Source: an uncultured Clostridia bacterium
GTDB lineage: Bacteria > Bacillota > Clostridia > Lachnospirales > Lachnospiraceae
Reading direction: 5' to 3'
Length of the DNA stretch: 64,000 nt
NCBI GenBank assembly: GCA_946184675.1
Contig: CAMHFW010000001.1
Span: 14,822-78,821 of the forward strand
Made by a program: the position numbers and the translations under genes
The notes under the pieces: generated by a model
What the model saw: only the letters and a program-made list of their open reading frames with translations
The model's database searches: none
What the model was told of the DNA's origin: nothing
Part shown: one piece after another, positions 1 to 64,000 of the stretch
Layout of the letters: the number at the start of each line of letters is the position of its first letter
How positions within the stretch are numbered: the first letter of the stretch is position 1

Positions 1-176
1 GCTTTTCTTACACCGGGGATCTCGCCCGTGTATGCAAGTTCACGGAAGCAGACTCTGCATACGCCGTACTTTCTAAGATAAGCGTGAGGACGTCCGCAGA
101 TTCTGCAGCGGTTGTATTCTCTTACTGAAAACTTCTGCTTGCGCTGCTGTTTGTTTTTCATTGCTGTTTTAGCCAT
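1..176 (-). CDS. rpsZ: 30S ribosomal protein S14 type Z (N-terminal ~58 aa; 3' end runs off the window)
   Basis: Manual translation from ATG at 176..174: [58 protein letters not shown]. It has the CxxC...CxxC zinc-ribbon S14 pattern and follows rplE as in spc operons. It is absent from the ORF track because it is truncated. Confidence 0.9.
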
Positions 177-190
177 GAAATCTTACCTCC

Positions 191-730
191 TTATTTCGTG
201 TACGGCATTCCGAATAAACGTAAAAGTTCGCGTGCTTCTTCATCTGTATGAGCTGTTGTAACGAATACAACGTCCATACCTCTTACCTTATCGACCTTAT
301 CGTACTCGATCTCAGGGAAGATCAGCTGCTCTCTCAGGCCGAGTGCATAGTTGCCTCTGCCGTCAAAAGAGTTGGGGTTCACGCCGCGGAAGTCACGTAC
401 TCGAGGAAGAGCGAGGTTTACCAGACGGTCTGTAAAATCATACATCTTGTCGCCGCGAAGGGTAACCTTGCAGCCGATGTTCATGCCTTCTCTGATCTTG
501 AAGTTCGCGATGGACTTCTTTGCCTTTGTGATGATGGGCTTCTGACCGGAGATGATCTCCATGTCCTTAACTGCAGACTCCAGAGCCTTGGAGTTGTCCC
601 TTGCTTCGCCTACGCCCATGTTGATGATGACCTTGGAGAGCTTGGGAACCTGCATAATGTTCTTGTAACCGAACTTCTTGATCATTTCCGGAACGATTTC
701 ATTATTGTATTTTTCTAATAATCTGTTCAT
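191..730 (-). CDS. rplE: 50S ribosomal protein L5 (uL5)
   Basis: ORF 191..736. [31 protein letters not shown] is a canonical uL5 N-terminus. The ATG at 730 has better spacing to the AAGGAG than the ATG at 736. Confidence 0.95.
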
Positions 731-751
731 CGTCATGTTCTCCTTCCGGTG

Positions 752-1078
752 TTAGTCAATAACCTTGCCGGTCGCCTTCGCAACACGCTTCTTGGTCTTC
801 TTGCCGTCTGCGCCAACTTCAACTACATAACCGATGCGGGAAACCTTGTCGCCATCCAGGTACATAACGTTGGATGCGTCGATGGGTCCCTCTACACTGA
901 TGATGCCGCCGGCCTGGTTGGATACGGACGGTTTTGTGTGCTTTGTGATCATATTGAGCCCCTCTACATATACGGTGCCCTTCTTGTGGTTGATCGCGAT
1001 CACCTTTCCGGACTTACCTTTGTCCTTACCGGTGATGATCTGAACCATATCGCCTTTTTTAATCTTCATTGATGACAC
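752..1078 (-). CDS. rplX: 50S ribosomal protein L24 (uL24)
   Basis: KIKKGDMVQIITGKDKGKSGKVIAI is the KOW motif of uL24. A GTG at 1078 lies 7 nt after GGAGG; the alternative ATG is at 1069. The ORF-track start at 1120 overlaps rplN and is unlikely. Confidence 0.9.
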   Translation of the reverse strand: MSSMKIKKGDMVQIITGKDKGKSGKVIAINHKKGTVYVEGLNMITKHTKPSVSNQAGGIISVEGPIDASNVMYLDGDKVSRIGYVVEVGADGKKTKKRVAKATGKVID

Positions 1079-1091
1079 GGTACTACCTCCC

Positions 1092-1460
1092 TTACAGAAC
1101 TTCAGGCGCCAGAGAAACAATCTTCATGAACTGTTTCTCACGCAGTTCTCTTGCTACAGGTCCAAAAATACGTGTGCCTCTGGGGTTGTTGTCATCCTTG
1201 ATGATAACAGCTGCATTCTCATCGAATCTGATATAGGAACCGTCCTTACGACGAGCTCCCTTAACGGTGCGGACTACTACCGCCTTTACAACATCGCCCT
1301 TCTTGACAACTCCGCCTGGTGTTGCCTCTTTAACAGTCGCAACGATGATGTCACCGATATTCGCATATCTTCTTGTGGAACCGCCCATAACACGGATGCA
1401 GAGAAGTTCTTTGGCACCGGTATTATCAGCGACGCGAAGTCTCGTTTCCTGCTGAATCAT
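1092..1460 (-). CDS. rplN: 50S ribosomal protein L14 (uL14)
   Basis: [27 protein letters not shown] is a canonical uL14 sequence, and the operon position fits. Confidence 0.97.
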
Positions 1461-1487
1461 GTTATTACCTCCTGACTCCCGGCTCGT

Positions 1488-1745
1488 TTATTTCGCTCTC
1501 TCGATAATCTCAACCAGTCTCCATCTCTTGTCCTTGGACAGCGGGCGGGTCTCCATTACCTTTACTCTATCGCCAATGTTGCACTCATTGTTCTCATCAT
1601 GAGCCTTGAGCTTGTATGTTCTGTCTACGATCTTCTTATAAAGAGGATGTCTTACACGACCTTCGATAGCTACGACGATCGTCTTATCCATCTTATTGCT
1701 GACCACTTTACCAACTCTGGTCTTTCTAAGATTTCTGTTTTCCAC
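1488..1745 (-). CDS. rpsQ: 30S ribosomal protein S17 (uS17)
   Basis: [22 protein letters not shown] is a uS17 signature; 85 aa; operon position fits. Confidence 0.95.
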
Positions 1746-1774
1746 GACTAATTCTCCTTTCCTGTCAGAATGCC

Positions 1775-1993
1775 TTACTCAGCTACGCTGCTCTTAGCGG
1801 TGATCACGGTCTGAATCCGGGCAATATTCTTGCGGACTTCTTTGATTCTGCTCGTGTTCTCCAGCTGGTTTGTCGCATTCTGGAAACGCAGGTTGAAGAG
1901 TTCCTTCTTAGCATTCACCAGTTCCTGGTTCAGCTCTTCCGTAGACTTTTCACGTAACTCTTTGATATATTCATTAGTTTTCACTGCTGTCAC
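1775..1993 (-). CDS. rpmC: 50S ribosomal protein L29 (uL29)
   Basis: 72-aa helical protein containing [27 protein letters not shown]. It overlaps the rplP stop, as is common. Confidence 0.93.
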
Positions 1994-2411
1994 CGCCTTC
2001 TAAATCTGCCTTAGACACGATTTTGCACTTTACAGGGAGCTTATGTGTTGCAAGACGAAGAGCCTCTTTTGCAACCTCTTCCGGAACACCGGCGATCTCA
2101 AAGAGCACGCGGCCGGGCTTAACTACAGCTACCCAGTACTCAACTGTACCTTTACCGGAACCCATACGGGTCTCAGCAGGCTTTGTAGTTACCGGCTTGT
2201 CAGGGAAGATCTTGATCCAGACGCGGCCGCCACGCTTGATGTAACGTGTCATGGCAACACGGGCTGCCTCGATCTGGTTGGACTTGATCCATGCCGGCTC
2301 AACTGCTACGATACCATACTCACCATAAGTGATCTTATTTCCACGCTGTGCTTTTCCGGCCATGCTGCCGCGAAACTGCTTACGACGTTTAACTCTCTTA
2401 GGCATTAACAT
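1974..2411 (-). CDS. rplP: 50S ribosomal protein L16 (uL16)
   Basis: [25 protein letters not shown] is a canonical uL16 N-terminus. Confidence 0.97.
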
Positions 2412-2413
2412 GA

Positions 2414-3076
2414 TTATCTAACGCTCCCTTCCCTTTTTGTCTTCGTCGGGAGAACCTCGCCATGGTAGATCCATGTCTTTACACCGACCTTGCCGTAGGT
2501 CGTGTCGGCCTCTGCGAAACCATAGTCGATGTCCGCTCTGAGTGTCTGAAGCGGAATAGTGCCCTCGTTGTAGGACTCTGTACGGGCAATGTCTGCGCCG
2601 CCAAGACGGCCGCTGACTGCAGTCTTGATGCCCTTGATGCCGCTTCTGGAGCGCATAGCCTTCTGCATCGCAGACTTCATAGCACGACGGAAGGATACAC
2701 GGTTCTCAAGCTGCTGAGCAATGTTCTCAGCTACGAGCTGAGCGTTGCACTCTGCATATCTTACCTCTCTGATGTCTACAAGCACCTTCTTGCCTGTAAG
2801 CTTCTTGAGGTTAGCCTTGATCTTATCTACTTCTTCGTGGTTCTGTCCGATCAGCATACCGGGCTGTCCTGCGAAGATGATAACCTTTACTCTGTCTGCT
2901 GCTCTCTCGATCTCGATCTTGGAAATGCCTGCATCATAGAGATTCTTCTTGAGGTATTTTCTGATCTTGTTGTCTTCTACGAGATTGTCAGCGAAATCGG
3001 CCTCTGCATACCATTTGGAATTCCAGTCCTTGATAATACCTACTCTGAGGCCATGAGGATTAACTTTCTGTCCCAT
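2414..3076 (-). CDS. rpsC: 30S ribosomal protein S3 (uS3)
   Basis: [24 protein letters not shown] is a canonical uS3 N-terminus; 220 aa. Confidence 0.97.
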
Positions 3077-3091
3077 TTAATTACTTCCTCC

Positions 3092-3478
3092 TTATCTCTC
3101 GTTCAGAACGATTGTGATGTGGCTCATTCTCTTCTCGATCCTGTAAGCTCTTCCCTGAGCTCTGGGCTGGATCCTCTTCATGATGGGGCCCTGTGTCGCG
3201 TAGCACTCTTCAACATAGAGCTTTTCCTTGTCCATGTTGTTGTTGTTTTCCGCGTTCGCAATCGCTGACTTCAGTAACTTATCGATAACAGATGAAGCAT
3301 ATCTCGGGCTGTAAGCTAAAATAGCCTGAGCTGTCTCAATGTCCTTGCCTCTGATCGCGTCAAGAACGAAAGCAGCCTTCTGAACGGAGATTCTAGCGTA
3401 GGAAAGCTTAGCGCTAGGGCGCGTATCCTTATTGCTGTTGCGCTCTCTTTTGATTTGTGATCTATGTCCTTTAGCCAT
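3092..3478 (-). CDS. rplV: 50S ribosomal protein L22 (uL22)
   Basis: ARISVQKAAFVLDAIRGKDIETAQAIL is uL22-like, and the gene sits between rpsS and rpsC. Confidence 0.93.
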   Translation of the reverse strand: MAKGHRSQIKRERNSNKDTRPSAKLSYARISVQKAAFVLDAIRGKDIETAQAILAYSPRYASSVIDKLLKSAIANAENNNNMDKEKLYVEECYATQGPIMKRIQPRAQGRAYRIEKRMSHITIVLNER

Positions 3479-3499
3479 GATTTAACCTCCTTCCGCTCC

Positions 3500-3781
3500 T
3501 TACATTCTTCTGGACTTCTTCTCGTCCTTGCCGTGGCCTCTGTAAGTTCTGGTTGCTACGAACTCACCGAGCTTGTGGCCAACCATGTCTTCCTGAATGT
3601 ATACAGGAACGTGCTTTCTGCCGTCATGCACCGCGATTGTCATACCTACCATCTGAGGATAGATCGTGGAGCGTCTGGACCAGGTCTTGATGACAGACTT
3701 GTCACCGGATGCATTTAAGGCTTCTACTTTCTTAAGCAGGCTTGCATCGATAAATGCGCCTTTCTTTAATGATCTTGCCAT
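3500..3781 (-). CDS. rpsS: 30S ribosomal protein S19 (uS19)
   Basis: [12 protein letters not shown]...[30 protein letters not shown] is canonical uS19. Confidence 0.97.
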
Positions 3782-3796
3782 TTGTCCTTCCCCTCC

Positions 3797-4639
3797 TTAT
3801 TTAATCACGCTGCCGTCACGTCTTCTGACGATGTACTTGTTGGACTGCTTGTTCTTCTTACGGGTCTTGTAACCGTTAGCAGGCTTGCCCCAAGGGGTCA
3901 TAGGTCCGCTGCGTCCAATCGGTGCGCGGCCTTCTCCACCACCATGAGGATGGTCATTCGGGTTCATTACGGAACCGCGGACATGAGGTCTGATGCCCAT
4001 GTGACGCTTACGTCCTGCCTTACCGATGTTAATCAGCTCGTGGTCGATATTGCCAACCTGGCCGATGGTAGCTCTGCCCTCTACGGGAACCATTCTCATC
4101 TCACCGGAGGGGAGACGAAGGGTTGCATACTTGCCTTCCTTAGCCATCAGCTGAGCAGCGTTGCCGGCTGCACGTACAAGCTGACCGCCCTTGCCGGGAT
4201 ACAGCTCGATGTTGTGTACCATGGTACCAACAGGGATCTGGGAAAGAGGGAGGCAGTTGCCGACTTTGATCTCAGCCTTGGGGCCGTTCATCAGAGTGGT
4301 GCCAACCTGCAGTCCGTTCGGTGCAAGGATGTAGGTCTTCTGACCGTCTGCATAGCAGATCAGCGCGATGTTTGCAGATCTGTTGGGATCATACTCGATC
4401 GCCTTAACAGTTGCGGGGATATCGTCTTTGTATCTCTTAAAGTCGATGATTCTGTATTTTCTCTTCTCACCGCCGCCGCGATGTCTTACAGTGATCTTAC
4501 CCTGTGCGTTGCGGCCGGCCTTGCTGCTCTTGGAAACAACAAGAGATTTCTCAGGTGTCTTCTTTGTAATCTCGGAGAAATCCGATCCAGTCATATGTCG
4601 TCTGGAAGGTGTATATGGCTTATAGGTCTTAATAGCCAT
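3797..4639 (-). CDS. rplB: 50S ribosomal protein L2 (uL2)
   Basis: [17 protein letters not shown]...[14 protein letters not shown] is canonical uL2; 280 aa. Confidence 0.97.
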
Positions 4640-4742
4640 TTTCAGTCACTCCTTTCAAGTGTCTTATTTATTCTCATGCTTTTATGCATATAATCTGAGC
4701 GGTCTTTGCGGCAGCCGTCTCTTTCGTCTGCCTTCGCTCTTC

Positions 4743-5054
4743 TTACAGTCCCTCAAAAAGCTCGATGTCCTTGCTGTCCTCAGTCAGCTTAACAACTGCC
4801 TTCTTTGTCTTGGCTGTACGTCCGGTAGTAATGCCGCTGCGGGAATTTCTCTTCTTGGGCTTGCCCTTGTAGTTCATGGTGTTTACAGAAGCAACCTTAG
4901 CTCCCTCGAACATTCTCTCTACAGCAGCTTTGATCTGGCTCTTTGTCGCATCCGGATGAACCAGGAATGTATACTTCTTTTCCATCTGGCCAGCCATGCT
5001 CTTCTCTGTGATGAGCGGCTTCTGAATAATATCATAATACTTAAGATCTGCCAT
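4743..5054 (-). CDS. rplW: 50S ribosomal protein L23 (uL23)
   Basis: [15 protein letters not shown]...[19 protein letters not shown] is uL23-like; operon position fits. Confidence 0.93.
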
Positions 5055-5674
5055 TATGCGTACACCTCCGTAATCGCTGCGACTGCATCCTGTGTCAGTA
5101 CAAGACTGTCATACTTAAGGATGTCATAAACATTGATGGTGTTAACGAATGCGGTCTTGACGGTCGGGATGTTGTTTGCAGACTTTACAACATTCTCATC
5201 CTTGTCGCCAAGTACTACGAGCGCCTTGCTAACGCCCAGGTTGTTCATAACATTTACGAACTTCTTGGTCTTGATCTCGTCAAGTCCGAAAGCATCGAGT
5301 ACAACGATCTTGCTGTCAGCAACCTTGCTGCTGAGTGCAGACTTAAGAGCTGCTCTCTTCTCTTTCTTGTTAACCTTGATCTCATAATCTCTGGGCTGGG
5401 GAGCGAATACTACGCCGCCGCCTGTCCACTGGGGAGCTCTGATGGAGCCCTGTCTTGCATGGCCTGTGCCCTTCTGTCTCCAGGGCTTCTTGCCGCCGCC
5501 TCTTACCTGGCCGCGGGTCTTGGCACTCTGAGTGCCCTGACGAGCTGCTGCAAGATGTGCTACAACTGCCTTGTGCATCAGGTTTTCATTTACCTCAACG
5601 CCGAATACGGCATCGTTGAGCTCGATCTCGCCGATCACATTTCCTTCGTTATTATAAACAGATACTTTTGCCAT
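5054..5674 (-). CDS. rplD: 50S ribosomal protein L4 (uL4)
   Basis: [39 protein letters not shown] is the canonical uL4 loop. Confidence 0.97.
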
Positions 5675-5700
5675 CTGTGGTGTCCTCCTTCCTCAGGCTA

Positions 5701-6330
5701 TCAAGCTTTTACTGATTCCTTAATGACTACTAAGGATTTCTTAGGTCCCGGAACAGCACCCTTTACAAGGATGATATTCTTTTCAGCATCTACTCTGACA
5801 ACCTCAAGGTTCTGAACGGTAACTCTTACTGCGCCCATATGTCCAGGCATGTGCTTGCCCTTGAATACGCGGCTCGGAGAGGAGCATGCGCCGTTGGAAC
5901 CTGCATGTCTGTGGTACTTGGAACCGTGAGTCATCGGCCCTCTGGACTGGCCGTGTCTCTTGATCGCGCCCTGATAACCTTTACCCTTGGACTTAGCGGT
6001 TGCATCGATCTTATCGCCTTCTGCGAAGATATCAGCCTTGATCTCCTGACCAAGAGCGTACTCCTCGGCGTTTTCAAATCTGAACTCGCGGACAAATCTC
6101 TTCTCGGGAACGCCTGCCTTTGCAAAATGGCCTCTCTCAGGCTTTGTGACAAGCTTCTTTCTGATGTCGCCAAATGCGACCTGAACAGCCTTGTAGCCGT
6201 CGTTCTCTTCTGTCTTCACCTGGGTGACCACGCAAGGGCCAGCCTCCAGAACGGTAACCGGAATCAGTTCGCCTTCTGCTGTGAAGATCTGAGTCATACC
6301 AATTTTCTTTGTTAAAATTGCTTTCTTCAT
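5701..6330 (-). CDS. rplC: 50S ribosomal protein L3 (uL3)
   Basis: [16 protein letters not shown] is a canonical uL3 N-terminus starting at the ATG at 6330. The ORF-track start at 6372 is probably upstream read-through. Confidence 0.95.
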
Positions 6331-6465
6331 ATTAGAAATGCACCTCCTGTTTAAATCTACAGCGGAACGCACATGGCGTTCATCCTAGATGTGCCGTCTG
6401 CTGATCAACCCTCCGCAAGTGGGTTTTAAGAGGGCTGCACGGCACTTAGGCCTGGCTGCATTGGT

Positions 6466-6783
6466 TTACTTTGTCTTCATCTTGATGTCTACAGCAACGC
6501 CTGCGGGAACTTCCAGTCTGGAAAGTGCCTCAACAGTCTTCTGTGTAGGCGCGATGATGTCGATCAGTCTCTTGTGGGTACGCTGCTCAAACTGTTCTCT
6601 GGAATCCTTATACTTGTGTGTCGCACGGAGAATGGTTACAACCTCTTTCTTTGTCGGAAGGGGAACCGGTCCGCTGACCTTGGATCCTGTTCTCTTTACA
6701 GAGTCAATAATCTTTGCTGCGCTCTGGTCGATCAGTTTGTGATCGTACGCCTTAAGTGTGATCCTCATTACCTGGTTTGCCAT
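6466..6783 (-). CDS. rpsJ: 30S ribosomal protein S10 (uS10)
   Basis: [44 protein letters not shown] is canonical uS10. The ATG at 6783 is preceded by AAAGGAGG. The ORF-track start at 6894 lies in the leader. Confidence 0.96.
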
Positions 6784-7052
6784 AAAAAATAGCCGCCTCC
6801 TTTTCGCACTAGAGAATAGTAGTACGACAAGTGGTGACTGTACACTTTGCCGGGTGTGTCGCGCCTCTCCCGAGGTACAACATCCCTCCGCCATGGGCGG
6901 ATATTAACGATGGGTACAGTGACTTGTCGCCAGTTTTCTAACTTGACATTCGCTCCACGGAAAACCTGCGATCTCCTCGCAGCAACCTCACGCTTCATAG
7001 CTATCAATGTCACAAGCTCTATTATTTTAGCCTACCTGTGCAGAAAAAGCAA
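6784..7052 (-). promoter_or_regulatory. S10-operon promoter (TTGCTT-17 nt-TAAAAT) plus a ~230-nt structured 5' leader
   Basis: On the minus strand, -35 is at 7052..7047 and -10 at 7029..7024, with an A/T-rich UP-like tract at 7055..7100. The leader contains local hairpins and a long-range helix pairing 6929..6922 with 6832..6825. Confidence 0.55.
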
Positions 7053-7409
7053 GGATTATTTTGTTTTTTTGAAATAAAGTTATGGGAGTTTTTGTATTTA
7101 ATTACGTGCATGCGGACGGTGCCGGGCAATGCGAAGGCGCCGCGTGGGATGGGGCGGCGTGAGGGGAGGGACGGGGCGGCACAGGACGGTGCGTTCTCGC
7201 CACTTGCTCCTTCCCCACTGCCCGGTAAACACGTAGCAACACTGCGAAGCAGTGCCCTCTCTAAATATAATTGTCTTGTCTTCTTCTCTCCCTTTCTTCT
7301 TTATGTTATAATGCAAAAAAGATACCCGCCGGCAGTAAACAGCTCTGTCAGCGGATACCCGTAAAGCAAAAACAAATCTTTACATTATATAAACACAGGA
7401 GAATATACT

Positions 7410-8276
7410 ATGTGGACTGCCAATCATTGGACTGACTATGAAGTAATTGACACCAGCGGCGGAGAGAAGCTGGAGCGCTGGGGCAAGTATCTGCTGGTGC
7501 GCCCGGATCCCCAGGTAATCTGGAATACGCCCAAGAGTGACCCCCGCTGGAAAAAGAAAAACGCCCACTACCACCGCAGCCATAAAGGCGGCGGGGAATG
7601 GGAGTTTATAGATTTGCCGGAGCAGTGGACCATCCGCTATCATCCACTGGATCTTTCTTTCAACCTGAAGCCTTTTAGTTTTAAACACACCGGCCTTTTC
7701 CCGGAGCAGGCTGCCAACTGGGAATGGTTTTCCGAGCTGATCCGCGGTGCTGACCGGCCTGTCTCCGTTCTCAACCTCTTTGCCTACACCGGCGGCGCTA
7801 CCTGCGCAGCTGCAAAAGCAGGTGCCCACGTAACGCATGTGGATGCGGCCAAGGGTATGGTTGGCTGGGCCAAGGAGAATGCCAAGTTATCCGGTCTTCC
7901 TGATACTTCTGTGCGCTGGATCGTGGATGACTGTCAGAAGTTTGCGGAACGTGAGATCCGCCGCGGCCATCACTACGACGCCATCATCATGGATCCGCCC
8001 TCTTACGGACGCGGGCCGAAAGGAGAGATCTGGAAGATCGAGACTTCCATTTTCCCATTCCTCCAGACCTGCGCCAAACTACTCAGCGACAAACCGCTTT
8101 TCTTCCTTATTAATTCCTATACGACCGGACTGCAGCCCGCCGTCCTCTCCTACATGCTTTCGCATGAGCTGATTCCTTCTTTCGGAGGAAAGGTGGAGGC
8201 AGACGAGGTTGGCCTCCCGGTTTCAGGAAACGGTCTCACACTCCCCTGCGGTGCAGCGGGAAGGTGGCAGTTTTAG
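7410..8276 (+). CDS. Class I SAM-dependent methyltransferase (RlmI/YwbD-like catalytic domain, COG1092-type)
   Basis: Motif I is LNLFAYTGGATCAAAKAGA and motif IV is IIMDPPSYGRG. An AGGAGA RBS lies upstream of the ATG at 7410. Confidence 0.8.
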   Translation: MWTANHWTDYEVIDTSGGEKLERWGKYLLVRPDPQVIWNTPKSDPRWKKKNAHYHRSHKGGGEWEFIDLPEQWTIRYHPLDLSFNLKPFSFKHTGLFPEQAANWEWFSELIRGADRPVSVLNLFAYTGGATCAAAKAGAHVTHVDAAKGMVGWAKENAKLSGLPDTSVRWIVDDCQKFAEREIRRGHHYDAIIMDPPSYGRGPKGEIWKIETSIFPFLQTCAKLLSDKPLFFLINSYTTGLQPAVLSYMLSHELIPSFGGKVEADEVGLPVSGNGLTLPCGAAGRWQF

Positions 8277-8324
8277 TTGTTTCTCATTTCTGGGATTTCC
8301 GGGCTCCGCCCGGACCCTTGCGTA

Positions 8325-8762
8325 TTATTCATGGAGCTGCTGAAATCTTAGCAGCTCCTGATTTATTTTTCTGGCCTGGCCATAATCCCGCAGCCAGGAA
8401 AAGAGTCTCGCCAGGACATAGATCAAAAGCACGCTTCCCGCAATCGCCAGAACAACAGATACTCTGCTTGTATCGATAACCGGACTGGTAAAAGCAAACC
8501 CCAGCATGACAGCTTCGATCAACAGCCATTCCAAAACCATGCGTACCATCATTTCCCTGACGCTTAACTCTCGCCTGGAATAGGTCACAAGGGTGGGGAC
8601 CACGCAGCAGCCCGCATAGATAAGAGGGGTCAGCAGGGAATCATATCCGAAGCGGGCATTGGCGTCGAAAACATTCCCGATTACACTGATTGCGACCGTG
8701 ATCAGTGTTGTGAGCATAAAGAACAAAGATAATTTTTCGAACAAAAATGATTTCAAAGACAT
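8325..8762 (-). CDS. Small polytopic membrane protein (DUF3021-like), partner of the LytTR regulator
   Basis: 145 aa with about 4 hydrophobic helices. It starts 8 nt downstream of the LytTR gene stop. The family name is from memory of LytTR-DUF3021 pairs. Confidence 0.65.
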   Translation of the reverse strand: MSLKSFLFEKLSLFFMLTTLITVAISVIGNVFDANARFGYDSLLTPLIYAGCCVVPTLVTYSRRELSVREMMVRMVLEWLLIEAVMLGFAFTSPVIDTSRVSVVLAIAGSVLLIYVLARLFSWLRDYGQARKINQELLRFQQLHE

Positions 8763-8769
8763 CGCTCCA

Positions 8770-9210
8770 TCATTCTCCTCTCAGCGCCGTTTTGAGCTTC
8801 TTCACATAATTGCGGGATATGATCACTTCCTCACCCGTCTGCAGCACCGCCGTAAAACGCCCATTCAAAGCAGGCTTAACAAAACGGATCTTCAGCAGGT
8901 TTAATAGCATGGATTTGGAAATCCGCAAAAAATGGCTGCGCTCCAGCCGGCTTTCCAGCTCGTAAATGCGATACGAAGTCTCATAAACCTGCTCCTTTGT
9001 ATATAGGAAGGTTCTGCCATCCACCGACTCGATATAGTAGATGTCCAGCAGCGGGATCTTGTATTGTTTACTGTCTTTTACGCCTGTGAGCATGCCCTGC
9101 CGGGATTTCACAAAAGCCTCAATTTCGCGCACTTCCTCTGTGACCGCATAACAGCGGATCAGAACAAGCTCCTTCTTCTCTTTTCCAATCTGTTCAATTG
9201 CAACATCCAT
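8770..9210 (-). CDS. LytTR-family DNA-binding protein (stand-alone, no receiver domain)
   Basis: 146 aa. The C-terminal part, FLRISKSMLLNLLKIRFVKPALNGRFTAVLQTGEEVIISRNYVKKLK, is typical of a LytTR domain. Confidence 0.8.
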   Translation of the reverse strand: MDVAIEQIGKEKKELVLIRCYAVTEEVREIEAFVKSRQGMLTGVKDSKQYKIPLLDIYYIESVDGRTFLYTKEQVYETSYRIYELESRLERSHFLRISKSMLLNLLKIRFVKPALNGRFTAVLQTGEEVIISRNYVKKLKTALRGE

Positions 9211-9228
9211 GCCTTTTTCAGCGGGCGA

Positions 9229-10599
9229 TCAATAGACTTCCTCTATCGAAAATGTGCCCTCCCCTTTCAGATAACAGTTAAAAAATTGCAATACAAGGGA
9301 ATTGACAATCGTCATCGTCTCGGCCGTGTCCCGCTCTCCGCTGCCCAGCATATTCCCCAAAAACGGGGACAGCAGCGGCAGGTCAGTAAAGTCCATATGT
9401 CCGGTGTCCCGAATCGTGGTGGTGAACCCGGCTGCAGCCTGCTGCATCAGTATGTCATTGGGATAACGCCCGCCCTGTGCCCGATATTCTCTCTGGTCAT
9501 TATACGATTCCCAATTAATGAATTCAAGCACCGGGCAGTTATAGGCTTCTTCACGCACAATGAGTTCACCGTTTTCGACACCGGTATACTCAGAAAGCAT
9601 TGTACCGTCAATGTCGATCACGGCGGAAATATCATTTCTCTCCCGTCCCAGGGCCACGCTGGTAGCGCCGCCCATGGAGTGCCCCATCAGGCCGATTTTG
9701 GAGAAATCGGTCCTCTGTAAAATGGCCTGAATCCTGTCAGCATCATCATCAGCCAGAAACCAGCTGTCATCGATTGCATCCTGACTGCCTGCGCGCTTCA
9801 GCTCGTCCACAGCAAAATTCATATCGGCCGTGCGAAGCGCCATCCAATCTGTATAAAGTGCCAGCTGTTCCTCCGGAGCCATCTCATTGTTCAAGTTCAT
9901 GGCCTCATTTAAAAACTCCCTGTCCGCCAGAATCGTCCTGCCGTCCGTGTCCTGCGTAAAAAACGCGTGATGAGGATGATCAAGTGATACAACCACATAA
10001 CCATTGCTGGCAAGCTCCATATAGGTGGAGGTGTTGCTCTGATAATAGCCAAAGGCTCCATGAGAAAAAACAAGCAGAGGGAACTGGTCTGTACCGGTAT
10101 CGTTCCCCTCCGGATAATAGAAATGTACCGGCACTTCACGACTCGTCCCGTCCTGTTCGAAGGGATCCGTCCGAGACCGGTCGATCAGAATAGCGGACGC
10201 TTCCCCAATCCGGTATTGGCCTGAAACGGGCAGACCCTTGTAGCCGGTAAAGAGAAACGCAGGGGTCAGAAAAAGCCCGCAAATAAGAATAAACACTACA
10301 CAAAGAGCGATAGCGCCGGTGGGTTTCCTCGCTCTCTCCGGTCTGTTTCGCCTGATCAGCACAATCAGCGCCGCGATCACAAGCATTAATGCAAGAAAAA
10401 TGAGCAGCGGCACGAAGCGCCATCTCTGCCCGAAAGGAAGCAGCAGCGCGATGCAGGCAATGGCTGCTTCGATGATTCGAAGGATCAGCCGGCTCTTACG
10501 AAATATCTTCTTTTCTTTTCCCTTTGTGCAAGTCCAACATGCAAACACGATTTCCAGAACCGCTAGAAGCGCAAATATGATCAGTCCCATACTAGTCAC
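9229..10599 (-). CDS. Membrane-anchored alpha/beta hydrolase (PAF-acetylhydrolase / dienelactone-hydrolase-like)
   Basis: About four N-terminal TM helices, a GHSMGGATS nucleophile elbow, and a later HMDFTD motif as the likely catalytic His region. Confidence 0.7.
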   Translation of the reverse strand: MTSMGLIIFALLAVLEIVFACWTCTKGKEKKIFRKSRLILRIIEAAIACIALLLPFGQRWRFVPLLIFLALMLVIAALIVLIRRNRPERARKPTGAIALCVVFILICGLFLTPAFLFTGYKGLPVSGQYRIGEASAILIDRSRTDPFEQDGTSREVPVHFYYPEGNDTGTDQFPLLVFSHGAFGYYQSNTSTYMELASNGYVVVSLDHPHHAFFTQDTDGRTILADREFLNEAMNLNNEMAPEEQLALYTDWMALRTADMNFAVDELKRAGSQDAIDDSWFLADDDADRIQAILQRTDFSKIGLMGHSMGGATSVALGRERNDISAVIDIDGTMLSEYTGVENGELIVREEAYNCPVLEFINWESYNDQREYRAQGGRYPNDILMQQAAAGFTTTIRDTGHMDFTDLPLLSPFLGNMLGSGERDTAETMTIVNSLVLQFFNCYLKGEGTFSIEEVY

Positions 10600-10723
10600 C
10601 TGTCCTTTATTTAAATTCTGCTGTCATTGTATCGGGTCTGTATCTTTTTTCAAGGGTTCAGGCGGTAAGATGCATTTTGAGACAATAAGATGCAGGCAAA
10701 TGGCATTCAGGCTGCGCGTATCA

Positions 10724-10777
10724 TATAAAAGAAAAAGCTCCTTTTCCTGCCGCGAATGTGTTCAGAAAAGGAGCTTT
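10724..10777 (-). terminator. Rho-independent terminator after trxA
   Basis: 12-bp stem AAAGCTCCTTTT/AAAAGGAGCTTT (10734..10745 with 10766..10777), followed on the minus strand by TTTCTTTTAT. Confidence 0.6.
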
Positions 10778-10803
10778 CCATTATTCATTCTATTTGTCAG
10801 TTC

Positions 10804-11112
10804 TTATTTCACCAGATTCAGGATAGCGTCCTTGGGGATCACGCCAACGCTCTGGTTTGCGAGCTGACCATTCTTAAATACCAGGAGGGTCGGGATGCTC
10901 ATGATGCCGTACTGCTGGGCAAGCTCCATCTCCTCATCTACATTGATCTTGCAGACCTTGATGTCAGCGTTCTCTTCTGCGATCTGATCAACAACCGGAG
11001 AGAGCATCTTGCATGGGCCGCACCATACTGCCCAGAAATCTACCAGAACCGGCTTGTCTGCATTTAATACTTCCTGCTGAAAATTATCTTTTGTAACAAC
11101 TGTAACTGCCAT
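10804..11112 (-). CDS. trxA: Thioredoxin
   Basis: 102 aa with the WCGPC active site (FWAVWCGPCKM). Confidence 0.95.
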   Translation of the reverse strand: MAVTVVTKDNFQQEVLNADKPVLVDFWAVWCGPCKMLSPVVDQIAEENADIKVCKINVDEEMELAQQYGIMSIPTLLVFKNGQLANQSVGVIPKDAILNLVK

Positions 11113-11132
11113 TTTGATCGTCCTTTCTTTGT

Positions 11133-11582
11133 TTACATCTCCCCGCAGTTTGTGCCGAGTATTTTATATAAAGTCCTGTACAGCTGCATGGCCTCTTCCG
11201 GGTCCAGCTTCACACAGGAACCAACCTGCTGCGGAATATCCCGCGCTTTTTCTTTCAGCTTCTGCCCGTCTTCTGTCAGGCTGATCTGAACACATCTCTC
11301 ATCCTCCGGACATCTGCGCCTTGTAATCAGGCCATGCTCCTCCATCTTCTTCAAAAGAGGGGTCAGCGTGCCGGTGTCCAGAAACAGCTTCCTTCCCAGG
11401 TCCCCGACCATGACCTGCTGCTCTTCCCAGAGCACCATCATGACCAGATACTGTGTATAGGTCAGTCCGAGCGGCTTCAGGAAGGGGGCATAACTCCCCG
11501 TGATCTTTCTGGCCGCCGCATAGAGCGGAAAGCAGAGCTGGTTCTTCAATTTTAATGCTTCATCGCGTGGGTCTTTTTCCAT
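11133..11582 (-). CDS. MarR-family transcriptional regulator (OhrR-like, organic peroxide sensing type)
   Basis: 149-aa winged-helix protein (LTYTQYLVMMVLWEEQ...VGDLGRKLFLDTGTLTPLLKKMEEHGLITRRR). An N-terminal Cys in QLCFPLY resembles the OhrR sensing Cys. Confidence 0.75.
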   Translation of the reverse strand: MEKDPRDEALKLKNQLCFPLYAAARKITGSYAPFLKPLGLTYTQYLVMMVLWEEQQVMVGDLGRKLFLDTGTLTPLLKKMEEHGLITRRRCPEDERCVQISLTEDGQKLKEKARDIPQQVGSCVKLDPEEAMQLYRTLYKILGTNCGEM

Positions 11583-11698
11583 CTCGTCTTCCTTTCTGCC
11601 CTACCGGGCCTTTTGGGCTGATTGATATCCTCTGCCCGGGGGATCTTCCCATCACGGCCGGTTTTCGCCGCATCCGGCTTCTTCGCCCGGACAGGGCT

Positions 11699-12568
11699 TT
11701 ACGCCTTCCCCAGCTTGTCCAGGTATCCGACTGCGGAAAGTGCTGCAACATTGCCCTCTCCCGCTGCCTTAATGTACTGGTAGGGTTTTCCTGTGATGTC
11801 TCCGCAAGCGAAGAATCCGGGAATATTTGTAGACATATCTCTCTTAACGGCTACATGTCCTTCTTCCATCTCCAGACCGGGTACCAGCTGTGAGGGCATC
11901 ACGCTCTCACGCAGGATAAAGATGCCGTCTACCTTGTACTCTGACCCGCTGGTTACCAGAGTGTCTGCCTTGAAGCCGCCCTTGATCTCCTTAGGCGCCT
12001 CACGGATTACCTCGATGCCGTCTTTGACATGCACTTCCTCCTTATACTGGGGGAAGTAAAATACCTTGGAGGCATATTCCGCCATGAAATCAGCTTCATG
12101 CTCATCTTCTGCGGAATAGGCAACAACTGCTGCTGTCTTTCCTTTATATAAAGGAGCATCACAAGTTGCACAATAGCTCACGCCGCGTCCCACCATGGGT
12201 TCCTCTCCCGGAAGCATCCTGGACGGTGCCATGCCTGCTGCCAGAATAATACTGCGGCTCTCGTACATCCCGTTCATTCCCTGCAGGGAGAAATATTCGC
12301 CCATGGGATAGATCAATGTGATCTTGTCTTCGGTAATTTCGATCTCCATCTGAGCCAGATGGTCGAGAAATGCCTTCTGCATCTGCTCGCCGCCCACCGG
12401 GCCAAGACCGGGATAATTGCTGACCGTATGTGCTTTCTGCACCTTCTCACTCAGCCTGGCGGATCCGATCAGAAGAAAACTCTTTTTACGTATCTTTGCT
12501 GTGATTGCGGCAGAGATTCCTGCAGGGCCTGTGCCGACAATAATCAGGTCATATCTTTCCATACTCAC
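11699..12568 (-). CDS. Thioredoxin-reductase-like flavoprotein lacking pyridine-nucleotide-binding motifs (FFTR-like candidate)
   Basis: FAD motif IIVGTGPAG, redox-active CATCD, and C-terminal FACGDITG. The position where TrxB carries GGGxSA and HRRxxxR reads GKTAAVVAYSAEDEHEADF instead. Confidence 0.75.
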   Translation of the reverse strand: MSMERYDLIIVGTGPAGISAAITAKIRKKSFLLIGSARLSEKVQKAHTVSNYPGLGPVGGEQMQKAFLDHLAQMEIEITEDKITLIYPMGEYFSLQGMNGMYESRSIILAAGMAPSRMLPGEEPMVGRGVSYCATCDAPLYKGKTAAVVAYSAEDEHEADFMAEYASKVFYFPQYKEEVHVKDGIEVIREAPKEIKGGFKADTLVTSGSEYKVDGIFILRESVMPSQLVPGLEMEEGHVAVKRDMSTNIPGFFACGDITGKPYQYIKAAGEGNVAALSAVGYLDKLGKA

Positions 12569-12592
12569 CGCATCCTTTTCCTTACTCTTACA

Positions 12593-13138
12593 CTAAATCA
12601 GCTTGGCAACGCAAGCGTCGATGTCCTTCATGTCCTGTGTAGGCTCGAAACGGGCGACTACATTACCCTCTCTGTCTACAACAAACTTGGTGAAATTCCA
12701 TTTGATCTCCGGATTGTTCTTGTAATCCTTATCAATCTTCTTAAGCAGTGCTCCCATCGCAATCGCCTTGGGGCCCTTGCCGAATCCCTCAAAACCCTTC
12801 TGGCTCTTGAGATATCCGTAAAGCGGCAGAGCTGTCTCACCGTTCACATCGCTCTTCTTCATCTGAGGGAACTGTGTATTGTACTTCAGTGTGCAGAACG
12901 CATGGATCTCCTCATCTGTGCCCGGAGTCTGGCCTGCGAACTGGTTGCAGGGAATGTCGATGATCTCCAGTCCCTGATCATGATACTTCTCGTAAATATC
13001 TTCAAGGTCTTTGTACTGAGGAGTGAACCCGCAGCCTGTCGCGGTATTAACAATGATCATAACCTTGCCTTTGTACTCTGCAAGAGAAATCTCCTCGCCT
13101 GCGGGTGTAACAACAGAATAATCATAAATATTGCTCAT
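12593..13138 (-). CDS. gpx: Glutathione-peroxidase-family thiol peroxidase
   Basis: VNTATGCGFTPQY (peroxidatic Cys), FPCNQF-like IPCNQFAGQ, and WNFTKF are all GPx signatures. Confidence 0.9.
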   Translation of the reverse strand: MSNIYDYSVVTPAGEEISLAEYKGKVMIIVNTATGCGFTPQYKDLEDIYEKYHDQGLEIIDIPCNQFAGQTPGTDEEIHAFCTLKYNTQFPQMKKSDVNGETALPLYGYLKSQKGFEGFGKGPKAIAMGALLKKIDKDYKNNPEIKWNFTKFVVDREGNVVARFEPTQDMKDIDACVAKLI

Positions 13139-13177
13139 GAGAAAACTCCTTTCCTAAACCTTTTGTTTTTTATTTTT

Positions 13178-13214
13178 TACAATTGTATTGTATCAAATAT
13201 AATTGGTTTGTCAA
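13178..13214 (-). promoter_or_regulatory. Promoter of the gpx operon (TTGACA-16 nt-TACAAT) overlapped by the palindrome TACAATTGTA (OhrR-type operator candidate)
   Basis: On the minus strand, -35 is at 13214..13209 and -10 at 13192..13187. A perfect 10-bp palindrome lies at 13178..13187, within TACAATACAATTGTA. Confidence 0.6.
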
Positions 13215-13263
13215 GTATTTTTTTCTTCCATTTCCCAATATCCGTATCATTTTTTCAAATCGC

Positions 13264-13737
13264 TTATTCCTGTCTGTTTTCCACGGCTTCCTGCGCCAGT
13301 CTGCCCACTTCCTCTGCGCCGTAGGAGGGCTCAAAATCATCCGTATCACTGCAGATTCTGCCTCCGCAGGTCTCCAGGACATTTTTCAGAATCTGAACCG
13401 CCGCCTGATCATCCGCGCTGTGCCAGCTGGCCTGATACTGGCGGGTGATTCCCTGCTTCTCAAACCAGGCCTGGTCTGCAGGGTCTATAAAACACTCTTT
13501 TGCATCCTGAAAGATCAGGGAATCTGCCTCCAGCTCAACCGCACAGAGATTGATATCGGGCCAGATATCTGCCTTATCCGCAAAAGCGTCCCCGACTGCG
13601 TTCATAATATCGCGTGCGGAAACATCGCCCTCCGGGAAATAATAGTATTCCACAATCCGGCGGGGCGGAACTCTCTTTACAATAGCTGTCACATCTTTAT
13701 TCCCTTTATTTTTGAATGCATTCGTCTTCTTTTTCAT
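13264..13737 (-). CDS. Hypothetical acidic protein, no family recognised
   Basis: 157-aa ORF whose start overlaps the Nudix stop by 1 nt. I recognise no motifs. Confidence 0.55.
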   Translation of the reverse strand: MKKKTNAFKNKGNKDVTAIVKRVPPRRIVEYYYFPEGDVSARDIMNAVGDAFADKADIWPDINLCAVELEADSLIFQDAKECFIDPADQAWFEKQGITRQYQASWHSADDQAAVQILKNVLETCGGRICSDTDDFEPSYGAEEVGRLAQEAVENRQE

Positions 13738-14363
13738 CAGATCGGATCTCCTTCCCGCAGGCCTGCCTCTGCCTTCAGCGTTTTTACCACGCCCTGCATG
13801 ATATAAGCCGTCAGCCCCCAGATAACATAGTCCTCGTAATAATAAAAGTAAATACCGGTCCTGCCATTTTTCCAGGGATACTTCCTGCCGCCGGGAACCT
13901 TGTCAAAAGGAAAATTCTCCGGCTGTCTGGCAATGATCGTGTTGTAATAAACTTCCGGCCGGGTATTGAGGAAAAAGCGCAGGGGAACGGTAAAGACCCT
14001 GGCTACCTCTGCTTCTGAAAACTGCATATCATAATCGGTCAGTTCGCACATAAACACAGAAATCTTGTTCTGATAGACCGTCAGCATATAGTCCATTTCT
14101 GCAATTACATGGATTTGCCCTTGCTGCAGCTGCAGTTCTTCCATAGTCTCCCGGATGGCATTTTCCAAGGGTGTCTCTCCCGGCTCTCTGCCTCCCCCCG
14201 GAAAACAGATCTCCCCGGGCTGCCGTTTGAGCCGGCTGGCCCTCTGCTCAAAAAGGACATGAATGCCATCCTCTTTCCGGATCAATGGAACCATAACCGA
14301 ATATTGTCTGTAAATGCCCTCGTCAATCGCCTGTGCAGCTCTTCCTTTTAAAGCATCAAACAT
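13737..14363 (-). CDS. Nudix hydrolase (CoA-pyrophosphatase-like)
   Basis: Nudix box GGGREPGETPLENAIRETMEELQL, preceded by a RASRLKRQPGEICFPGG-type motif seen in the NudL/CoA pyrophosphatase subgroup. Confidence 0.8.
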   Translation of the reverse strand: MFDALKGRAAQAIDEGIYRQYSVMVPLIRKEDGIHVLFEQRASRLKRQPGEICFPGGGREPGETPLENAIRETMEELQLQQGQIHVIAEMDYMLTVYQNKISVFMCELTDYDMQFSEAEVARVFTVPLRFFLNTRPEVYYNTIIARQPENFPFDKVPGGRKYPWKNGRTGIYFYYYEDYVIWGLTAYIMQGVVKTLKAEAGLREGDPI

Positions 14364-14372
14364 TGATCTCTC

Positions 14373-14903
14373 CTAATACTCGATTCCCTGCCGGGCTGCC
14401 AGTCCCTGATCATAGGGATGTTTGATCTTTTTCATCTCTGTAATATAATCCGCACGCTCCATAAGTGCTTCAGAAGGATGACGGCCGGTCAGCACGACCT
14501 CAGTCTCCTCAGGCAGCTGATCTAGGAAATCCATCAGGATCTGTTCGTCGATAAATCCTTTTTCCACTGCCGTGATGATTTCATCCAGTACAAGCAGCCC
14601 GTAGCTGCCCTGCAGGATACGGAAAAGCAGGCTGTCCATATACTGCTCATAGACCTGCTTAACCTCCTCTTTCCCCTGCTCGCTGATCTCCCAGGTAAAT
14701 CCGTAAAAACCCGGGTTGGGCATCATGGAAATGGTCTCAATATCTTCAAAAGAAGCCAGCTCGCCGGAGCTGGAATCCTTCATAAACTGTACGAACGCCA
14801 CCTTTCCTTCATGTCCGGCAAAGCGCACTGCCAGGCCTACGGCCGCTGTGGTCTTTCCCTTTCCTTCTCCCATATAGATATGAAGTCTTCCGCGTGTGTC
14901 CAT
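14373..14903 (-). CDS. cobO: Cob(I)yrinic acid a,c-diamide adenosyltransferase (CobA/CobO/BtuR type)
   Basis: The P-loop GEGKGKTTAAVGLAVRFAGHEGKVAFVQFMK and ...LLVLDEI are typical. The ATG at 14903 has a GGGAG RBS. Confidence 0.85.
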   Translation of the reverse strand: MDTRGRLHIYMGEGKGKTTAAVGLAVRFAGHEGKVAFVQFMKDSSSGELASFEDIETISMMPNPGFYGFTWEISEQGKEEVKQVYEQYMDSLLFRILQGSYGLLVLDEIITAVEKGFIDEQILMDFLDQLPEETEVVLTGRHPSEALMERADYITEMKKIKHPYDQGLAARQGIEY

Positions 14904-14923
14904 TTTACTCACTCCCTGTATTA

Positions 14924-15616
14924 TCATTTTGTATTAGTATCATTATACCCGCACCGGATAATAAAATCCAGCATCTGCTCCGGCGTGTCTGCCAGAAATA
15001 CCGGATGAAAGGTCTCCAGAAGGGCCCGGTCCCGAAATCCCCAGCTGACCAGAAGGCAGTCCATGCCTGCGGCCGCCGCGGTCTGGGCATCCACCTCGGA
15101 ATCTCCCACATACAGGGCCCGCTCCCGCTTTGTCCCAAGCTTCTCCAGCGCCGAAAAAACCATATCCGGGGCCGGTTTTTTCCGTATGCCTGCTACCTCA
15201 TTCTCGCCTGCCGCAACAGCGATACGGTCTCCAAAGTAATAGTCACTCAGTCCTTCCGTTGCTGACTGAAATTTGTTCGACACAATTGCCATCCGGATCC
15301 TGCTCTCGCGCAGTCTGTCCAGCGCCTCCGGAATCCCCGGATAAGGCCGGGTCAGATCTCTGAAATGGGCACTGTAATACTCTTTAAAGGTCTGCAGCAC
15401 CCTGTCCTTCTCCTCTGCGGAAGTACCCTCAGGCACCGCGCGCTGTACAAGTTTTACCACGCCGTTCCCCACAAATCGCCTCACCTCATCCAGCGTACGC
15501 CGCGGAAATCCGCATACCGCAAGTGCCTCATTGATGGCATTGGCCAGGTCATCCAGTGTGTTCAGCAAAGTGCCGTCCAGATCAAAAACAACGGCATCGT
15601 ATCTTTTCTCTGTCAT
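14924..15616 (-). CDS. HAD-superfamily phosphatase (phosphoglycolate-phosphatase-like)
   Basis: HAD motif I is VVFDLDGTLLNT, motif II is VSNK, and motif IV is YVGDSEVD. Confidence 0.85.
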   Translation of the reverse strand: MTEKRYDAVVFDLDGTLLNTLDDLANAINEALAVCGFPRRTLDEVRRFVGNGVVKLVQRAVPEGTSAEEKDRVLQTFKEYYSAHFRDLTRPYPGIPEALDRLRESRIRMAIVSNKFQSATEGLSDYYFGDRIAVAAGENEVAGIRKKPAPDMVFSALEKLGTKRERALYVGDSEVDAQTAAAAGMDCLLVSWGFRDRALLETFHPVFLADTPEQMLDFIIRCGYNDTNTK

Positions 15617-15659
15617 ATTTTCTTCATTCTTTCTGTCTTTTATACTTTATACCACAGCA

Positions 15660-16223
15660 TCAGGGAAGAAAGCCCAGATGCTGCAACAGAATACGGATCC
15701 CGATTCCAATCAGGATGATCCCTCCGGCGATCTCTGCTTTTTTCTTGTACCGCAGTCCGAAAACATTGCCGATTCTGACACCTGCTACAGATATCAGAAA
15801 TGTTGTCATCCCGATGAGCAGAATGGCTGTCAGGATTTGTACCCGCAGAAAGGCAAAGGTGATTCCAACCGCCAGAGCATCAATGCTGGTCGCCACCGCC
15901 AGCATAAGCATCTCCAGGAAAGCCAGCGATGCGCTTTCCTCATCCTCCTCGTCTGACAGTGCCTCCCGGATCATGTTGCCGCCGATCAGAGCCAGCAAGA
16001 CAAATGCAATCCAGTGATCAATCTTCTCAATGTATCCGCTGAATCTGCTCCCGGCCAGATACCCAAGCAGAGGCATGAGTGCCTGAAATCCTCCAAACCA
16101 TACGCCGACGATGACGGCTTTTCCCGCCGTGATTTTTTCCATCGCCAGCCCTTTACAGACGGAGACCGCAAATGCGTCCATTGACAGCCCGATCCCGATC
16201 AGAAGCATCTCCAGTATGCCCAT
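15660..16223 (-). CDS. mntP: Manganese efflux pump MntP
   Basis: MGILEMLLIGIGLSMDAFAVS, with a second MLAVATSIDALAVG repeat, fits the MntP/YebN family. The ATG at 16223 follows GGAGGG. Confidence 0.85.
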   Translation of the reverse strand: MGILEMLLIGIGLSMDAFAVSVCKGLAMEKITAGKAVIVGVWFGGFQALMPLLGYLAGSRFSGYIEKIDHWIAFVLLALIGGNMIREALSDEEDEESASLAFLEMLMLAVATSIDALAVGITFAFLRVQILTAILLIGMTTFLISVAGVRIGNVFGLRYKKKAEIAGGIILIGIGIRILLQHLGFLP

Positions 16224-16306
16224 ATATCCACCCTCCGCAGCATGCAGGCCTGTCCTTTTCACCTGCATGATTTTTATTATTTCTGCTATACGCAGCTTTC
16301 CTGGCA

Positions 16307-16335
16307 ATTATACCATCTTCGCAGGGCATTCTCAA
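16307..16335 (-). promoter_or_regulatory. Sigma-A-type promoter for mntP (TTGAGA-17 nt-TATAAT)
   Basis: On the minus strand, -35 is at 16335..16330 and -10 at 16312..16307. The ~77-nt leader has an 8-bp hairpin, CATGCAGG...CCTGCATG, abutting the RBS. Confidence 0.55.
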
Positions 16336-16455
16336 TTATTTTGATACAGGAGCTTGCCCGTTTCTCGCCAAAGCTTTATACTGGTATTACTACCCAATGA
16401 CAACAAAAGCCACTTTACAGAAGGCTCTTTCCCAGTTCCTGAAAGGGAGATTTTT

Positions 16456-17796
16456 ATGTCAGCTCATATGAATTCATCTGTCGAAAAGTACGATGTCAGT
16501 CCTGTTTTTTCCGGGGAAGGCAGCGCCCCGGATCTGAGAATTTCTGTTCCTGGTTCTAAGAGCATTACCAACCGGGCTCTTTTGCTGGCCGCCCTTTCTG
16601 ATGGTGAAGTGAAGCTGGATGACATCCTGCTCAGCGATGACTCCCGGCACTTCATCCAGTGCCTGCGGGATCTTGGCTTTTTTGTCTTTCTGCAGGAGGA
16701 GATCAGGCGGATCCGCATCCGGGGATGCGGGAGCAGGCTCCCGAAACAGGAGGCAGAGATCTATGTGGGAAGCGCCGGCACGGCTGCCCGTTTCCTGACT
16801 GCTCTGCTGGGACTGGCCGGCGGCAGCTATCATCTGGATGCTTCCGCCCAGATGCGAAAGCGCCCCATGAAACCCCTTCTTGCCGCACTGGAATCTCTGG
16901 GCTGCAGAGTGTCCTATGATGAAAAGGAAGGTTATTTCCCCTTCACCCTGTATTCCGACGGACTAACGGGATCGGAAGTGACCGTAAATATTGATGACAG
17001 CAGCCAGTTTCTGAGTGCACTGATGATGGCCGCGCCGCTCCTGCAGCGGGATTTTACCATCCATGTCACCGGCCGCCACGGTTTTTCCTATATCGAAATG
17101 ACTGCTGAGATGATGCGGCGCTTTGGTGCAGAGGTAATCCGTCCGGATGAATCCACCTTCCGGATCCCGGCTCTTAGTGCATACAAATCCGGCAGCTATC
17201 TGATCGAGCCGGATGTCTCCGCCGCCTGCTATTTCTACGCCATGGCAGCCATCAGCGGCGGCACCGCCCTTGTGCCTGGTGTCCACGCAGATTCGATTCA
17301 GGGCGATATCGCTTTTCTGGACCTCCTCTGCCGCATGGGCTGCCATTATGAAGACAGCCGGGACGGCATCATCCTGACCGGTCCGGCAGGAGGGCATCTG
17401 CACGGAATCGACGCCGATATGCATGCTTTTTCCGACCAGGCTCTCACCCTGGCCGCCATTGCTCCCTTCGCAGACAGTCCGGTCACCATCCGCGGCATCT
17501 CACATATCCGTTTGCAGGAATGTGACCGTATCGAGGCCATCCTGACAAACCTGCGCCGTATGGGCATTCGGACTGAATGCTCCGCAGACGATGTACTTAC
17601 CATTTTCCCGGGGCCTGTACAGCCTGCCAGAATCGAAACCTTCGGCGACCACCGGGCAGCTATGGCCTTTGCCGTTACCGGCCTGCGCTCACCGGGCATC
17701 ACCATTCTCGATCCTCTTTGCTGCAGAAAGACCTTCGAGAACTATTTTGACCTTTTAGACCATATACAGAAATATGCAAAAGGAGTGAACCATTAA
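16456..17796 (+). CDS. aroA: 3-phosphoshikimate 1-carboxyvinyltransferase (EPSP synthase)
   Basis: ISVPGSKSITNRALLLAAL, GSAGTAARFLTAL and DHRAAMAFAV are signature motifs. The ATG at 16456 follows AAGGGAG. Confidence 0.93.
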   Translation: MSAHMNSSVEKYDVSPVFSGEGSAPDLRISVPGSKSITNRALLLAALSDGEVKLDDILLSDDSRHFIQCLRDLGFFVFLQEEIRRIRIRGCGSRLPKQEAEIYVGSAGTAARFLTALLGLAGGSYHLDASAQMRKRPMKPLLAALESLGCRVSYDEKEGYFPFTLYSDGLTGSEVTVNIDDSSQFLSALMMAAPLLQRDFTIHVTGRHGFSYIEMTAEMMRRFGAEVIRPDESTFRIPALSAYKSGSYLIEPDVSAACYFYAMAAISGGTALVPGVHADSIQGDIAFLDLLCRMGCHYEDSRDGIILTGPAGGHLHGIDADMHAFSDQALTLAAIAPFADSPVTIRGISHIRLQECDRIEAILTNLRRMGIRTECSADDVLTIFPGPVQPARIETFGDHRAAMAFAVTGLRSPGITILDPLCCRKTFENYFDLLDHIQKYAKGVNH

Positions 17797-17797
17797 C

Positions 17798-18487
17798 ATG
17801 AAAAAAGCACTTTGCATTCTGATATCCATGACTTTGCTGGTCGCCATGACTGCCTGCGGCGGGGCCAAAGAGGCTGAAACAAAAGCACCGGCAGCAACCG
17901 AAGCGGAAACGGCAGCCGAAACCCAGACCACCGGAGAATGGTCGCGGGACGGATACTTCACAGATAAAGATGGCAACTTCCTGTCCATTTCCTATTCAGA
18001 CGAAGAAAATGCGACCGGCTGGTACATAGGGTGCATGCTCGATGATGAATCTCACGGAAACATGCTTAAGGCAGAGGGCAATACCCTGCACGGCAACATC
18101 ATCCCCGAATATGAAGAAGGCGAATGTATCGTCACCATTTCCGAGGAAGGTGATAACGGGCTTATGCTTGAGGTCGAAGGCGGAAAAACCTACCATTTCA
18201 CAAAAACGGAGATGGAAAAAGCCGCCATCTCGGTCTATGTTCACGTAGAAGGCATAGGGCATTTTTCCTATGCGGAAGAAGGTACGGAACCCGACCGCAG
18301 CAAGTCCTATACCTCTGTACAGATCGCACTCCAGAATCCGGCCAGCTATGTATTTGCCGCCGAACCGGAAGAAGGCTACACCTTCGTAAAATGGACTCTC
18401 AACGGGGAAGACTATTCCACAGAAGCCGAAATCACTGCCGAACTGACAGAAGACGCGGAGTATACAGCCGTGTTCGAGCAGGAATGA
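17798..18487 (+). CDS. Lipoprotein of unknown function
   Basis: Signal peptide plus lipobox, MKKALCILISMTLLVAMTACGG. The gene starts 2 nt after the aroA stop. Confidence 0.7.
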   Translation: MKKALCILISMTLLVAMTACGGAKEAETKAPAATEAETAAETQTTGEWSRDGYFTDKDGNFLSISYSDEENATGWYIGCMLDDESHGNMLKAEGNTLHGNIIPEYEEGECIVTISEEGDNGLMLEVEGGKTYHFTKTEMEKAAISVYVHVEGIGHFSYAEEGTEPDRSKSYTSVQIALQNPASYVFAAEPEEGYTFVKWTLNGEDYSTEAEITAELTEDAEYTAVFEQE

Positions 18488-18807
18488 CGGCTGCCGGCTC
18501 AAAATGCTAAGGTGCTGTAAAAAAGCCCCTTTTTATATTATGATACGTGGACAGTGTATAATTACCCGAAGATTATGCCGATTTTATATACACTTTTACA
18601 GTTTTCTTCATAAAATGCAGATTATAACCAGAATTATACGAAATCGCTGCCCGGATTATTATTCAACCCGCAAAGTTTGTCTGCAATAGCATTCAGAGAG
18701 TGCACAAAAAAAGAAGAAATGAAAAAAATTATACATCGGCCTTTTCAAAGCATGTATAATTCGCCTGAAAAAACATAGTTTTTGTTGATAAAGCAAGAGA
18801 AAGCACA

Positions 18808-18853
18808 AAGAACCACCAGTTCAGCCAAATGCCGATCTGGTGGTCTTGTTTTT
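18808..18853. terminator. Hairpin terminator in the convergent gap (lipoprotein gene on +, TPR gene on -)
   Basis: Stem ACCACCAG/CTGGTGGT (18812..18819 with 18837..18844), followed by CTTGTTTTT on the plus strand. The minus-strand flank is also T-rich. Confidence 0.5.
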
Positions 18854-18899
18854 CAGGAACTTTTTTACAGCTCCTTTTATTATATGCTCTTCCTGCGGC

Positions 18900-20492
18900 T
18901 TACCAGCCGACATTCTCGCCGCCGCTGCCGTCGTCTGCATAGCTGCCGTCATCGACATAAGCGCTGTCGTCCGCATAGCTGCTGTCATCGGTTATGATGG
19001 TGTCATCCGCGTACATGCCGGAAGCATCTGCTCCGGTGGTCTCTGCCGAATCCTCACCGCTGCCTTCTTCCTCTTTCTGCTTCTTCAGCTGTGCCTGCAC
19101 AGCCTCGATATCCAGACCGTCCTTGATCAGCTGCTGCAGGTATGCTTCTGCATCCGCATAAGCGCTGGAATCCGGATAATCATCCAAAAGCCTCTGATAG
19201 CAGACAGCCGCATTGATGGTATCTCCCAGCTGATGGTAGGATCTTCCCATGTAATAAAGCGCCGTACTGTAACTGTCATCCAGGCGGAGCACCTTGATAA
19301 AGCCCTCTACAGCGGCCAGATATTCCCCGTTTTCGTAGTTGCTCTCTGCCTCCGCAAACAAATCCTCTGCGGCTGCTGTTCCAACCGTTCCCATCATACG
19401 CTTGTAGATGGATTTATCTGTCTCGTCCGTGATTGCTGCCGGATCGATCTCAGCAAGCACCTTAGCCGCCTCGGTACGATTTCCCTGCAGATAATAGTTG
19501 ACTGCCTGCCTGAGAGAGTCTCCGCCGGTTCCGGAACCGGTACTGACGCCTCCCATCTGCGCCTCATAGATGTCAACTTTGTCCTGCAGTTCCTTGACAT
19601 CATTCTCCAGATCGGATATCTGCTTATTTCTCTCGGAAAGCTGGGCGCTGTAATCCACCACCGCTTTATTGTATTCCAAAGTCTTACTCTTGGAAATGGA
19701 AGGCACCAGAAGCAGCCACACCACTGCTGTTCCGATCACGATACCGATCAGAATATTGATAAAAGAGAGAAATCCCGTATTATACTCCGTGTATCCCTGC
19801 CTTCCCTTGTCCTCGATGACAATGGGATTGGGATCGCTGATCCGCATGGCTTCACCGGAACGCAGCCGCTGCGGCCTCTCCACATGCGCATTTACCTCCT
19901 TGAGGTAGCGCAGCGTTGTCATATTGTTTCGGTCAACCTTGACCGCTTTCATCAGAACCTTGCGGGCAGCGGCATAATGCTCACGCCGCATATACAGCAG
20001 GGCCAGCAGCTGATACGCACGGATATAGCCCGGATTCATATTGACGACTTTCTTCAGTTCGATAATGGCCATATCCGGGGTGTCATCATGGATATTCTGC
20101 AAAGCAGTATTATACATGCGTATGATATTGCCTGCTTCCCTTAATTTGTCAGGACGATTCTGGATTTCCTCTATGTAGGAAGACGCAAGATTGCCCTCTC
20201 GGCGGAAATTAGTACTGATGACCCACTCGCTGAGCGCGGAAACAATCTCCCCGGTCTGATAATAGATCAGTCCGAGAAGGTTTCTTGCGTCGATATTTCT
20301 CTTATTATACTTCAGCGCCTGCCGAAGGTGGGTCTCTGCCCCGGAAAGGTCCCTGGCATCGACAAGAGCGAGCGCCTCATTATAATGTCTGTTGGATGCA
20401 TATATTACCTTTTTGACCACCGGATCCTCATAACCGCAATGCGGACAGATATATACATTATCCAGCAGCCAGTCACATCTGCGACAGTTCAT
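18900..20492 (-). CDS. Zinc-ribbon / TPR-repeat single-pass membrane protein with a coiled coil and an acidic YADD-repeat tail
   Basis: N-terminal CRRC...CPHC; TPR-like repeats; TM segment FLSFINILIGIVIGTAVVWLLLV; coiled coil SERNKQISDLENDVKELQDKVD; more TPR repeats; C-terminus DDSSYADDSAYVDDGSYADDGSGG. Confidence 0.75.
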   Translation of the reverse strand: MNCRRCDWLLDNVYICPHCGYEDPVVKKVIYASNRHYNEALALVDARDLSGAETHLRQALKYNKRNIDARNLLGLIYYQTGEIVSALSEWVISTNFRREGNLASSYIEEIQNRPDKLREAGNIIRMYNTALQNIHDDTPDMAIIELKKVVNMNPGYIRAYQLLALLYMRREHYAAARKVLMKAVKVDRNNMTTLRYLKEVNAHVERPQRLRSGEAMRISDPNPIVIEDKGRQGYTEYNTGFLSFINILIGIVIGTAVVWLLLVPSISKSKTLEYNKAVVDYSAQLSERNKQISDLENDVKELQDKVDIYEAQMGGVSTGSGTGGDSLRQAVNYYLQGNRTEAAKVLAEIDPAAITDETDKSIYKRMMGTVGTAAAEDLFAEAESNYENGEYLAAVEGFIKVLRLDDSYSTALYYMGRSYHQLGDTINAAVCYQRLLDDYPDSSAYADAEAYLQQLIKDGLDIEAVQAQLKKQKEEEGSGEDSAETTGADASGMYADDTIITDDSSYADDSAYVDDGSYADDGSGGENVGW

Positions 20493-20508
20493 CTACTGCC
20501 CCCTTTAT

Positions 20509-20664
20509 TTAACTCCTGCTGCCGCCGGCGGCTTTGAGTTCCTTTGTAATCTCTTCAATCAGGTCCATAACATCGCGCAGGTCATTCTGATAAATGGCAT
20601 CCTCCGCTTTGTCAATCTCCAGACTGGGCTTAAATTTCTTTAGTTCTTCTTCAAAGTTGATCAT
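20509..20664 (-). CDS. Small hypothetical protein (51 aa), below the ORF-track cutoff
   Basis: Manual translation: MINFEEELKKFKPSLEIDKAEDAIYQNDLRDVMDLIEEITKELKAAGGSRS. A GGGAGGG RBS lies 7 nt upstream. The start overlaps the folC stop by 14 nt, and the ORF's own 3' end supplies the AGGAG for the next gene. Confidence 0.5.
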   Translation of the reverse strand: MINFEEELKKFKPSLEIDKAEDAIYQNDLRDVMDLIEEITKELKAAGGSRS

Positions 20665-21973
20665 CTGTATTCCCTCCCAGAGAGTTCTTGATCATTCCTA
20701 CCAGATACAGAGACCCTGTACAGATCATAATGCCTCTGTCGTCCATTTTCTCACGGCAGGTCCGGATCGCTCCGGCCACATCTGCCGCCACGCGGACACT
20801 TCCGTCAAAGTATTTATGGAACTGACCTGCCACCCGGAGCGGGCTCAGGCTTCTTTCTCCGTCGATCATGGTCACAAATACGCCCTGCAGATTCGGAAGC
20901 TGTCCCAGAACATGTGCCATTTCCGCATAGTCTTTATCATTTGCCACAGCAAAAACAATCCAGACCGGACGGCTGGAAAAGCTGGTCATGATCGACTCTG
21001 CCAGCATCTGCGCGCCGCCGACATTATGCGCGCCGTCCACATAAATCTGCGGAAGGACCTCTTCCAGTCTTCCGGGCCAATGCATCAGGGCCAGACCCTT
21101 GTCAATCGCCTCTTCACTGATCCCTGCAAGTGCCGGGTCGGTCTCCATCAGTCTTCTGACAGCCATCAGGGCCAGGCTGCTGTTTGCGATCTGGTAAACG
21201 CCTCTTGTGTTCAAATGCATGGGCCGGTCGTCCTCTTCACCGGGCAAATGCAGGGAAAAATCGATCTTGCTCCCGTTAATCACCAGATTTTTCACCATGG
21301 AAAAATCAAAGACATCCGGAAAGACACCTTTCTCTTTTGCTTTCTTTCTGATCACCTGCAGCGCCGCCGCATCGGTTCCGTCACAGACCAGGGGAACCCC
21401 TTCCTTGATAATGCCGGCCTTTTCTCCGGCAATCTTCTCAATCGTATCCCCGAGAATCGCCATATGGTCGAAGCTGATTGAAGTGATGACTTCGACTGCA
21501 GGCTTCTTTATAATATTGGTCGCGTCAAGCCTGCCTCCCAGGCCGGTCTCGATCACACCGCAGGACACGCCATTTCTGGAAAACCAGATCATAGCCATCA
21601 GATAAAGCCATTCAAAAAATGTCGGATGCGGGTATCCCTGCGCCGTTCCCTCATCCACTGCTGCCTTTACTTCCTCAAAAAGGGCGGCAAACGCTTCTCT
21701 GGAGATCTGCTTTCCGTCGACCCGCATGCGCTCTGTCATTTCCACCAGATGGGGCGATGTAAACATGCCCGTTCTGATCCCGCCGCTGCGCAGGATACTG
21801 TCAATATAAGCGCATACAGACCCTTTTCCGTTGGTACCCGCTACATGTATATACCGGAAACTCTGTTCCGGATGCCCGAAGCGCTCCAGAAGACGCTCCA
21901 TATTTTCAGCCGACTTTTCTTTGGTAAAACGCGGAATGTCATTGATGTAGGCCACAGCCTCCTGATAATTCAT
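20651..21973 (-). CDS. folC: Bifunctional folylpolyglutamate synthase / dihydrofolate synthase
   Basis: P-loop HVAGTNGKGS and Mur-ligase-type layout; 440 aa. Confidence 0.92.
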   Translation of the reverse strand: MNYQEAVAYINDIPRFTKEKSAENMERLLERFGHPEQSFRYIHVAGTNGKGSVCAYIDSILRSGGIRTGMFTSPHLVEMTERMRVDGKQISREAFAALFEEVKAAVDEGTAQGYPHPTFFEWLYLMAMIWFSRNGVSCGVIETGLGGRLDATNIIKKPAVEVITSISFDHMAILGDTIEKIAGEKAGIIKEGVPLVCDGTDAAALQVIRKKAKEKGVFPDVFDFSMVKNLVINGSKIDFSLHLPGEEDDRPMHLNTRGVYQIANSSLALMAVRRLMETDPALAGISEEAIDKGLALMHWPGRLEEVLPQIYVDGAHNVGGAQMLAESIMTSFSSRPVWIVFAVANDKDYAEMAHVLGQLPNLQGVFVTMIDGERSLSPLRVAGQFHKYFDGSVRVAADVAGAIRTCREKMDDRGIMICTGSLYLVGMIKNSLGGNTDDQL

Positions 21974-22000
21974 CCGGTATCCCTTCTTTCTGAATGTTAT

Positions 22001-22744
22001 CTAGTTCTCCAGCAGATAAGGCAGGAAATACCGGATCTGCTTTTTCCACCAGGGCCAGTCATGGCAGACATCATATCCCCAGAGGTCTACCCAGGCCCCG
22101 ATCCCCTTGCGGGAGAAAATGCTCTTTAAATGATGCACCGATGGAAGCCCCTGCTCCTCCCAGGGCCCCTGTCCTGCACAGATAATGATTTTTTTCTGAT
22201 TATAAATATCGATATACGGATGGTCTTCCGGCATATTCTCCAAAAATGATGTCGGAGAATTGTCATAGAGGACATCATTGCACCAGCCGTCCCAGAAATC
22301 CGGTGCATTGTAGCAGCCGGAAAGGCCCAGCATTCCGCCAAACAGGTCCGGGCGGCGGAGAAATACGATCGCAGCGTGTGTCGCGCCAAGGCTGCAGCCC
22401 ATGGTGACCGGCTGCCTGCCTGTCCCATTCACTTCCATGATGTAAGGAAGCGCCTCCTCCACGATATAACGGAAATAGCACTCCTGCATCCAGGCGCGGT
22501 GCCCCTTGTCTCCAAATGTATCTGACCAGCTCTCCCTGTCGATCGTGTCAACCGTGAAAAACTGGATCTGTCCGCTCTCTATATAATCTGCAACCGTATC
22601 GATCATTCCAAACCCTTCATAGTTGTCACACAGACTGTCCTGGGTCGGAAATGCCAGAATCGGAAGGCCGTCATGACCGTGCACCAGGATGTGCATATCA
22701 CGGTTCAAGTGCTGACTGTACTGTGTCAGTTCAAATCTCTGCAT
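22001..22744 (-). CDS. Esterase-family alpha/beta hydrolase
   Basis: GCSLGATHA nucleophile elbow (GxSxG); 247 aa with no signal peptide. Confidence 0.7.
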   Translation of the reverse strand: MQRFELTQYSQHLNRDMHILVHGHDGLPILAFPTQDSLCDNYEGFGMIDTVADYIESGQIQFFTVDTIDRESWSDTFGDKGHRAWMQECYFRYIVEEALPYIMEVNGTGRQPVTMGCSLGATHAAIVFLRRPDLFGGMLGLSGCYNAPDFWDGWCNDVLYDNSPTSFLENMPEDHPYIDIYNQKKIIICAGQGPWEEQGLPSVHHLKSIFSRKGIGAWVDLWGYDVCHDWPWWKKQIRYFLPYLLEN

Positions 22745-22770
22745 ATTGATATCCCCTTTAACTGATTGAT

Positions 22771-24864
22771 TTATATGATGTAGCGTTTTTTTGCTTCTTC
22801 TATGTATCTGGCAGTCCCTTCTCTTCCCGGCTGGGCAAGGAGTTCCTCCAATTGTCTGGCACGGTCGGAATCTTCATAGTCCAGCCCCGCCTGATCACAT
22901 TTTTCCGTGATCGAAGCCAGAACGCTCTCCGGGATCCGGTACTTCTCCGCCAGATCATGGAATGCTTCTTCATCTCCGCTCATATAATGGATAGAAAGAC
23001 ATTCACTGACAAGCGTGACATCTTCCTTTTCCTGAAATGCCTTTTGCAGACACTGGACTGCGCTCTGACGATCTCCCAGACGCAGGAGCGCCAGGCCCAT
23101 ATTATGCCAAAGGTCTGACCGGAAGCTCCGGGTCGACGAGGCCTGTGCCTCATGCTCAGAAAGCCAGATAGCATGCTGATACTGCAAAGCTGCAGCCATA
23201 TATCTGCCATAGCGATAGTAATAATCCGCTATCATGCCGGCCCTGGCAGCGGCATCCTGTTTGTCCAGCACAGCAAGAGCTGCTGCCACTTCCTTTTGCT
23301 CTGCCGGCGTGATGTAATCAGAAGCGCCAAAAAGAAAGCGCACCAGATCCGACATAGGCCGGCCCTCTTCCTTCATCCGTCTGAGCGACTCGGAAAAGCG
23401 GTCGTTTCCTGACAAATCATCCAGCCATCCAAAGAGCCTCTCATCGAAAAAGTCCCGGTCCAGTGCCGTAATATTCTCTTTCACATACCAGCACAGTTCA
23501 TCAAAAGCATAAACTCTGGTGCCGGTCCGCGGAATCTGCAAAGGACTCACGCTGCCAGGCAGAGAAGACTCCAGAACCCGGCCTTCTCCCTGCATGGCAA
23601 CCGGCTTTCCGTTTTCCTCTTCTTCCTCCAGCAGAATCTCCTGCTCCCACTTCTTTCCAGAGGAAGGAATCAGCTCGCCAAAGCCCAGATCGCTGAGACT
23701 CAGCTGCAGTCTTTTCTCTTCCAGATACCGGGCATGCACCAGGATCTTGGTCGTCTTTGCAGGCCTCTCCGGCAGCTCTTCCAGAGCGATCGGATATCTG
23801 CGCGTTTCTCCGGTCACCGCGTTCTGCGCGCCAAGTATGATTTCCGACGCGCCGTCCGGCACCAGGCAGACCGTTCCTGCTCCCGTAAACCATGCAGTCT
23901 GCATGGGAATCAGCGGCAGCCTTGCCAGCTTTCCCTTCTGGGAAATATAAAGAAAGATCTCATCTGTCGTCAGCTCTGTGTCCGCTGCGACAAACTCCGG
24001 CCTTGCCTGCGGCATGGCCATATAATAACTGTTGTAGCAGGCTCCTTTTACATAAAAGTTCTGTCCTACAAAAACATGACGCCGTTTAGCGCACAGAGCC
24101 TGCAGCGACCGGTTCATCCAGCTGCTGCCCTCACCTATTTCCTTAAATCCCTCGCCAACCAGATAAAAAGTCGAAATCTTGGTCTCGCCGGCGGCCGCCT
24201 TCAGTGCTTCCAGGAATGCCGCATCGCGGTCCATCTCCTCCTGCACCAGCTCACTGCCGCTCAGGTAGGCACGCAGGTCCTGCATGGCGGCACGTACGAT
24301 CGCCGGGTGTTTCTGACCGGAGATTGACAGGTGTTCATAGCGCAGACCAGCCTGATCATATTCAAAAATACCTACATCATTCATCCACAGTTCATGCCTC
24401 TGGGAAAGCGCGTAAAACTCGGCGCTCAGCATGTGGCTCATAACAGAAAAGGTATTTTCTGCTGCTCCTGTTCTCTCCCTGGCGGCAAGCAATGCCTGGC
24501 AGAGTGCCGGGGTCGTCTCCGGAACGGTAACTGTCAAATATACCCTGGCCTCGTCATCCTCCCCCTCCAGAATCCTGCAGAGAAACTCTCCGATCAGGTC
24601 CGCTTTGGAAAAGGATTCGGTCCCGATCATCAGATCCGGGCTGCCGTCAAGATCCGTCAGAAACCCCCGGACCGGGACACCCTCTCCCGCCTTTTCTGCT
24701 TCTGCAGCCGACTCGCCGGCAAGCCAGCTTCCGTCCGGCTTGCGCAGAAGCAGAGCAGGAATCTCCTGTTCTGCGGCGGGTTCCATTTTTTCCATATCAA
24801 AACAGCTCAGCTGCGATATTCCCTCACAGAGGTCTATCCCGACGATCTTCTCAAAACTATTCAT
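22771..24864 (-). CDS. Degenerate Hsp70/actin-fold protein with a C-terminal TPR-like helical domain (possibly DUF5716-type)
   Basis: IVGIDLCEGISQ (compare Hsp70 IGIDLGTTNS), LTVTVPETT (compare ITVPAYF) and FYLVGEGFK (compare LVGGSTR). The C-terminal ~200 aa are helical-repeat-like. An AGGAG RBS is present. Confidence 0.6.
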   Translation of the reverse strand: MNSFEKIVGIDLCEGISQLSCFDMEKMEPAAEQEIPALLLRKPDGSWLAGESAAEAEKAGEGVPVRGFLTDLDGSPDLMIGTESFSKADLIGEFLCRILEGEDDEARVYLTVTVPETTPALCQALLAARERTGAAENTFSVMSHMLSAEFYALSQRHELWMNDVGIFEYDQAGLRYEHLSISGQKHPAIVRAAMQDLRAYLSGSELVQEEMDRDAAFLEALKAAAGETKISTFYLVGEGFKEIGEGSSWMNRSLQALCAKRRHVFVGQNFYVKGACYNSYYMAMPQARPEFVAADTELTTDEIFLYISQKGKLARLPLIPMQTAWFTGAGTVCLVPDGASEIILGAQNAVTGETRRYPIALEELPERPAKTTKILVHARYLEEKRLQLSLSDLGFGELIPSSGKKWEQEILLEEEEENGKPVAMQGEGRVLESSLPGSVSPLQIPRTGTRVYAFDELCWYVKENITALDRDFFDERLFGWLDDLSGNDRFSESLRRMKEEGRPMSDLVRFLFGASDYITPAEQKEVAAALAVLDKQDAAARAGMIADYYYRYGRYMAAALQYQHAIWLSEHEAQASSTRSFRSDLWHNMGLALLRLGDRQSAVQCLQKAFQEKEDVTLVSECLSIHYMSGDEEAFHDLAEKYRIPESVLASITEKCDQAGLDYEDSDRARQLEELLAQPGREGTARYIEEAKKRYII

Positions 24865-24893
24865 AGCTGCTCCTTAGCTTATATGTTTCCGAT

Positions 24894-27800
24894 CTATCTG
24901 AGTGAAAAGAGCTTTTCCACTGCTCCGTCAAACCTGTCATATTCCCGGATGGTGTCCCTGAGCGTCTCTCTGTCTCCCAGGCGTTCACTCTCAATCATCC
25001 TGCTCACCCAGTCTGCACTGCCTGCTGTCTCGTCTGCTTTCAAAAGACCTGATCCGGCACTGTGCAAAACGCCGTCTCCCTTTTCCGTCAATTCATAGCG
25101 GAGAGTCTCCCCCGCAAACAAACGGAAAGAGGAAACAAAGATTCCGCCGACCGCGCGCTGCATGGGCTCTTCCACTGCCTCATTCCAGTCAGCATCATTC
25201 TTCACATAACGGATGCTGACATTGCAGGCCGGATCCGTAACATATACCAGATAGGTAAAATCTGTCAATGCGCGCGGCACCTGCGCTGTTCCGGAGAACT
25301 TCCGGAAGAACGGCATCAGGATTCCCCTGTTGATAAAAGAAGCGGTCTCATTGTAGATCCCCGTGTGTGCCTCCCCGCTCTTTGCCGTATCCTCGGCATA
25401 ATACCTGATCAGAGCCAGGCTGCACACATCATGCGCCGGTCCGCTCTGCTCCAGTTCGATTTCCAGGATCCGGAACAGATCCGGCTGCGCTTCTTCTTCT
25501 CCCTGCAGATAGCGGTAGGAATACAGTGCCAGGAAGGCTCTGACAATGCGCATATCCGGTCTCTCCCCGTAGTAGACGGTGAAAACACCTCCCGCCTCCG
25601 CAATCATGGACTCTGTAAACAAAGCAGAGCAGAGGAAACGCTCCTCCAGGGCAAAAGCAGGAACTTCAAAAGTCCGGGCCGCCTTCCAGACGGCATAAAG
25701 ATTTTCCACCGGTCCGTTATAATAGCGGACCAGATACTCCAGCATCACCTCATCATAGCGGCCGCTGGCAAATGCGCTGTAGGTCATCTCCGTGAGGAAA
25801 TCCTGCTCCTCATAATTCCTGGCGCGGATGGTCCTGGATGCCAGGCGCATAATACGCTTGACCTGAATATTCTCATAGCCATACTCATTCACCGCGCGAT
25901 AAGCCTTTTCATAAAGGCCGCGCTGAATGAAATACTCTATAATATGCGCTCTCTCAACAGCTCCCAGCAGCCGTATATCGATTTGCAGGAGATACTTTTC
26001 CAGTGTCTCCCCTTCATAATTGTCATAGTAATAATCGATCAGATTCTTTAATACGGTCTTCTGATAATGTCTGCTGACGAAACCCAGTCCCAGGGTCTGT
26101 TTATATACATCAATAGAAGTATCGTCACTCATCTGATACTTGAGGGCCCGCTCGCTTCGGTTCAGCAGTACTCTGGGATCTCCCGGGCACTCCTCATAAC
26201 AGCGGCGGATATATTTCCCCGCATCCATCATCCGGCTGAGTGTATAGTCAACGGTCGACATATATCGGCCGCCCTCCGCATCCTCAAACAGGATCTGATA
26301 GTCATCCAGATACAGGTCAACAATTGCCTGATTATCTGTCAAATCCTCGCAGATTTCCTCCTCCAGCTCCGCATAGCTGACGATGATGCGTTTCAGATGC
26401 GTGATATCGCCATGCACCTGAAGACGCTGCTTGAACATAACTGCAGGAAGTGACTTGATTACATGCGGTGTCAGCGATTCTTTTTTCAGATAATAACTAT
26501 ACAGCTCTGCCAGATTCTCATCGATCCGGCCTGCCCGCAACTGTTCAAACGTGAAAGCGCGGATGATCCCGTTATAATTGTCAAATAATTTCTCCAGTCC
26601 TTCCCGATGCTCGACAACATAGCGATAAAGGAAGGCTCTCTGGGCAACCGGCAGATGATTGTCATACTGGAAATAAATCAGGACAGCCAGCGGGAGCTCC
26701 TTGTCCTCTGTCAGATCCAGGGTGTCCATAAAGGCCTCATAAAGTCCCTGAGTGCGCAGAGCGGAATTGACCCCGAGCAGATAGATCTCATGGTCTTCCC
26801 TGGCCTTGCACCCGCCCTGTACCATCATATGAACAACAGCCTCCAGAACCGGCTTTGACTCATACTTTTCACAATACATCTTCATGGCCTGCAGGTATCC
26901 GGGATGGAAACGGTGCATCCGCAAGGTCAGATCTGCAAACCGGCCTATCACATCGCGGCTGAGCGCATCATAGCGTGCTCCCCAGATAAAGAGACTGCTC
27001 TCAAAATCACCGATCTCTCCCACCGAAGCCGGATTGAGGTTGAGCAGGCGGATGGCCTCCAGATAGTACAGATAACTGTGTCTGCCGCTGCTGTAGAGCT
27101 CTTTGAGCCGGCGCAGCTGCTTCATGACCTGTCCGCTTCCCTGCCGTCTTGGTTCCAGATGATTCAGCATCACGGCAAGTTCCCACTTGTCCTGGTACTG
27201 ACCCTCGGCATAAAAACGGATGGTGTCACGCACATACTGTGTATACTGCTCTTCCTGTCTGCTGCGGGCGTTGACGTAAAGATAATAGCTGTAATCTACG
27301 ACAGACTGATATCGCAGTTCTCTGCCATTGACGCTCTCCAGCACAAAAGCCGCCTGGTCTGCATGCCCGGCCTCCGCCAGCATATCTGCCTCCATCACGT
27401 GGTAGATGGGATTGCTGCTGTTATTCAGACAGCCGTCAATCTCTCCTGCCGCCTTCCGGAACCACTCCGCCTGCGGCATCCTGCCCAGCAGATAATCACG
27501 GTGCAGTTTCCCGTAATCCAGCAGACATCTTTGGAGCCTGCGGCGGGAAAGTTCCTTTTCTCCCTGTTCGCGATCCCTGCGGCACTCGACCGGAATCTCG
27601 ATCCTCTGACTGGCCGACTCCAGAATAATCCTGCCGCCGCAGAACCTGGCCGCTGCAGGGCGGACCCGGTACTCCAGCTGACAAAAGCTCCCCAGAAAAT
27701 CCTCCTCCGTAATCAGCTCTTTATAAACGGATAAAAAGGCTCCTTCGGTGCGCACTTTCAGTCTGACATGCCCCCACTGGCTCTTCTCTATAACCAGACG

Positions 27801-28430
27801 TTCACTAACCGGTCCTTTCAGATTCTGAAACTCAATCAGATTCTGAGAAACCGAGATGGTCACCGGGCTCTTTCTTCTGACTGCACAAAGGAACTCTTCC
27901 ATAGCCAGAGACTTGTCATGGCTTCTGATCAGGCTCTCGTAAATACGCTGGCCCTTTTTATTGCGCAGAAATACGCTCTCAAAACGACTGCTGGTAAATA
28001 CTGCCAGAGCCTCCTGCCAGTCTTCTCTGGCAAGTGCCGCAAACTGATCCAGGTCACTGATCCTTCCCAGGGAACAGTCACAATAAGGCGCACAGATCCG
28101 TACAGTAAAAGGCAGAGAAAGCTCTCCCCCATTACTCACGATCATAATACTGCCTTCGCAGATATCATCCACAGAATAGGCAGAGGAATCAAAATGATAA
28201 TGGATCTGAACATTTTCTCCTGTAACTGATGTTTCTTCACAACGCATCCATCGGCTTGAAGAAAAGATCATCGCACGGATCTCAGCTCCGCTGCGGCTGT
28301 GCAGCTCTACGGTTCCCTCACAGGTCTGGCCATATTCCACATCCAGATTGATCTCGCTGACAGACAGCTCGATGGACGGATCTTCACTTCCAAATATACC
28401 TTTTGACAGATCCTGGATCTTTTTCTTCAT
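24894..28430 (-). CDS. 1178-aa protein of unknown function: N-terminal beta-sandwich-like region plus ~1000 aa of helical repeats (possibly DUF5717-type)
   Basis: Long uninterrupted ORF with no TM segment, signal peptide or catalytic motif that I recognise. It ends 29 nt upstream of the Hsp70-like gene. Confidence 0.6.
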   Translation of the reverse strand: MKKKIQDLSKGIFGSEDPSIELSVSEINLDVEYGQTCEGTVELHSRSGAEIRAMIFSSSRWMRCEETSVTGENVQIHYHFDSSAYSVDDICEGSIMIVSNGGELSLPFTVRICAPYCDCSLGRISDLDQFAALAREDWQEALAVFTSSRFESVFLRNKKGQRIYESLIRSHDKSLAMEEFLCAVRRKSPVTISVSQNLIEFQNLKGPVSERLVIEKSQWGHVRLKVRTEGAFLSVYKELITEEDFLGSFCQLEYRVRPAAARFCGGRIILESASQRIEIPVECRRDREQGEKELSRRRLQRCLLDYGKLHRDYLLGRMPQAEWFRKAAGEIDGCLNNSSNPIYHVMEADMLAEAGHADQAAFVLESVNGRELRYQSVVDYSYYLYVNARSRQEEQYTQYVRDTIRFYAEGQYQDKWELAVMLNHLEPRRQGSGQVMKQLRRLKELYSSGRHSYLYYLEAIRLLNLNPASVGEIGDFESSLFIWGARYDALSRDVIGRFADLTLRMHRFHPGYLQAMKMYCEKYESKPVLEAVVHMMVQGGCKAREDHEIYLLGVNSALRTQGLYEAFMDTLDLTEDKELPLAVLIYFQYDNHLPVAQRAFLYRYVVEHREGLEKLFDNYNGIIRAFTFEQLRAGRIDENLAELYSYYLKKESLTPHVIKSLPAVMFKQRLQVHGDITHLKRIIVSYAELEEEICEDLTDNQAIVDLYLDDYQILFEDAEGGRYMSTVDYTLSRMMDAGKYIRRCYEECPGDPRVLLNRSERALKYQMSDDTSIDVYKQTLGLGFVSRHYQKTVLKNLIDYYYDNYEGETLEKYLLQIDIRLLGAVERAHIIEYFIQRGLYEKAYRAVNEYGYENIQVKRIMRLASRTIRARNYEEQDFLTEMTYSAFASGRYDEVMLEYLVRYYNGPVENLYAVWKAARTFEVPAFALEERFLCSALFTESMIAEAGGVFTVYYGERPDMRIVRAFLALYSYRYLQGEEEAQPDLFRILEIELEQSGPAHDVCSLALIRYYAEDTAKSGEAHTGIYNETASFINRGILMPFFRKFSGTAQVPRALTDFTYLVYVTDPACNVSIRYVKNDADWNEAVEEPMQRAVGGIFVSSFRLFAGETLRYELTEKGDGVLHSAGSGLLKADETAGSADWVSRMIESERLGDRETLRDTIREYDRFDGAVEKLFSLR

Positions 28431-28531
28431 CTTTAGTCACCTTTTCCTCTGCGGCCTTTCGCTCACATACGCAAAATCAGCCCTTCACATAGTTATAGAC
28501 ATTTTACCACTAATCAACTGGAGCATCAACC

Positions 28532-28574
28532 AATAAATAAAAGGCTCCGGACCCCTTTATATGGGTTCGAAGCC
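28532..28574 (-). terminator. Rho-independent terminator after purA
   Basis: On the minus strand: GGCTTCGAACCC-ATATAAA-GGGGTCCGGAGCC, followed by TTTTATTTATT. Confidence 0.6.
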
Positions 28575-28587
28575 TCCTGCTTATCTC

Positions 28588-29865
28588 TTATCTTCGAATG
28601 ATCTCGTGCCTGCCGGGGCCATTGGAGACCATCGTGATCGGGACCTCCAGTTCCTTTTCTATAAACTCGATATAATCCCTGCACTTCTCCGGCAGGTCCT
28701 CATATCGGCTGATTCCCCGGATCTCGCATTTCCATCCGGGAAGAACCTTGTAAACAGGCTTTGCCTTTTTCAAAAGTCTGGTCGTCGGGAAATCGCGGGT
28801 CACCTGACCGTCGATCTCATATCCGATACAAATGGGGATCTCATCCAGATAGCCAAGCACATCCAGCACGGTAAGAGCAACCTCCGTCGCTCCCTGCACA
28901 CGGCAGCCATATCTGGATGCAACCGCATCAAACCAGCCCATTCTTCTGGGTCTTCCGGTCGTAGCTCCGTACTCGCCGCCATCTCCGCCGCGTCTGCGCA
29001 GCTCGTCAGCTTCATCCCCGAAGATCTCCGAAACAAACTCTCCCGCTCCTACAGCACTGGAATACGCCTTTACAACGGTGATCACATCTTTGATCTCATA
29101 GGCGGGAAGTCCCGCGCCTACTGCGCCGTAAGCCGCAAGTGTAGACGATGAAGTTACCATTGGATAAATGCCGAAATCCGGATCCTTCAGCGATCCCAGC
29201 TGGCCCTCCAGCAGAATCCTCTTACCATCACGAACCGCATCATGCAGGAAGGTTCCGACATCGGCCACATACGGCTCAATCATCTGTCTGTACTCCTTAA
29301 GCTCGCGGAAAATCTCCTCCGGATCCAGCTTCTCCTTGTGATACAGATGCTCGATCAGGACATTCTTGATCTCAACAACGCTGCGGACTCTCTCTCGGAG
29401 TGTCTCTTCGTCGTCGAACAAATCGCTGACCTGAAATCCGATCTTGGCAAACTTATCGGAATAGAAAGGCGCGATGCCGGACTTGGTCGATCCAAATGAA
29501 TGACCGGCCAGACGTTCCTCTTCATAAGTGTCCAGAAGAATATGATAAGGCATCATGATCTGTGCTCTGTCAGATACCAGAAGTCTGGGAGCAGGCACGC
29601 CCCTGTCTGTAATATCCTTCAGTTCCCGGATCAGCTTGGGGATGTCAAGTGCCACTCCGTTGCCGATAATGCTTGTCGTATGCGAATAAAAAACGCCGGA
29701 CGGAAGAATATGCAGTGCAAATTTGCCGTAGTCATTGACTATTGTATGTCCTGCATTGCTTCCGCCCTGAAAACGTATAATAATATCAGACTCTTCAGCA
29801 AGCATATCCGTAATCTTGCCCTTGCCTTCGTCTCCCCAGTTTGCTCCTACAATCGCTCTCGCCAT
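28588..29865 (-). CDS. purA: Adenylosuccinate synthase
   Basis: GANWGDEGKGKITD P-loop, GGSNAGHT and TTGRPRR motifs. Confidence 0.96.
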   Translation of the reverse strand: MARAIVGANWGDEGKGKITDMLAEESDIIIRFQGGSNAGHTIVNDYGKFALHILPSGVFYSHTTSIIGNGVALDIPKLIRELKDITDRGVPAPRLLVSDRAQIMMPYHILLDTYEEERLAGHSFGSTKSGIAPFYSDKFAKIGFQVSDLFDDEETLRERVRSVVEIKNVLIEHLYHKEKLDPEEIFRELKEYRQMIEPYVADVGTFLHDAVRDGKRILLEGQLGSLKDPDFGIYPMVTSSSTLAAYGAVGAGLPAYEIKDVITVVKAYSSAVGAGEFVSEIFGDEADELRRRGGDGGEYGATTGRPRRMGWFDAVASRYGCRVQGATEVALTVLDVLGYLDEIPICIGYEIDGQVTRDFPTTRLLKKAKPVYKVLPGWKCEIRGISRYEDLPEKCRDYIEFIEKELEVPITMVSNGPGRHEIIRR

Positions 29866-29952
29866 TTGCTCAGCTCCTTACTTTTTTCGCAGAATCAGTC
29901 AACCCTCTTGACTATCCTCTCTGCCTTCTGTGCAGGTTCCCTTTCTGATGGT

Positions 29953-30201
29953 TCAGATTCCTTTTAACAGATCGAACACGCTCACATTCAGACATGTTGC
30001 CAGTGCGATCACTACGCCCAGTGTCGGGTTTCCCTTTGCATTTTCCAGATCAGAGATATATGTGCGATGAAGCCCGGACATGTCTGCCAGCATCTGCTGT
30101 GAAAGCTTTCTGCTCCTGCGGGTCTTCTTAATGTTGACACTCAGTACGTGCTTCATCCGTTCATTCTTTTCAATCAGGTCTTCTTCAAAACTGCTCATCA
30201 T
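29953..30201 (-). CDS. XRE-family helix-turn-helix transcriptional regulator
   Basis: RKLSQQMLADMSGLHRTYISDLENAKGNPTLGVVIALATCLNV is a classic Cro/C1 HTH. Confidence 0.8.
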   Translation of the reverse strand: MMSSFEEDLIEKNERMKHVLSVNIKKTRRSRKLSQQMLADMSGLHRTYISDLENAKGNPTLGVVIALATCLNVSVFDLLKGI

Positions 30202-30342
30202 TGTTGTCCTCCCCTGTTTTCAAGTAATAATCTTCAGATGTGTTAATTGTATCAATTTTTTATATATTTATCAATGGTATATTTGGAAAATGTAACGTAC
30301 TGACTTATGTGACCATTATTATATTTAATTATCTCACCAGGA

Positions 30343-30378
30343 CAAATAAAAAGAGGCCAGACACACTGTCCGGCCTCT
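30343..30378 (-). terminator. Rho-independent terminator after hbd
   Basis: On the minus strand: AGAGGCCGGAC-AGTGT-GTCTGGCCTCT (11 bp including one G-U pair), followed by TTTTATTT. Confidence 0.75.
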
Positions 30379-30411
30379 GCCTCTGAATAAAAATATCAGA
30401 CTGTTTCGAAA

Positions 30412-31260
30412 TTATTTCTTGCTGTAGTCGTAGAAGCCTGCGCCTGTCTTCATACCAAGCTTGCCGCCGCGAACCATCTTCTTAAGAAGAGTGTGAGGAC
30501 GATACTTGGGATCGCCGGTCTCTGTGTAGAGAACGTTCATGATAGCAAGGCAGATGTCAAGACCGATCAGGTCGCCAAGAGCAAGAGGTCCCATCGGATG
30601 GTTTGCACCAAGCTTCATAGCTGTGTCGATACCCTCAACGCTTGCGATACCGTCAGCATAGATGCCAACTGCTTCGTTGATCATCGGGATCAGAACTCTG
30701 TTAACTACGAATCCAGGACCCTCGTTAACCTGTACAGGAGTCTTGCCGATCTCTTTGGAGATCTCGAAAACTTTGTCAACGGTCTCTGCCGGAGTATTAA
30801 GGCCGGCAATTACCTCGATCAGTTTCATAACAGGTGCGGGATTGAAGAAATGCATACCGATAACAGGTCTGCCGATGCCGGCACCGATCTCTGTGATGGA
30901 CAGAGAGGAAGTATTGGTAGCGAAGATGCACTCGGGTTTAACTCTTGCATCGAGCTCCTTGAAGGTCTCTTTCTTGATAGCCATAACTTCAAGAGCAGCC
31001 TCAACGATCAGATCGCAGTCGTTAAGAAGATCGCTGTCCTTCAGTGCAGGTGTGATCTTAGCAAGGATAGCGTCAGCCTTAGCCTGATCCATCTTACCCT
31101 TAGCAACTCTGCCTGCGAAACCCTTTGCGATCTTGTTGTATCCGCCTTCTGCGAATCTCATCTCGATATCAGTTAAAATAACCTCGTAACCCTCGGTCTG
31201 AGCGAATGCCTGCGCAATACCGGATCCCATGGTGCCGGCACCAATTACTCCAACTTTCAT
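30412..31260 (-). CDS. hbd: 3-hydroxybutyryl-CoA dehydrogenase
   Basis: [17 protein letters not shown] Rossmann motif; 282 aa typical of clostridial Hbd; adjacent to crt. Confidence 0.92.
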
Positions 31261-31364
31261 TGTAATCTACCTCCTTAAGATAAATGATTTTTATTTGCTG
31301 AGGGGGCAAGGCCGCCCGCGGCACGGACAGCCTGCAATCCCGTCAATTCAAGATACAGAAGAAA

Positions 31365-32150
31365 TTAGCAGTTCTTGAAAGGTGCTTTAACCTTCTCTTT
31401 GTTCTTATCAAGGAAGAATGCCATGCCGTACTTCTGGTCCTCAGACTCGAAGCAGCTGCCGAACAGCTTCTCCTCGATAACGATAGCTTCATCCATGCCA
31501 ACCTGGAGACCATCGTTGATGGCTTTCTTGCAGGCGCGAACAGCGATCGGAGCCTGAGCTGCGATCTTCTTCGCAAGCTTCTCAGCTGCGGGAAGAAGCT
31601 CTTCCTGAGTGTAAACTGCGTTTACAAGGCCAAGCTCAAGAGCCTTGGGAGCCTTGATGTTCTTTGCGGAATAGATCAGTTCCTTAGCCATGCCGGGAGC
31701 GATGAGACGGGCAAGTCTCTGTGTGCCGCCGAATCCGGGAGTGATGCCAAGGCCAACCTCGGGCTGTCCGAATACTGCGTTGTCGGAGCAGATACGGATA
31801 TCGCAGCTCATAGCGATCTCATTGCCGCCGCCAAGTGCGAATCCATTGACTGCTGCGATAACGGGGATCGGGAATGTCTCAAGTTTACGGAAGACATCAT
31901 TACCCTTCTTACCGAAAGCCTCGCCCTCTGCCTTTGTAAGGGTGCTCATCTCACCGATGTCAGCGCCTGCTACGAAGGACTTCTGGCCGGAACCTGTGAG
32001 GATCAGACATCTTACTGTGTTAACGTCTACAGCGTCAAGAGCTGCGTCGAGGTCGCCAAGAACCTCAGAGTTAAGAGCGTTAAGAGCCTTCGGACGATCG
32101 ATTGTAAGGATAGCAATATCTCCCTTTACTTCATATAAAACAGTTGACAT
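31365..32150 (-). CDS. crt: Short-chain enoyl-CoA hydratase (crotonase)
   Basis: AGADIGEM, VNGFALGGGNEIAMSCDIRI and the GQPEVGLGITPGFGGTQRL crotonase-fold signature. Confidence 0.92.
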   Translation of the reverse strand: MSTVLYEVKGDIAILTIDRPKALNALNSEVLGDLDAALDAVDVNTVRCLILTGSGQKSFVAGADIGEMSTLTKAEGEAFGKKGNDVFRKLETFPIPVIAAVNGFALGGGNEIAMSCDIRICSDNAVFGQPEVGLGITPGFGGTQRLARLIAPGMAKELIYSAKNIKAPKALELGLVNAVYTQEELLPAAEKLAKKIAAQAPIAVRACKKAINDGLQVGMDEAIVIEEKLFGSCFESEDQKYGMAFFLDKNKEKVKAPFKNC

Positions 32151-32374
32151 TTTTTTAACTTCCTTTCTTTAAAAAAATATTTTTCTTATTCATATCTTAC
32201 AACAATTTTTGTAATAAGTAAAGAGTCGCCCTGTTTTTTATCACAAAATTCATTGTATTTTTTTTATTCTTTAGGGCTTTTTTTCGTTACTTTTGTCCGA
32301 ATTGTTTCAATTGTTCAAAAAAATATTGTTAAAATATGGACAGTCTGCCCGTAGTGTCCACCAGGCTTCTCCGA

Positions 32375-33139
32375 TTATTTCTGCCTGGAGGCTGCAAAAT
32401 ACGGGAGAGCTACGAATACGATGCCTCCGATCATATTGCCGATCGTAACTGCTGCCAGATTGTAGAGGCATCCTCCGGCTGTCACGGCCTGTCCGGAAGG
32501 ATTGAGCAGCACTTCTGTAAACAGGGTCATATTGGCAATACTGTGTTCAAAGCCTGTCGTGATAAATGCGAACAGACACCAGAAGACCATGATCAGCTTG
32601 CCGGCATCGCTTTTTGCGCGGAAGCCGCACCATACCGCCAGGCAGACCAGCATATTACAGAGGGCGCCTCGTGCCAGCAGGGGCACAAAGCCTGCTGAGA
32701 TCTTGCCCATGGCAGCGGCCGCCATGAACTCTCCCGTCGCCCCTGCTCCCAGACCGGTCAGCGTGTAGACAACGCCAAGCAAAGCGCTGCCGCAAAGGTT
32801 CCCCAGCCAGCAGACAATCCAGAGCTTCACCGCCTGGCAGAGTGTCACCTTCTTTTCCAGCATCCCGGCCGCCATCACCAGATTGTTTCCGGTAAACAGC
32901 TCTGCCCCCGCGATGACAACAAGACTCAGCGCAATACCAAAGCTAAGTCCCAGCACCAGCTTGGTATAGGGTGCCCCCTGCAGCTGGGATCCAATGCTGT
33001 TGGTCAGCAGAACGCCAAAGCCGATGAAGGATCCGGCCAGCATGCTGAGCAGAAAGTAGCCAAGCGGATTGTTTTTCAGTAGCTTACATTTTGCCTCCGC
33101 CGCTTTGACTGCGGCCATATATTCCTCATGAAACATCAT
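32375..33139 (-). CDS. Formate/nitrite-transporter-family channel, candidate hydrosulfide channel (HSC/FNT3-like)
   Basis: 254 aa, six-TM FNT layout (AGAELFTGNNL, FEHSIANM). It is the last gene of the asr string. Confidence 0.8.
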   Translation of the reverse strand: MMFHEEYMAAVKAAEAKCKLLKNNPLGYFLLSMLAGSFIGFGVLLTNSIGSQLQGAPYTKLVLGLSFGIALSLVVIAGAELFTGNNLVMAAGMLEKKVTLCQAVKLWIVCWLGNLCGSALLGVVYTLTGLGAGATGEFMAAAAMGKISAGFVPLLARGALCNMLVCLAVWCGFRAKSDAGKLIMVFWCLFAFITTGFEHSIANMTLFTEVLLNPSGQAVTAGGCLYNLAAVTIGNMIGGIVFVALPYFAASRQK

Positions 33140-33197
33140 TCTCTCTCCTTTTTACGTTCCATTTTATGTCTCTTTATGTCTCTGCATCCATTATACT

Positions 33198-33944
33198 CTA
33201 CTTTATGTGAGAAAGCGACGCAAAACATTCACGGACTTGAGGGTTTTCCATCAATCCGCAGCTGCTTACCTGTACCTGCCAGCCTGCCCGGGACAAGATC
33301 CCGGCGGCACAGTCCGGGTGTTCTCCTGCCAGATCCCGCATCATATGCTTTCCTGCAGAAACCAGAAACGGTATCACATGCACTTCTCGGCCGGCATCCC
33401 AGCAGCTGCAGGCAGCCGCCTCCCGGATCCCGGGGACTCCGTGCAGCAAGGCAAAAGAAAGGCGGTCAAATCCCAGAGCCCTCAGTTTCTTTTCTGTTTC
33501 CAGATACAGCAGGTCTGTCTGATCTCCTGCACCGTGTCCGACAAAAAGATAATTCTTCCGCGGATCCAGACCAAGCGCTTTTGCCAGACGCTGCGCAAAA
33601 ATATCTCTGGTTTCCTCTTTTTGTAGGACCGGCTCCAGGATCTGCAGGCTGCCGCAGCCTTCCCACCCTGCCTCGATCTGTTCGCGAAAGGCCGTCCAGG
33701 TCTTTCCGTTTACCAGAAAGGTCGGCAGAACTGTCAGCTTTTCAGGTGCCAGCCGCCGGAGTCTGTCCATCTGTATTTCCAGCGCCTTATCCGGCTCCTC
33801 CCTGAGCAGGGCTTTATTGTAATAGGCCTGCAGGACAGGCAGTCCGGTCTGCTCTTCTATCTCTTTTTGCAGCAAAGCCAGGCCGGAAACCCGGCCCGGC
33901 TCTGCTCTGCCTCCATAAGAAGCAATCAGGATTGCCTCTCTCAT
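33198..33944 (-). CDS. CbiK-type class II chelatase (sirohydrochlorin cobalto-/ferrochelatase)
   Basis: 248 aa. AILIASYG..., a central LFVGHGAGD and a late PFLVSAGKHMMRDL are the two His-containing CbiK/CbiX-like half-sites. The start overlaps the asrC stop by 4 nt. Confidence 0.65.
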   Translation of the reverse strand: MREAILIASYGGRAEPGRVSGLALLQKEIEEQTGLPVLQAYYNKALLREEPDKALEIQMDRLRRLAPEKLTVLPTFLVNGKTWTAFREQIEAGWEGCGSLQILEPVLQKEETRDIFAQRLAKALGLDPRKNYLFVGHGAGDQTDLLYLETEKKLRALGFDRLSFALLHGVPGIREAAACSCWDAGREVHVIPFLVSAGKHMMRDLAGEHPDCAAGILSRAGWQVQVSSCGLMENPQVRECFASLSHIK

Positions 33945-34924
33945 TTTAAGTTGTTGCTGCGGTCATACCGCTTGCCGCCCCAGTAGATTCTGGAAGTAAC
34001 CTCCGCCTTTTCCGGAAGCTCTACGCCTTCCATCACCCATTTGGCAAACTCATCAAATCCGGTGCGGTCCACAATATAGCCGACATGTTCCTTGCCCTCA
34101 ATGGCATTCGGATCGATATACTCTTCCACATAGGCGTAAGCGTTCTTGACAATCTTAAGAATGCTTTCCTCGTCTGCCCATTTGATAAAATCCTCCGCCA
34201 GCCTGGGGTTCTGTTTTCCTGTTCTGCCCAGCAGAACCAGGCGGAAGTAATGTTCCTTGCTCCTGGTCCATGCCCGGGTCGGGCAATAAGCCACGCATAC
34301 GCCGCAGCCGATACACAGATCGGTATCCCGCACAACCTTGCCATTTACCATCGACAAGGCGCCAACGCTCCGCTTCTGGCAGTATTTGACGCACTGCTCA
34401 CATCCCACGCAGCGATCCTTATCATACTGAGGTTCTGTCATGCCGATGATACCGAAATCGTTCATCCGCACCTTTGCGCAGTCATTAGAGCAGCCCGTAA
34501 AGGCCACCTTGAAATGCAGGTTATTGGGGAAAATCGCCTTGTCCATCTTCCGGGCAAAAGCGGTTGTATCATAGCAGCCAAACGGACACAGGCGCGCGCC
34601 GGGACATGCCGCGACATTTCTGGTCCCGGCAGCCGGATATCCCTGGCCCCGTTCCTCCTGGTTCACGCCGCTGTCATCAATGATCTCCTGAAGGGCCAGA
34701 TTGACAACAGGTATATCCTCCATCTTGATGCCGGGCAGCTCCACGCCCTGGCGGTTGGTCACAAAGATCGTACCGTTTCCGTAGTTCTCAGCGATTTCTG
34801 CAATCTTAGCCATGCTCTTCGCATTGATCACACCACCGGGTATCCGGATCCGGCTGGCCGTCTCGCCTCTGACCTTCGAATTACGGAAGGCGTTCTTTTT
34901 CAGTTTTTTCATGTTAACATCCAT
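33941..34924 (-). CDS. asrC: Anaerobic sulfite reductase subunit C (siroheme / [4Fe-4S])
   Basis: Nitrite/sulfite reductase ferredoxin-like fold; CPGARLCPFGC...TGCSNDCAK siroheme-cluster Cys set; ferredoxin inserts CVGCEQCVKYC and CIGCGVCVAYC. Confidence 0.88.
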   Translation of the reverse strand: MDVNMKKLKKNAFRNSKVRGETASRIRIPGGVINAKSMAKIAEIAENYGNGTIFVTNRQGVELPGIKMEDIPVVNLALQEIIDDSGVNQEERGQGYPAAGTRNVAACPGARLCPFGCYDTTAFARKMDKAIFPNNLHFKVAFTGCSNDCAKVRMNDFGIIGMTEPQYDKDRCVGCEQCVKYCQKRSVGALSMVNGKVVRDTDLCIGCGVCVAYCPTRAWTRSKEHYFRLVLLGRTGKQNPRLAEDFIKWADEESILKIVKNAYAYVEEYIDPNAIEGKEHVGYIVDRTGFDEFAKWVMEGVELPEKAEVTSRIYWGGKRYDRSNNLK

Positions 34925-34939
34925 CGATCTGCACCTCCC

Positions 34940-35728
34940 TTAATCCAGCATATCTTTGCTCTGCGTATAGTTAAAGACCGGCCCGTCCAGACAGACATAA
35001 TTCATGCCGATGCGGCAATGGCCGCATTTGCCGAGACCGCAGCACATCTTTCTCTCCTGGGAAACCCAGATGTTTTCTTCTTTGAAGCCTTTCTGCAGAA
35101 GACCCTGGACAGAAAAGCGCATCATAGGAGGCGGTCCGACTACCACAGCCTGGGCAGTGGCCGGATCGCGCAGGGGCAGATCCGGAATGTACTTGGTTAC
35201 CAGACCGATATTGCCGGTATAGTCCTCCGGCGCCCCGTCCACAGTCAGAATCAGATCCAGTTTCTCTGCCCAGTCTTTCAGATCGGCTCTGAAAAGCATG
35301 TCATCCGGACTTCTGAAGCCAACGATGACGTGCTTGTCCCCGGCATCAGACGTCTCTGCCAATGCGCTGATCACACCGCGCACCGGGCTTACACCTGTGC
35401 CGCCTGCCACAACGACTACTTCGCCATGCTCATACAAAGCGATGTCGAACCCGTTCCCGTAAGGCCCGCGCAGCAAAAGGCTCTGTCCTGCGTAATGCTC
35501 AAAAACCTCACCTGTTACCCGGCCAACTTTTCGTATGGTCAGATCCACATAGTCCGGGCCGATGCCGCTGACGGAGATCGGTGCCTCGCCGTATTTTGGC
35601 ATGGAAACCTCAAAGAACTGTCCCGGCTTCACCTCTCCGACATACTTCATACGGAAAGTGTATTCCTTTGCGGTGTGCTGAATGACCTCCAGAATCTCGG
35701 AGGGAAAAGGAATATAGGGATTACTCAT
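34940..35728 (-). CDS. asrB: Anaerobic sulfite reductase subunit B (FAD/NAD-binding, [2Fe-2S])
   Basis: FNR-like fold, GGTGVSP, and C-terminal CCGLGKCGHCRIG. The ATG at 35728 overlaps the asrA stop (ATGAGTAA). Confidence 0.88.
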   Translation of the reverse strand: MSNPYIPFPSEILEVIQHTAKEYTFRMKYVGEVKPGQFFEVSMPKYGEAPISVSGIGPDYVDLTIRKVGRVTGEVFEHYAGQSLLLRGPYGNGFDIALYEHGEVVVVAGGTGVSPVRGVISALAETSDAGDKHVIVGFRSPDDMLFRADLKDWAEKLDLILTVDGAPEDYTGNIGLVTKYIPDLPLRDPATAQAVVVGPPPMMRFSVQGLLQKGFKEENIWVSQERKMCCGLGKCGHCRIGMNYVCLDGPVFNYTQSKDMLD

Positions 35729-36749
35729 GATCTGCCGCCTCCTCTCTGACCGCTTTCTCAACCTTATTAATGCAGGCAGAGAAAGAAATATACTCGGGAC
35801 ATACGTCATCGCAGCGGCCGCAGCCTACGCACATATCATAGCCAAAGCGTTTGCGGAAATCGTGGATTTTGTGGAGCACCTTAAAACGCATTCTCTCCCC
35901 ATTGGTCCTCCGGTACTGGCCTCCGCCGGCTACATTGGTATACCCGTCAACCATGCAGCTGGCGCCTACTCTGCGGCGCTCGCCTACACGTCCATTGTCA
36001 GTGTAGAAAACATCCTGCATGGTGTAGCAAGTGCAGGTGGGACAGACGAAATTGCAGCGGCCGCAGTTTATGCAGCGGGCTGTATACTCATCCCAGAGTT
36101 CATGTTTATAAATGCTGACAGGTACCGTCTCCGGAACACTTACATGAACCGGATTCTCTGTCACATAACGCGGAGTCACATCTGCCTCTGCTCCCTCCGC
36201 GGCAAAGAGTGCCCGGAAGGCATCCTCTTTTACGTCGCAGAAATAATCCTCTCCGCTCCGGTCAACCGAAAATACATATCCGCTTTCACTGCGGTTGGTT
36301 CCCATATCCACGCAAAAACAATTGTCAAAGCTGCCCGCACATCCGATCAGGACAAAGTGCAGCTGATCACGGACACGCTTGTAAAAAGGATCCTGCTCTC
36401 TGCCGTTTGCCAGATAGATCTGATCCAGTCTCTTTACCGCATGCAGATCGCAGCTCCTCAGAAAGACCAGTGCCTCCCGCGGATCCTTGTCTGCCTCCTT
36501 GACTGCGTTCTCCGTAAAGTAGAACAAGGTCTCACTCAGCGGTGTCAGCAGTTCCTTAAACGCATAGTCTGACTTTTTGTCCAGTTCGATCTCCTCCGCT
36601 GATCCGACGAAATCGTAGCGCACCACGTCGACATCGGTAAAGCGGCCTTCCCCGGTTTTTACAACCGGCGCATAGATCCGGTATGTTTTCCCCAGCTCCC
36701 GGATTACCTGGTCAAAAGCCTCTTTTTTCAGTACATAACCCAAAAACAC
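35721..36749 (-). CDS. asrA: Anaerobic sulfite reductase subunit A
   Basis: CINCGRCNFVCPTCTC and CVGCGRCDDVCP clusters; 342 aa. The start is either the GTG at 36749 or the TTG at 36743, after AGGAGG. Confidence 0.85.
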   Translation of the reverse strand: MFLGYVLKKEAFDQVIRELGKTYRIYAPVVKTGEGRFTDVDVVRYDFVGSAEEIELDKKSDYAFKELLTPLSETLFYFTENAVKEADKDPREALVFLRSCDLHAVKRLDQIYLANGREQDPFYKRVRDQLHFVLIGCAGSFDNCFCVDMGTNRSESGYVFSVDRSGEDYFCDVKEDAFRALFAAEGAEADVTPRYVTENPVHVSVPETVPVSIYKHELWDEYTARCINCGRCNFVCPTCTCYTMQDVFYTDNGRVGERRRVGASCMVDGYTNVAGGGQYRRTNGERMRFKVLHKIHDFRKRFGYDMCVGCGRCDDVCPEYISFSACINKVEKAVREEAADHE

Positions 36750-36774
36750 GCACCTCCTGTTTCATATATTGCAT

Positions 36775-37536
36775 TTATTGTGCTATCACATAGGGGAAGA
36801 ATCCCTCATTGCTCTCTGCTGATACCAGAAACGCCCCCATGGCCTGGCGCATCCGGTCCTTTTTTCCTGCCATCTCCTCCGGCGTTCCCTCTGCCAGCTT
36901 CTGCCCTCCGTCCAGCAAAACGATCCGGTCACTGAAGGCAAAGCTCCATGGCAGGTCATGAGAAGCCGTGAGGATGCCTTTTCCCTGGTCTGCCAGCTTT
37001 CGCAGCAGCCCGGCCAGCTCCAGCTGATGGGCGATATCCATCGACGCTGCCGGCTCATCCAAAAGCAAATACCCGGCCTCCTGCGCTATCACCATGGCCA
37101 GATACGCGCGCTGCCTCTCTCCGCCGGATAGTTCTTTTACCATGCGGTCCCGCAGCTCCCATACGTCCGTTTCTTCCATGGCGCGGGCAATGATCTGCCG
37201 GTCGGTGCTGCCCAGCCGTTTGGAAAAGCCCAGCCGGCAAAATCTGCCATGGGAGACCAGGGTATAGACCGTCATCTCCGGAATGGCCAGGGTCTGGGGC
37301 AGGTAGGCAATCCGCCTGGCTTTCTCCCTGCGGGTCATGGACTGCAGGTCCTCCCCGTCTGCCCGGACGATGCCGCTGCAGGGGATTATGGCTCCTGCCG
37401 ACCGCAAAAGGGTGGATTTCCCGCTTCCATTCCGGCCGAGAATGGTTGTAATCTGCCCCGGCGCCGCATCCAGGCTCTCCAGCCGCAGAACTTCTTTTCC
37501 TCCGTACATCGTCTTCAGGTTCCTGATCTCAAGCAT
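36775..37536 (-). CDS. ABC transporter ATP-binding protein (FecE/BtuD/FhuC-like)
   Basis: Walker A GRNGSGKST, signature LSGGERQR, Walker B LLLDEP. The ATG at 37536 overlaps the permease stop. Confidence 0.9.
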   Translation of the reverse strand: MLEIRNLKTMYGGKEVLRLESLDAAPGQITTILGRNGSGKSTLLRSAGAIIPCSGIVRADGEDLQSMTRREKARRIAYLPQTLAIPEMTVYTLVSHGRFCRLGFSKRLGSTDRQIIARAMEETDVWELRDRMVKELSGGERQRAYLAMVIAQEAGYLLLDEPAASMDIAHQLELAGLLRKLADQGKGILTASHDLPWSFAFSDRIVLLDGGQKLAEGTPEEMAGKKDRMRQAMGAFLVSAESNEGFFPYVIAQ

Positions 37537-38524
37537 GTCTGCCCTCCCCCTTCCGACGCAAAAGCAGCCAGATGAAAAACGGTGCTCCCAGACAGGAGAG
37601 AAGAAGCCCTGCAGGCAGCTCATACGGATAAAAAGCAGTCCGCGCGATCACATCGCACAGCAAAAGGAAACTGCTTCCCCAGACGCAGCACAAAAGAAGC
37701 CTCTTCCTGCAGCTGCCTCCGGCTGCGATCCGGACCAGATTGGGAATCATCAGTCCCACAAAACTCAGAAGCCCGCAAAGACTGACCGCCGCGCCTGCCA
37801 GCACTGCCGCGCAGAGAATGGAAAGCACCCGCCAGCGCCGGACATCCAGTCCGAGGCCGGCAGCCGCCTCATCTCCCAGCGAAAAAAGGTCTATTCCGCC
37901 GGAAAGGAGCAAGGCTGCGACCGCCGCAGCCGCAATGATACCTGCAGACACCCCAAGCTGCGCCGGGTCGATTCCTTTTAGGCCTCCCAGACTGAAAGAC
38001 ACCTTGTCTGCAACCGTATCCGGCCAAAATGTGATAATTCCCTGAGAGAACGCGCTCATCAGGCTGGACACAGCCACACCGGACAGTACGACCATTGTCT
38101 TAGACGCCCCGGCCCGCCTGGAAATCCCGTAGACCAGGCCCGCCGCGCAAACCGCGCCCAAAAAAGCGGCGCCTCCGCGCAGGACCGGGCTGTAGGGCAA
38201 AAGCAAAGCTGCCAGCAGCACAAAGAGACCGGCCCCTGCGTTCACACCAATCACACCGGGGGAGGCCAGATGATTGCCCAGCGCCTCCTGCAGCAAAAGA
38301 CCGGATACGGCAAGCCCCGCCCCGCAGCAGACGGCTGCGACCGCGCGAGGCAGCCGGACTCCCAGCAGAATCAGCCTCGCCGTTCCGCCCCCCTGTCCCA
38401 GCAGGGCAGCCCACAGCTCCGCGCTGCTTACAGCGTCATTTGAAATAAAAACAGATAGCAGAAAGCAGACCGGCAGGACCAGAAGCCCCAGCAGCAGCCC
38501 TGCATTATTTTTGAAGTAATTCAT
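37529..38524 (-). CDS. FecCD/BtuC-family (type II) ABC importer permease
   Basis: About 10 TM helices, Gly/Ala-rich, with the typical LLGVRLPR motif. The start is the ATG at 38524 or at 38557; both overlap the end of the binding-protein gene. Confidence 0.85.
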   Translation of the reverse strand: MNYFKNNAGLLLGLLVLPVCFLLSVFISNDAVSSAELWAALLGQGGGTARLILLGVRLPRAVAAVCCGAGLAVSGLLLQEALGNHLASPGVIGVNAGAGLFVLLAALLLPYSPVLRGGAAFLGAVCAAGLVYGISRRAGASKTMVVLSGVAVSSLMSAFSQGIITFWPDTVADKVSFSLGGLKGIDPAQLGVSAGIIAAAAVAALLLSGGIDLFSLGDEAAAGLGLDVRRWRVLSILCAAVLAGAAVSLCGLLSFVGLMIPNLVRIAAGGSCRKRLLLCCVWGSSFLLLCDVIARTAFYPYELPAGLLLSCLGAPFFIWLLLRRKGEGRHA

Positions 38525-39434
38525 CGATATATCCGTAAGCTTCCCCCCACCGGGCATTGGGCTTGTACTGGAACAGGTCTTTGGGAAGGATAAAGACCCT
38601 GCCGCTTTTTACCGCGCGCAGTTCCCCCCAGACAGCATGATCCGCAAAGGCCTCCCGGTAACTCTGCTGCGCCTCGTTTTCCTTTCCCTGAGGAATGACA
38701 AAAATATAGTCCGGATCTGCCGCGATGACCGCCTCCAGATTCAGCTCATCCAGAGCGGAATTGTCCTCTGCGATATTTTTCAGTCCGAAATCCGAAAAAA
38801 TCTCACAGGCAAAATAATCCTTCTTCAGCGTTTTGTTTTTCGTCGCAGACACCCGCATAGCCAAAAAGGTTCTTTCTTCTGCCTCATTCTCTGCAATCCG
38901 GGCAGAGGCTCCGCCCAGTATGTTTTGGATTTCCTCTCCGACCCCTGTAACATTTTTTTCGAAAAGGTCTTCTCTGCCGGTCATGTCTGTTAATGTCGCC
39001 ATCACAGTCCGGTAATCGTCAAAACCGTTGATCTCTATCGGCATGCAGGCAACGCCGGCCCGCTCCAGTTCTTCCCGCAGCTCCTGCTGCGCGGTCAGCT
39101 CCGCCGATAGGATCACCAGATCAGGATCCAGGGCAAGAATCGCCTCGATACCCGGCTTGGAAACCGTGCCGATCACAGCAGTCTCCTCTGTCAGGCCGGG
39201 AAGATCTGATGCATCCTCTGTAACACCTGCCAGCTCTCCGCCTGCCAGCAGCCACAGCTCTGCCAGGGATCTGGAAACGGCTGCGACCCGGGCAGGCCTT
39301 TCCTCCCCGGCACTTTCCTGCAGGGTTTCCGTCACTGCAGTTTCCCCCGATGGCCGGGAGCCTCCGCACCCTGCAAATATTGTTATAATAGCGACAATCA
39401 TTACCAGAACAGCTGTACATTTTTTGAATTTCAT
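38505..39434 (-). CDS. Class-8 periplasmic binding lipoprotein (BtuF/FhuD/heme-type)
   Basis: Lipobox MKFKKCTAVLVMIVAIITIFAGCGG. PDLVILS and DPDYIFV motifs are typical of iron-complex/cobalamin binding proteins. Confidence 0.85.
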   Translation of the reverse strand: MKFKKCTAVLVMIVAIITIFAGCGGSRPSGETAVTETLQESAGEERPARVAAVSRSLAELWLLAGGELAGVTEDASDLPGLTEETAVIGTVSKPGIEAILALDPDLVILSAELTAQQELREELERAGVACMPIEINGFDDYRTVMATLTDMTGREDLFEKNVTGVGEEIQNILGGASARIAENEAEERTFLAMRVSATKNKTLKKDYFACEIFSDFGLKNIAEDNSALDELNLEAVIAADPDYIFVIPQGKENEAQQSYREAFADHAVWGELRAVKSGRVFILPKDLFQYKPNARWGEAYGYIDELLQK

Positions 39435-39571
39435 TTTCAATAAACTTCTTTCTTTGATAATATGTATCAATTACAAAAGAATACAAACAACTCTTGCACA
39501 GAAGATTGTTATTTATTATACTAATTCTTACAAAGTATTTCGGTTGTTATAACAACATGTGAGGTGTTTTC

Positions 39572-40246
39572 ATGAATTATACGTTTTTGTCAGGCACGGA
39601 TCTTTTTCACGGATTAAAGGAAGAGGAGATCGAGACGATTCTCCCCTGTCTCCATGCAAAAGAGAAAAGCTTTCCGCGAGGCGCGTCCATTTTCCGTGTC
39701 GGCGATACCGTGTCGGAAATCGGTCTGATTGAAAGCGGCAGCGTCAACATTCTTGTCAATTTCTACTGGGGTGACCGCCATATCTTCCGCCATGCCGGGC
39801 TAGGCGATATCTTTGCGGAAGACTATGCCTCTATCCCCGACAAAGAACTTCTCTGTGATGTCATGGCCGCTGAGGACACACAGATTCTCTTTCTGAGTCT
39901 GCATGAGCTGCTTTCCTCCTGCCAGAAGAGATGCTCCTTTCACCGGCAGATCATTCATAACCTGGTTCGGATTTCTGCCTCCAGGAGTCTGTCCCTCTCC
40001 ACCCGTATGATGCATACGGCACCGAAAACCATCCGCGAACGGCTGCTCTCTTATCTGTCTGAGCAGGCTATGGAACACGGGAGTCTGCATTTTACCATTC
40101 CCTTTTCCCGGCAGCAGCTGGCCGACTATCTGGCCGTAGACCGCAGCGCATTATCAAACGAACTGAGTAAGATGCAAAGAGACGGCTTGCTCACCTTCAG
40201 GAAAAACGAGTTTACCTTAAAAACGAAACCCTCATCCAGACTTTAA
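39572..40246 (+). CDS. Crp/Fnr-family transcriptional regulator
   Basis: N-terminal cNMP-binding-like barrel and C-terminal HTH (SRQQLADYLAVDRSALSNELSKMQRDG). It diverges from the ABC-asr operon. Confidence 0.85.
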   Translation: MNYTFLSGTDLFHGLKEEEIETILPCLHAKEKSFPRGASIFRVGDTVSEIGLIESGSVNILVNFYWGDRHIFRHAGLGDIFAEDYASIPDKELLCDVMAAEDTQILFLSLHELLSSCQKRCSFHRQIIHNLVRISASRSLSLSTRMMHTAPKTIRERLLSYLSEQAMEHGSLHFTIPFSRQQLADYLAVDRSALSNELSKMQRDGLLTFRKNEFTLKTKPSSRL

Positions 40247-40276
40247 AGCGCCCTTACCGCCACTGGCAAACAGAAG

Positions 40277-40320
40277 ATAAAAAGAGCTCTTCCGGCAATC
40301 ACCGGAAGAGCTCTTTTCTC
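40277..40320. terminator. Bidirectional hairpin terminator (after the crp-like gene and after the tRNA operon)
   Basis: Perfect 15-bp stem AAAGAGCTCTTCCGG / CCGGAAGAGCTCTTT (40281..40295 with 40302..40316), with A-run and T-run flanks. Confidence 0.8.
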
Positions 40321-40359
40321 TTCTCAACCCATATTTACACACTTTTGTTTTTGATGATA

Positions 40360-40439
40360 TGCATCTGACAGGACTTGAACCTGCACCCTTGCGGACTGGA
40401 TCCTAAGTCCAGCGTGTCTGCCAGTTCCACCACAGATGC
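40360..40439 (-). tRNA. tRNA-Leu (anticodon UAG)
   Basis: Hand-folded: acceptor GCATCTG/CAGATGC, anticodon arm CTGGA-CTTAGGA-TCCAG, long variable arm, T-loop GTTCAAGT. Confidence 0.85.
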
Positions 40440-40455
40440 TGATTTTATTAAGGCG

Positions 40456-40528
40456 CTGGGCTAGTCGGATTCGAACCAACGAATGCAGGAGTCAAAGTCC
40501 TGTGCCTTAGCCGCTTGGCGATAGCCCA
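40456..40528 (-). tRNA. tRNA-Gln (anticodon UUG)
   Basis: Acceptor TGGGCTA/TAGCCCA, anticodon arm CAGGA-CTTTGAC-TCCTG, T-loop GGTTCGAATCC. Confidence 0.85.
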
Positions 40529-40586
40529 TTATTGCACAATGGCTCAACCGATCAAACGGTTGAGCCAGTCATGCTGATTATAAAAG

Positions 40587-40661
40587 GGTGGATAATGGGA
40601 CTCGAACCCATGGCCTCCAGAGCCACAATCTGGCGCGCTAGCCAACTGCGCCATACCCACC
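40587..40661 (-). tRNA. tRNA-His (anticodon GUG, with encoded G-1)
   Basis: G-1 plus acceptor GTGGGTA/TATCCAC, anticodon arm CCAGA-TTGTGGC-TCTGG, T-loop GGTTCGAGTCC. Confidence 0.85.
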
Positions 40662-40688
40662 ATATTTATAAAAATGCCTTTCGGCAAA

Positions 40689-40762
40689 CGAGCCTGAAGG
40701 GATTCGAACCCCCGACACACGGCTTAGAAGGCCGTTGCTCTATCCAACTGAGCTACAGACTC
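40689..40762 (-). tRNA. tRNA-Arg (anticodon UCU)
   Basis: Acceptor GAGTCTG/CAGGCTC, D-arm TAGCTCAGTTGGATAGAGCA, anticodon arm ACGGC-CTTCTAA-GCCGT. Confidence 0.85.
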
Positions 40763-40779
40763 ATTCCCTGACCCGGGAA

Positions 40780-40854
40780 TCGGAGTGACAGGATTTGAAC
40801 CTGCGACCTCTTGATCCCAAATCAAGCGCTCTAGCCAAGCTGAGCCACACCCCG
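40780..40854 (-). tRNA. tRNA-Pro (anticodon UGG)
   Basis: Acceptor CGGGGTG/CACTCCG, anticodon arm CTTGA-TTTGGGA-TCAAG, T-loop GGTTCAAATCC. Confidence 0.85.
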
Positions 40855-40894
40855 TCTCGCGAAAATGCGTACTCATTTTGGTGACGCATATTAT

Positions 40895-40923
40895 ATATTA
40901 TATGATGAAAGCCTTCTTGTCAA
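40895..40923 (-). promoter_or_regulatory. Promoter of the tRNA operon (TTGACA, then TATAAT/TAATAT)
   Basis: On the minus strand, TTGACA lies at 40923..40918 and overlaps the rdgB stop codon. TATAAT lies at 40902..40897 (15-nt spacer) or TAATAT at 40900..40895 (17-nt spacer). Confidence 0.5.
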
Positions 40924-41516
40924 GCAGAAAAATAATCTTTTAGAAAAGGCCTGATTTTTTCCAGTGCTCTTCCCCTGTGACTGATCTTGTTTTTGTCCTC
41001 CGGCGCCATCTGTGCAGTCGTACATCCGTATTCCGGCAGATAAAAGATCGGATCATAGCCAAATCCGTTTTCTCCGGCTTCCTCATAGCCGATCCTGCCC
41101 TCTATGATGCCGCGGACTGTCTTTGTGGGTGCGTCAGGAAATGCCGCTGCCACCGCACAGACAAAACGGGCGGTTCGCTTTTCATCCGGCACCCCGTCCA
41201 GACGGTGGATCAGATTGGCATTCTTAATCCGGTAGGAAGTGTCCTCACCCATATACCGTGCCGAATAAATTCCCGGTTCACCGCCCAGGGCATCGATCTC
41301 CAGGCCGGAGTCATCCGCGATTGTCACGCATCCCGTCAGCTTGCAGATTGCTTCTGCTTTGATGACCGCATTTTCCTCAAAGCTCTTTCCATTCTCTTCC
41401 ACGTCTGCATGAATCCCGGCTTCCTTCAAGGATACGATCTCAATCGGGAAGTCTGCCATGATCGCATGGATCTCTTTCATTTTATCCTGATTATTGGTTG
41501 CAAAAATGATTCTCAT
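40920..41516 (-). CDS. rdgB: Non-canonical purine NTP pyrophosphatase (RdgB/HAM1 family)
   Basis: MRIIFATNNQDKMKEI..., ADDSGLEIDALGGEPGIYSARY, and FGYDPIF...SHRGRA. Confidence 0.92.
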   Translation of the reverse strand: MRIIFATNNQDKMKEIHAIMADFPIEIVSLKEAGIHADVEENGKSFEENAVIKAEAICKLTGCVTIADDSGLEIDALGGEPGIYSARYMGEDTSYRIKNANLIHRLDGVPDEKRTARFVCAVAAAFPDAPTKTVRGIIEGRIGYEEAGENGFGYDPIFYLPEYGCTTAQMAPEDKNKISHRGRALEKIRPFLKDYFSA

Positions 41517-41536
41517 ATCCCTATCTCCTGCTTTTT

Positions 41537-43189
41537 CTATTGCATATCTCTGGTATATACTTTCAGGCAGGCATTTCCCTGCGCAGCTTCCTCCACCGGA
41601 GCCCATGTCGTTCCCTCCGGGCTCATATAAGTCTCTCCGTCATCCAGCTTTGCCGTGCTGGTCAGATCTGACCCGGCATATTCCATGGCAACCGGATGGG
41701 TGGCGTCTTTCGTGCGGATCCGCACCACAACTGCAAAGCATTCCCCGTCTTCCAGCGGAATTTCCTCTCCCAGTTCTGCCGTGAAAAATCCCCTGTCAGC
41801 CAGATATCCGCTCCTCAGGTACTGCATATCTGCAAAATCTTCTGCCCCTTCAAAATCCCGTACCAGATACAGATCATACCAGGTCCCGGGGTCTGTAGAA
41901 TAAAATCCTGCTGCCGAAAGGGTCTCCTCCGGACCGGCTGTATACACTGCGGCAAACATGGCCTCCGGATCCCCGTATCCGATCGATCCGGTCCAGCCCA
42001 GATCATCGCATTGATAAATATGGTCGTAATTATCCGCGCTCTCTACCCCGGTATAGGCTGCTCCGTACTTGCCGATATTGACATCATAGTAGGAAATGTA
42101 AAAGTATCCCCCGTCGCCGAAGGACTCTCCCCAGCTGTTCTTGCAAAGAAAAGCACCGTCGCCCGGCGGCTCCTGCGGAAAATTCTCTTTTGAAAAGGAG
42201 TCATCCCAGCCGATGATATCAATATCATGATTACAGGCTTCCTCCCCGGTATAATAATAGGCCGCCGTATCCGGATCATAGAAGCCGCTCATGGCCTCCA
42301 GATCCTGTCTGGCGTAGATGGCGGATTCAACGGCCCCGTTCTCATAGATCAGGGCCTTGAGTCTGTCGGTATCCGGATCTGCCAGCATAACCGCGTTCTG
42401 CACATGCACAGCGGCCTTCAGATCATCCGGAGAATATTCATCCCCGTAAGGATCCTCTTCTTCCGTGACCGGCCCCTTCCAGGATACCAGATAAGCCAGC
42501 GCCATATTAAAATCGCCGCCGGTATTTTCCTCAATCTGAAAACCGTGATGATAACTCAGATGTTCTGCAGAAAACTGAAGGACGGTCTCCGGCAGCAGAG
42601 AGGATTCCACTGCCGAAAGGGCTGCAAAAGCCCAGCAGGTCGCCCACTGCGCCTGATCACGGACCGGGCTGACCCGGCCATCGTCTCTCAGATCATAGCT
42701 GGCCGGATACTGGACTTTGATCTTTTCAGGCGACGTCAGGGCTGCGGTGCGGGTCTTTTCCTCCCAGCGGAGTGCAAAGCCCAGCGCTTCGGCAGCCTCT
42801 TCAACAGAAACCATGCCTTCCTCGTCCGCAGACAGTTCTTTGACTTCGTCCCCTGCGTGTACAGTGACCGTTCCATTTTCCCCGGCATATACATCACAGG
42901 AAAAATAGTCATTGAGCCAGCCGGACGGCATTTTCAGCTGCATTTCCTCCGACATGATCAGCTGGCCCGGTTCCCTGCTGTCGGTTTCCGCGCCATCCAC
43001 CGTCATGCGGATGCCATCCGCATTGATCCCCCTTGCTCTGACCCTCTGATAATACCTTGTCAGCAGAGGCGAATTGCTGCCCTGCAGATTGATTACCGGC
43101 TCATCGCCGCTCAGAAGCAGGAGGCCTGCAATTCCCGCGGCAAGGATCACAAAGACTGCCAGAAACAGCAGCCGTCTTAAGAATTTCAC
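41537..43189 (-). CDS. Membrane-anchored papain-like (C1 family) cysteine peptidase with N- and C-terminal extra domains
   Basis: N-terminal TM anchor LLFLAVFVILAAGIAGLLLL. Catalytic Cys context is DQAQWATCWAFAALSAVES, the His region is CNHDIDIIGWDD, and KNSWG follows. Confidence 0.85.
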   Translation of the reverse strand: MKFLRRLLFLAVFVILAAGIAGLLLLSGDEPVINLQGSNSPLLTRYYQRVRARGINADGIRMTVDGAETDSREPGQLIMSEEMQLKMPSGWLNDYFSCDVYAGENGTVTVHAGDEVKELSADEEGMVSVEEAAEALGFALRWEEKTRTAALTSPEKIKVQYPASYDLRDDGRVSPVRDQAQWATCWAFAALSAVESSLLPETVLQFSAEHLSYHHGFQIEENTGGDFNMALAYLVSWKGPVTEEEDPYGDEYSPDDLKAAVHVQNAVMLADPDTDRLKALIYENGAVESAIYARQDLEAMSGFYDPDTAAYYYTGEEACNHDIDIIGWDDSFSKENFPQEPPGDGAFLCKNSWGESFGDGGYFYISYYDVNIGKYGAAYTGVESADNYDHIYQCDDLGWTGSIGYGDPEAMFAAVYTAGPEETLSAAGFYSTDPGTWYDLYLVRDFEGAEDFADMQYLRSGYLADRGFFTAELGEEIPLEDGECFAVVVRIRTKDATHPVAMEYAGSDLTSTAKLDDGETYMSPEGTTWAPVEEAAQGNACLKVYTRDMQ

Positions 43190-44352
43190 AGACTTTCCCC
43201 CTGTCTGCGTGCCCTGGGCGGTTTAGGCCCCATGAACTGGTAAAAATAAGTACGGATCATGCCGTTGTAGATCTTGCGGTTTTTATCGGCCTTTCTGCCG
43301 ATATAGCGCTCCGCGTCCTCATAAGAAGTCAGAATATACCAGGACCAGTCATCCAGCTGACGAAAGGCCTCCCCCATCTCCTTATAAAGAGCCGGCAATG
43401 CTTTTTTATCCTCCAGGCGCTCGCCATAAGGAGGATTTGTAATAATAAACCCATATTTCTTGGGATGGCGGAGCTGGCTGACCGGCCTCTGCTGGAAATG
43501 GATCATCTCCTCTACACCTGCATCGCGGGCGTTGGCCATGGCCGCCTGAATCGCCTCTTTGTCAATATCATAGCCCTGGATCTTCATGGATACATCCCTG
43601 CGGATCAGGTCATTTGCCTCATCTACCACATTGTACCAGGCCTTTTTCGGCAGAAGATTTGCCCAGTTCTGGGCCGTAAAATCTCTGCCTGCGCCAGGAG
43701 CAATATTAGCCCCGATCATAGCTGCCTCAATGGGAAAAGTTCCGCTGCCGCAGAAAGGATCCACCAGGATCCGGTCCGCATGCCAGGGAGTCAGCATGAT
43801 CAGAGAAGCCGCCAGTGTCTCCGATACCGGCGCTGTCACCGTCATCTTGCGGTAGCCGCGCTTGTGGAGGGACTCTCCAGTCGTATCCAGCGCCACCGTC
43901 ACCTCATCATTTAAGATAAAGACGCGCAGCGGATATTCCTGTCCGTCCTCCGAAAACCAGGCTGCCGGATAGGACAGCTTCATTTTCTCCACGATGGCCT
44001 TTTTCACGATCGACTGAATGTCCGATGTGGAAAAGAGCTTACTCTTGGCGGTAGAAGCCTTTTTTACCCAGAACTTGCCGTTTTTGGGAATAAAATCCGC
44101 CCAGGGCAGAGCCTTTACTCCCTCAAAAAGCTCATCAAAGGTCTCTGCTTTGAAACGGCCTACGCACAAAAGCACACGCTCTGCCGTGCGCAGAAAAACA
44201 TTGGCCCGCGCCATCGCATCCAGGTCTCCCTGAAAGAAAACACGTCCGTTTTCCACCCGGCTGATCTCATAGCCCAGGCGGCTGATCTCACGCTTTAACA
44301 CACTCTCCGTGCCAAAATGGCAGGGAGCAATATATTCAAATAATGTCTCCAT
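43186..44352 (-). CDS. THUMP-domain class I SAM-dependent RNA methyltransferase (RlmL N-terminal half / YpsC-like)
   Basis: THUMP-like N-terminus, motif I DPFCGSGTFPIEA, motif IV ITNPPYGERL. Confidence 0.85.
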   Translation of the reverse strand: METLFEYIAPCHFGTESVLKREISRLGYEISRVENGRVFFQGDLDAMARANVFLRTAERVLLCVGRFKAETFDELFEGVKALPWADFIPKNGKFWVKKASTAKSKLFSTSDIQSIVKKAIVEKMKLSYPAAWFSEDGQEYPLRVFILNDEVTVALDTTGESLHKRGYRKMTVTAPVSETLAASLIMLTPWHADRILVDPFCGSGTFPIEAAMIGANIAPGAGRDFTAQNWANLLPKKAWYNVVDEANDLIRRDVSMKIQGYDIDKEAIQAAMANARDAGVEEMIHFQQRPVSQLRHPKKYGFIITNPPYGERLEDKKALPALYKEMGEAFRQLDDWSWYILTSYEDAERYIGRKADKNRKIYNGMIRTYFYQFMGPKPPRARRQGESL

Positions 44353-44943
44353 TTATTTCTCCTCTTTATTGTCGCTGCACAGGCAGTCCGCCGGATACTC
44401 CTTCTTCACATACAGAAGATAGCGCATATAGCGAAGAGTCTCTTCCTCGCCGCGGACAGCAATCATCTTGAGCAGCTTCTCCAGCAGCTTTTTGGTCTCG
44501 GGATGAATCGTGATAATATCACAATTGATCTTATAATAATCCCAGGCACTGCGGTCTGTATAAGCTTCTTTCTGATAGATCCGACAGGCTGCGATCCGGT
44601 CCGCCAGCATCTCCGCCACATAGCGCAGGGGCATCTTTACGCCGACTGTCCCGATCCGGTCCCTGGTAGAAATATCCGTCCAATATTCGTAATGGTGCTT
44701 ATTTCTGCCCTTATGGTGGAGCCAGGCTCCCGAATATCCCATCTCGTCCCGTTCTGCCGCGTTCGGGCTTTTATTTCCCTGATAATACTTTACGCCGGTC
44801 ATAAACTCAGCTGGTGAATATTTTGAAAGATCATGCATGAGCCCCTGGCGGCAGAGTCCCATCCGGAAGCAATATTTCCTTACCAGGATCCGATGCTCTG
44901 TAATCGTAATAAAATGCTTTTTCGCAGCAGTCAGTCTGTCCAT
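44353..44943 (-). CDS. Conserved protein of unknown function, His-rich helical (DUF5662-like, from memory)
   Basis: 196 aa containing HDLSKYSPAEF...GAWLHHKGRNKHHYEYW. The gene directly abuts the methyltransferase start. Confidence 0.55.
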   Translation of the reverse strand: MDRLTAAKKHFITITEHRILVRKYCFRMGLCRQGLMHDLSKYSPAEFMTGVKYYQGNKSPNAAERDEMGYSGAWLHHKGRNKHHYEYWTDISTRDRIGTVGVKMPLRYVAEMLADRIAACRIYQKEAYTDRSAWDYYKINCDIITIHPETKKLLEKLLKMIAVRGEEETLRYMRYLLYVKKEYPADCLCSDNKEEK

Positions 44944-45127
44944 TTTCTATCCTTATCGTTGTACTCTCTTTTTCCACAATACCTATACCTTATCATGCCC
45001 GCAAGGAAATATCAATAAAGCGGATGGTCTTTGTTCGCATGAAATAATTGATACTTTTTCCCTGTTATTATATACTGAAAACAGCTCTGCAGACCCTATA
45101 TTACTGTTTACATAAAGGAGGTTTTCT

Positions 45128-46255
45128 ATGAACAAGAAATTAGGTTTTGGCTGTATGCGTCTGCCTCTCACGAATCCGGAAGACCAAAAAAGCATTGACC
45201 TGCCCCAGTTCGGGCAGATGGTTGATACCTTTCTGGAAAGAGGTTTCACCTATTTTGACACAGCATACATGTACCATGACTACCAGAGCGAGATTGCGGT
45301 CCGCGAAGCCCTAGTTAAGCGCCATCCCAGAGAATCCTTCACCCTGACCTCCAAGCTTCCGACTATGATGCTGAAGGAAAAAGCCGACATGGAGCGTATT
45401 TTCAACGAGCAGCTGGAGAAAACAGGCGCCGGCTATTTTGACTATTACTGGCTGCACAACCTGAACCGGGGTGATATCGGGATTGCCGATGAACTGGATG
45501 CCTGGTCCTTTATTCAGGAGAAGAAGGAGCAGGGACTGATCAGGCATATCGGCTTTTCTTTCCATGACATGCCCGGCATGCTCGATGATATCCTGACAAA
45601 GCATCCGGAAATGGAATTCGTACAGATCCAGCTCAACTATCTGGACTGGGAAGTCCCTAACGTAAAATCCCGCGAATGCTATGAGGTCTGCGTAAAGCAT
45701 GGCAAGCCCGTCATCGTCATGGAGCCTGTCAAGGGCGGCGCCCTGGCCAATGTGCCTGCTGGTGTAACCGAGCTGTTCAAAGGCATCCATCCGGACATGT
45801 CCGTTCCCAGCTGGGCCATCCGCTACGCGGCCAGTCTGCCGAACGTTTTCATGGTGCTTTCCGGTATGAGCAATATGGACCAGCTTCTGGACAATACTTC
45901 CTACATGCAGGACTTCAAGCCTCTGAATGAGGCAGAGTATCAGGCGATCGACAAGGCGGTTGAGCTCATTCACGCAGCCATCACCATCGACTGCACAGCC
46001 TGCCGCTACTGCACAGAAGGCTGCCCGGTACAGATCCCGATTCCGGACTATTTCAAGCTTTACAATGAATTCCGCCAGATCGGCGGCGGCTTCTCCGCGC
46101 CTCAGCTGCGCGAGTACCGCAAGCTTTCCGGGGAAGAAGGCGTCGGCAAAGCCTCTGAGTGCGTCCAGTGCGGACAGTGCGAGGCAGCCTGTCCCCAGCA
46201 CCTGGAGATCCGCGACTGGCTGGCGAAGATCGCCAAATCCATGGAAACAGCCTGA
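45128..46255 (+). CDS. Aldo/keto reductase fused to a C-terminal 4Fe-4S ferredoxin-type domain
   Basis: The N-terminal region GFGCMRLP...FDTAYMYHDYQSEIAVREAL is AKR-like. The C-terminal region carries CTACRYCTEGCP and CVQCGQCEAACP. Confidence 0.85.
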   Translation: MNKKLGFGCMRLPLTNPEDQKSIDLPQFGQMVDTFLERGFTYFDTAYMYHDYQSEIAVREALVKRHPRESFTLTSKLPTMMLKEKADMERIFNEQLEKTGAGYFDYYWLHNLNRGDIGIADELDAWSFIQEKKEQGLIRHIGFSFHDMPGMLDDILTKHPEMEFVQIQLNYLDWEVPNVKSRECYEVCVKHGKPVIVMEPVKGGALANVPAGVTELFKGIHPDMSVPSWAIRYAASLPNVFMVLSGMSNMDQLLDNTSYMQDFKPLNEAEYQAIDKAVELIHAAITIDCTACRYCTEGCPVQIPIPDYFKLYNEFRQIGGGFSAPQLREYRKLSGEEGVGKASECVQCGQCEAACPQHLEIRDWLAKIAKSMETA

Positions 46256-46327
46256 AAAAGGGCCGGAAAAGAAAAGCGCTCAGACCTCGCGGTCCGGGCG
46301 CCTCTTTTTTTCTGTCTTTTTCAGTTT

Positions 46328-47113
46328 TTATTCCATTGCTTCCACCGCATCCAGCAGCGCCTGGCTCTCCTCCTCGGAACCCCCGGCTGCTGTCAGGACA
46401 GCCATGTAAGAACCTTCAAGCAGGAAAACCTGTTTCTCATACAAAGACTGCCCGTCTTTTTCTCCGGTAATCACACTGCAGGGAACCTCTTTGCCGAGGA
46501 AGCTGCAGCTGCCCTTCTCTACCGTAACATTCTGCATTCCGGCATTTTTCAGAGTCTCCGTCATCTGCGGAACTATATTGTCCAGGGTAGTATTTATCAC
46601 GGCATCTGCCGTACCAAGCATCCCGACAACCGGTTCCACTTCCTGAATATTGAGATTTATGTTCTTGCTAAAGTCCGCTGCATATGCATACAGATCCATA
46701 TAGGTGCTTCCGTTTTCCAGAGCATTTTTTACTGTATCGTCATTCACAGTGTCTGCAACAAAGTTGCTCAGCTGCAGTCTCTGATCCTCGGTTGCCAGCA
46801 AAAGTCCTGCTGCATCCGCATCGATCCGAATATGAAAGAAACTGTTCTCATAAACCTTCCCGTCGTCGGTTCCTACCGCAAAGGATGCATCTATCGCCGC
46901 AGTATCCTCTGATGCCGGTTCCGCTGCCGTTTCGGTCTCCAAAGCTGTTTCGGTCTCTGTGGTTGTTTCAGTCTCCGCAGTTGTTTCGGTCTCTGCCGCA
47001 GTCTCCGCACTCTTTTCCGTCTGTGCAGACTTATCTGCCCCTCCGCCTCCGCAAGCAGTCAGTACCATTGCAAAGGCCATGATGATTGCCAGTGACATAC
47101 TTTTCTTCTTCAT
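46328..47113 (-). CDS. Lipoprotein with a Thr/Glu-rich low-complexity linker
   Basis: MKKKSMSLAIIMAFAMVLTACGGGG lipobox, then TAETETTAETETTTETETALETETAAE. The ATG at 47113 follows AAGGAGG. Confidence 0.7.
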   Translation of the reverse strand: MKKKSMSLAIIMAFAMVLTACGGGGADKSAQTEKSAETAAETETTAETETTTETETALETETAAEPASEDTAAIDASFAVGTDDGKVYENSFFHIRIDADAAGLLLATEDQRLQLSNFVADTVNDDTVKNALENGSTYMDLYAYAADFSKNINLNIQEVEPVVGMLGTADAVINTTLDNIVPQMTETLKNAGMQNVTVEKGSCSFLGKEVPCSVITGEKDGQSLYEKQVFLLEGSYMAVLTAAGGSEEESQALLDAVEAME

Positions 47114-47323
47114 AATAAGCCTCCTTTTGCCGAACGAAGTACTTTTTATAACATTATAACAAGTATCGGTATGAAGAACAATCACTCAGAAAATATCTGT
47201 TCATATTATATCCGTAATATTTCCATTTTAGATTATATACTTCTTGATTCATTCCATTTCCTGACCTATAATGGAAATATATTAACATTTTCTTTTCTGT
47301 TTGCTGGAAAGGAGCCGCCTTTT

Positions 47324-48178
47324 ATGACGATTCAGGAAATGAAAGCCCGTAAAAAAGAACTGGGCTACTCTAATGTCTATCTGTCCAGGCTTTCCGGAGT
47401 TCCCCTCGGCACCGTACAAAAGATTTTCAGCGGCGCAACTTCTGCGCCTAGGCGCACCACCCTGCTCGCCCTGCAGCGTGTACTGGCGGAAGGAACGTCT
47501 TTTGTTTATCCCCCTGCCGGTTCACTTTCTCATCCCTCCATGGTCCGCGATCCGCATGCTGCGGAAGCCGGTGCTCTTCCGGAGCCTGCTCCTGACCGCT
47601 ATGACCGGCAGGGATCCTATACTCTGGATGATTATTATGCTCTTCCGGATGATCAGAGGGTGGAACTGATTGATGGGATCCTGTACGATATGACTTCACC
47701 AACCACCATCCACCAGCTCATCGGCGGTTATATCCATGCAAAGTTTCTGGCATATGTTTCTGAGAAGAAGGGGGCCTGCATCCCTTTCATCTCTCCCATT
47801 GATGTTCAGCTGGACCGGGATAACCGGACTATGGTCGAGCCGGATGTCGTGGTGGTCTGCAACAGGGATATGATTATCCGCCGCTGTATTTACGGAGCTC
47901 CGGACCTGGTGATCGAAGTGCTCTCCCCCTCGACCCGCAGGAAAGATATGATCATCAAGCTCAATAAATATTTAAATGCCGGTGTCCGCGAATATTGGCT
48001 GATTGACCCTGATCAGGAACAGATTACGGTTTTTGATTTTGCCCACGATGAATTCCCGATCCACTACACATTCGATGATACGGTTCCTGTCAGGATCTGG
48101 GACAGTCAGTGTCTGATTGATTTCAGGGACATTCGAGATTCCGTTGCCTTTATCTATGACAATGATAAGAAGATCTGA
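47324..48178 (+). CDS. HTH (XRE-like) domain fused to a Uma2/DUF820 PD-(D/E)xK nuclease-fold domain
   Basis: N-terminal LGYSNVYLSRLSGVPLGTVQKIFSG. The Uma2 core is ELIDGILYDM...EPDVVVV...PDLVIEVLSPSTRRKDMIIKLNKYLNAGVREYWLIDP. The ATG at 47324 follows GGAAAGGAG. Confidence 0.8.
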   Translation: MTIQEMKARKKELGYSNVYLSRLSGVPLGTVQKIFSGATSAPRRTTLLALQRVLAEGTSFVYPPAGSLSHPSMVRDPHAAEAGALPEPAPDRYDRQGSYTLDDYYALPDDQRVELIDGILYDMTSPTTIHQLIGGYIHAKFLAYVSEKKGACIPFISPIDVQLDRDNRTMVEPDVVVVCNRDMIIRRCIYGAPDLVIEVLSPSTRRKDMIIKLNKYLNAGVREYWLIDPDQEQITVFDFAHDEFPIHYTFDDTVPVRIWDSQCLIDFRDIRDSVAFIYDNDKKI

Positions 48179-48192
48179 TTCCGATCTCATAT

Positions 48193-48223
48193 AAAAAGGC
48201 TGCCCAATTGAGGCAGCCTTTTT
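48193..48223. terminator. Bidirectional terminator between the convergent Uma2 and TIR genes
   Basis: AAAAAGGCTGCC-CAATTGA-GGCAGCCTTTTT: stem at 48198..48204 with 48212..48218, and A/T runs on both sides. Confidence 0.8.
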
Positions 48224-48239
48224 CTGTTTCCGGAGCTTT

Positions 48240-49274
48240 CTATAACGAAAGCTCTTTTTTTACTCTGGCTATATTGATTCTCGCAATTTCTTCCGCTCCG
48301 CCCAGCATTTCTGCCTTTTCATAGTAATACAGTGCTTCAAAGAGATCTTTTTCCACTCCTTCTCCCAGCTCATACAGCTCTCCCAGGCCCAGGCAGCATA
48401 CCGCAGAGTCTTCCCCTTTTTTCAGCCAGGCATGCGCATTGGCAGGACTTTTTTTCACACCATACCCTGTTCGGAAACAATCAGCCAGGGCTTTCATGGC
48501 ATAAGGAATGCCCGCCTCTGCAGCATATTGAAACCAGTACACCGCTTTCTTCGGATCCTCCTTTGTTCCGGACCCGTTCTTATAAAGCCAGGCCAGATAA
48601 TAGCCGGCCATTATATGTCCGGCCTCCGCTGCCCGCAGATAGCAGAAAAAGGCTTCGTTTTCATCTCTCTCGTGGCCTTCACGGCCTGTCTGATAAAGGA
48701 CCCCTTCCCGGAAGAGTTCTGCAGGGCTCATCTCTCCCGGTCTGCTTTCCGCTGCCTTGCCTGTATCCGGTCTGCTTTCCATTGTCATATTACCTGCTGC
48801 AGTATGTTTCTCTGCAGGTTTTGGCTCTCCCGGTCCTGTCAGACTCATGTTCGGAACAGCTGCCGTTTCCGGCTTACTTGTCAGAAAACGGATCAGGTCG
48901 AGTATTTCCCGAAAGTCTTTGTTTTCTTCGCTCAGCTGATGAATAGGAACGATCTGTTTATTTCCAAGATAAAGCTCAAAATTGTCATTTAAAGTAAGCT
49001 CTCCCAGGGCAATCGGAACAATCGGTTTTCCGTAATTGATCGCCCGTTCCACTTCTCTGTCGACCCACTCCGAGTTCTGCGCATCGTCCGTCAGAACCAG
49101 TACCAGGCCTGCAGCCCCCTTTAAAGCCCGCGTGATTTCTCCCGCGTAAGTGCTCCCGGCAGGAATATTTCCCGGCGCCATCCAGGTCTGTATCCCCTTG
49201 TCCGTCAGCACCTTTCGTATCGTATTCGCACACTCAGAATTCTTCGTACTGTAACTGATAAAAACGTATCCCAT
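48240..49274 (-). CDS. TIR-domain protein fused to Sel1-like repeats
   Basis: N-terminal YVFISYSTKN...GLVLVLTDDAQNSEWVDREVERA (FISYS start and SxWxxxE motif with the putative catalytic Glu). The C-terminus has 3-4 Sel1 repeats (AEAGHIMAGYYLAWLYKNGSGTKEDPKKAVYWFQYAAEAG...). Confidence 0.8.
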   Translation of the reverse strand: MGYVFISYSTKNSECANTIRKVLTDKGIQTWMAPGNIPAGSTYAGEITRALKGAAGLVLVLTDDAQNSEWVDREVERAINYGKPIVPIALGELTLNDNFELYLGNKQIVPIHQLSEENKDFREILDLIRFLTSKPETAAVPNMSLTGPGEPKPAEKHTAAGNMTMESRPDTGKAAESRPGEMSPAELFREGVLYQTGREGHERDENEAFFCYLRAAEAGHIMAGYYLAWLYKNGSGTKEDPKKAVYWFQYAAEAGIPYAMKALADCFRTGYGVKKSPANAHAWLKKGEDSAVCCLGLGELYELGEGVEKDLFEALYYYEKAEMLGGAEEIARINIARVKKELSL

Positions 49275-49396
49275 ATGTTCCTCTCTCTGCTCTCAAAGCG
49301 CCTTCCGAACCTCTTTTACTGATTATATCATACCTGTGAATCCTCTGTGAAGATGATGAACCGCCCTTTTATTGTACGTTTTTTTGTACCCTTTCA

Positions 49397-49425
49397 TTGA
49401 CGAAAAAGGCGTTCCATGCTAAACT
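49397..49425 (+). promoter_or_regulatory. Candidate promoter for the metallophosphoesterase gene (TTGACG-17 nt-TAAACT)
   Basis: -35 at 49397..49402 and -10 at 49420..49425, about 60 nt upstream of the ATG at 49489. Confidence 0.45.
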
Positions 49426-49488
49426 ATGATTGCTCTATGAACACGAAGAGCGCTGCTATAAACTATTGTTAATCTGAGGGGATTTACT

Positions 49489-50235
49489 ATGAGCCTGTAT
49501 GCAATCGGAGATCTGCATCTGCATTTTCAGTCTGTCCTGAAGGCGCCCGGCCAGCTGCATGGAAAAGTCTGGAAAAAACATGAAGAGAAATTTATGAAAA
49601 ACTGTATGAAGACCCTGTCTGCGGAGGATACTCTGGTTCTTGTCGGTGATCACAGCTGGGGGAAAAATCTGTCCGAGTGCGAACAGGATCTGCAATATAT
49701 CTGTGATCTTCCGGGCCGTAAGATCCTGACCCGCGGCAACCACGATATGTTCTGGGACTCCAAAAAGACTTCTGCCTTGAACCAGCTCTACCAGCCCCGA
49801 CTCACATTTCTGCAGGATAGTTATGAAAGTTACCAGGAGTATGCCCTGGTCGGAACCAAAGGCTTTACTTTTGAGGGGCCTTTTTATCTGGACGGACGGG
49901 GACGGATCATGGGATGGGATGAAAAAGCCGAGGAACACGCAAAGAAGCTGGTGGACCGGGAACTGCAGCGGCTTCGCAAATCCTTTGAGCTTGCAAAGGC
50001 AGACGGCTATCAGAAGTTTATCATGTTCCTCCATTACCCGCCGACGAATATTCTCGAAGAGACAAGCCCTTTTACTGATATGGCGGAAGAATTCGGGGCG
50101 GAGCAGGTGATCTATGCTCACTGTCACGGAGAAAGCCGGTTTTATGACAGTATCCACGGAGAGTACCGGGGCAGAACCTACCGGCTTGTCTCCGGAGACT
50201 TCCTTCGCTGGAAACCACAGAAGATTCTGGACTAA
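49489..50235 (+). CDS. Metallophosphoesterase (calcineurin-like)
   Basis: MSLYAIGDLHL, VLVGDHSWG, TRGNHD and FLHYPP...AHCHG are motifs I-V of the family. Confidence 0.85.
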   Translation: MSLYAIGDLHLHFQSVLKAPGQLHGKVWKKHEEKFMKNCMKTLSAEDTLVLVGDHSWGKNLSECEQDLQYICDLPGRKILTRGNHDMFWDSKKTSALNQLYQPRLTFLQDSYESYQEYALVGTKGFTFEGPFYLDGRGRIMGWDEKAEEHAKKLVDRELQRLRKSFELAKADGYQKFIMFLHYPPTNILEETSPFTDMAEEFGAEQVIYAHCHGESRFYDSIHGEYRGRTYRLVSGDFLRWKPQKILD

Positions 50236-50625
50236 AAAGCTTCCCGCACCGCTTTCTCATCCTGTTCCCGCACCGCGGGGCGGTGCGTTTCCACAACTTG
50301 CTCTTTTCCCACCGCCTTTCAAGAAGCTTCCCGCACCGCAGAGCGGTGCGTTTCCACAACTTGCTCTTTTCCCACCGCTTTTCAGAAAACTTCCCGCACC
50401 GCAGAGCGGTGCAAATATATAACTTGCTTCCTTTCCACCGCCTCTCAGGCGGTGGGTTTTCCATAACTTGTTTTTTGCACCGCTTTCTCGTCCTGTTCCC
50501 ACACCGCGGAGCGGTGCGGTTCCACAACTTAGTCTTTCCCCACCGCTTTTCAGAAAGCTTCCCGCACCGCAGAGCGGTGCAAATATATAACTACCCCTTT
50601 TCTCACCGCTTTTCAAGCGGTTGAA
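50236..50625. repeat. Tandem array of ~62-63-bp hairpin-bearing repeats (7 hairpins), with a ~231-bp higher-order duplication
   Basis: Core GCACCGC-NNN-GCGGTGC occurs at 50270..50286, 50333..50349, 50396..50412, 50502..50516 and 50564..50580. Variants occur at 50435..50455 and 50605..50621. The inter-core sequence TTTCCACAACTTGCTCTTTTCCCACCGCTTTTCAGAA is also repeated. Confidence 0.85.
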
Positions 50626-50630
50626 AAGAA

Positions 50631-50805
50631 AGAGCCCCGCGGATGCAAGCAAGCTTGCTCCGTGGGGAAAGCACCTCGCCATGCATCAAGTCCCGAATTT
50701 CTTCAAAAATCGGGACTGTCCGGCTTTCGCCGTATACAAACAAAGAACCAGCCCCTCGGTTGCGTGCAAGCACGCCCCCGTGGGGCTGGTTCTTTGTTTG
50801 TGCAT
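50631..50805. repeat. Three further long palindromic hairpins; the last is the likely terminator of the mrp-like operon
   Basis: CCCCGCGGATGCAAGC-AA-GCTTGCTCCGTGGGG at 50635..50667; AGTCCCGA...TCGGGACT at 50689..50716; a roughly 19-bp stem ACAAACAAAGAACCAGCCCC...GGGGCTGGTTCTTTGTTTGT at about 50737..50803. The first and third share a CCCCnCGG...GCAAGC core. Confidence 0.7.
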
Positions 50806-50820
50806 GGCTCATTGCGAGCA

Positions 50821-52572
50821 TCACATGACTATGAGTAAGTATATTGCGATGACTGCGATGGAGCCGATGACCCAGATCATGCCGTCGCCGATCCGGGATC
50901 TGTATGCGTCTTCTTTGTATCTCATATGGCTCTGTCTGTCGTCGCTGAGCTCGTTTTTGGGGCTCATGTGCAGGAAGCTGTAGGGATCGTTGCTGGTTAC
51001 CTGCAGGAAGTGATATACTTTCCGGCCGATGCCGCCGCAGTAGTTCTGAAAGGCGAAGAGTGCCTTGGACAGGCCTGCGTAGCAGATGGCGAAGGGCTTG
51101 CGGTAGAACCAGTCCAGATCGATGGTGAGGGCCGTATGAGGCTCCATGTTGGGCAGATACATGAGGAATGCCAGGAAGGCTGCGGGAAGCAGCTGGGCAT
51201 ACTCGAGTACGTGCGAGATGGTATAGGGTGTATAGTCGGTGGCGAAGGGAAGCAGGCTGTAGACCTGTCCGGGCAGTACGCCGGCAAGGATACAGGCGAT
51301 GGCTCCTCCCACCATACCGATCTTCATCACTACGGGATAGGGTTTTACCTCGATATTTCTCTCCTCGCCGAAGAAGATGAAATAACCCATCTTGATGGGG
51401 ATGGAGAGGGCGGTACCGATACTACCCAGCATCATGAGTGTTGCCACCCATTCAAGGCCCGCTTCCTCGGCACATGCCATGGAAAGGGACTTACAGGTAA
51501 ATCCTGCGAATCCGGGTACGCCCGTGATGGAAAATGCTGCTATGAAAAATACGATACAGGTCAGCGGCATCTTCTTTGCCAGCCGTCCCAGCTGATTGAT
51601 CTTGCGGATGCCGGTCGCGTAGATGATGGCTCCGGCACACATGAAGAGCAGGGACTTGTAAAGTACATTACCGAATGCCAGGGCGTAGGCCGCATCCTGT
51701 GCAAATTCTGTACCGATACCGATATCAGCAATCATAAATCCCAGCTGGGAAATGATATGGTAGGACAGAAGTCTTCTCATATCATTCTCAATGATGGCCA
51801 GGCAGGCTCCGTAAAAGATCATGATCAGACCAAATACGATCAGCGGCTTCCAGCCTGCGAATGCATAGCAGACGCAGAGTACAGCAAGCTTTGTTGTAAA
51901 ACCGCTCATGAAAGCGCCGCCGCCCAGTGTGCTTTCCGGATAGGCATCCGGTGCCCAGGCGTGAAGGGGAACGATTGCCGCATTCACAGCCATTCCCAGG
52001 AAAATCAGCCAGAAGGCCAGATCATGCGGTCCTTCTGTCAGATTGGAAATCATATAACTTCCCTGTGTCACCTTGATGACGATACCGAACAGGAGCATAT
52101 TTCCGCCCAGCATATGAACCAGCAGATAGCGGAAACCGGCTGCTGTCGATTTCTTGGTACGATTGCCCCAGATCAGGAGGGTGGAGGTGATGGCCATGAA
52201 CTCCCAGAAGAAGATCAGGGTGAACCAGTCTCCTGCCATGATTACGCCTGCTGCGCCGCCGGCATATCCCATGGCGGCGAATGCTCCCAGCTTATCTCCC
52301 GCATAGGAAGAATAGAATCCGGCAAATACAGCCACCAGAGTGAATACCAGAAGGAACATGATATTTTTCTGGGCCACAAACATATAGTGGAAATCATAGC
52401 CAAACAGAGTCAGCACCCCATCTGTTCCCAGCGGCAGCACAAAAGCAAATGCAAAGGCCAAGATGGGGCAGATGATCATCATGGCCTGCCGTACGATCTT
52501 AGGCACAAATACTGCCACAAGTCCGCAGATGATCAGGAAAATACCAGGGTGGATCATTACATTACTCATCAA
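50821..52572 (-). CDS. NuoL/M/N-MrpD-family proton-conducting antiporter-like subunit (copy 3, 583 aa, with a C-terminal extension)
   Basis: About 14+ TM helices. FWEFMAITS, LHAWAPDAY and the SQLGFM motif are typical of Proton_antipo_M proteins. Confidence 0.85.
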   Translation of the reverse strand: MMSNVMIHPGIFLIICGLVAVFVPKIVRQAMMIICPILAFAFAFVLPLGTDGVLTLFGYDFHYMFVAQKNIMFLLVFTLVAVFAGFYSSYAGDKLGAFAAMGYAGGAAGVIMAGDWFTLIFFWEFMAITSTLLIWGNRTKKSTAAGFRYLLVHMLGGNMLLFGIVIKVTQGSYMISNLTEGPHDLAFWLIFLGMAVNAAIVPLHAWAPDAYPESTLGGGAFMSGFTTKLAVLCVCYAFAGWKPLIVFGLIMIFYGACLAIIENDMRRLLSYHIISQLGFMIADIGIGTEFAQDAAYALAFGNVLYKSLLFMCAGAIIYATGIRKINQLGRLAKKMPLTCIVFFIAAFSITGVPGFAGFTCKSLSMACAEEAGLEWVATLMMLGSIGTALSIPIKMGYFIFFGEERNIEVKPYPVVMKIGMVGGAIACILAGVLPGQVYSLLPFATDYTPYTISHVLEYAQLLPAAFLAFLMYLPNMEPHTALTIDLDWFYRKPFAICYAGLSKALFAFQNYCGGIGRKVYHFLQVTSNDPYSFLHMSPKNELSDDRQSHMRYKEDAYRSRIGDGMIWVIGSIAVIAIYLLIVM

Positions 52573-52823
52573 TGACCACCTCCGTTTCCTTTGGACTCGC
52601 AGGAGTCTTCCTCTGCTTCTCCGTAATAGTTCTCATCCTTCTGCAGAAGCGGTCCTAACAGTCTCTTGGAAAAGAGAATCAGAATCCAGGCTCCTACAAA
52701 ACCGAAGAGCACGTAATAGCCGGGTTTGTGATGAAATCCGCTGGTCGCGATGGTCAGGATCACTGCCAGAGCGAGGATAACGATAATGACGATATAAACT
52801 TTCTTTTTGGTCTCTTTGCTCAT
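52569..52823 (-). CDS. Small two-TM membrane protein of unknown function with an acidic tail
   Basis: MSKETKKKVYIVIIVILALAVILTIA...GFVGAWILILFSKRLL...YYGEAEEDSCESKGNGGGH. It is wedged between two MrpD-like genes and its stop overlaps the next start. Confidence 0.55.
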   Translation of the reverse strand: MSKETKKKVYIVIIVILALAVILTIATSGFHHKPGYYVLFGFVGAWILILFSKRLLGPLLQKDENYYGEAEEDSCESKGNGGGH

Positions 52824-52824
52824 A

Positions 52825-54321
52825 TCAATGCACAACCCCTTTCATGACAGCATCCGCGGCCAATGTGGCCAGATCATACAGATGAGGGCCGAAGTTGGGA
52901 TTGATTCCCATGACAACGGATAAAACTCCGGTAATCATGATCGGAACCAGCATAAAAGGATTGGCCTCATGAAACTCTTTAAACTCGGTCTCTTTATTCT
53001 TCGGGAAGAAGGCGGTAAAGATGACCGGTACCAGGTAGCTGATACCCAGCATAGCACTGATCAGCAGAACAACTACATAAATCGGCATTCCGCCCTGAAT
53101 CGCGCCGCGAAGCAGGTTCCACTTGGAGACGAACCCGTTAAAGAAGGGTACGCCGATGATGCCGAAGGAACCGATGGCAAAGGCAATCATGGTAAAAGGC
53201 ATGGCCTTGCCGATTCCGTTCATCTGACTGACATTGTCTTTGTGGGCGGTAACAATAATCGCGCCGGCTACCATGAAGAGTGTAATCTTCATGAATGCGT
53301 GGGCAACAATCTGGAAAAAGGCACCGCGCATTCCCAGGCTGGTCAGCATGCAGGCTCCCAGTACTACATAGGAGAGCTGACCGATGGTCGAGTAAGCCAG
53401 TCTTCTCTTCAGATTATCCTGGCTGAAAGCAATCAGCGAGGATGCGATAATGGTCACGCAGGCAAATACTGCCAGAATCTGTGTCACTTTCAGTCCGGAC
53501 AGAACTTCCGGTCCGTATACATAGCCAATGATACGGATTACGCCGAAGGCACCTGCTTTAACGACTGCAACCGCATGAAGAAGGGCGGATACAGGGGTAG
53601 GCGCTACCATGGCGGAAGGCAGCCAGCCGTGCAGCGGCATCATGCCTGCCTTTACAGCGCCGGCTCCTACCAGGAGGAAGAAGACAACGCTCAGCATCAG
53701 CTTGGATCCCATGGAATCGTTCATGAAACCGCCTGCTACGAAATCAAGGGTTCCGCTCATGGCGTAAACAATGACGATGCCCACCAGCAGGAGCTGGCCC
53801 GGGATCAGGGTATATATCAGATATTTACGGCCGGAGAACTTGGCTTCGTCATTCCTCTCATGGAATACCAGGGGCCAGGTCGCGATCGTCAGCATTTCGA
53901 AAAATACGAAGAAAGTCAGAAGGTTTGCTGAGTAAGCAATACCGATTGCGGAGCAGATACAGATTGCGAAGAAGGCAAAGAAACCTGTCTGGTCTTTCTC
54001 GTGATGTCCTCTCATGTAGCCGATGGCGTAAAAAGCTACTACTACATAGAGGAAACTGGATACGCAGGCGAACAGTTCGCCGGCATAGTCAACTCTCAGG
54101 GTCAGGGAGAGCGTATCCGTCAGCGGGCAAAGTACAAATTCATATACATTGCCGGCTACCACGCCGCTGCTCATGGACAGGGCACAGATTGCCGCGCCAA
54201 CAGCCGCGATGATCGAAAATGCCTCACGGATGTTGGGCTTTTTGCCGCTGAAGAGGATCAGCAGACTTGCTACTAAAGGAAAGGCTACCGCCAGAAGGGG
54301 TCTGATATCAGTAACGATCAT
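52825..54321 (-). CDS. NuoL/M/N-MrpD-family antiporter-like subunit (copy 2, 498 aa)
   Basis: Polytopic. FFVFFEMLTIATW, LHGWLPSAMVAPTPVSALLHA and GQLSYV motifs. Confidence 0.88.
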   Translation of the reverse strand: MIVTDIRPLLAVAFPLVASLLILFSGKKPNIREAFSIIAAVGAAICALSMSSGVVAGNVYEFVLCPLTDTLSLTLRVDYAGELFACVSSFLYVVVAFYAIGYMRGHHEKDQTGFFAFFAICICSAIGIAYSANLLTFFVFFEMLTIATWPLVFHERNDEAKFSGRKYLIYTLIPGQLLLVGIVIVYAMSGTLDFVAGGFMNDSMGSKLMLSVVFFLLVGAGAVKAGMMPLHGWLPSAMVAPTPVSALLHAVAVVKAGAFGVIRIIGYVYGPEVLSGLKVTQILAVFACVTIIASSLIAFSQDNLKRRLAYSTIGQLSYVVLGACMLTSLGMRGAFFQIVAHAFMKITLFMVAGAIIVTAHKDNVSQMNGIGKAMPFTMIAFAIGSFGIIGVPFFNGFVSKWNLLRGAIQGGMPIYVVVLLISAMLGISYLVPVIFTAFFPKNKETEFKEFHEANPFMLVPIMITGVLSVVMGINPNFGPHLYDLATLAADAVMKGVVH

Positions 54322-55872
54322 TTAGAACACCCCCTTTAATGCAGTCTGTGCAACGAACTCTACAATCTGGCTGTTAAAGATACCCATAGCTACGATGCCG
54401 ATACCAAACACAACGATCGGAACCAGCATAACGGCCGGCACTTCCAGGAAATGCTTCTTGGCAGCTGCGCCGTCTCTCCTGGCCTCTTTGTCGAATCGGT
54501 CAGCCAGACGAGCCTCCGGAGCGATAAAGATCTTCTCCAGGACTCTCAGGAAATAGATGGCATTGAGCAGGGAGCTCAGTACCAGAACAGCCATGTAGAT
54601 ATACAGGTGCTTGTCCATGGCACCCATCATCAGATACCATTTACTGAAGAAGCCGCCTGTAGGAGGAATACCTACCATGGCAAGGGCTCCCATCGTAATG
54701 GTAAAGCAGGTGAAAGGCATTTTCTTGTGGAGCTGTCCGAACTGGTTGATATTGACAATACCGAACCGGTACTGGATGGCGCCGATGGCGAAGAAAAGTC
54801 CGCCCTTCATAAACAGATGGTTCAGGATATGCAGGTAGGATCCGGTCACGCCGTAGAGGTTGCCAATTCCGATACCCAGCGCAATATAACCGAGCTGGGC
54901 CACACTGGAGTAGGCCAGCATACGGCGGAAATCTGTCTGATTCAGAGCCATAACGGATCCGAAGATCATACCCAGGGCTCCCAGAATGCCAATCAGTCTC
55001 GTGGCATCAACGATTACCAGGTTCTGGACTCCGAAAATGAAGAAGAAGAACCGGATCATGGCCAGGGCCGGCACCTTACTCATGGCACCTGAAATCAGCG
55101 GTGATGCGCCCGGATGGGAATATGCGTACGCGTCAGGCTGCCATGCATGGAAGGGGAACTGGGCCATCTTGATGCCGAATGCGCCGATCAGAGATGCGCA
55201 TACCAGATACATCAGCGGGTTGTCCATCTGTGACTGAAGGAGCTCGCCCATATCCGCCATGTTCAGGGAACCTGTCATAGCATACATGAGACCGATGCCA
55301 AGCAGATAGAAGGAGGCACCGATCGTTCCGATCAGCAGATAACGGAAGGCTGCCGGAATGGAACGCTTGCCGCCGAGGGCAATCAGTCCGTAGCAGGACA
55401 GGGAGGAAATCTCCAGATAAACGTAAAGGTTAAATACATCTCCCGTGAGGGTCATGCCGACCAGACCAACCGTCAGCAGGGCGATCAGTGTGTAGTAGCC
55501 GCCCGACTGCAGCCATTCGCGGTCTTTTAAGAAACTCAGGGAATAAATGGAAGCGCACATGGCAATGAATGTGATAAAGCATGCCAGAAGCGCATTAATC
55601 GGATCTACATAGAACTCGATACCGATCGGGGCATCCCAGTTGCCCATAGCATAGCGGATCAGGTGGCCTTCAGCCTGCAGAACCTGGGCCGTCAGACCTA
55701 CTGCATCCAGAAATGCAAATACAAGTGACAGAATAACGACTGCCTTGCCAAGATTTTTATTGATCCTGCTCAGCAGAAGGCTCAGCAGGGCCGCGGAAAG
55801 CGGAACAACGACAGCAAGGACAGGCAGATGGTTCATTATCATAATAAGTAATACCTCTCGATCATGTCTCAT
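54322..55872 (-). CDS. NuoL/M/N-MrpD-family antiporter-like subunit (copy 1, ~506-516 aa)
   Basis: YVYLEISSLSCY, FHAWQPDAYAYSHPGASPLISG and AQLGYI motifs. The start is at 55872 (AAGGA RBS) or 55842. Confidence 0.88.
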   Translation of the reverse strand: MRHDREVLLIMIMNHLPVLAVVVPLSAALLSLLLSRINKNLGKAVVILSLVFAFLDAVGLTAQVLQAEGHLIRYAMGNWDAPIGIEFYVDPINALLACFITFIAMCASIYSLSFLKDREWLQSGGYYTLIALLTVGLVGMTLTGDVFNLYVYLEISSLSCYGLIALGGKRSIPAAFRYLLIGTIGASFYLLGIGLMYAMTGSLNMADMGELLQSQMDNPLMYLVCASLIGAFGIKMAQFPFHAWQPDAYAYSHPGASPLISGAMSKVPALAMIRFFFFIFGVQNLVIVDATRLIGILGALGMIFGSVMALNQTDFRRMLAYSSVAQLGYIALGIGIGNLYGVTGSYLHILNHLFMKGGLFFAIGAIQYRFGIVNINQFGQLHKKMPFTCFTITMGALAMVGIPPTGGFFSKWYLMMGAMDKHLYIYMAVLVLSSLLNAIYFLRVLEKIFIAPEARLADRFDKEARRDGAAAKKHFLEVPAVMLVPIVVFGIGIVAMGIFNSQIVEFVAQTALKGVF

Positions 55873-56344
55873 CCGGGTCCTTGCCCGTTACATCAGCAGT
55901 TTCTTCTTTTTCAGCTTCTTTTTCGGCTTCCGCCTCATCTGCCTCATCCGCAGACTCTTCTTTCTTTTTGCGGGCTTTGCCGCTGAGCAGATCGTCCTCT
56001 TCCACAGAGCCGTACTCCTCAGTCATACGCATCAGGAGCGCCAGAGCTACGCCTGTAGTACCAAGGCTTACAACGATCGCTGTCAGCATGAGCGCATGCG
56101 GGATAGGATTGAGATATCCGGAAGCTGCTTCCGTTACTCCGTCCAAAATAGGGATCACACCGCCCCTCTTCTGCGCAAAGCAGAGGAAGAAGAGGATAAC
56201 CGCTACCTGCATGACATTCATGCACATCATTTTTTTCATATAATTCTTACAGGTGATCATCCCGTAGACCGCAAGGAAAAACAGGATAAAGACCAGGCAG
56301 TAGATGCCTCTTGCTGCAAGAAAAGTGTTCACTGTTTCCAGCAT
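55862..56344 (-). CDS. MrpC/MnhC (NuoK-like) subunit with a ~50-aa charged C-terminal extension
   Basis: Three TM helices (GMITCKNYMKKMMCMNVMQVAVILFFL..., ALMLTAIVVSLGTTGVALALL), then EEDDLLSGKARKKKEESADEADEAEAEKEAEKEE. Confidence 0.8.
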   Translation of the reverse strand: MLETVNTFLAARGIYCLVFILFFLAVYGMITCKNYMKKMMCMNVMQVAVILFFLCFAQKRGGVIPILDGVTEAASGYLNPIPHALMLTAIVVSLGTTGVALALLMRMTEEYGSVEEDDLLSGKARKKKEESADEADEAEAEKEAEKEETADVTGKDPDET

Positions 56345-56362
56345 ATCAGGCCTCTCCTTTCT

Positions 56363-57178
56363 TTAATCCTTTTCCTCAAAGTCTTCACGTTTCAGCAGGG
56401 CTTCCATGATCCCTACGATGGTCATCATAACGCAGAGGGTAACACCCGCTTCGATCATAAAGATGCCCGCCTCGTGCAGGTGATGGTAACTGATCGGAAA
56501 CGGCATTGCGCCGTACTCCAGGAACATACCCCCGTTAAAGAGAGACAGCCATCCGGTAAATACATAGAAAAATGCGCCGATGCCGGCCAGCAGAACGGCA
56601 ACCGCTCCGGGAATCTTGAAGGAAGCTTTCTCGCCCTTCATCAGTCTTCCCAGCACCATACCGAGCGCCAGAACCGCGCCTGCCTGGAAGCCGCCGCCGG
56701 GGCTGGCTTCTCCCGCCGCCAGAACATACATGGCGTACATCATGGAAAACGGAACGATCAGTCTTGCGGACACATCAATGATGATGCCGCCGAAGGGATG
56801 ATTCATAATACCTTTCAGCTTACTGGTCTCCACAGGCCGGAGCAGTTCCGCTCCCATTACCTTCTCCGTAACATCGTATTTTCTCTTTTTCTGCTGATCC
56901 TTCTTCTGGTTCACTGCCAGCAGAAGGGTAACAACCAGGCCCGATACGAACATAACGGAAGTCTCGTACATGGTATCGTAGCCTCTGTAGTCAGCCAGCG
57001 TGCCGGATACGATATTGGGTGATGCCGTATCCTCTTCACTGTGTTCAATATAATAATCCGAAATGTGATTATTCGGTACAGACTGCGGGTCTCCAATCTC
57101 CGGCAGATATGCCGTGCCTGCGCAAAAGGCTCCGCACAGAATGATCAGGACCACCAGTGTCAGAATCTTATACTTCAA
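56363..57178 (-). CDS. MrpB/MnhB-type subunit (fused MbhE+MbhF-like)
   Basis: NIVSGTLADYRGYDTMYE (MnhB signature) and GEASPGGGFQAGAVLA (second MnhB-like half). Confidence 0.8.
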   Translation of the reverse strand: MKYKILTLVVLIILCGAFCAGTAYLPEIGDPQSVPNNHISDYYIEHSEEDTASPNIVSGTLADYRGYDTMYETSVMFVSGLVVTLLLAVNQKKDQQKKRKYDVTEKVMGAELLRPVETSKLKGIMNHPFGGIIIDVSARLIVPFSMMYAMYVLAAGEASPGGGFQAGAVLALGMVLGRLMKGEKASFKIPGAVAVLLAGIGAFFYVFTGWLSLFNGGMFLEYGAMPFPISYHHLHEAGIFMIEAGVTLCVMMTIVGIMEALLKREDFEEKD

Positions 57179-57194
57179 TGTCTGCTGCCCCCTC

Positions 57195-57437
57195 TCACTT
57201 ACAGAACCTGTTGACCTTCTTGAGGGCTACCGCGAAATAAACGGTAGACATGGTTCCGATAACAGCCTCTGTGAAGGCTACGTCGGGAGAACCGAAGAAA
57301 AGATAGGTCATTACTGCGCTGAAACTGAAGGCGCAGAAAAGGATCGTGACTGCAAAGAGGTCTTTATTAAAGATAATGCCGACCAGGATGCAAATCAGGA
57401 AAATAAGCAAAGCCGCCTCAAAAATCATTATCTGCAT
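57195..57437 (-). CDS. DUF4040 / MbhD-like subunit (equivalent to the MrpA C-terminal segment)
   Basis: 80 aa from the ATG at 57437. FGSPDVAFTEAVIGTMST matches the aPDvAlTEa motif of DUF4040. Confidence 0.7.
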   Translation of the reverse strand: MQIMIFEAALLIFLICILVGIIFNKDLFAVTILFCAFSFSAVMTYLFFGSPDVAFTEAVIGTMSTVYFAVALKKVNRFCK

Positions 57438-57462
57438 GATATCTCTCCACTCCCTACCGTAC

Positions 57463-57792
57463 TTATTTCTCAGTGTTCTCTTCCGGCTTGTCTCCTGCAA
57501 GCTTCATGGCAAATCCGGTCCGCCTTGCGGTACGTGTGATGATATGCGTACCGATCGGGTTGCAGACACATACCAGAAGGAAAAGCAGGACCAGCTTGAC
57601 CGACAGTATGTCAGCGCCTAAGAGCAGGATAAATCCGATACAGGTCATGCACAGGCCCATGGTGTCTCCCACGCCGGCCGCATGACAGCGCTGGAAGAAA
57701 TCAGGCAGCCTGTAAAAGCCGACAACTGTAGTCAGACAGCAAAGTGTTCCCAGAAACAGGAAGATAACCGCAAGAATCTCATTTATCTGCAT
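57463..57792 (-). CDS. MrpG/MnhG subunit
   Basis: 109 aa. FYRLPDFFQRCHAAGVGDTMG is the MnhG signature. Confidence 0.85.
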   Translation of the reverse strand: MQINEILAVIFLFLGTLCCLTTVVGFYRLPDFFQRCHAAGVGDTMGLCMTCIGFILLLGADILSVKLVLLFLLVCVCNPIGTHIITRTARRTGFAMKLAGDKPEENTEK

Positions 57793-58054
57793 CTTTCTTC
57801 CCTCCCAAGTACTTAGCTACTACGATATTGGAAACAAATCCGAGAATCGCATATGCAATAGCAATGTCGATATACATCTCGGGACGGCCGTCCTGGAAGC
57901 CGAAAACCACAATCAGGATCACAACATCGGAGTTGATCACCGCCAGAGCATTCATACGGTCATAGATGGATTTGCTCCGGACCATATGCAGGACCATCAG
58001 AAACAGAAATACAATCAGCGCTGCAAGAGCAATGATATAAAAAGTATTCATCAT
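57779..58054 (-). CDS. MrpF/MnhF subunit
   Basis: 91 aa with three TM helices. VRSKSIYDRMNALAVINSDVVILIV is typical of MnhF. Confidence 0.8.
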   Translation of the reverse strand: MMNTFYIIALAALIVFLFLMVLHMVRSKSIYDRMNALAVINSDVVILIVVFGFQDGRPEMYIDIAIAYAILGFVSNIVVAKYLGGKKDADK

Positions 58055-58620
58055 GACTTCTCCTGCACCTCCAGTACCTTAAAGTCTTCACTCTCATGAT
58101 AAAGCCCTGCCACCTTGCGGAGCATACCGCCGTCGATAATGCCCTGGGCTGCGCCCGGTGTCAGCGCGTGGATCTCAAAGACGCCCTCTTTGGTAAAGCT
58201 GAGCGTAATGGTTCCAGGCGTAAGGGTAATCGAATTGGCAAGAAGTGCCGCCGCGATCGGATTCTTCCAGTCAACCTGGAATCGAATCAGCTCCGGATGG
58301 ATCGGAAGGCCTGACTTCCAGACAGTCTTGGCCACATCGATGTTTGCCATCACAAGTTCCTTAAAAAGCCATACCATATAGGCAAGAAACTTCAAAATGG
58401 ACACATCAAGCAGGAAATGCTTCTTCCCGTCCCTGTCCTCAATCAGGAACAGAGGCATGCAGACCAGCCCTACCACAAAACATGACAGCAGACCAATGAT
58501 CACAAACTTTATGTGCAGAGTCGCGCTGATCAGCAAGTAAAATACAAACAAAATCACACAAAAACGCACATAATGAAAGACCGGGCTGCCAACAACGTCA
58601 GGATCTTTAAAAACCCTCAT
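58051..58620 (-). CDS. MrpE/MnhE subunit
   Basis: Two N-terminal TM helices, then ANIDVAKTVWKSGLPIHPELIRF...LANSITLTPGTITL (MnhE signature). The ATG at 58620 lies 9 nt after AAGGAG. Confidence 0.8.
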   Translation of the reverse strand: MRVFKDPDVVGSPVFHYVRFCVILFVFYLLISATLHIKFVIIGLLSCFVVGLVCMPLFLIEDRDGKKHFLLDVSILKFLAYMVWLFKELVMANIDVAKTVWKSGLPIHPELIRFQVDWKNPIAAALLANSITLTPGTITLSFTKEGVFEIHALTPGAAQGIIDGGMLRKVAGLYHESEDFKVLEVQEKS

Positions 58621-58863
58621 AGTGTCTCTCTCCTTTTGCCGCCTTCCCGCTTCCGATGCAGGAAAACCGCAAACCATGCTAAAGTCAACAAGTTACATAA
58701 TATATAAAATTTCTATAAAAAATATACCAGGATATTTTACAGCCATTTTATTATATCATAGATTGTTTAGATTTTGACACTTATATATGTATAAAATATC
58801 CGACATCCTTCATGTTCCGGTGACTCTTTCTTCCTTCTTTTCTTTTTTACGAATATTGAAGCA

Positions 58864-58901
58864 TAAAAAGAAGACCGCCTGTGCCAGGCACAAACGGTCT
58901 T
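58864..58901 (-). terminator. Rho-independent terminator after the Cys-Ala-tail protein gene
   Basis: On the minus strand: AAGACCGTTTGTGCC-T-GGCACAGGCGGTCTT (two G-U pairs), followed by CTTTTTATGC. Confidence 0.65.
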
Positions 58902-58923
58902 ATATGGCTTCTGCAGCCACTTT

Positions 58924-60198
58924 TTATTTTGCTGCCTCCTTCAGATACCGCAGCTTCAGGTCTGTCTGATAAAAGTCTTTCACAGAACATCCTGCTCTGC
59001 CGCCGCCGGCGCAGGCACATGCACAGGCGCATGCACAGGAGCTGGCACAGGCACATGAACTGCGATGGGAAGAGGCCCTGGATCCGGCTCCGCGGGATAC
59101 GCCTGATCTGGATCCGCCGCCGCGGGAGCCCGTATATCCTGAAGACCTGGGAACAGGAATCACATGTACATGCACGTAGGTGTTCGGAGAATGCGCATAA
59201 CGATACAATCCATCCGTTTTCTTTTCCCGTATCTCCTTCTCCTCAACAGGAATGTCTTTTTCTTCTATGAGCTCTTTGCTCTTGATAAAGCTCCGTCCGC
59301 AGTACTCGCAGTTATCCTTGCCTTCCGGCCGGGCCGCGCCGCAGCCCTGGCATACCGGATAGTATTCGATCTTGGTCCGGACGATTTTTTTCTGCCTGCT
59401 GCTGCCGAAATTCGCACCTCTCGAGTATTGCAGAATCCTGCTTACAATCAGGACAATCACCAGGATCGGCACGATCATTGAGATCAGAACGCCAATCAGC
59501 ACATAAACGGAATCGCTGTCACCGCCATTTCCCTCATATCCGCCGCTGTTCTGGAAAGACTTTGTCTCGTCGAAATAGAAGGCGTCATTGGGATAGGTCA
59601 CTTCCACCTGATACCGCTCTCCCTTCTGCAGAGAGCCGGTCCAGGTAAGATACCCTTCACTGTCCATCTCGCAGGCCGGACTCCAGCTAAGCGCCTTATT
59701 CCCATTCCAGCGGACCTTGATATGATCTATCACGATATCGTCAAACCAGCCGGGAGTAAACTGAAAGACCGTTTCCCCGTCTGTATAATGATTCATGTCA
59801 TACAGGTAATCCTGCACGACCTCAAAATCAAAGCTGACGACCTCATTTTCATAATAATTGCGGTCAAAGTCCACCCGGATATTGCTTCCGTAGGAAGAGG
59901 TATAAGAAATGTCGCGGATGCTGTCAGAAAGAGCCCGGTAGGAGACATAGTGCCCGTTGGGAATGCCGATCGTCACCCAGGAAAGGGGGCCTTCCGAATC
60001 CGAATCGAGAACCTTCCAGTCAATATGATACTGCAGGGTTACCGTCGCATCGTCATTCACTTCTGCCGTAATCTCATAGTTTTCAATCTCGTCCAGGTCT
60101 GCTGCATACGCGGGATGCGGAACGGCAAGCAGGAAAAGCAGGGAAATCACTATGCAGGCAAATACGGCAAGTCCTTTTCTATTTATTCTTGTTCTCAT
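58924..60198 (-). CDS. Single-pass membrane protein: signal peptide, extracytoplasmic beta-rich domain (DUF2207-like), TM helix, cytoplasmic zinc ribbon, Gly/Ser/Arg linker and a (Cys-Ala)n tail
   Basis: Signal peptide MRTRINRKGLAVFACIVISLLFLLAVPHPAYA. TM helix VYVLIGVLISMIVPILVIVLIV. Zinc ribbon CQGC...CEYC. Tail CACASSCACACACACAGGGRAGCS. The ATG at 60198 forms an ATGA overlap with the rSAM stop and follows GGAGGAG. Confidence 0.75.
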   Translation of the reverse strand: MRTRINRKGLAVFACIVISLLFLLAVPHPAYAADLDEIENYEITAEVNDDATVTLQYHIDWKVLDSDSEGPLSWVTIGIPNGHYVSYRALSDSIRDISYTSSYGSNIRVDFDRNYYENEVVSFDFEVVQDYLYDMNHYTDGETVFQFTPGWFDDIVIDHIKVRWNGNKALSWSPACEMDSEGYLTWTGSLQKGERYQVEVTYPNDAFYFDETKSFQNSGGYEGNGGDSDSVYVLIGVLISMIVPILVIVLIVSRILQYSRGANFGSSRQKKIVRTKIEYYPVCQGCGAARPEGKDNCEYCGRSFIKSKELIEEKDIPVEEKEIREKKTDGLYRYAHSPNTYVHVHVIPVPRSSGYTGSRGGGSRSGVSRGAGSRASSHRSSCACASSCACACACACAGGGRAGCSVKDFYQTDLKLRYLKEAAK

Positions 60199-61601
60199 TT
60201 CCCAACTCCTCCTTCCTCTTCCGCTGTTTTCACAGGTCTGATAATACGCAGGGGACACTCACAGAGCATAGCAGCGGAAAAATCACGCCGCTTTTTGCAG
60301 GTCTGACTGTTCCAGATCTTCTCCCAGTCGTCTTCCAGGAAATTGCCCAGGGCCTGGCCTGACAGCCAGCTCTGACAGGGAATGACATTTCCTCCCGGCG
60401 TAATCGCCATGTTGCTGAGGCAGGCCCCGCAATTTGGAGTCGCGATCCCCAGTTCTCTGCAAAAATCATCATCTGCCCAGCCGGGGGAAGTAAAACTAAT
60501 CTCCATGCCGTTTTCAAAGCAATAAGCCACTGCTTCCCGCAGAATCTCACGAATCTCTGCATTGGTCAGCTGCAGGCTTTCGGACCCTGCAAGCGCGGCA
60601 TTTCCCGTGGTGATCAGTCCGGAACAGGTTACAAAGCAGACACCGAGCTCATGCAGAAACCTCAAAGTGCTCAGATAATCCCGGTTCAAAGTGCAAAGAG
60701 GCGTATTGATGCTGACGCTCAGGCCTGCTGCAAGGGCATTCCGGATCCCTTTTACCGTATCCTGGTAGCGCGTGGCGCCAACCAGGCGGTTATGTACGGC
60801 TTCATCCGCCGAATAAAATGTAATCTGGACACTGTCCAGTGATGCGTCAAAAAGCTTGTCGCAATATTCCTCTGTCAGACGGATCCCGTTCGTGTTAAGC
60901 CTTGTCACAAACCATCTGGCGGCATCGATCAGTTCAAGCAGGTCCTCCCTCATGGTAGGCTCTCCTCCGGTAAAGGTCACCTGCGGGATCCCGATCTTCC
61001 GGCACTTTTCCAGAATCTGTTTCCAGGCCTCTGTATCCAGTTCCTGCTCCTCAGCGCCGTGCTGCCCGGCTGCATAGCAATGCACACACTGCTGATTGCA
61101 GTGCCAGCAGCCCTCTCTGGTCATGGCGCTCACCAGCAGATCCATCCGGTGCGGTGCCTTCATATAGGGGGCATACTCCCCGATGCTCATGTAAGCGATT
61201 TCTTCTTCCACCGGCTGCCCATAGGCGACTCTGGCAAAAGTGTCCATAATCTTATAGATATCTGCCGCAAGCCTTTTCCGGGAAACAAAGGGGTATACCT
61301 TTTTGACAGAGCTGCACGTATCCTGAACAATCTTTTCCGTGTCCTCTTTCGTCAGCTCTCTGCCGCTGTAGGGATTGATCTTTTCAATCAGTTCTGCCAG
61401 AAGGATCGACCAGGAAACATTGACAGGAAGGATATCCTGTCCGTTTATGATGGCCAGACTTGCAGAAATCTCCTGGTCCGTCACCTGCGGCGGGACCAGA
61501 TGAATCCGGACCACTCCCGGCCCCTCCGGGTTCAGCGTTGTATGATGTACCTCACCAAAATGCTCTCTTGCATATTGCAGTTCGCGCTTTGAAGCTTTCA
61601 T
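60195..61601 (-). CDS. Radical SAM enzyme with a ~165-aa N-terminal extension and a SPASM/twitch-like C-terminal Cys-rich domain
   Basis: CNQQCVHCY (CX3CX2C), GGEPTMR, NTNG. The C-terminal region is CGACLSNMAITPGGNVIPC...TCKKRRDFSAAMLCEC. The start is the ATG at 61601 or at 61613. Confidence 0.85.
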   Translation of the reverse strand: MKASKRELQYAREHFGEVHHTTLNPEGPGVVRIHLVPPQVTDQEISASLAIINGQDILPVNVSWSILLAELIEKINPYSGRELTKEDTEKIVQDTCSSVKKVYPFVSRKRLAADIYKIMDTFARVAYGQPVEEEIAYMSIGEYAPYMKAPHRMDLLVSAMTREGCWHCNQQCVHCYAAGQHGAEEQELDTEAWKQILEKCRKIGIPQVTFTGGEPTMREDLLELIDAARWFVTRLNTNGIRLTEEYCDKLFDASLDSVQITFYSADEAVHNRLVGATRYQDTVKGIRNALAAGLSVSINTPLCTLNRDYLSTLRFLHELGVCFVTCSGLITTGNAALAGSESLQLTNAEIREILREAVAYCFENGMEISFTSPGWADDDFCRELGIATPNCGACLSNMAITPGGNVIPCQSWLSGQALGNFLEDDWEKIWNSQTCKKRRDFSAAMLCECPLRIIRPVKTAEEEGGVGK

Positions 61602-61702
61602 AAGCCATCCCATCCTTTCTGCACAGAATTCCGGTATATTACGGAATTCACCTGCATTTCGCCCATATACTCATATCTTGTTTCTATTATAGCAGAAACT
61701 TA

Positions 61703-61745
61703 CACAAAAAATAGAGCGGAACAGTCAGACTGCTCCGCCCTTTTA
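61703..61745 (-). terminator. Rho-independent terminator after the BKACE gene; it insulates the rSAM operon
   Basis: On the minus strand: GCGGAGCAGTC-T-GACTGTTCCGC (61738..61716), followed by TCTATTTTTTGTGT. An extended -10, TGCTATAAT, follows for the rSAM gene. Confidence 0.7.
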
Positions 61746-61770
61746 TTATGCGAGGACTCTTTTGTTGTCT

Positions 61771-62688
61771 TTATCCCAGATAAAGCATCTGTCTTGCTTC
61801 TTCTGATGTGGCAATTTCCTTGCCGAATTCGCCGCAGATTCTTGCCATCTTGGCTACCAGCTCTGCGTTGGACTTGGCAAGTACGCCTTTCTCCAGATAG
61901 AGATTGTCTTCCAGGCCTACACGGATATTTCCGCCCAGGATTGCAGATACTGCGCCGATCTCAAATTCGCTCTTTCCGGTTGCTGCGCAGGACCATACAT
62001 AATTCTCTGCCCCGATTACCTCATCTGCCGTTCTCTTGAGGAAGTTGAGGTTGTTGACAGAAGCAGGGATGCCGCCCATAACGCCAATGACAAACTGGAT
62101 GTATACAGGAGTCTTTAAGATGCCCTTCTTGATGAAATACTGGATGTTGGAAAGCATGCCGACATCATATACCTCAAACTCCGGCTTGGTTCCGTATTTG
62201 TTCATGAGCAGAATATACTCTTCGATATCCTTAAAGGTGTTTGCGAAAGGCACCTGATAGGTATTCTGAACGAAAGGAATCTCCCAGTCGTACATAGGCT
62301 CTTTGATCTTATCTGCGATTCCGGAGAAGCAGAAGTTTACAGATCCGGCGTTGCAGGAAGCCAGTTCCGGCTTTGCTACGGGAAGCGCTGCCAGGCGCTC
62401 CTCATTGGTCATGCCGATCGCACCGCCTGTGGTGCAGCCGATGATCACATCACATCTCTCGCGGATACCGTCAACAACTTCCTTCATCAAGCCAGGATCT
62501 CCGGTCGGCTGGCCGTTCTCGGGATTACGTGTATGGAGATGTACCACTGCCGCGCCAGCCTCATGTGCTGCCACTGCTTCATCAATGATCTGCTGCGGGG
62601 TAATGGGCAGATACGGGGACATGCTGGGAATATGTACTGCGCCGGTGATTGCCGCGGTAAGAACTACTTTTTTTGCCATTTTTGTCAT
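61771..62688 (-). CDS. kce: 3-keto-5-aminohexanoate cleavage enzyme family (BKACE/DUF849)
   Basis: VVLTAAITGAVHIPSMSPYLPITPQQIIDEAVAAHEAGAAVVHLHTRNPENGQP is the typical BKACE N-terminus. The symbol denotes the family only; the substrate is unknown. Confidence 0.8.
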   Translation of the reverse strand: MTKMAKKVVLTAAITGAVHIPSMSPYLPITPQQIIDEAVAAHEAGAAVVHLHTRNPENGQPTGDPGLMKEVVDGIRERCDVIIGCTTGGAIGMTNEERLAALPVAKPELASCNAGSVNFCFSGIADKIKEPMYDWEIPFVQNTYQVPFANTFKDIEEYILLMNKYGTKPEFEVYDVGMLSNIQYFIKKGILKTPVYIQFVIGVMGGIPASVNNLNFLKRTADEVIGAENYVWSCAATGKSEFEIGAVSAILGGNIRVGLEDNLYLEKGVLAKSNAELVAKMARICGEFGKEIATSEEARQMLYLG

Positions 62689-62707
62689 TTCTCCTTATCT
62701 CTTCTAA

Positions 62708-63334
62708 TCAGTTCTTCGGTGTGAAGAAGGGTTTGCCCTGTGTGATCTCAATTCCGCACCATCCAAGCATGAGAGCCATGATCTGCCACATTGCTGCGAT
62801 ACCATCAATCAGGAGGCAGAAAGCTGCGGGATAGTTGAGTACTGCCGGTGCGAGACCTGCGCCGGTAAGACCGTAGCCAAGCACGCCAAGGCCGCCGAAC
62901 AGGAACATGATAAAGTCACACTTGCATGCATATTTTAAGCCGGGAAGCATGATCAGAAGGAATACGCCGGCTACGATAAATGCCACGCCGCAGATCTGAT
63001 AGCAAAAAGGAATGGATGCTGGTACAAGTGACATGGTTACGTGTGCAGTTCCGGCAATTCCGCCGAAAACAGTTGCAAAAATCATGAAGGTATTGCCGCC
63101 GAAGGCATTGCCGTTCTTAAGAAGGATGATACCGCCGACGGTATAAGTTACAAATACGCCCAGCTGCAGCACGCCGATGGCAAGAACTGCGCCGTCTGTG
63201 AAAAAGCCCATTGTGTTTGCCCAGAAGCAGAAACACAGAGTTGCGAATACCAGATTCAGCACCGGAACCGGGCTGCCGAAAGTGTTCTCAGGATTCACTG
63301 TTACTTTTACTTCCTGAATATTGTTATTTTCCAT
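62708..63334 (-). CDS. Six-TM membrane protein, GPR1/FUN34/YaaH (acetate/succinate channel)-like
   Basis: An N-terminal NPENTFGSPVP motif (compare NPAPLGL) and LLKNGNAFGGNTFMIFATVFGG (compare YKKGNTFGLTAFTSYG in SatP). Confidence 0.55.
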   Translation of the reverse strand: MENNNIQEVKVTVNPENTFGSPVPVLNLVFATLCFCFWANTMGFFTDGAVLAIGVLQLGVFVTYTVGGIILLKNGNAFGGNTFMIFATVFGGIAGTAHVTMSLVPASIPFCYQICGVAFIVAGVFLLIMLPGLKYACKCDFIMFLFGGLGVLGYGLTGAGLAPAVLNYPAAFCLLIDGIAAMWQIMALMLGWCGIEITQGKPFFTPKN

Positions 63335-63476
63335 GATATATTCTCCTATTTTTCCTCCCGGTCTCCCGGAAAATGGCGTAATTTAATACACCTGCGAAGG
63401 CGCAAGCCTCCGCAGGCGCTTCTGATGATGTTATGTTATACGTTTTTAAAGATTCTGCTCTTACGAAAGGTCTCTG

Positions 63477-64000
63477 TTATACGATTGCGATCGGGCGGAT
63501 GAACATGCCTGTGCCGCCTTTGATCTTTGTGGGTGCTGCCATGAAGCAGAACTCATAGCACTTGTCTTTTGCAAGCTCGTCCATCTGAACTGCCTCGATG
63601 AAGTGTACGCCCATCTGGTCCAGGCAGTAGTGATGTACCGGATGCGGGTGACGAGGCCAGGACATCGTGCCGTCAGCATTGTTCTGCTCGAAAGCAACCA
63701 TATCGTCGCCCATCAGAACTGCGCCGTGTCCCTCCACCAGGCAGCGTGCTGCTTCCAGGGTCATACCTGCGCCGGGACAGTTGTCAAGGGTCGGCCAGGT
63801 CTCGCCGAGACGGATCAGAACACAATCCTTCTCCTTAAGTTCAACGCCTTCCCACTTAGCGCACTCTTCGATATCCTCAGCGGTTACGCCGTAGTTTGCG
63901 GGAACATGATCCAGTCCCTTGTAGCCTGCGATGTCAAGGAGAACACCTCTGAGAATCATCGGGGGAATGGTGGTCGCGTCGCACTTCATGATGCCGTAAT
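63477..64000 (-). CDS. Cyclase-family protein (kynurenine-formamidase-like), C-terminal part; the 5' end lies beyond the window
   Basis: RGVLLDIAGYKG...ITAEDIEE...KDCVLIRLG...LEAARCLVEGHGAVLMGDDM... is typical of putative cyclases (PF04199). The frame stays open to position 64000, and the HxGTHxD motif expected upstream is missing. Confidence 0.7.
   Translation of the reverse strand, partial: YGIMKCDATTIPPMILRGVLLDIAGYKGLDHVPANYGVTAEDIEECAKWEGVELKEKDCVLIRLGETWPTLDNCPGAGMTLEAARCLVEGHGAVLMGDDMVAFEQNNADGTMSWPRHPHPVHHYCLDQMGVHFIEAVQMDELAKDKCYEFCFMAAPTKIKGGTGMFIRPIAIV

Follow-up and report, generated by a model that had tools for sequence, protein, structure and literature searches.

The two proteins encoded at positions 22771 to 28430 of the window (the whole 64,000-nucleotide stretch of DNA from an uncultured Clostridia bacterium that was analysed) are read here as components of a single protein complex of the Lachnospiraceae, lineage-specific and non-enzymatic, which would act as an ATP-independent holdase, assembly or localisation platform; we put the probability of this reading at roughly 0.5. 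One of them is a true but degenerate Hsp70 homologue that has both the nucleotide-binding and the beta substrate-binding domain, and it unites what most relatives encode in two separate genes. The genes are listed below, each with the evidence in brackets.

24894..28430, minus strand: DUF5717 gene, 1178 aa, putative scaffold protein, cytoplasmic (ORF call, Pfam, AlphaFold2 model).
22771..24864, minus strand: DUF5716 gene, 697 aa, degenerate Hsp70 homologue with fused TPR subunit (ORF call, Pfam, model).

Both genes lie on the minus strand, which corrects the preliminary description of this DNA; the remainder of its layout was reproduced by ORF calling, namely two large ORFs on one strand separated by 29 nt, an ORF (22001..22744) following the DUF5716 gene after 26 nt, and a second ORF (20651..21973) following after a further 27 nt. 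The first downstream ORF is an esterase (Pfam Esterase, E=5e-11) and the second is folC (FolC, TIGR01499, E=6e-111), as had been described. Their adjacency is lineage-specific synteny, and they stand outside the module to which they had been linked. The maximum 19-residue Kyte-Doolittle means of the pair are 1.28 and 1.15, so that neither has a membrane segment, again as first described; no signal peptide was found on the DUF5717 protein, which is cytoplasmic. The family assignments suggested earlier are correct: the 1178-aa protein matches PF18984 (DUF5717_N; E=3.9e-237, 789.7 bits against a cut-off of 25, model positions 1-875 of 875) and PF18983 (DUF5717; E=6.9e-71, 239.4 bits against a cut-off of 25, model positions 2-306 of 306), and the 697-aa protein matches PF18980 (DUF5716_C; E=1.6e-74, 251 bits against a gathering cut-off of 34.7, aa 110-410). 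No characterised function for either family was found in the searchable literature, in keeping with the earlier statement that none is known.

The 697-aa protein is divided as follows.

24010..24864, minus strand: Hsp70-like nucleotide-binding domain, aa 1-285 (profile alignment, column counts, model secondary structure).
23632..23994, minus strand: Hsp70-like beta substrate-binding domain, aa 291-411, ending in the invariant D392-x-G-F-G (profile alignment).
22774..23583, minus strand: fused TPR subunit, aa 428-697, homologous to a separate 278-aa gene (c2).
23029-23232, minus strand: clearest TPR pair, aa ~545-612, within the fused TPR subunit.

Three motifs quoted earlier for an Hsp70 reading are present in the translation, IVGIDLCEGISQ (aa 7-18), LTVTVPETT (aa 110-118) and FYLVGEGFK (aa 233-241), and the reading itself is confirmed and sharpened by profile and structure searches. 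When the DUF5716 family profiles were searched against the PDB, the significant matches were DnaK chains only (E=3.9e-5 and 5.6e-5); profile positions 6-142 correspond to DnaK residues 4-137 (E=3.9e-5) and positions 365-408 to residues 426-469 (M. tuberculosis DnaK chain 6w6e), the two stretches being collinear and representing the nucleotide-binding domain and the beta substrate-binding domain, respectively. The AlphaFold model (mean pLDDT 86.5, pTM 0.73) gave Hsp70, Hsp110 or Ssz1 for all of its best 50 Foldseek PDB matches (E=2e-15 to 3e-10; 510-720 aligned columns), headed by DnaK (7kru, E=2.1e-15). As in DnaK, the nucleotide-binding domain is followed collinearly by a hydrophobic linker and a beta-sandwich substrate-binding domain, and the motif remnants include IxGIDLG, LVGG, NxxxAxGAA and a hairpin matching GIPPAPRG...D-K-x-x-G-K; unlike DnaK, the protein falls under the Pfam HSP70 (PF00012) threshold, giving no match at E<=0.01 over its full length and none at E<=5 when aa 1-290 are searched alone.

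Residue conservation was assessed by column counts over 130 DUF5716 family members. D392, G394 and G396 are invariant across the 130 sequences and, together with the invariant G237 and G274, are structural. The equivalents of DnaK T11/T12 are mostly D/N and D/E, and the position after A53, equivalent to K70, is L/V/I; the E171 equivalent is H, Y or R and the GGGT loop (D194-GGGT199 region) is replaced by G/A/V-L-F-D, DnaK residues beyond ~150-170 being mapped by motif order and secondary structure (hhalign and hmmsearch span the first ~150 residues). In these counts no part of the family conserves the phosphate-1 threonines, K70, E171 or the GGGT loop. The nucleotide-binding domain measures ~285 aa versus ~383 aa in DnaK, i.e. 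~100 aa less, and in the model a single helix (within aa 197-229) takes the place of the ~80 aa expected for lobe IIB; length, order of elements and model secondary structure suggest that this lobe is absent. After the strand at 405-411 the model secondary structure continues with a linker and then TPR-like helices, with no helical lid, and short-form DUF5716 homologues end at ~420 aa. With the phosphate threonines, the catalytic Lys and Glu, the phosphate-2 loop, the lid and probably lobe IIB lost, the protein most likely does not cycle ATP, and, judging from the motifs and the model, it has probably lost ATP binding as well. Some degenerate Hsp70s, e.g. Ssz1, still bind nucleotide.

The C-terminal tail, like the c2 subunit, is a TPR repeat protein, which bears out the TPR-like C-terminus described earlier. 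Forty-six c2 proteins compared with the window gave 40 matches, all at ~22774..23583 (best 7e-28); the c2 family profile matches TPR proteins, both natural and consensus (E=7e-25 to 5e-6), a match to a designed TPR was also obtained (E=9e-9), and Pfam TPR_1 on the single tail sequence scores 22.5-25.1 bits, under the 27.8 cut-off. Most relatives have a four-gene operon, the last gene of which encodes a two-TM coiled-coil membrane protein; c3 is next after c2 in 37/39 loci with a separate c2, and 0/21 long-form loci have c3. The clade of the window has a single fused gene for the Hsp70-like and TPR parts and, at this locus, no membrane gene. DUF5717 identity to the window is 38-52% in long-form loci and 24-32% in short-form loci, a split that fits a single fusion clade. 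The ancestral module comprises four genes, the membrane-protein gene among them; neither this nor the fusion was recognised in the preliminary description. Since c2 is a separate gene in most relatives, the TPR third of the 697-aa protein very probably binds the Hsp70-like part.

A dedicated chaperone machine had been proposed at the outset, i.e. an active, ATP-driven specialised Hsp70 system in which the 1178-aa protein would be co-chaperone or dedicated client. Real Hsp70 homology and the retained beta substrate-binding domain are consistent with it, as are D11, kept in 88% of DUF5716 family members, the retained adenosine-motif G237/G239, and the TPR modules, a classical type of Hsp70 partner (the weak matches of the c2 profile include the TPR domains of FKBP51/52 and SGTA). 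The ATP-driven cycle that such a machine implies is disfavoured by the family-wide replacement of phosphate-binding and catalytic residues and by the lack of lobe IIB and lid in the model; the J-domain HPD motif is found in neither protein of the pair, and the neighbours checked include no member of the DnaJ or GrpE families. We consider this explanation unlikely, although less so than the other rivals to the favoured complex.

Linkage of the two genes, noted in the window from the start, is essentially absolute elsewhere. In 79/80 genome loci found with DUF5716, the next gene upstream, on the same strand, is DUF5717, the 80th locus ending at a contig edge; conversely, DUF5716 lies immediately downstream in 23/24 testable metagenome loci found with DUF5717, and in the 24th it is present with its best alignment starting at residue 92. 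Among testable loci the two genes are neighbours without exception, whichever of them served as the query (79/79 and 24/24). The module, a feature of gut Lachnospiraceae, is seen in Lachnospiraceae-type genomes only and holds a fixed chromosomal position between housekeeping genes across genera, its neighbours across loci being purA, aminotransferase, valS and folC. The identities of DUF5717 and purA rise and fall together (Spearman 0.60, p=0.006, n=19); both module proteins diverge much faster than their neighbours (35-52% identity versus ~84% for purA), and the module appears to be inherited vertically in a conserved housekeeping context. Fast sequence evolution is a trait of conflict systems too.

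A conflict or anti-phage system, with the two-TM protein as membrane effector, would account for this divergence and for the two-TM partner in most operons. It would be akin to CnuD of type III CoCoNuTs, which likewise combines a degenerate Hsp70-like NBD/SBD unit with helical (HEAT-like) repeats and is predicted to hydrolyse ATP poorly (PMC11090510), or to the GTPase-centric GAP1-N2 conflict systems, whose HSP70/GrpE modules occur with FNIII-repeat proteins fused to DnaJ or TPR (PMC7159879), i.e. an Hsp70-family gene beside a protein combining beta-sandwich repeats and TPR. These systems differ from the module, whose examined neighbourhoods contain neither GTPases (McrB-like or other), the McrC N-terminal domain, GrpE or DnaJ domains nor nucleases (HEPN included) or further effector domains. 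PADLOC-DB v2 defence models gave zero families at E<=1 for both proteins, and PHROGs phage families gave no match. The fixed housekeeping position, the divergence that follows purA, and the absence of the two-TM gene from the whole clade of the window with retention of the pair also argue against a conflict role, which we regard as improbable and as weaker than an ATP-driven Hsp70 system. IMG/VR yielded 1 match in 2.9 million viral contigs, and this contig carries the ordinary chromosomal operon with its aminotransferase neighbour.

In type III CoCoNuTs the Hsp70-like CnuD is by definition encoded with CnuB, an McrB-like GTPase, and with DUF2357, the N-terminal domain of McrC (PMC11090510); the genes found here are purA, esterase, folC, valS and aminotransferase, with no GTPase or McrC, and the locus is not placed in that class.

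An actin-like polymerising cytoskeletal element, in which the scaffold, joined in most species by the membrane anchor, would organise filaments of the ASKHA domain, is very improbable: the nucleotide-binding domain does have the ASKHA fold and most operons include a membrane-anchored coiled-coil partner, but the top matches by structure and by sequence are all to Hsp70s, which have a substrate-binding domain, and include no MreB, ParM, FtsA or actin, and the nucleotide-site residues for polymerisation dynamics are missing.

The 1178-aa protein is divided as follows in its AlphaFold2 model (mean pLDDT 86).

28059..28373, minus strand: beta-sandwich 1, Ig-like, aa 20-124 (model secondary structure).
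27579..27857, minus strand: beta-sandwich 2, aa 192-284 (model, Foldseek).
26436..27560, minus strand: alpha-solenoid 1, TPR/HAT-like, aa 291-665 (helix array in model).
26232..26432, minus strand: small beta domain, aa 667-733 (model).
25263..26222, minus strand: alpha-solenoid 2, aa 737-1056 (model, Foldseek).
25038..25256, minus strand: C-terminal beta-sandwich, aa 1059-1131 (model; inside the PF18983 match).
24903-25019, minus strand: two terminal helices, aa 1138-1176 (model).

Helical repeats and an N-terminal sandwich had been seen in the sequence beforehand and are present; the proposed order of one sandwich followed by ~1000 aa of helices gives way to four beta domains and two interleaved solenoids. 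Foldseek on the model yields only Ig-like/ASH and TPR/HAT scaffold matches. At fold level the N-terminal tandem sandwiches are like hydin-type, CEP192 SPD-2 and OCRL ASH Ig domains, the best PDB folds being ASH/PapD-like (E=1e-6 to 6e-4; central-pair proteins 7sqc and 9ijj, CEP192 SPD-2 9fh8, OCRL ASH 3qbt), and their BFVD matches are generic Ig-like domains, e.g. BACON. The solenoids are like the TPR/HAT superhelices of Ctr9, Naa15, Ski3 and Prp6, with a further match to an Integrator subunit, these matches spanning E=1e-5 to 5e-4. Unlike those proteins, DUF5717 shows low TM-scores, 6-16% identity and no match to Pfam ASH, PapD or TPR, and judged from the model the resemblance is probably one of generic fold only. 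No catalytic signature or conserved catalytic constellation was found in the 1178-aa protein, in agreement with the first reading of the sequence, and its invariant residues are nearly all hydrophobic or glycine, the exceptions being K187 and C744. That it is an enzyme, e.g. a carbohydrate-active one of beta-sandwich and helical-toroid type with the Hsp70-like protein as accessory, is the least probable explanation of all. In its favour, the alternation of sandwiches and helices resembles some glycoside hydrolases and lyases superficially, and the BFVD matches include BACON- and GH5-containing proteins, through Ig-like domains only; against it, sequence searches of Pfam and the PDB turned up no enzyme family, the helical parts match scaffolds, the invariant residues are of the kind just described, and the protein is cytoplasmic.

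For the non-enzymatic complex favoured here, the following arrangement may be envisaged. The 697-aa subunit, descended from Hsp70, has kept the overall nucleotide-binding fold and the beta-sandwich substrate-binding domain while losing the phosphate-binding threonines, the catalytic Lys and Glu, the glycine-rich phosphate-2 loop, the helical lid and probably lobe IIB, and would work as a permanent peptide clamp or adaptor. It would associate physically with the 1178-aa subunit, a presumed scaffold in which two TPR-like solenoids are combined with four beta-sandwich domains, and in most Lachnospiraceae the two-TM coiled-coil protein would tether the complex to the membrane; with the membrane gene absent from its clade, the tethered picture may not apply to the window. 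The whole would serve clients as a holdase or as an assembly or localisation platform, and would be neither an ATP-driven foldase nor a defence system.

A parallel in logic is the ribosome-associated complex Ssz1-Zuotin (PDB 6sr6, 5mb9, 7x3k), in which an atypical Hsp70 serving as a structural subunit, its ATPase cycle impaired or absent, is permanently paired with a large, mostly helical partner, as may be the case here; Ssz1 structures stand at Foldseek ranks 41, 45, 46 and 49 for the 697-aa model. The likeness is offered as an analogy and not as demonstrated orthology, the DUF5717 partner, unlike Zuotin, having no J domain and the pair no evidence of ribosome association. A further difference from DnaK is the TPR module, fused or encoded next door, with no DnaJ or GrpE partner found. 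More tentatively, and at clearly lower odds than the complex itself, the module could lie at the heart of a pseudo-chaperone machine that is spread throughout the Lachnospiraceae and has so far gone unrecognised, with a core cellular task, an ATP-independent Hsp70-derived clamp held in a giant Ig/TPR scaffold and ancestrally tethered to the membrane by the two-TM coiled-coil subunit. If so, the machine would assemble, localise or control the quality of a lineage-specific structure in bacteria that count among the most abundant of the human gut, and it would match on the bacterial side the 'structural Hsp70' complexes of eukaryotes, e.g. RAC.

Two candidate signals flank the module on its upstream side.

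28501..28529, minus strand: promoter-like site of the module, TTGATG, 17 nt, TAAAAT, with TG (consensus scan only).
28532..28574, minus strand: purA terminator hairpin and U-run, between purA and the module (RNA fold).

On RNA folding the terminator hairpin has an energy of -25.5 kcal/mol (z=-4.9), with 0/200 shuffles equally stable.

The 697-aa and 1178-aa proteins are read here, with a probability of about one half, as two subunits of a complex that binds proteins independently of ATP and has no enzymatic activity. Their genes, and two sites upstream of them, are:

24894..28430, minus strand, ORF of 1178 aa (DUF5717; ORF call)
22771..24864, minus strand, ORF of 697 aa (DUF5716; ORF call)
28532-28574, minus strand, purA terminator hairpin and U-run, between purA and the pair (-25.5 kcal/mol, z=-4.9)
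28501-28529, minus strand, promoter-like site with extended -10, directly after the purA hairpin

The observation of the pair in the preliminary description is confirmed: two large ORFs lie on one strand, 29 nt apart, followed after 26 nt by an esterase gene (Pfam Esterase, E=5e-11) and after a further 27 nt by folC (TIGR01499 FolC, E=6e-111). The motifs quoted for the 697-aa protein are found in its translation, neither protein has a membrane-like segment, and the families named there are the right ones (Pfam DUF5717_N, E=3.9e-237; DUF5717, E=6.9e-71; DUF5716_C, E=1.6e-74). An AAGGAG ribosome-binding site is located 6 bases 5' of the start codon of the 697-aa ORF. The upstream neighbour is purA, whose terminator hairpin was overlooked by a consensus terminator scan; no RNA elements were found near the locus with Rfam.

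Searched against PDB as a single sequence, the 697-aa protein is matched through its TPR tail alone and not by any Hsp70, and the Pfam HSP70 model gives no match to it even at E=5. Family profiles covering the first ~420 residues (built from 11, later 130 sequences) have DnaK chains as their only significant PDB matches (E=3.9e-5 and 5.6e-5), each in two collinear stretches: lobe I of the nucleotide-binding domain is matched at profile positions 6-142 (DnaK 4-137), and the final hairpin of the beta substrate-binding domain at positions 365-408 (DnaK 426-469; GIPPAPRG...IEVTFDIDANG...D-K-x-x-G-K in DnaK). AlphaFold2 models the protein with confidence (pLDDT 86.5, pTM 0.73), and the best 50 Foldseek matches of this model in PDB all belong to the Hsp70 family (DnaK, BiP, Hsc70, Hsp110, Ssz1; E=2e-15 to 3e-10, over 510-720 columns). 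The protein, described earlier as a degenerate Hsp70/actin-fold protein, is therefore genuinely related to Hsp70, with both signature domains present, and more than an actin-fold protein.

Residues of the ATPase machinery were counted in 130 family members. In the DnaK motif IxGIDLG, the G is kept in 95% and the D in 88%. The phosphate-binding threonines T11 and T12, already seen to be replaced in the window protein, are mostly D/N and D/E throughout the family; catalytic K70 is L/V/I, E171 is H, Y or R, and the DLGGGT phosphate-2 loop is D-V-(G/A/V)-L-F-D. Invariant G237, G274, D392, G394 and G396 look structural in role. The nucleotide-binding domain comprises ~285 aa, compared with ~383 aa in DnaK, and in the model a single helix between strands 188-196 and 230-236 occupies the expected site of lobe IIB. 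The helical lid is missing after the substrate-binding domain; short-form homologues, consisting of the Hsp70-like protein alone, stop near residue 420. Against E. coli DnaK alone, hhalign aligned the family at residues 6-150 only, with poor statistics, and lobe II stayed unaligned by hmmsearch at maximum sensitivity; because profile alignments to DnaK end at residue ~150, residues of lobe II were mapped by motif order and secondary structure. Sequence and model together suggest that the ATPase cycle has been lost, and nucleotide binding may perhaps have been lost with it. An active specialised chaperone system would agree with the presence of both Hsp70 signature domains; it is unlikely given the replaced residues and the missing lid, and no HPD motif is found in DUF5717.

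For 80 related genome loci, the ORFs were grouped into clusters. At most of these loci the Hsp70-like gene (~422 aa) is followed by a separate gene of 278 aa (c2) and then by one of ~410 aa (c3). The c2 proteins align to aa 428-681 of the window protein (40 matches from 46 c2 proteins, best E=7e-28), and their family profile matches TPR proteins (E=7e-25 to 5e-6), which bears out the TPR-like helical C-terminus proposed before. The 697-aa protein is therefore the product of two neighbouring genes that have fused, and the fusion is good indirect evidence that the Hsp70-like and TPR parts interact. DUF5717 identity to the window protein is 38-52% in loci with the fused long form and 24-32% in short-form loci, which fits a single fusion clade. 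The TPR tail was also considered as a paralogue of part of DUF5717 and rejected (hhalign probability 0.3%). An acidic linker, LEEEEENG, is present at aa 412-424 of the window protein (nt ~23593-23631), between the substrate-binding and TPR parts. The C-terminus of short-form proteins reads W-E-K-E-I-x-F/L; EEVD is the tail bound by eukaryotic TPR co-chaperones, and by analogy this C-terminus is a candidate for being gripped by the TPR subunit. One database protein (P0076, 572 aa, ENA) carries precomputed Pfam domains Peptidase_S41 (PF03572) and DUF5716_C; this may reflect two genes joined in gene calling, or else a true variant of the architecture.

The c3 product is a coiled-coil protein in which coiled-coil regions flank two central hydrophobic segments, with conserved motifs EYQxVTxYLxDIQ, KIKYVNNxNxLDY and EMVEIRHxLNxRRQKLR. 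Pfam and PDB hold no informative relatives, only weak DUF2207_C matches via the transmembrane hairpin. Two examples are:

L021 (Anaerocolumna locus), 12171-13400, plus strand, c3, with equivalents in 38 other loci
L082 (Anaeromicropila populeti locus), 10148-11332, c3 equivalent

Where the locus leaves space for it, c3 follows c2 in 37 of 39 cases; it is found in none of the 21 long-form loci, and no homologue is present in the 64-kb window. By an independent gene call, the four genes of A. populeti form a tight operon (gaps of 3, 19 and 16 nt) between an aminotransferase gene and valS. In Frisingicoccus-type loci the long-form gene is followed by a 188-aa gene that we take from its sequence to resemble a GlpP-type antiterminator; it was rejected as a c3 remnant (no BLAST/HMM similarity to c3).

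With the DUF5716 profile, 299 relatives were found in 185,579 species genomes. Among these, the 80 listed all belong to genomes of Lachnospiraceae type or of unclassified Clostridiales (Coprococcus, Anaerocolumna, Frisingicoccus, Jutongia, Roseburia, Catenibacillus and Lachnoclostridium), and the family appears confined to Lachnospiraceae. At 50% identity it falls into 1,837 clusters (E<=0.001), the majority short-form. Co-conservation of the pair was checked in both directions: DUF5717 directly precedes DUF5716, with both genes on one strand, in 79 of the 80 loci, the remaining one ending at a contig edge; of 43 metagenome loci found with DUF5717, 24 were testable, and DUF5716 is directly downstream in 23 and present in the 24th, its best alignment there starting at residue 92. 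The esterase adjoins the module only in a Coprococcus-like clade, so esterase and folC were left out of it.

A conflict system, akin to the CoCoNuT modules with the degenerate Hsp70-like protein CnuD or to GTPase-centric HSP70/TPR modules, would share the Hsp70 and TPR components and is rather improbable. The neighbours are housekeeping genes (purA, aminotransferase, valS, folC; in the window also butyrate-pathway genes), DUF5717 divergence tracks that of purA (Spearman 0.60, p=0.006, n=19), PADLOC and PHROGs models give no match, and 2.9 million viral contigs yield one match, bearing a normal chromosomal operon. In that contig (IMGVR_UViG_3300007793_000024, 29522-40718) the four-gene operon and its usual aminotransferase neighbour occupy one end of 41 kb, a part that looks like host chromosome.

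The model of the 1178-aa protein is confident (pLDDT 86) and is divided as follows:

aa 20-124, beta-sandwich 1
aa 127-183, helical linker
aa 192-284, beta-sandwich 2
aa 291-665, alpha-solenoid 1
aa 667-733, small beta domain
aa 737-1056, alpha-solenoid 2
aa 1059-1131, C-terminal beta-sandwich
aa 1138-1176, two terminal helices

The N-terminal beta-sandwich and helical repeats of the preliminary description thus stand; its single sandwich followed by ~1000 aa of helices does not, further beta domains being interleaved in the model. With low TM-scores, the N-terminal sandwiches match ASH/PapD-like Ig domains and the solenoids match TPR/HAT scaffolds, for example Ctr9, Naa15, Ski3 and Prp6; a fold search of the viral structure library BFVD gave generic Ig-like matches only, and the single sequence matched nothing in PDB. 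On its predicted structure, DUF5717 looks like a scaffold. An actin-like cytoskeletal element, which the actin-fold label would allow, is very improbable beside the 50 best Foldseek matches, which are all Hsp70s. An enzyme is the least probable reading of all: as first noted, no catalytic motif is seen in the large protein, no enzyme family matches it by sequence, and nearly every invariant residue is either hydrophobic or a glycine.

In the proposed ATP-independent complex, the TPR module and the substrate-binding domain derived from Hsp70 would bind peptide segments of partners or clients, DUF5717 would supply a large Ig/TPR platform, and c3 would serve as the membrane anchor of most lineages, though not of the window's. 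The closest analogy, in logic, is Ssz1-Zuotin, where an atypical Hsp70 is a structural subunit. The module takes up ~5.6 kb of conserved chromosome and therefore probably has a real function justifying its cost.

DUF5716 and DUF5717 were already known as Pfam DUFs; no paper characterising them was found under these names or their Pfam accessions, and literature on Hsp70-like or SLATT themes gave nothing on the family. New are the demonstration that DUF5716 is homologous to Hsp70 and has lost the ATPase machinery, a domain map for the scaffold, an ancestral operon of four genes, the fusion of two genes and loss of the membrane subunit in the window's clade, and the quantified linkage. The module belongs with atypical Hsp70 systems and is not new in category. 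Hsp70 is one of the best-understood molecular machines; few inactivated Hsp70s are known to serve as structural subunits, most of them in eukaryotes (Ssz1). The bacterial family described here, with about 1,800 clusters, has a stripped ATPase core and a TPR subunit in place of the lid, genetically locked to a ~1,180-residue scaffold. Two bare DUF labels become a testable domain-level model, which predicts that ATP is not turned over, that the heteromer is stable and that most lineages tether it to the membrane, with the window's clade as a natural gene-fusion experiment. The bacteria concerned are important: Lachnospiraceae are dominant butyrate producers of the human gut.

Other features of the window are:

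18900-20492, minus strand, 530-aa TPR-rich protein, 158 nt downstream of folC
30412-31260 and 31365-32150, minus strand, 3-hydroxyacyl-CoA dehydrogenase and enoyl-CoA hydratase (crotonase-type) genes, upstream of purA
32375-36749, minus strand, genes for a formate/nitrite transporter, a CbiK-like chelatase and three anaerobic sulfite reductase subunit-like proteins (NIR_SIR, NAD-binding/FeS, 4Fe-4S dicluster)
40360-40854, minus strand, five-tRNA cluster (Leu, Gln, His, Arg, Pro)
6924-7006, minus strand, S10-Clostridia ribosomal-protein leader

In 13 of the 80 genome loci, homologues of the 530-aa protein are encoded a few kb beyond the module on its downstream side, usually after valS; the protein appears to be a member of a conserved valS/folC block and not of the DUF pair. 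The 3-hydroxyacyl-CoA dehydrogenase and enoyl-CoA hydratase genes and purA are ordered as in Coprococcus loci, and this fits a butyrate-producing Lachnospiraceae chromosome. The tRNA cluster and the S10 leader are ordinary chromosomal features.

Follow-up and report, generated by a model that had tools for sequence, protein, structure and literature searches.

The gene examined here lies at 48240..49274 on the minus strand of the window, the 64,000-nucleotide stretch of DNA that was analysed, which comes from a rumen Lachnospiraceae bacterium. It is an open reading frame of 344 amino acids with an ATG start, and it encodes an N-terminal TIR domain joined to C-terminal Sel1 repeats (TIR-Sel1). 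An RBS-like sequence, AGAGAGGAA, is located 5 nt 5′ of the ATG, and a promoter-like site, TTCACA-18-(TG)TATAAT, is found at 49351..49322 (minus strand); the latter was picked up by a consensus scan, with agreement at 11 of 12 positions, and is no more than a match to the consensus, as opposed to a mapped promoter. Downstream, a bidirectional intrinsic terminator at ~48193..48225, recognised by sequence and by folding on both strands, is common to TIR-Sel1 and to a convergent HTH-Uma2 gene. Its stem (AAAAAGGCUGCC-loop-GGCAGCCUUUUU) has calculated folding energies of −19.3 kcal/mol on the plus strand and −20.3 kcal/mol on the minus strand (z-scores of −5.6 and −5.0), and 0 of 200 shuffled sequences were as stable. 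A second hairpin with a T-run (48232-48255, plus strand) overlaps the 3′ end of the TIR-Sel1 reading frame. The description of the gene in an earlier note on this DNA, as monocistronic with its own upstream region and a bidirectional terminator, agrees with the promoter-like site and with the strong fold on both strands. The GC content of the gene is typical of the window and only GC3 is slightly low (0.50 vs. 0.52-0.69 in 17 other genes), so recent horizontal transfer of TIR-Sel1 is not evident.

The convergent gene (47324..48178, plus strand), also called from the letters alone in the earlier note, is identified by Pfam as HTH_3 (E = 5e-6) followed by Uma2, a domain with the PD-(D/E)xK fold (E = 2.7e-33). 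It corresponds to the PADLOC defence candidate PDC-S03 (143 bits). A Metallophos gene at 49489..50235 was considered as a partner and rejected, as two congeners carry it at 69-73% identity with neither a TIR gene nor any other gene of the window next to it. The repeat-rich region that had been noticed nearby is present at 50234-50620 and consists of three to four copies of a ~63-nt unit with hairpins, found nowhere else in the genome. It was rejected as a CRISPR-like or TIR-linked element, since these are local, genome-unique, hairpin-bearing direct repeats that lie beyond the Metallophos gene. Within 10 kb of TIR-Sel1 on either side, the window contains housekeeping genes; neither an integrase nor a prophage was found there, nor any known defence system.

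The TIR domain comprises residues 4-134 (48873..49265, minus strand) and was delineated using Pfam, an AF2 model, Foldseek and a family profile. Pfam TIR_2 matches residues 4-124 with an E-value of 1.9e-17 and a score of 64 bits (cut-off 28), and is a better model than ThsB_TIR, which also scores above its threshold (31 bits; cut-off 21.2). Both hallmarks cited in the earlier note are present, FISYS in the βA strand and SxWxxxE in the αC helix (SEWVDREVERA). In the AF2 model, which has a mean pLDDT of 79 for the whole protein, residues 1-134 adopt a TIR α/β fold, and Foldseek matches this part to the TIR domains of SARM1 and AbTir with target-normalised TM scores of 0.62-0.72. The family profile matches Cat1 (E = 3.6e-7) and SARM1 (E = 8e-4). 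Glu74, the predicted catalytic glutamate (codon at 49053..49055, minus strand), aligns with the Glu of SARM1 DWVHKE and Cat1 SDWCWDE in the S-x-W-xxx-E motif of the αC helix, and it is invariant in three alignments, of 16 orthologue-like proteins, 64 wider relatives and 30 TIR domains. The BB-loop region, WMAPGNIPAGSTY (residues 31-43; 49146..49184, minus strand), carries the signature of this TIR subtype, WMAPxxIPxG; W31, M32, A33, P34, I37, P38, G40 and Y43 are invariant in the 30 TIR domains, and Ala39-Gly40 align with the Ala-Gly of the SARM1 BB-loop. The conserved Gly40 falls between βB and αB, and WMAPxxIPxG shows no variation in the 16 orthologue-like proteins or the 64 wider relatives either. 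Together with Glu74, residues Ser68, Trp70 and Gly40 align with SARM1 and Cat1 and are invariant or nearly so in the 16 orthologue-like proteins, the 64 TIR proteins, which come from different species, and the 30 TIR domains. This conservation argues for selection on catalysis. Loss of the catalytic Glu or the BB-loop upon proper alignment had been named as a result that would overturn the initial proposal, and both are kept family-wide. In fold and conserved residues, as judged by alignment and structural modelling, the TIR head corresponds to NAD+ glycohydrolases or cyclases like SARM1, AbTir and Cat1, and it is probably NAD-cleaving.

The TIR domain is followed by a Pro/Ala/Glu-rich linker (residues 135-179; 48738..48872, minus strand) with pLDDT values below 50, indicative of disorder. 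Its length and sequence differ even among orthologues that are 91% identical, and much of it is absent in the P0004-P0009 clade. Residues 180-343 (48246..48737, minus strand) form a predicted Sel1-repeat solenoid. Pfam detects Sel1 in four stretches (E = 5.9e-27), which have the tandem 36-44-residue helix-turn-helix arrangement of such repeats, and AF2 places nine helices at residues 184-343. Sequence matches to Sel1 proteins in the PDB range from 1e-36 to 1e-24, and Foldseek matches the tail to LceB, LpnE and HcpC with E-values of 1e-9 to 1e-7. The architecture proposed at the outset, a stand-alone TIR-Sel1 fusion with a Pro/Ala/Glu linker and three to four repeats, is therefore borne out, with the number of repeats being four. 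As modelled, the four-repeat solenoid folds like a ligand-binding module, and a flexible linker of 45 residues separates it from the TIR domain. The protein is predicted to be cytoplasmic, with no TM or hydrophobic segment and with the TIR βA strand beginning at the N-terminus.

Orthologue-like proteins are 34-91% identical to TIR-Sel1, and the family counts 163 clusters under a cut-off of E≤1e-30, rising to 3387 under E≤1e-10. Related TIR heads (45-64% identity, n = 64) are fused to LRR_5 (7), FtsK (7), Pkinase (6), MORN (5), DUF6273 (4), RCC1, TPR, LRR_8 and nSTAND1 (3 each) and Sel1 (2), and fusions to FHA, S1 and vWA were also found. Judged by these sequence comparisons, the gene belongs to a large TIR subtype of gut and rumen Clostridia in which many different tails are found on one enzymatic head. 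The kinase, FHA, S1 and FtsK fusions would suit ordinary cellular signalling too, and as such were counted against a defence model. The distribution is patchy, as a search of five congeneric species found no full-length orthologue in any of them; synteny with genomes of the same genus is lost at ~70% nucleotide identity, as seen in an empty-site comparison. The host genome encodes at least seven other TIR proteins, all of a distant subtype. In phage and plasmid collections the family is absent, with matches limited to Sel1-only proteins, and JGI metagenome contigs likewise yielded Sel1-only matches and no close relatives.

An enrichment of TIR-Sel1 relatives near defence genes, the lack of which had been named as a result that would count against the initial proposal, was not upheld at the level of the family. 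No conserved neighbour or operon partner was found across 79 loci, and PADLOC matches at these loci were as rare in the two flanking genes on each side (124 proteins) as in 140 control proteins encoded more than 6 kb away. The family is not located in defence islands. Conflict-like contexts were seen in only 2 of ~8 independent TIR-Sel1 contexts. The exceptions are an orthologue with 50% identity (P0011), which is located directly 3′ of a type II CBASS operon on a conjugative element, with BrxL and AbiH upstream and TraG downstream, and a homologue (L031) that starts 18 nt after a TIR-STAND gene. Two to three TIR genes are clustered at 7 of the 79 loci, and orthologues P0004, P0005, P0009, P0017 and P0014 occupy metabolic or regulatory contexts. 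Housekeeping surroundings, the lack of a partner, the lack of PADLOC enrichment and the absence from phage and plasmid collections were all entered against a defence model, and the defence reading of TIR-Sel1 is only partly supported.

We compared TIR-Sel1 with characterised TIR and Sel1 proteins. SARM1, AbTir and Cat1 are TIR NADases that become active upon oligomerisation. TIR-Sel1 shares with them the TIR fold, the FISY of βA, the BB-loop Gly and the S-x-W-xxx-E helix; identity is only ~22-30%, the loop signature WMAPxxIPxG sets the gut Clostridia subtype apart, and the regulatory module is Sel1 in place of the ARM-SAM of SARM1 or the CARF of Cat1. The C-terminal half resembles LpnE, LceB, HcpC and EsiB/c5321 in sequence and fold, but these SLR proteins are secreted or periplasmic and have no enzymatic head, whereas TIR-Sel1 is predicted to be cytoplasmic and is fused to TIR. 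With ThsB, the infection-sensing TIR protein of Thoeris, it has in common the above-threshold ThsB_TIR match and weak matches to several PADLOC ThsB models, but ThsB proteins have no Sel1 tail. Thoeris itself was rejected, as the neighbours are HTH-Uma2 and Metallophos genes, no ThsA adjoins and no ThsA-type SIR2_2 protein was found in the genome (87% complete). TIR effectors of CBASS, Pycsar and type III CRISPR systems (TIR-SAVED, TIR-STING, PycTIR and Cat1) were rejected because the C-terminus is Sel1 and no cyclase is encoded nearby; the PADLOC SAVED_TIR model matches through the TIR part alone (residues 2-80). In the PADLOC run as a whole, which the earlier note had suggested as a check, no complete system model matched, only the TIR parts of other systems. 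A TIR-STAND, Avs or bacterial NLR-like protein was also rejected, as Pfam finds no P-loop domain or STAND NTPase and the protein has only 344 residues. TIR-STAND proteins with TPR sensors nevertheless resemble it in combining an NADase head with a helical-repeat sensor that binds phage proteins, and Avs5 has Sel1/TPR sensors. A report on DSR2 (PMC11850899) describes a similar combination of SIR2 and an α-solenoid that senses phage protein. TIR-Sel1 differs from the former in having no NTPase switch and from the latter in having a TIR rather than a SIR2 head, and it is far smaller.

The closest precedents are anti-phage systems that consist of one TIR protein. TIR-II, TIR-V, TIR-VI as well as TIR-IX have been described (Nat Commun 2024;15:7384; PMC11350192), and single-protein TIR systems including TIR-II, in which TIR is combined with TPR, protect E. 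coli in a manner that requires the TIR active site (PMC11350192). TIR-II is reported to be the most widespread of these systems, and ~30% of TIR-II systems carry an ATPase (PMC11350192). SpbK of Bacillus is a single-gene TIR NADase (PMC12847820). Like E. coli TIR-II, TIR-Sel1 combines TIR with helical repeats of the TPR class in one polypeptide and has no obligate partner, a property that TIR-II has by its description. Unlike TIR-II, its repeats are of the Sel1 subtype, number only four and follow a long disordered linker; it has no ATPase, in contrast to ~30% of TIR-II systems, and its host is an anaerobic member of the Lachnospiraceae. Since TIR-II has already been validated in E. coli, TIR-Sel1 would be a variant of a known design, and the remark in the earlier note that it is not recognised as a described defence system has been overtaken by the 2024 work (PMC11350192). 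A TIR-like protein with TPR repeats (824 aa) has also been deposited in the PDB (9m0n/9umd); an associated paper was not found.

We propose, with a probability of about 0.5, that TIR-Sel1 is a cytoplasmic, self-contained sensor-effector in which ligand binding to Sel1 would trigger NAD+ cleavage. Made from its own promoter, the protein would remain idle as a monomer or small oligomer until the Sel1 solenoid was bound by a ligand, the likeliest being a protein of a phage or mobile element, and self-association followed. The BB-loop (residues 34-42) of one TIR domain would then complete an active site around Glu74 of its neighbour, and NAD+ would be converted to nicotinamide and ADPR or a cADPR isomer. 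As no signal-binding effector is encoded nearby and the genome has no ThsA-type SIR2, direct NAD+ depletion leading to growth arrest (abortive infection) would be a likelier outcome than second-messenger signalling. The support that we count for this model consists of the domains and their fold, residue conservation, the modular family, the patchy distribution, the conflict-type contexts, the TIR-II and SpbK precedents and the absence of ThsA. The one-gene sensor-effector first suggested from the sequence is plausible as a design, given that the same TIR subtype is found on many ligand-binding modules; it is the defence role that has gained partial support.

Alternatively, TIR-Sel1 might be an NAD-linked physiological regulator rather than an immune protein, in which TIR makes or consumes an NAD-derived metabolite when an endogenous protein ligand binds Sel1, as might happen in signalling related to stress, dormancy or the cell envelope, with the paralogous TIR fusions forming a cellular signalling network. 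Chromosomal housekeeping contexts and the lack of defence enrichment fit such a role, as do the fusions to Ser/Thr kinase, FHA, S1 and FtsK, which are typical partners in bacterial signal transduction, and the stable place of the P0004-P0009 clade next to a sigma-54 activator. Gut bacterial TIRs also make cADPR variants in vivo, with no known phage link (PMC9092222). This would be harder to reconcile with patchiness within the genus, with the swapping of repeat tails and the local TIR gene clusters that typify conflict genes, or with an orthologue in the defence island of a conjugative element, and all bacterial cytoplasmic TIR enzymes of known role have so far acted in defence (PMC11350192). 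We consider the regulator unlikely, though it has to be taken seriously. A loosely linked module of TIR-Sel1 and HTH-Uma2, in which, for instance, sensing together with signalling or NAD+ depletion would fall to TIR, and Uma2 would either target nucleic acid or use its HTH to control the pair, appears rather improbable. Uma2 is the sole neighbour common to the window and the nearest orthologue loci, where proteins 47% identical to the Uma2 core of the window lie within 5 kb (159 nt upstream in L026, ~1.6 kb upstream in L027 and ~4.7 kb downstream in L022). One bidirectional terminator serves both genes, and PADLOC lists this Uma2 type as PDC-S03. Orientation and distance vary from case to case, however, and the window does not have the two genes in one operon; Uma2 occurs within 10 kb at only 1 of the 79 wider TIR loci and is not near the P0011, P0017 and P0014 orthologues. 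With six to seven Uma2 copies in the genome, chance proximity would be expected at ~4% per locus, and the three closely related orthologue loci represent one event. The two genes may at most be loosely linked.

Animal adaptor TIRs act as homotypic adaptors and provide a precedent for a non-enzymatic scaffold that would bring partners bound by Sel1 together with the cell's other TIR proteins. TIR-TIR assemblies are conceivable with at least seven further TIR proteins in the genome, but those belong to a distant subtype, and a pure scaffold would have no need of the catalytic residues (Glu, Ser and Trp) or the Gly of the BB-loop, which are invariant or nearly so; we give this reading very little weight. 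Equally improbable is a secreted effector directed at a host or at other bacteria, acting through TLR interference like Brucella TcpB/BtpA and E. coli TcpC or as a host-interaction factor like the Sel1 proteins of Legionella. Its appeal lies in the similarity of the Sel1 part to LpnE, LceB, HcpC and EsiB and in the animal-gut habitat. The protein lacks a signal peptide, however, and has neither a TM segment nor a domain associated with secretion; its N-terminus is the TIR βA strand itself, no secretion genes were found nearby, and cytoplasmic fusion partners number in the dozens across the family.

If TIR-Sel1 is an active NADase triggered through Sel1, as the sensor-effector model holds, the one-protein defence design of TIR plus helical repeats would reach anaerobic gut Firmicutes and extend to the Sel1 repeat class, in a minimal 344-residue format without an NTPase switch that would lend itself to structural studies and to mapping of the trigger. 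Greater value may lie in the family as a whole, in which thousands of relatives share one conserved head and carry many interchangeable tails. On a broader and doubtful view, gut and rumen Clostridia might carry chromosomally scattered, NTPase-less TIR receptors, each with a FISYS...WMAPxxIPxG...SxWVxxE head and a swappable module (Sel1, LRR, MORN, RCC1, TPR, kinase, FtsK or TM), as a germline-encoded pattern-recognition set outside classical islands, with the TIR-Sel1 clade possibly coupled to Uma2. Such an organisation, if true, would be unlike that of island-borne, operon-encoded defence systems. Since members of the family show no enrichment in defence islands, discovery pipelines that rely on such islands would miss them. 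Were they ordinary signalling proteins, cytoplasmic TIR enzymes of bacteria would for the first time have a role outside immunity. Some of the cADPR variants that TIR proteins produce and that have been detected from gut bacteria (PMC9092222) may likewise originate from this family.

The open reading frame at 48240..49274 on the minus strand comprises 344 codons beginning with ATG, and AGAGAGGAA lies 5 nt 5′ of this start. Pfam searches placed TIR_2 on residues 4-124 (E 1.9e-17; 64 bits, cut-off 28) and detected four Sel1 repeats (E 5.9e-27); ThsB_TIR was also matched (31 bits, cut-off 21.2). In an AlphaFold2 model built with 16 homologues as input (mean pLDDT 79), residues 1-134 adopt the TIR α/β fold, 135-179 are disordered (pLDDT <50), and 184-343 form nine helices. 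Foldseek searches of the PDB matched the N-terminal half to the TIR domains of SARM1 and AbTir (target-normalised TM 0.62-0.72) and the C-terminal half to the Sel1 proteins LceB, LpnE and HcpC (E 1e-9 to 1e-7). Profiles, model and structural matches agree with the TIR domain and Sel1 repeats proposed in the earlier note, and the gene is confirmed to encode a real stand-alone TIR-Sel1 protein. Since no hydrophobic segment was found in this protein and the βA strand, MGYVFISYS, forms its very first residues, it is predicted to be cytoplasmic.

The TIR domain had also been credited with a catalytic glutamate, and loss of this residue or of the BB-loop upon proper alignment would have spoken against the earlier note. 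A direct search of solved structures aligned EWVDRE of TIR-Sel1 over DWVHKE of SARM1, and placed Ala39-Gly40 on the Ala-Gly pair in the BB-loop of SARM1; the SARM1 residues aligned to the Glu and the Gly are Glu642 and Gly601. With a profile built from 30 subtype TIR domains, the search found Cat1, a CRISPR-associated TIR NADase, in the same S-x-W-xxx-E register (E 3.6e-7), as well as SARM1 (8e-4) and AbTir (3e-3). Across 16 orthologue-like TIR-Sel1 proteins there is no variation at Glu74, Ser68, Val71, the FISY strand or the stretch W31-M-A-P..I-P.G..Y43, and the same holds, small differences aside, for 64 TIR proteins of different species and for the 30 TIR domains. Both elements are therefore retained, and judged by these residues the protein is probably catalytically competent.

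The proposal that the gene forms its own transcription unit, with a bidirectional terminator, held up. The hairpin-forming sequence AAAAAGGCUGCC...GGCAGCCUUUUU (about 48193-48225) reaches a folding energy of -19.3 kcal/mol on one strand and -20.3 kcal/mol on the other (z-scores -5.6 and -5.0, respectively), and 0/200 shuffles fold as well; a promoter-like site with an extended -10 (11/12 consensus matches) lies at 49351..49322 on the minus strand. The GC content of the gene is 0.50 vs 0.51 for the window, and its GC3 of 0.50 is the lowest among 18 genes, so that its composition does not clearly point to recent transfer. The Metallophos gene (49489..50235) was rejected as a linked gene, being conserved in the genus and found elsewhere without a TIR gene alongside. 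Between it and the Mrp operon, window positions 50234-50620 hold 3-4 direct copies of a ~63-nt unit, each with the hairpin CCGCACCGC-AGAG-CGGTGCGG, some of them terminator-like. This tract was found nowhere else in the genome and was set aside as a local feature confined to one site.

The convergent gene (47324-48178, plus strand) is, as described, an HTH_3 + Uma2 fusion by Pfam, and it matches the PADLOC defence candidate PDC-S03 with 143 bits. Uma2 is the only neighbour common to the window and the nearest clade of TIR-Sel1 orthologues, in which proteins 47% identical to the window Uma2 core lie upstream of the orthologue, by 159 nt at locus L026 and by about 1.6 kb at L027, or downstream of it, by about 4.7 kb at L022. 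No Uma2 gene was found near the orthologues P0011, P0017 and P0014, Uma2 occurs within 10 kb in only 1/79 broader loci, and the 1.9-Mb genome carries 6-7 Uma2 genes. A functional link between TIR-Sel1 and Uma2 is rated as unlikely. A tandem Uma2 pair lies ~4.3 kb past the right window end on the same contig.

The gene resides in a 1.9-Mb MAG (209 contigs, 87% complete), and a congener matches the rumen Lachnospiraceae MAG RUG13313. Orthologue-like TIR-Sel1 proteins share 34-91% identity, and related TIR heads (45-64% identity) are joined to many other modules. Tails among 64 species-representative proteins include LRR_5 and FtsK (7 each), Pkinase (6), MORN (5), DUF6273 (4), RCC1, TPR, LRR_8 and nSTAND1 (3 each) and Sel1 (2); fusions of the same head to FHA, S1, vWA and PRPP-synthetase were also seen, and 16/78 family proteins have TM segments. 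The number of representative clusters in an exhaustive search was 163 at E<=1e-30 and rose to 3387 at E<=1e-10, with the TIR N-terminal in almost all. The family is carried by Clostridia of gut and rumen, namely Lachnospiraceae, Oscillospiraceae, Acutalibacteraceae and Ruminococcus, and 2-3 TIR genes occur together in 7/79 loci. A full-length orthologue was absent from 5/5 congeneric species, one of which has this TIR head with a different tail. Giant proteins of 700-2300 aa (P0121-P0128, P0139, P0146) contain 4-7 tandem related TIR domains of about 25-31% identity.

The genome that holds the TIR-Sel1 gene also carries a second, distant TIR+Sel1 family of at least six paralogues (contigs C201, C130, C133, C81, C161 and C170; loci L002-L004 and L006-L008). 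Its members carry a zinc ribbon (CxxC...CxxC) at the N-terminus, followed by a long coiled coil and by a TIR domain with the motif DIFISVKQ...NSxWVxNEW, in which the Glu is retained; a helical region comes next, and then Sel1 repeats, up to 6 or more in number. Their frames span roughly 500-1000 aa, several ending at contig ends; as the paralogues sit on short contigs, this suggests that the repeats break the assembly. Contig C127 (L005) encodes a 620-aa TIR-TM-TPR_12 protein preceded by a second TIR-like ORF with a TM segment of its own, so that two membrane-anchored TIR proteins stand in tandem.

Among known systems, Thoeris was rejected because no ThsA is present at the locus or in the 87%-complete genome, a CBASS/Pycsar effector because TIR-Sel1 is without a SAVED, STING or CARF domain, and a STAND protein on its Pfam domains. 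No described defence system was recognised in the earlier note. In work on TIR proteins of E. coli published in 2024, 12/32 candidate systems were protective, several of them single proteins, and active-site mutation of the TIR abolished defence in 12/12 protective systems (PMC11350192). TIR-II, reported there as the most widespread of the systems, has a TPR domain, and its TIR and TPR can share one protein (PMC11350192). SpbK of B. subtilis is a TIR NADase encoded by one gene, with a phage protein as its trigger (PMC12847820), and in DSR2 a SIR2 NADase is coupled to an α-solenoid that binds tail tube protein (PMC11850899); Avs5 has Sel1/TPR sensors. The design of TIR-Sel1 is therefore known, and what is new is its Sel1 tail, minimal size, lack of an NTPase and host group. 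The TIR family profile also matches (E 1e-3) the N-terminal region of a solved 824-residue 'Tetratricopeptide repeat protein' (PDB 9m0n / 9umd), perhaps a TIR-TPR protein that has already been characterised.

The TIR head with swappable tails and the patchy presence among congeners were counted in favour of defence. The orthologue P0011, which comes from bovine rumen and has 50% identity, directly follows a type II CBASS operon (DncV-like NTase, ThiF, JAB, SUa-2TM), with BrxL and AbiH upstream and TraG downstream. In a goat-omasum Lachnospiraceae MAG (L031), a 1009-aa TIR-STAND (NB-ARC-like) gene (253-3282, plus strand) is separated by only 18 nt from the homologue downstream of it, which has five Sel1 repeats (3300-4409, plus strand). 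On the bovine rumen contigs L019/L020, a TraG-bearing element holds a compact island of AbiH, BrxL, type II CBASS (NTase-ThiF-JAB-SUa-2TM), two small ORFs, of which one is DUF6361, and TIR-Sel1, with unknown genes beyond it. Other findings count against defence. Within ±10 kb in the window the genes are housekeeping (binding protein, Crp, Ham1, C1 peptidase, RlmL, DUF5662, AKR, lipoprotein, Metallophos, Mrp/Mnh operon); the P0004/5/9 orthologues adjoin a sigma-54 activator and 3HCDH, and the surroundings of P0017 and P0014 comprise transporters, a glycosidase and a C11 peptidase. Directly upstream of P0004, an unusual translational-GTPase/Sel1 fusion of 806 aa occupies L022:2-2422 on the plus strand, with EF-Tu-like GTP_EFTU and domain 2, four Sel1 repeats and TPR_27. 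Clustering of 608 neighbours from the 79 loci yielded no conserved partner; the largest cluster, an ABC ATPase, occurs in 10/79 loci at scattered positions. In a coarse PADLOC test (E<=1e-10), 124 genes within ±2 positions matched as rarely as 140 controls >6 kb away, so that enrichment of homologues near defence genes was not found at family level. The family was not found in phage and plasmid collections.

Taken together, the sensor-effector proposal of the earlier note is partly supported: the TIR fold, Glu, BB-loop and swappable-tail design speak for it, and the missing family-level enrichment near defence genes counts against it. Of the possible roles, defence is the likeliest, with odds close to even, TIR-Sel1 acting as a putative one-protein sensor and NAD+-depleting effector. 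The organisation of this family outside defence islands is a more interesting lead than the TIR-Sel1 gene alone.

Follow-up and report, generated by a model that had tools for sequence, protein, structure and literature searches.

A radical SAM/SPASM-type enzyme strictly paired with a DUF2207-like membrane protein that carries a conserved Cys-Ala tail

What is known of radical SAM/SPASM maturases mostly concerns the tailoring of small secreted peptides. In these enzymes, a CX3CX2C motif binds the SAM-cleaving [4Fe-4S] cluster, and the canonical SPASM domain contributes seven cysteines (CX9-15GX4C ... CX2CX5CX3C ... C) and two auxiliary clusters. Proteins can also be substrates of SPASM enzymes, since anSME acts on sulfatases and QhpD acts on QhpC. 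Among the Cys-rich targets, SCIFF (six cysteines in forty-five residues) and its SPASM maturase form a module that is widespread in Clostridia, with housekeeping-like conservation. For DUF2207 proteins, DUF2207/TPM/LemA is the usual neighbourhood. The function of DUF2207 proteins is unknown (PMC10457818).

Here, we analyse two genes in a 64,000-nucleotide stretch of DNA (the window) from an uncultured Clostridia bacterium. The genes are translationally coupled and bracketed by two intrinsic terminators (Table 1). The explanation that we favour, with moderate confidence, is that the enzyme encoded by gene 1 modifies the cytoplasmic tail of the DUF2207-like membrane protein encoded by gene 2, most plausibly by installing thioether cross-links. 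The anatomy of the locus, family-level similarity and strict co-conservation are observed; the chemistry is inferred and not shown. All sequence-level statements of a preliminary description of this DNA hold and its checkable details were confirmed, apart from a minor correction of one start site.

Table 1. Features of the two-gene module and its boundaries, in window coordinates.
Feature	Position	Strand	Basis or remark
Intrinsic terminator that closes the BKACE gene upstream and bounds the module on that side	61713..61741	-	13-bp stem, 7 GC pairs, then ATTTTTTGTG
Extended -10-like element TGCTATAAT, candidate promoter	61686..61694	-	sequence
Gene 1, radical SAM / SPASM-twitch enzyme	60195..61613	-	472 aa as listed; likely start ATG 61601, giving 468 aa
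Conserved N-terminal domain of gene 1, residues ~30-131, candidate substrate-recognition domain	61221..61526	-	predicted structure and alignment
CX3CX2C radical SAM cluster motif, C172/C176/C179	61077..61100	-	CNQQCVHC, residues 172-179
SPASM/twitch auxiliary-cluster domain, residues 395-453	60255..60431	-	PF13186 and alignments
ATGA overlap of gene 2 start codon with gene 1 stop codon	60195..60198	-	sequence
Gene 2, DUF2207-like membrane protein, 424 aa	58924..60198	-	extracytoplasmic N-terminal part, cytoplasmic C-terminal part
Signal peptide, residues 1-32, ending ...AYA and followed by AD	60103..60198	-	sequence; AF2 helix 2-25
Extracytoplasmic beta-sandwich, residues ~33-225, distantly DUF2207_N-like	59524..60102	-	model pLDDT >90
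Transmembrane helix, residues 231-253	59440..59508	-	AF2 model and sequence; basic stretch after it (RILQYSR...RQKKIVRTK)
Zinc-ribbon cysteines C283/C286/C297/C300 in small cytoplasmic beta domain (270-348)	59299..59352	-	alignment, model
Disordered Gly/Ser/Arg/His-rich linker, residues 352-381	59056..59145	-	pLDDT ~30-45; length and sequence variable
Cys-Ala tail CACASSCACACACACAGGGRAGC, residues 382-404, proposed modification site	58987..59055	-	translation
Conserved post-motif segment S-V-K-D-F-Y-x-T-x-L-K-L	58951..58986	-	K 98%, D 86%, F 87%, Y 93% family-wide
Intrinsic terminator 3' of gene 2	58871..58901	-	14-bp stem, 7 GC pairs, then CTTTTTATGC

The preliminary description had presented the two genes as an operon insulated by terminators, and hairpins with T-runs after their stems are indeed found on both sides. 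Its further claim of an own extended -10 promoter stands only in part. The element TGCTATAAT is present, but a consensus scan found no -35 hexamer near it, so its role as the module promoter is plausible but unproven. Coupling of the two genes is tight: of 73 related loci, 21 share the -4 overlap of the gene 2 ATG with the gene 1 stop that had also been described earlier, and in about 63 an in-frame start codon lies at most 12 nt from the gene 1 stop.

Gene 1 encodes a radical SAM enzyme, as had been proposed: it matches Radical_SAM (PF04055) at E=9.7e-24 and 84.8 bits (Pfam gathering score 29.5), and its CX3CX2C motif is invariant across 17 close homologues. Alignment with 16 homologues points to the second ATG (MKASKRE...) as the likely start. 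In one lineage the enzyme is apparently fused to a VanZ-like membrane domain. The auxiliary domain, previously called SPASM/twitch-like, scores above the gathering threshold of PF13186 (E=7.7e-8; 33.0 bits against 21.5), and its Cys set is non-canonical. Across relatives at 29-52% identity, C395, C413 and C453 are invariant in 15/15 sequences, C398 is kept in 12/15, and the spacing C398-x9-G408-x4-C413 is present. Since the canonical CX2CX5CX3C is absent and only about four Cys are conserved in these relatives, the domain is best regarded as twitch-like, which suggests, as an inference from sequence, a single auxiliary cluster.

The N-terminal extension of the enzyme had been put forward as a possible substrate-recognition domain. 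This conserved region of about 140 aa contains the invariant motifs EVHHTTLNPEGPGVVRIHLVPP and SWSILL, and its structure is predicted with pLDDT 80-96 as three strands (37-40, 52-56, 60-64) followed by three helices (66-82, 89-104, 112-130), the order found in RRE domains, the winged-helix, PqqD-like recognition elements of RiPP maturases. The proposal thus gains support from the predicted fold order but none from sequence, as neither Pfam PqqD nor a PDB profile search gave a PqqD/RRE match for this domain.

The gene 2 product is, as described before, a single-pass membrane protein of 424 aa with a signal sequence and one transmembrane helix. Its ectodomain has Foldseek matches to the N-domain of M1 aminopeptidases/LTA4H and to OST1/ribophorin I. 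The match to PF09972 (DUF2207) is weak (E=0.009; 16.7 bits, under the gathering score of 24.4), and the same model is hit at E<=0.01 in 10 of 26 homologues, at best with 2.9e-5. Because a basic stretch follows the transmembrane helix, the C-terminus is inferred to be cytoplasmic by the positive-inside rule. The zinc ribbon reported earlier for this cytoplasmic part was found as CxxC...CxxC at residues 283-300, with the four Cys invariant in 26 sequences; it is a lineage-specific insert outside the conserved system and is missing from most distant family members. The constant core of the family is the ectodomain, the transmembrane helix, the Gly-rich linker and (CA)n-GGGR[A/V]GC[S/T]xK, within tail-bearing proteins that span 320-560 aa.

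In the tail itself, 8 Cys within 23 residues had been counted correctly. Its motif is no product of chance, being near-invariant in 119/119 full-length homologues and over 208 distinct tail windows, in which four Cys-Ala units are 97-100% conserved. At the DNA level, the codons of the Cys-Ala run are mixed in the window and in 72 related loci, where Cys is encoded by TGT 236 and TGC 201 times and Ala by GCC 258, GCA 84, GCG 69 and GCT 26 times; TRF resolves no more than an imperfect array of period 6, in which 69% of positions match. As synonymous codons vary while the amino acids are fixed, the run is under protein-level selection, in agreement with the earlier suggestion that it is not a DNA microsatellite. 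In the segment after the motif, K407, D408, F409 and Y410 are invariant in an alignment of 26 sequences, and this segment is a possible recognition element. In addition, structure prediction gives a disordered tail, on the cytoplasmic side of the transmembrane helix, which would thus be accessible where an oxygen-sensitive Fe-S enzyme works.

The evidence that ties this tail to the enzyme is comparative. A tail-bearing gene lies immediately downstream of the enzyme gene on the same strand in 72/72 evaluable genome loci, and the pair is retained where enzymes are only about 40-55% identical, in Patescibacteria, Bacilli and Hungatella hathewayi. One contig with the pair encodes an enzyme in a 90% cluster named Hungatella hathewayi/effluvii, and the pair also occurs in an abundant gut clade that comprises 3,634 sequences. 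Enzymes of about 40% identity adjoin proteins with the same ectodomain and tail in three distant lineages, namely a metagenome-contig relative of a Parcubacteria enzyme, a Shapirobacteria MAG and a Bacilli MAG; these partners have no zinc ribbon, and the gene order is inverted in Bacilli. The reverse test, a metagenome scan for DNA patterns encoding (CA)3GGGR[AV]GC, returned 80 loci with the enzyme at 52, that is, at 52 of about 56 evaluable ones, as the upstream DNA was too short to judge at 24 of the 28 enzyme-less loci. An adjacent enzyme is missing at two evaluable tail-gene loci, L143 and L141, the latter with a truncated gene beside an integrase. Co-conservation of the gene pair, which the preliminary description had proposed to survey, is therefore found in both directions and in distant lineages. 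It leaves little room for the idea that the two genes are neighbours without functional connection, which has nothing in its favour beyond the lack of direct experiments: adjacency at these frequencies, across Bacillota and Patescibacteria, in unrelated contexts and with inverted order in some lineages, effectively refutes it on the comparative data.

What else could be the target of the enzyme? No third conserved gene accompanies the pair, the next most frequent cluster occurring in only 11/80 loci. The absence of a small precursor ORF next to the enzyme, noted before for the window, extends to the related loci, where no conserved small ORF was found beside the enzyme and the only conserved neighbour is the membrane protein of 320-560 aa. 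The cytoplasmic tail of this full-length protein is thus the only conserved candidate substrate. Given that the enzyme is paired with a Cys-Ala tail everywhere the pairing can be evaluated, it probably modifies this tail; we consider the inferred substrate assignment to be somewhat better than an even bet, in the absence of biochemical evidence of modification. The two computational observations that could have refuted it, membership in a family with a non-peptide substrate and a lack of co-conservation, were not made.

Two very strict peptide patterns were by themselves enough to detect an enzyme relative in 494 GTDB species genomes. Over hundreds of species, identity of the enzyme is 65-90%, and the pair spans hundreds of gut, rumen and candidate-phylum bacteria, a spread that looks housekeeping-like. 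Two tail-bearing paralogues stand beside one enzyme gene at five loci, and tandem tail-gene copies were found at two loci. Such paralogues, together with a GGG before the last part of the motif that loosely recalls double-glycine export sites (a weak analogy), might suggest that the membrane protein is a giant leader from which the modified tail is cleaved and released as a small RiPP natural product. However, neither a protease nor a transporter or immunity gene is conserved beside the pair in 80 genome loci, the ectodomain and transmembrane helix are conserved with the tail across phyla, and so high an enzyme identity is unlike fast-diversifying natural-product clusters, so that we regard release of the tail as very improbable.

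Searches of known families place the enzyme near the peptide maturases without assigning it to any of them. Its best PDB sequence matches are SkfB (E=9.8e-12) and PqqE, with the lipid-modifying GDGT-MAS also among the matches (E=4.4e-10), and the best Foldseek matches of its model are SkfB (E=1.6e-12), SuiB, CteB and anSME. The Foldseek probability of the AF2 model is 1.00 against SkfB, SuiB, anSME and MoaA, in keeping with the partial TIM-barrel fold of the radical SAM superfamily, and SuiB and CteB align along their entire length, over about 450-480 columns including their N-terminal RRE region, in a search with the whole enzyme fold and not the N-domain alone. The closest solved relatives are hence peptide or protein modifiers (SkfB, SuiB, CteB, anSME, PqqE). 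No curated NCBIfam family is reached at threshold, the best score being about 100 bits against cut-offs of 300-650: SkfB TIGR04403 gives 56.4 bits (cut-off 300), StsB NF045574 56.6 (625), and the cofactor equivalogs NirJ2 100 (500), MoaA 97 (325), PqqE 95 (381), AhbD 86 (500) and MftC 74 (265). Distant family members show the same sub-threshold pattern. Ranked by HMM score, the curated families of cofactor enzymes (NirJ2, MoaA, PqqE, AhbD) lie as near to the enzyme as those of peptide maturases, and it falls in no family with a known non-peptide substrate. A prokaryotic viperin or anti-phage identity was rejected, as only the generic radical SAM core (171-311) matches pVip in PADLOC and gene 2 is unmatched.

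These cofactor-like scores feed a different explanation, in which the tail is a ligand or docking site that binds a metal or Fe-S cluster, or tethers or regulates the enzyme at the membrane, while the true substrate is a lipid, cofactor precursor or small molecule. Runs in which every second residue is Cys are well known to bind metals, the tetrapyrrole/cofactor enzymes NirJ2, AhbD, AhbC and MoaA are among the curated families with the best scores, a lipid-modifying enzyme is among the PDB matches, and the apparent VanZ-like fusion points to membrane-proximal action. Yet the Ala positions, GGGR, the following Gly and K-D-F-Y of the tail are as invariant as its Cys, a constancy that simple metal binding would not need; the cofactor-family scores are all 3- to 6-fold under their cut-offs, the nearest folds modify peptides or proteins, and no gene of another substrate pathway is conserved nearby. 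A ligand role is therefore judged unlikely, without being dismissed.

If the tail is the substrate, how might it be modified? The two genes would form a self-contained enzyme-substrate module, in which gene 1 provides a radical SAM enzyme that works in the cytoplasm and belongs to the SPASM/twitch type of peptide maturases. The N-domain would dock the tail, probably by way of the stretch that follows the motif, and the radical SAM cluster would cleave SAM to yield a 5'-deoxyadenosyl radical, which may then abstract hydrogen from a tail residue. A tail Cys at the auxiliary Fe-S cluster could capture the resulting carbon radical, forming one or more intramolecular thioethers of the sactionine or ranthionine type. 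Direct binding of the substrate Cys/SeCys to an auxiliary cluster has a precedent in two SPASM enzymes that form thioethers, PapB and Tte1186 (PMC10177961). The tail offers none of the Asp, Glu or Thr acceptors that known ranthipeptide enzymes use, and a thioether product is a tentative inference to which we give less than an even chance.

Other chemistries on the same tail include anSME-like oxidation of Cys to formylglycine or of residues to dehydro forms, epimerisation of Ala or Cys from L to D as in YydG/EpeE, C-C cross-linking, methylation and formation of a protein-derived redox cofactor. SPASM/twitch enzymes catalyse many reactions; anSME, whose substrates are full-length proteins, ranks among the top structural matches, and the epimerase EpeE appears at rank 48 of the Foldseek list. 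Against them, dense Cys is most typical of thioether-forming SPASM systems, which is only a weak prior, and the tail lacks the sequence that anSME recognises, (C/S)-x-(P/A)-x-R. As the partner also has no sulfatase domain, an identity of the enzyme as anSME itself was rejected. Altogether, a non-thioether product is rather doubtful, although it ranks slightly above a mere ligand role. A bolder possibility, which we consider speculative and on balance unlikely, is a new class in which the tail becomes a multiply cross-linked 'thioether ladder' or a protein-derived metal or redox cofactor at the cytoplasmic membrane face. This would provide the first functional handle on the large, uncharacterised DUF2207/TPM/LemA group with Gly-rich tails, and it would carry RiPP-type chemistry over to integral membrane proteins, in abundant bacteria of the gut, the rumen and candidate phyla.

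Modification of the tail in any form would widen the substrate scope of the radical SAM/SPASM class, reveal a new protein modification in dominant gut anaerobes, and offer a first experimental entry point to DUF2207-like proteins. The system is compact, and two genes and a soluble tail fragment make it directly testable by co-expression and mass spectrometry; the module occurs in Hungatella hathewayi, which has been cultured, as well as in Patescibacteria.

The pairing of enzyme and tail protein was not found in curated families or in the searchable literature, and it differs in distinct ways from each related system. DUF2207 proteins (YciQ-like) likewise have an extracytoplasmic beta domain, a transmembrane helix and a cytoplasmic Gly-rich low-complexity tail, but their C-terminal region is multi-TM, whereas the gene 2 model has one transmembrane helix after the ectodomain. 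After the pair, Patescibacteria carry a TPM-domain gene (E=4.5e-7) and a gene with weak similarity to LemA, an arrangement that echoes the DUF2207/TPM/LemA neighbourhood; we found no report of a (CA)n-GGGRAGC motif or a dedicated radical SAM enzyme for DUF2207 proteins. Like anSME and QhpD, two SPASM-type radical SAM enzymes whose targets are Cys residues in full-length proteins and not in small peptides, the module enzyme may act on a protein. Unlike it, anSME has no N-terminal extension, and the gene 2 product is not a sulfatase, nor is it a subunit of an amine dehydrogenase. The tail had been called an unusual target, and this needs qualification: protein substrates have precedents, and only a membrane-protein tail is unprecedented as far as we could find. 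The SkfB, AlbA, CteB, PapB and Tte1186 maturases share the layout of an N-terminal domain ahead of the radical SAM core and a C-terminal SPASM/twitch domain. SkfB-type systems also share a Cys-rich target beside the enzyme gene and the possibility of several targets per enzyme, as in multi-precursor RiPP clusters and the five loci with paralogues. In contrast, SkfB-type maturases act on a leader-core peptide of 30-60 aa, whereas the candidate here is the tail of an integral membrane protein of 320-560 aa; the module comes with no protease or exporter, and its enzyme is highly conserved and widespread instead of sporadic, with an N-domain that has no PqqD/RRE sequence signature. SCIFF is absent among the 25 NCBIfam families listed for the enzyme, and neither protein reaches any NCBIfam cut-off. 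SCIFF is a free peptide of about 45 aa with another Cys pattern, whereas the Cys-rich candidate in this module is the tail of a membrane protein.

Gene 1, which encodes the radical SAM/SPASM-twitch enzyme, and gene 2, which encodes the DUF2207-like membrane protein with a (Cys-Ala)n-GGGR[A/V]GC tail near its C-terminus, are close to certain to be a dedicated pair. Terminator-like hairpins bound the two genes on both sides, as expected from the two-gene operon described previously, and gene 2 starts inside the ATGA that ends gene 1, so the overlap reported in the preliminary description holds. That description also gave the pair its own extended -10 promoter. The extended -10-like element TGCTATAAT is indeed present, but no -35 element was found for it, and its role as the promoter of the pair therefore remains a plausible guess. 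The flanking genes are unrelated to the pair: a BKACE gene lies upstream and an Mrp/Mnh-type multisubunit cation/proton antiporter operon (MnhB/MbhE-, MnhG-, MrpF- and MnhE-like) directly downstream. Also nearby is a gene for a 208-aa multi-pass membrane protein without any Pfam match at E<=0.001; its neighbours are the BKACE gene on one side and a putative cyclase gene on the other.

Coordinates of the two genes and of neighboring features
Feature	Position	Strand	Remark
208-aa membrane protein gene	62708..63334	-	
Region with both genes and both hairpins	58871..61741	-	
Terminator-like hairpin after upstream BKACE gene	61741..61713	-	
Extended -10-like element TGCTATAAT	61694..61686	-	
Gene 1	60195..61613	-	Pfam Radical_SAM + SPASM
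Gene 2	58924..60198	-	starts within ATGA of gene 1 stop
Tail CACASSCACACACACAGGGRAGC	58987..59055	-	exact translation
Terminator-like hairpin downstream of gene 2	58901..58871	-	
Mrp/Mnh-type antiporter operon	55745..58677	-	

Gene 1 is a radical SAM enzyme with a CX3CX2C motif, as had been claimed: residues 172-179 read CNQQCVHC, and the Pfam models Radical_SAM (E=9.7e-24) and SPASM (E=7.7e-8) both match over threshold. The alignment of homologues begins with MKASK... in nearly all members, and the ORF list start at ATG 61613 reads MGWLMKASK...; because of the homologues, the true start is probably ATG 61601, giving 468 aa, with AAAGGATGGGATGG just before this codon (window 61599..61613). The AlphaFold2 model (mean pLDDT 77.7) places an N-terminal domain before the radical SAM barrel and a C-terminal auxiliary domain after it. 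The nearest solved structures are SkfB and PqqE by sequence, and SkfB, SuiB, CteB and anSME by fold, with the SuiB and CteB alignments covering ~450-480 columns. Among relatives at 29-52% identity, C395, C413 and C453 of the auxiliary domain are invariant and C398 is kept in 12/15. The SPASM/twitch-like domain proposed earlier is supported by the Pfam match, but the canonical CX2CX5CX3C is absent; since conserved cysteines are few and this motif is missing, the domain looks twitch-like, probably with one auxiliary cluster.

The N-terminal extension had been suggested as a substrate-recognition domain. In the AlphaFold2 model, strands 37-40, 52-56 and 60-64 are followed by helices 66-82, 89-104 and 112-130, a predicted order that is also that of the PqqD-like RiPP recognition element (RRE), but no sequence method supports this identity. 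No RRE/PqqD signature was detected in the gene 1 domain with Pfam at E<=10, in 17 diverse N-domains of the enzyme family searched member by member with Pfam, or by a profile run against PDB sequences with E<=10 as the limit, and such searches returned only noise (flagellin, coiled coils).

Several relatives of the enzyme depart from this layout. Some full-length relatives at 29-36% identity (P0256, P0271, P0273 and P0284) have lost at least one CX3CX2C cysteine, e.g. CNNRCLHY or GGCGLMDIPAY; they could be pseudo-radical-SAM paralogues that no longer catalyse, or the losses could be errors of sequencing. At locus L210 (1628-3505), a 625-aa product consists of the enzyme with a VanZ-like membrane domain at its N-terminus and is followed by a 312-aa tail-bearing protein; if this fusion is real, the enzyme of that lineage is membrane-anchored. 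Another apparent fusion, P0459 (607 aa), was rejected, as the C-terminal part comes from low-complexity read-through where a contig ends and is most likely a frameshift artefact. A role in anti-phage defence was also rejected because PADLOC matched its viperin models through the generic radical SAM core only.

The model of the gene 2 protein starts with a signal/anchor helix, followed by a confident beta-sandwich (residues 36-203, pLDDT above 90), one TM helix (core 231-253), a small beta domain (270-348) bearing four zinc-ribbon cysteines, ~60 disordered residues that include the tail, and a short terminal helix. Basic residues after the TM helix place the C-terminal part in the cytoplasm by prediction, in agreement with the single-pass protein with zinc ribbon and cytoplasmic tail described before. 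Neither this protein nor its distant homologues match any Pfam or NCBIfam family above threshold; the only hit is sub-threshold, to DUF2207_N (E=0.009 for the window protein, E<=0.01 in 10/26 homologues), and the ectodomain is, judging from sequence, distantly related to the N-terminal domain of DUF2207. Foldseek finds a fold resembling the N-domains of M1 aminopeptidases and OST1, a generic beta-sandwich likeness that gives no clue to function.

The tail, of which SSCACACACACAGGGRAGCSTKDFYNTDLKL is an example peptide, is strongly conserved. The Cys-Ala run uses mixed codons (TGT 236 / TGC 201; GCC 258 / GCA 84 / GCG 69 / GCT 26), and TRF detects only an imperfect period-6 array with a 69% match; this means that the repeat is maintained at the level of the protein, as had been inferred, and a slippage-prone DNA microsatellite is rejected as its source. 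All 119/119 full-length gene 2 homologues among the matches listed end in ...SCACACACACAGGGRAGC[S/T]xKDFYxTxLKL.... Across 208 distinct tails, four Cys-Ala units are 97-100% conserved, and GGGR[A/V]GC is followed by S/T, x, K (98%), D (86%), F (87%) and Y (93%); the GGGR[A/V]GC columns themselves carry no weight in this count because the search pattern fixed them. A glycyl-radical-type motif was considered for GGGRAGC and rejected, since it does not fit RVxG[FWY]; to our knowledge, SPASM enzymes are not glycyl-radical activases. The invariance of the tail also bears on the main rival explanation, namely that the Cys-x-Cys run is a ligand for a metal or cluster, or that it tethers the enzyme to the membrane, where the enzyme would act on another substrate. 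In favour of this rival is the VanZ-like membrane domain apparently fused to the enzyme of one lineage; against it, the tail residues other than cysteine show no less invariance than the cysteines do. This explanation is considered unlikely.

Database relatives number in the thousands for both proteins. Two strict peptide patterns from the enzyme, scanned against one genome per GTDB species, identified relatives in 494 genomes. In the best 80 loci, a tail-bearing gene lies directly downstream of the enzyme in 72; the other eight were set aside as not evaluable, the contig, judged by its length, ending too early to reach the tail in seven of them; L009 has only 25 nt beyond the enzyme gene. The survey proposed in the preliminary description, whether enzyme orthologues are always followed by a tailed protein, is thus answered by 72/72 evaluable loci. 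The two genes share the -4 ATG overlap in 21/73 loci, and an in-frame start codon lies <=12 nt from the gene 1 stop in about 63/73. Clustering of all ORFs in the best 80 loci revealed no third conserved gene near the pair. A reading in which the tail is cut off and set free as a RiPP is unlikely, as a conserved protease or exporter gene is missing there. Five loci (L054, L059, L061, L071 and L077) carry a second, convergent tail-bearing paralogue with the full architecture and only one enzyme gene. In these loci, taken together with the tandem copies of L110 and L153, the second copy often shows a longer (CA)6-7 run and lacks the preceding CAHSSC.

The association also holds in the reverse direction. 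A DNA pattern encoding (CA)3GGGR[A/V]GC matched at least 120 stretches of metagenome contigs, with 80 loci among the matches listed. An enzyme relative is present at 52 of these; in 51 it precedes the tail gene on the same strand, and in one (L121) it lies downstream. Among the 28 loci without an enzyme, 24 offer too little sequence for a judgement, with <1.2 kb before the motif. The remaining four are L143 (386-2068), which follows an RNA-methyltransferase-like gene, has no adjacent enzyme and encodes a 560-aa variant whose N-terminus is extended by ~200 Pro/Glu-rich residues; L141 (5103-6092), a tail-bearing gene without its 5' part that adjoins a phage-type integrase, also with no adjacent enzyme; and L110 and L153, tandem tail-gene copies running off contigs that stop before any enzyme gene could appear.

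An exhaustive search of 1.84 billion representatives returned 143 at E<1e-30, and full-length relatives of the enzyme, including the N-domain, reach identities as low as about 30%. One Parcubacteria member, with 40% identity to the enzyme, served as a new query for genomic contexts. In one of its relatives on a metagenome contig (L081/L082), a Shapirobacteria MAG and a Bacilli MAG, the enzyme adjoins a 322-345-aa protein with the same ectodomain, single TM helix and Gly-rich linker, a tail of SCACACAGGGRAGCSVKGF, SCACACACAGGGRVGCSERGL or SCACACACACAGGGRAGCSRKEF, and no zinc ribbon. In the Bacilli MAG (L085 2593-2921), the order of the two genes is reversed, with the membrane protein gene first and an overlap between them. 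After the enzyme gene come two small ORFs (52 and 54 aa, not Cys-rich) and then a ferritin gene. In Patescibacteria, two lipoprotein-like genes come after the pair (L081 7389-8639; L083 7448-8636), in L083 a TPM-domain gene (E=4.5e-7) and a weakly LemA/YkyA-like gene, a setting that echoes the DUF2207/TPM/LemA neighbourhood known from other bacteria. A gut clade comprising 3,634 member sequences has the pair as well, and so does the contig L207, whose enzyme represents a 90% cluster with Hungatella hathewayi/effluvii as named members. L207 (2063-3801) has the pair directly downstream of genes for a DsbD_TM-thioredoxin fusion and a thioredoxin; these thiol-redox neighbours may be a coincidence or may be tied to keeping the Cys-rich tail reduced.

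Taken together, the tail is probably the substrate of the enzyme, with some room for doubt, since the ectodomain, TM helix and tail motif stay constant from phylum to phylum, the enzyme falls within the SPASM/twitch branch that modifies peptides and proteins and carries a conserved extra N-terminal domain, and the tail is disordered and cytoplasmic. For its modification, thioether cross-linking would be the likeliest chemistry given the cysteine density, an inference that is only tentative. A precedent is offered by the thioether synthases PapB and Tte1186, in which the substrate Cys binds an auxiliary cluster directly (PMC10177961). The proposal is directly testable through co-expression and mass spectrometry, and it concerns a pair that occurs widely among Bacillota of the gut and rumen and among Patescibacteria.

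No description of the tail motif or of the enzyme-tail protein pairing was found in the literature; searches for radical SAM with DUF2207, or SPASM with TPM, LemA or a Cys-rich tail, gave nothing relevant, and CACACACAGGG matched only DNA primers. The partner resembles DUF2207 proteins, whose own function is unknown (PMC10457818). The comparison of the enzyme with NCBIfam, advised in the preliminary description, assigns it to no curated family: no equivalog comes near its cut-off, and the best, NirJ2, scores 100 bits vs 500. Pending demonstration of the chemistry, the enzyme is likened in its action to a sactipeptide/ranthipeptide maturase or anSME, and it would be set apart from these as a radical SAM maturase with the tail of an integral membrane protein as its probable target.
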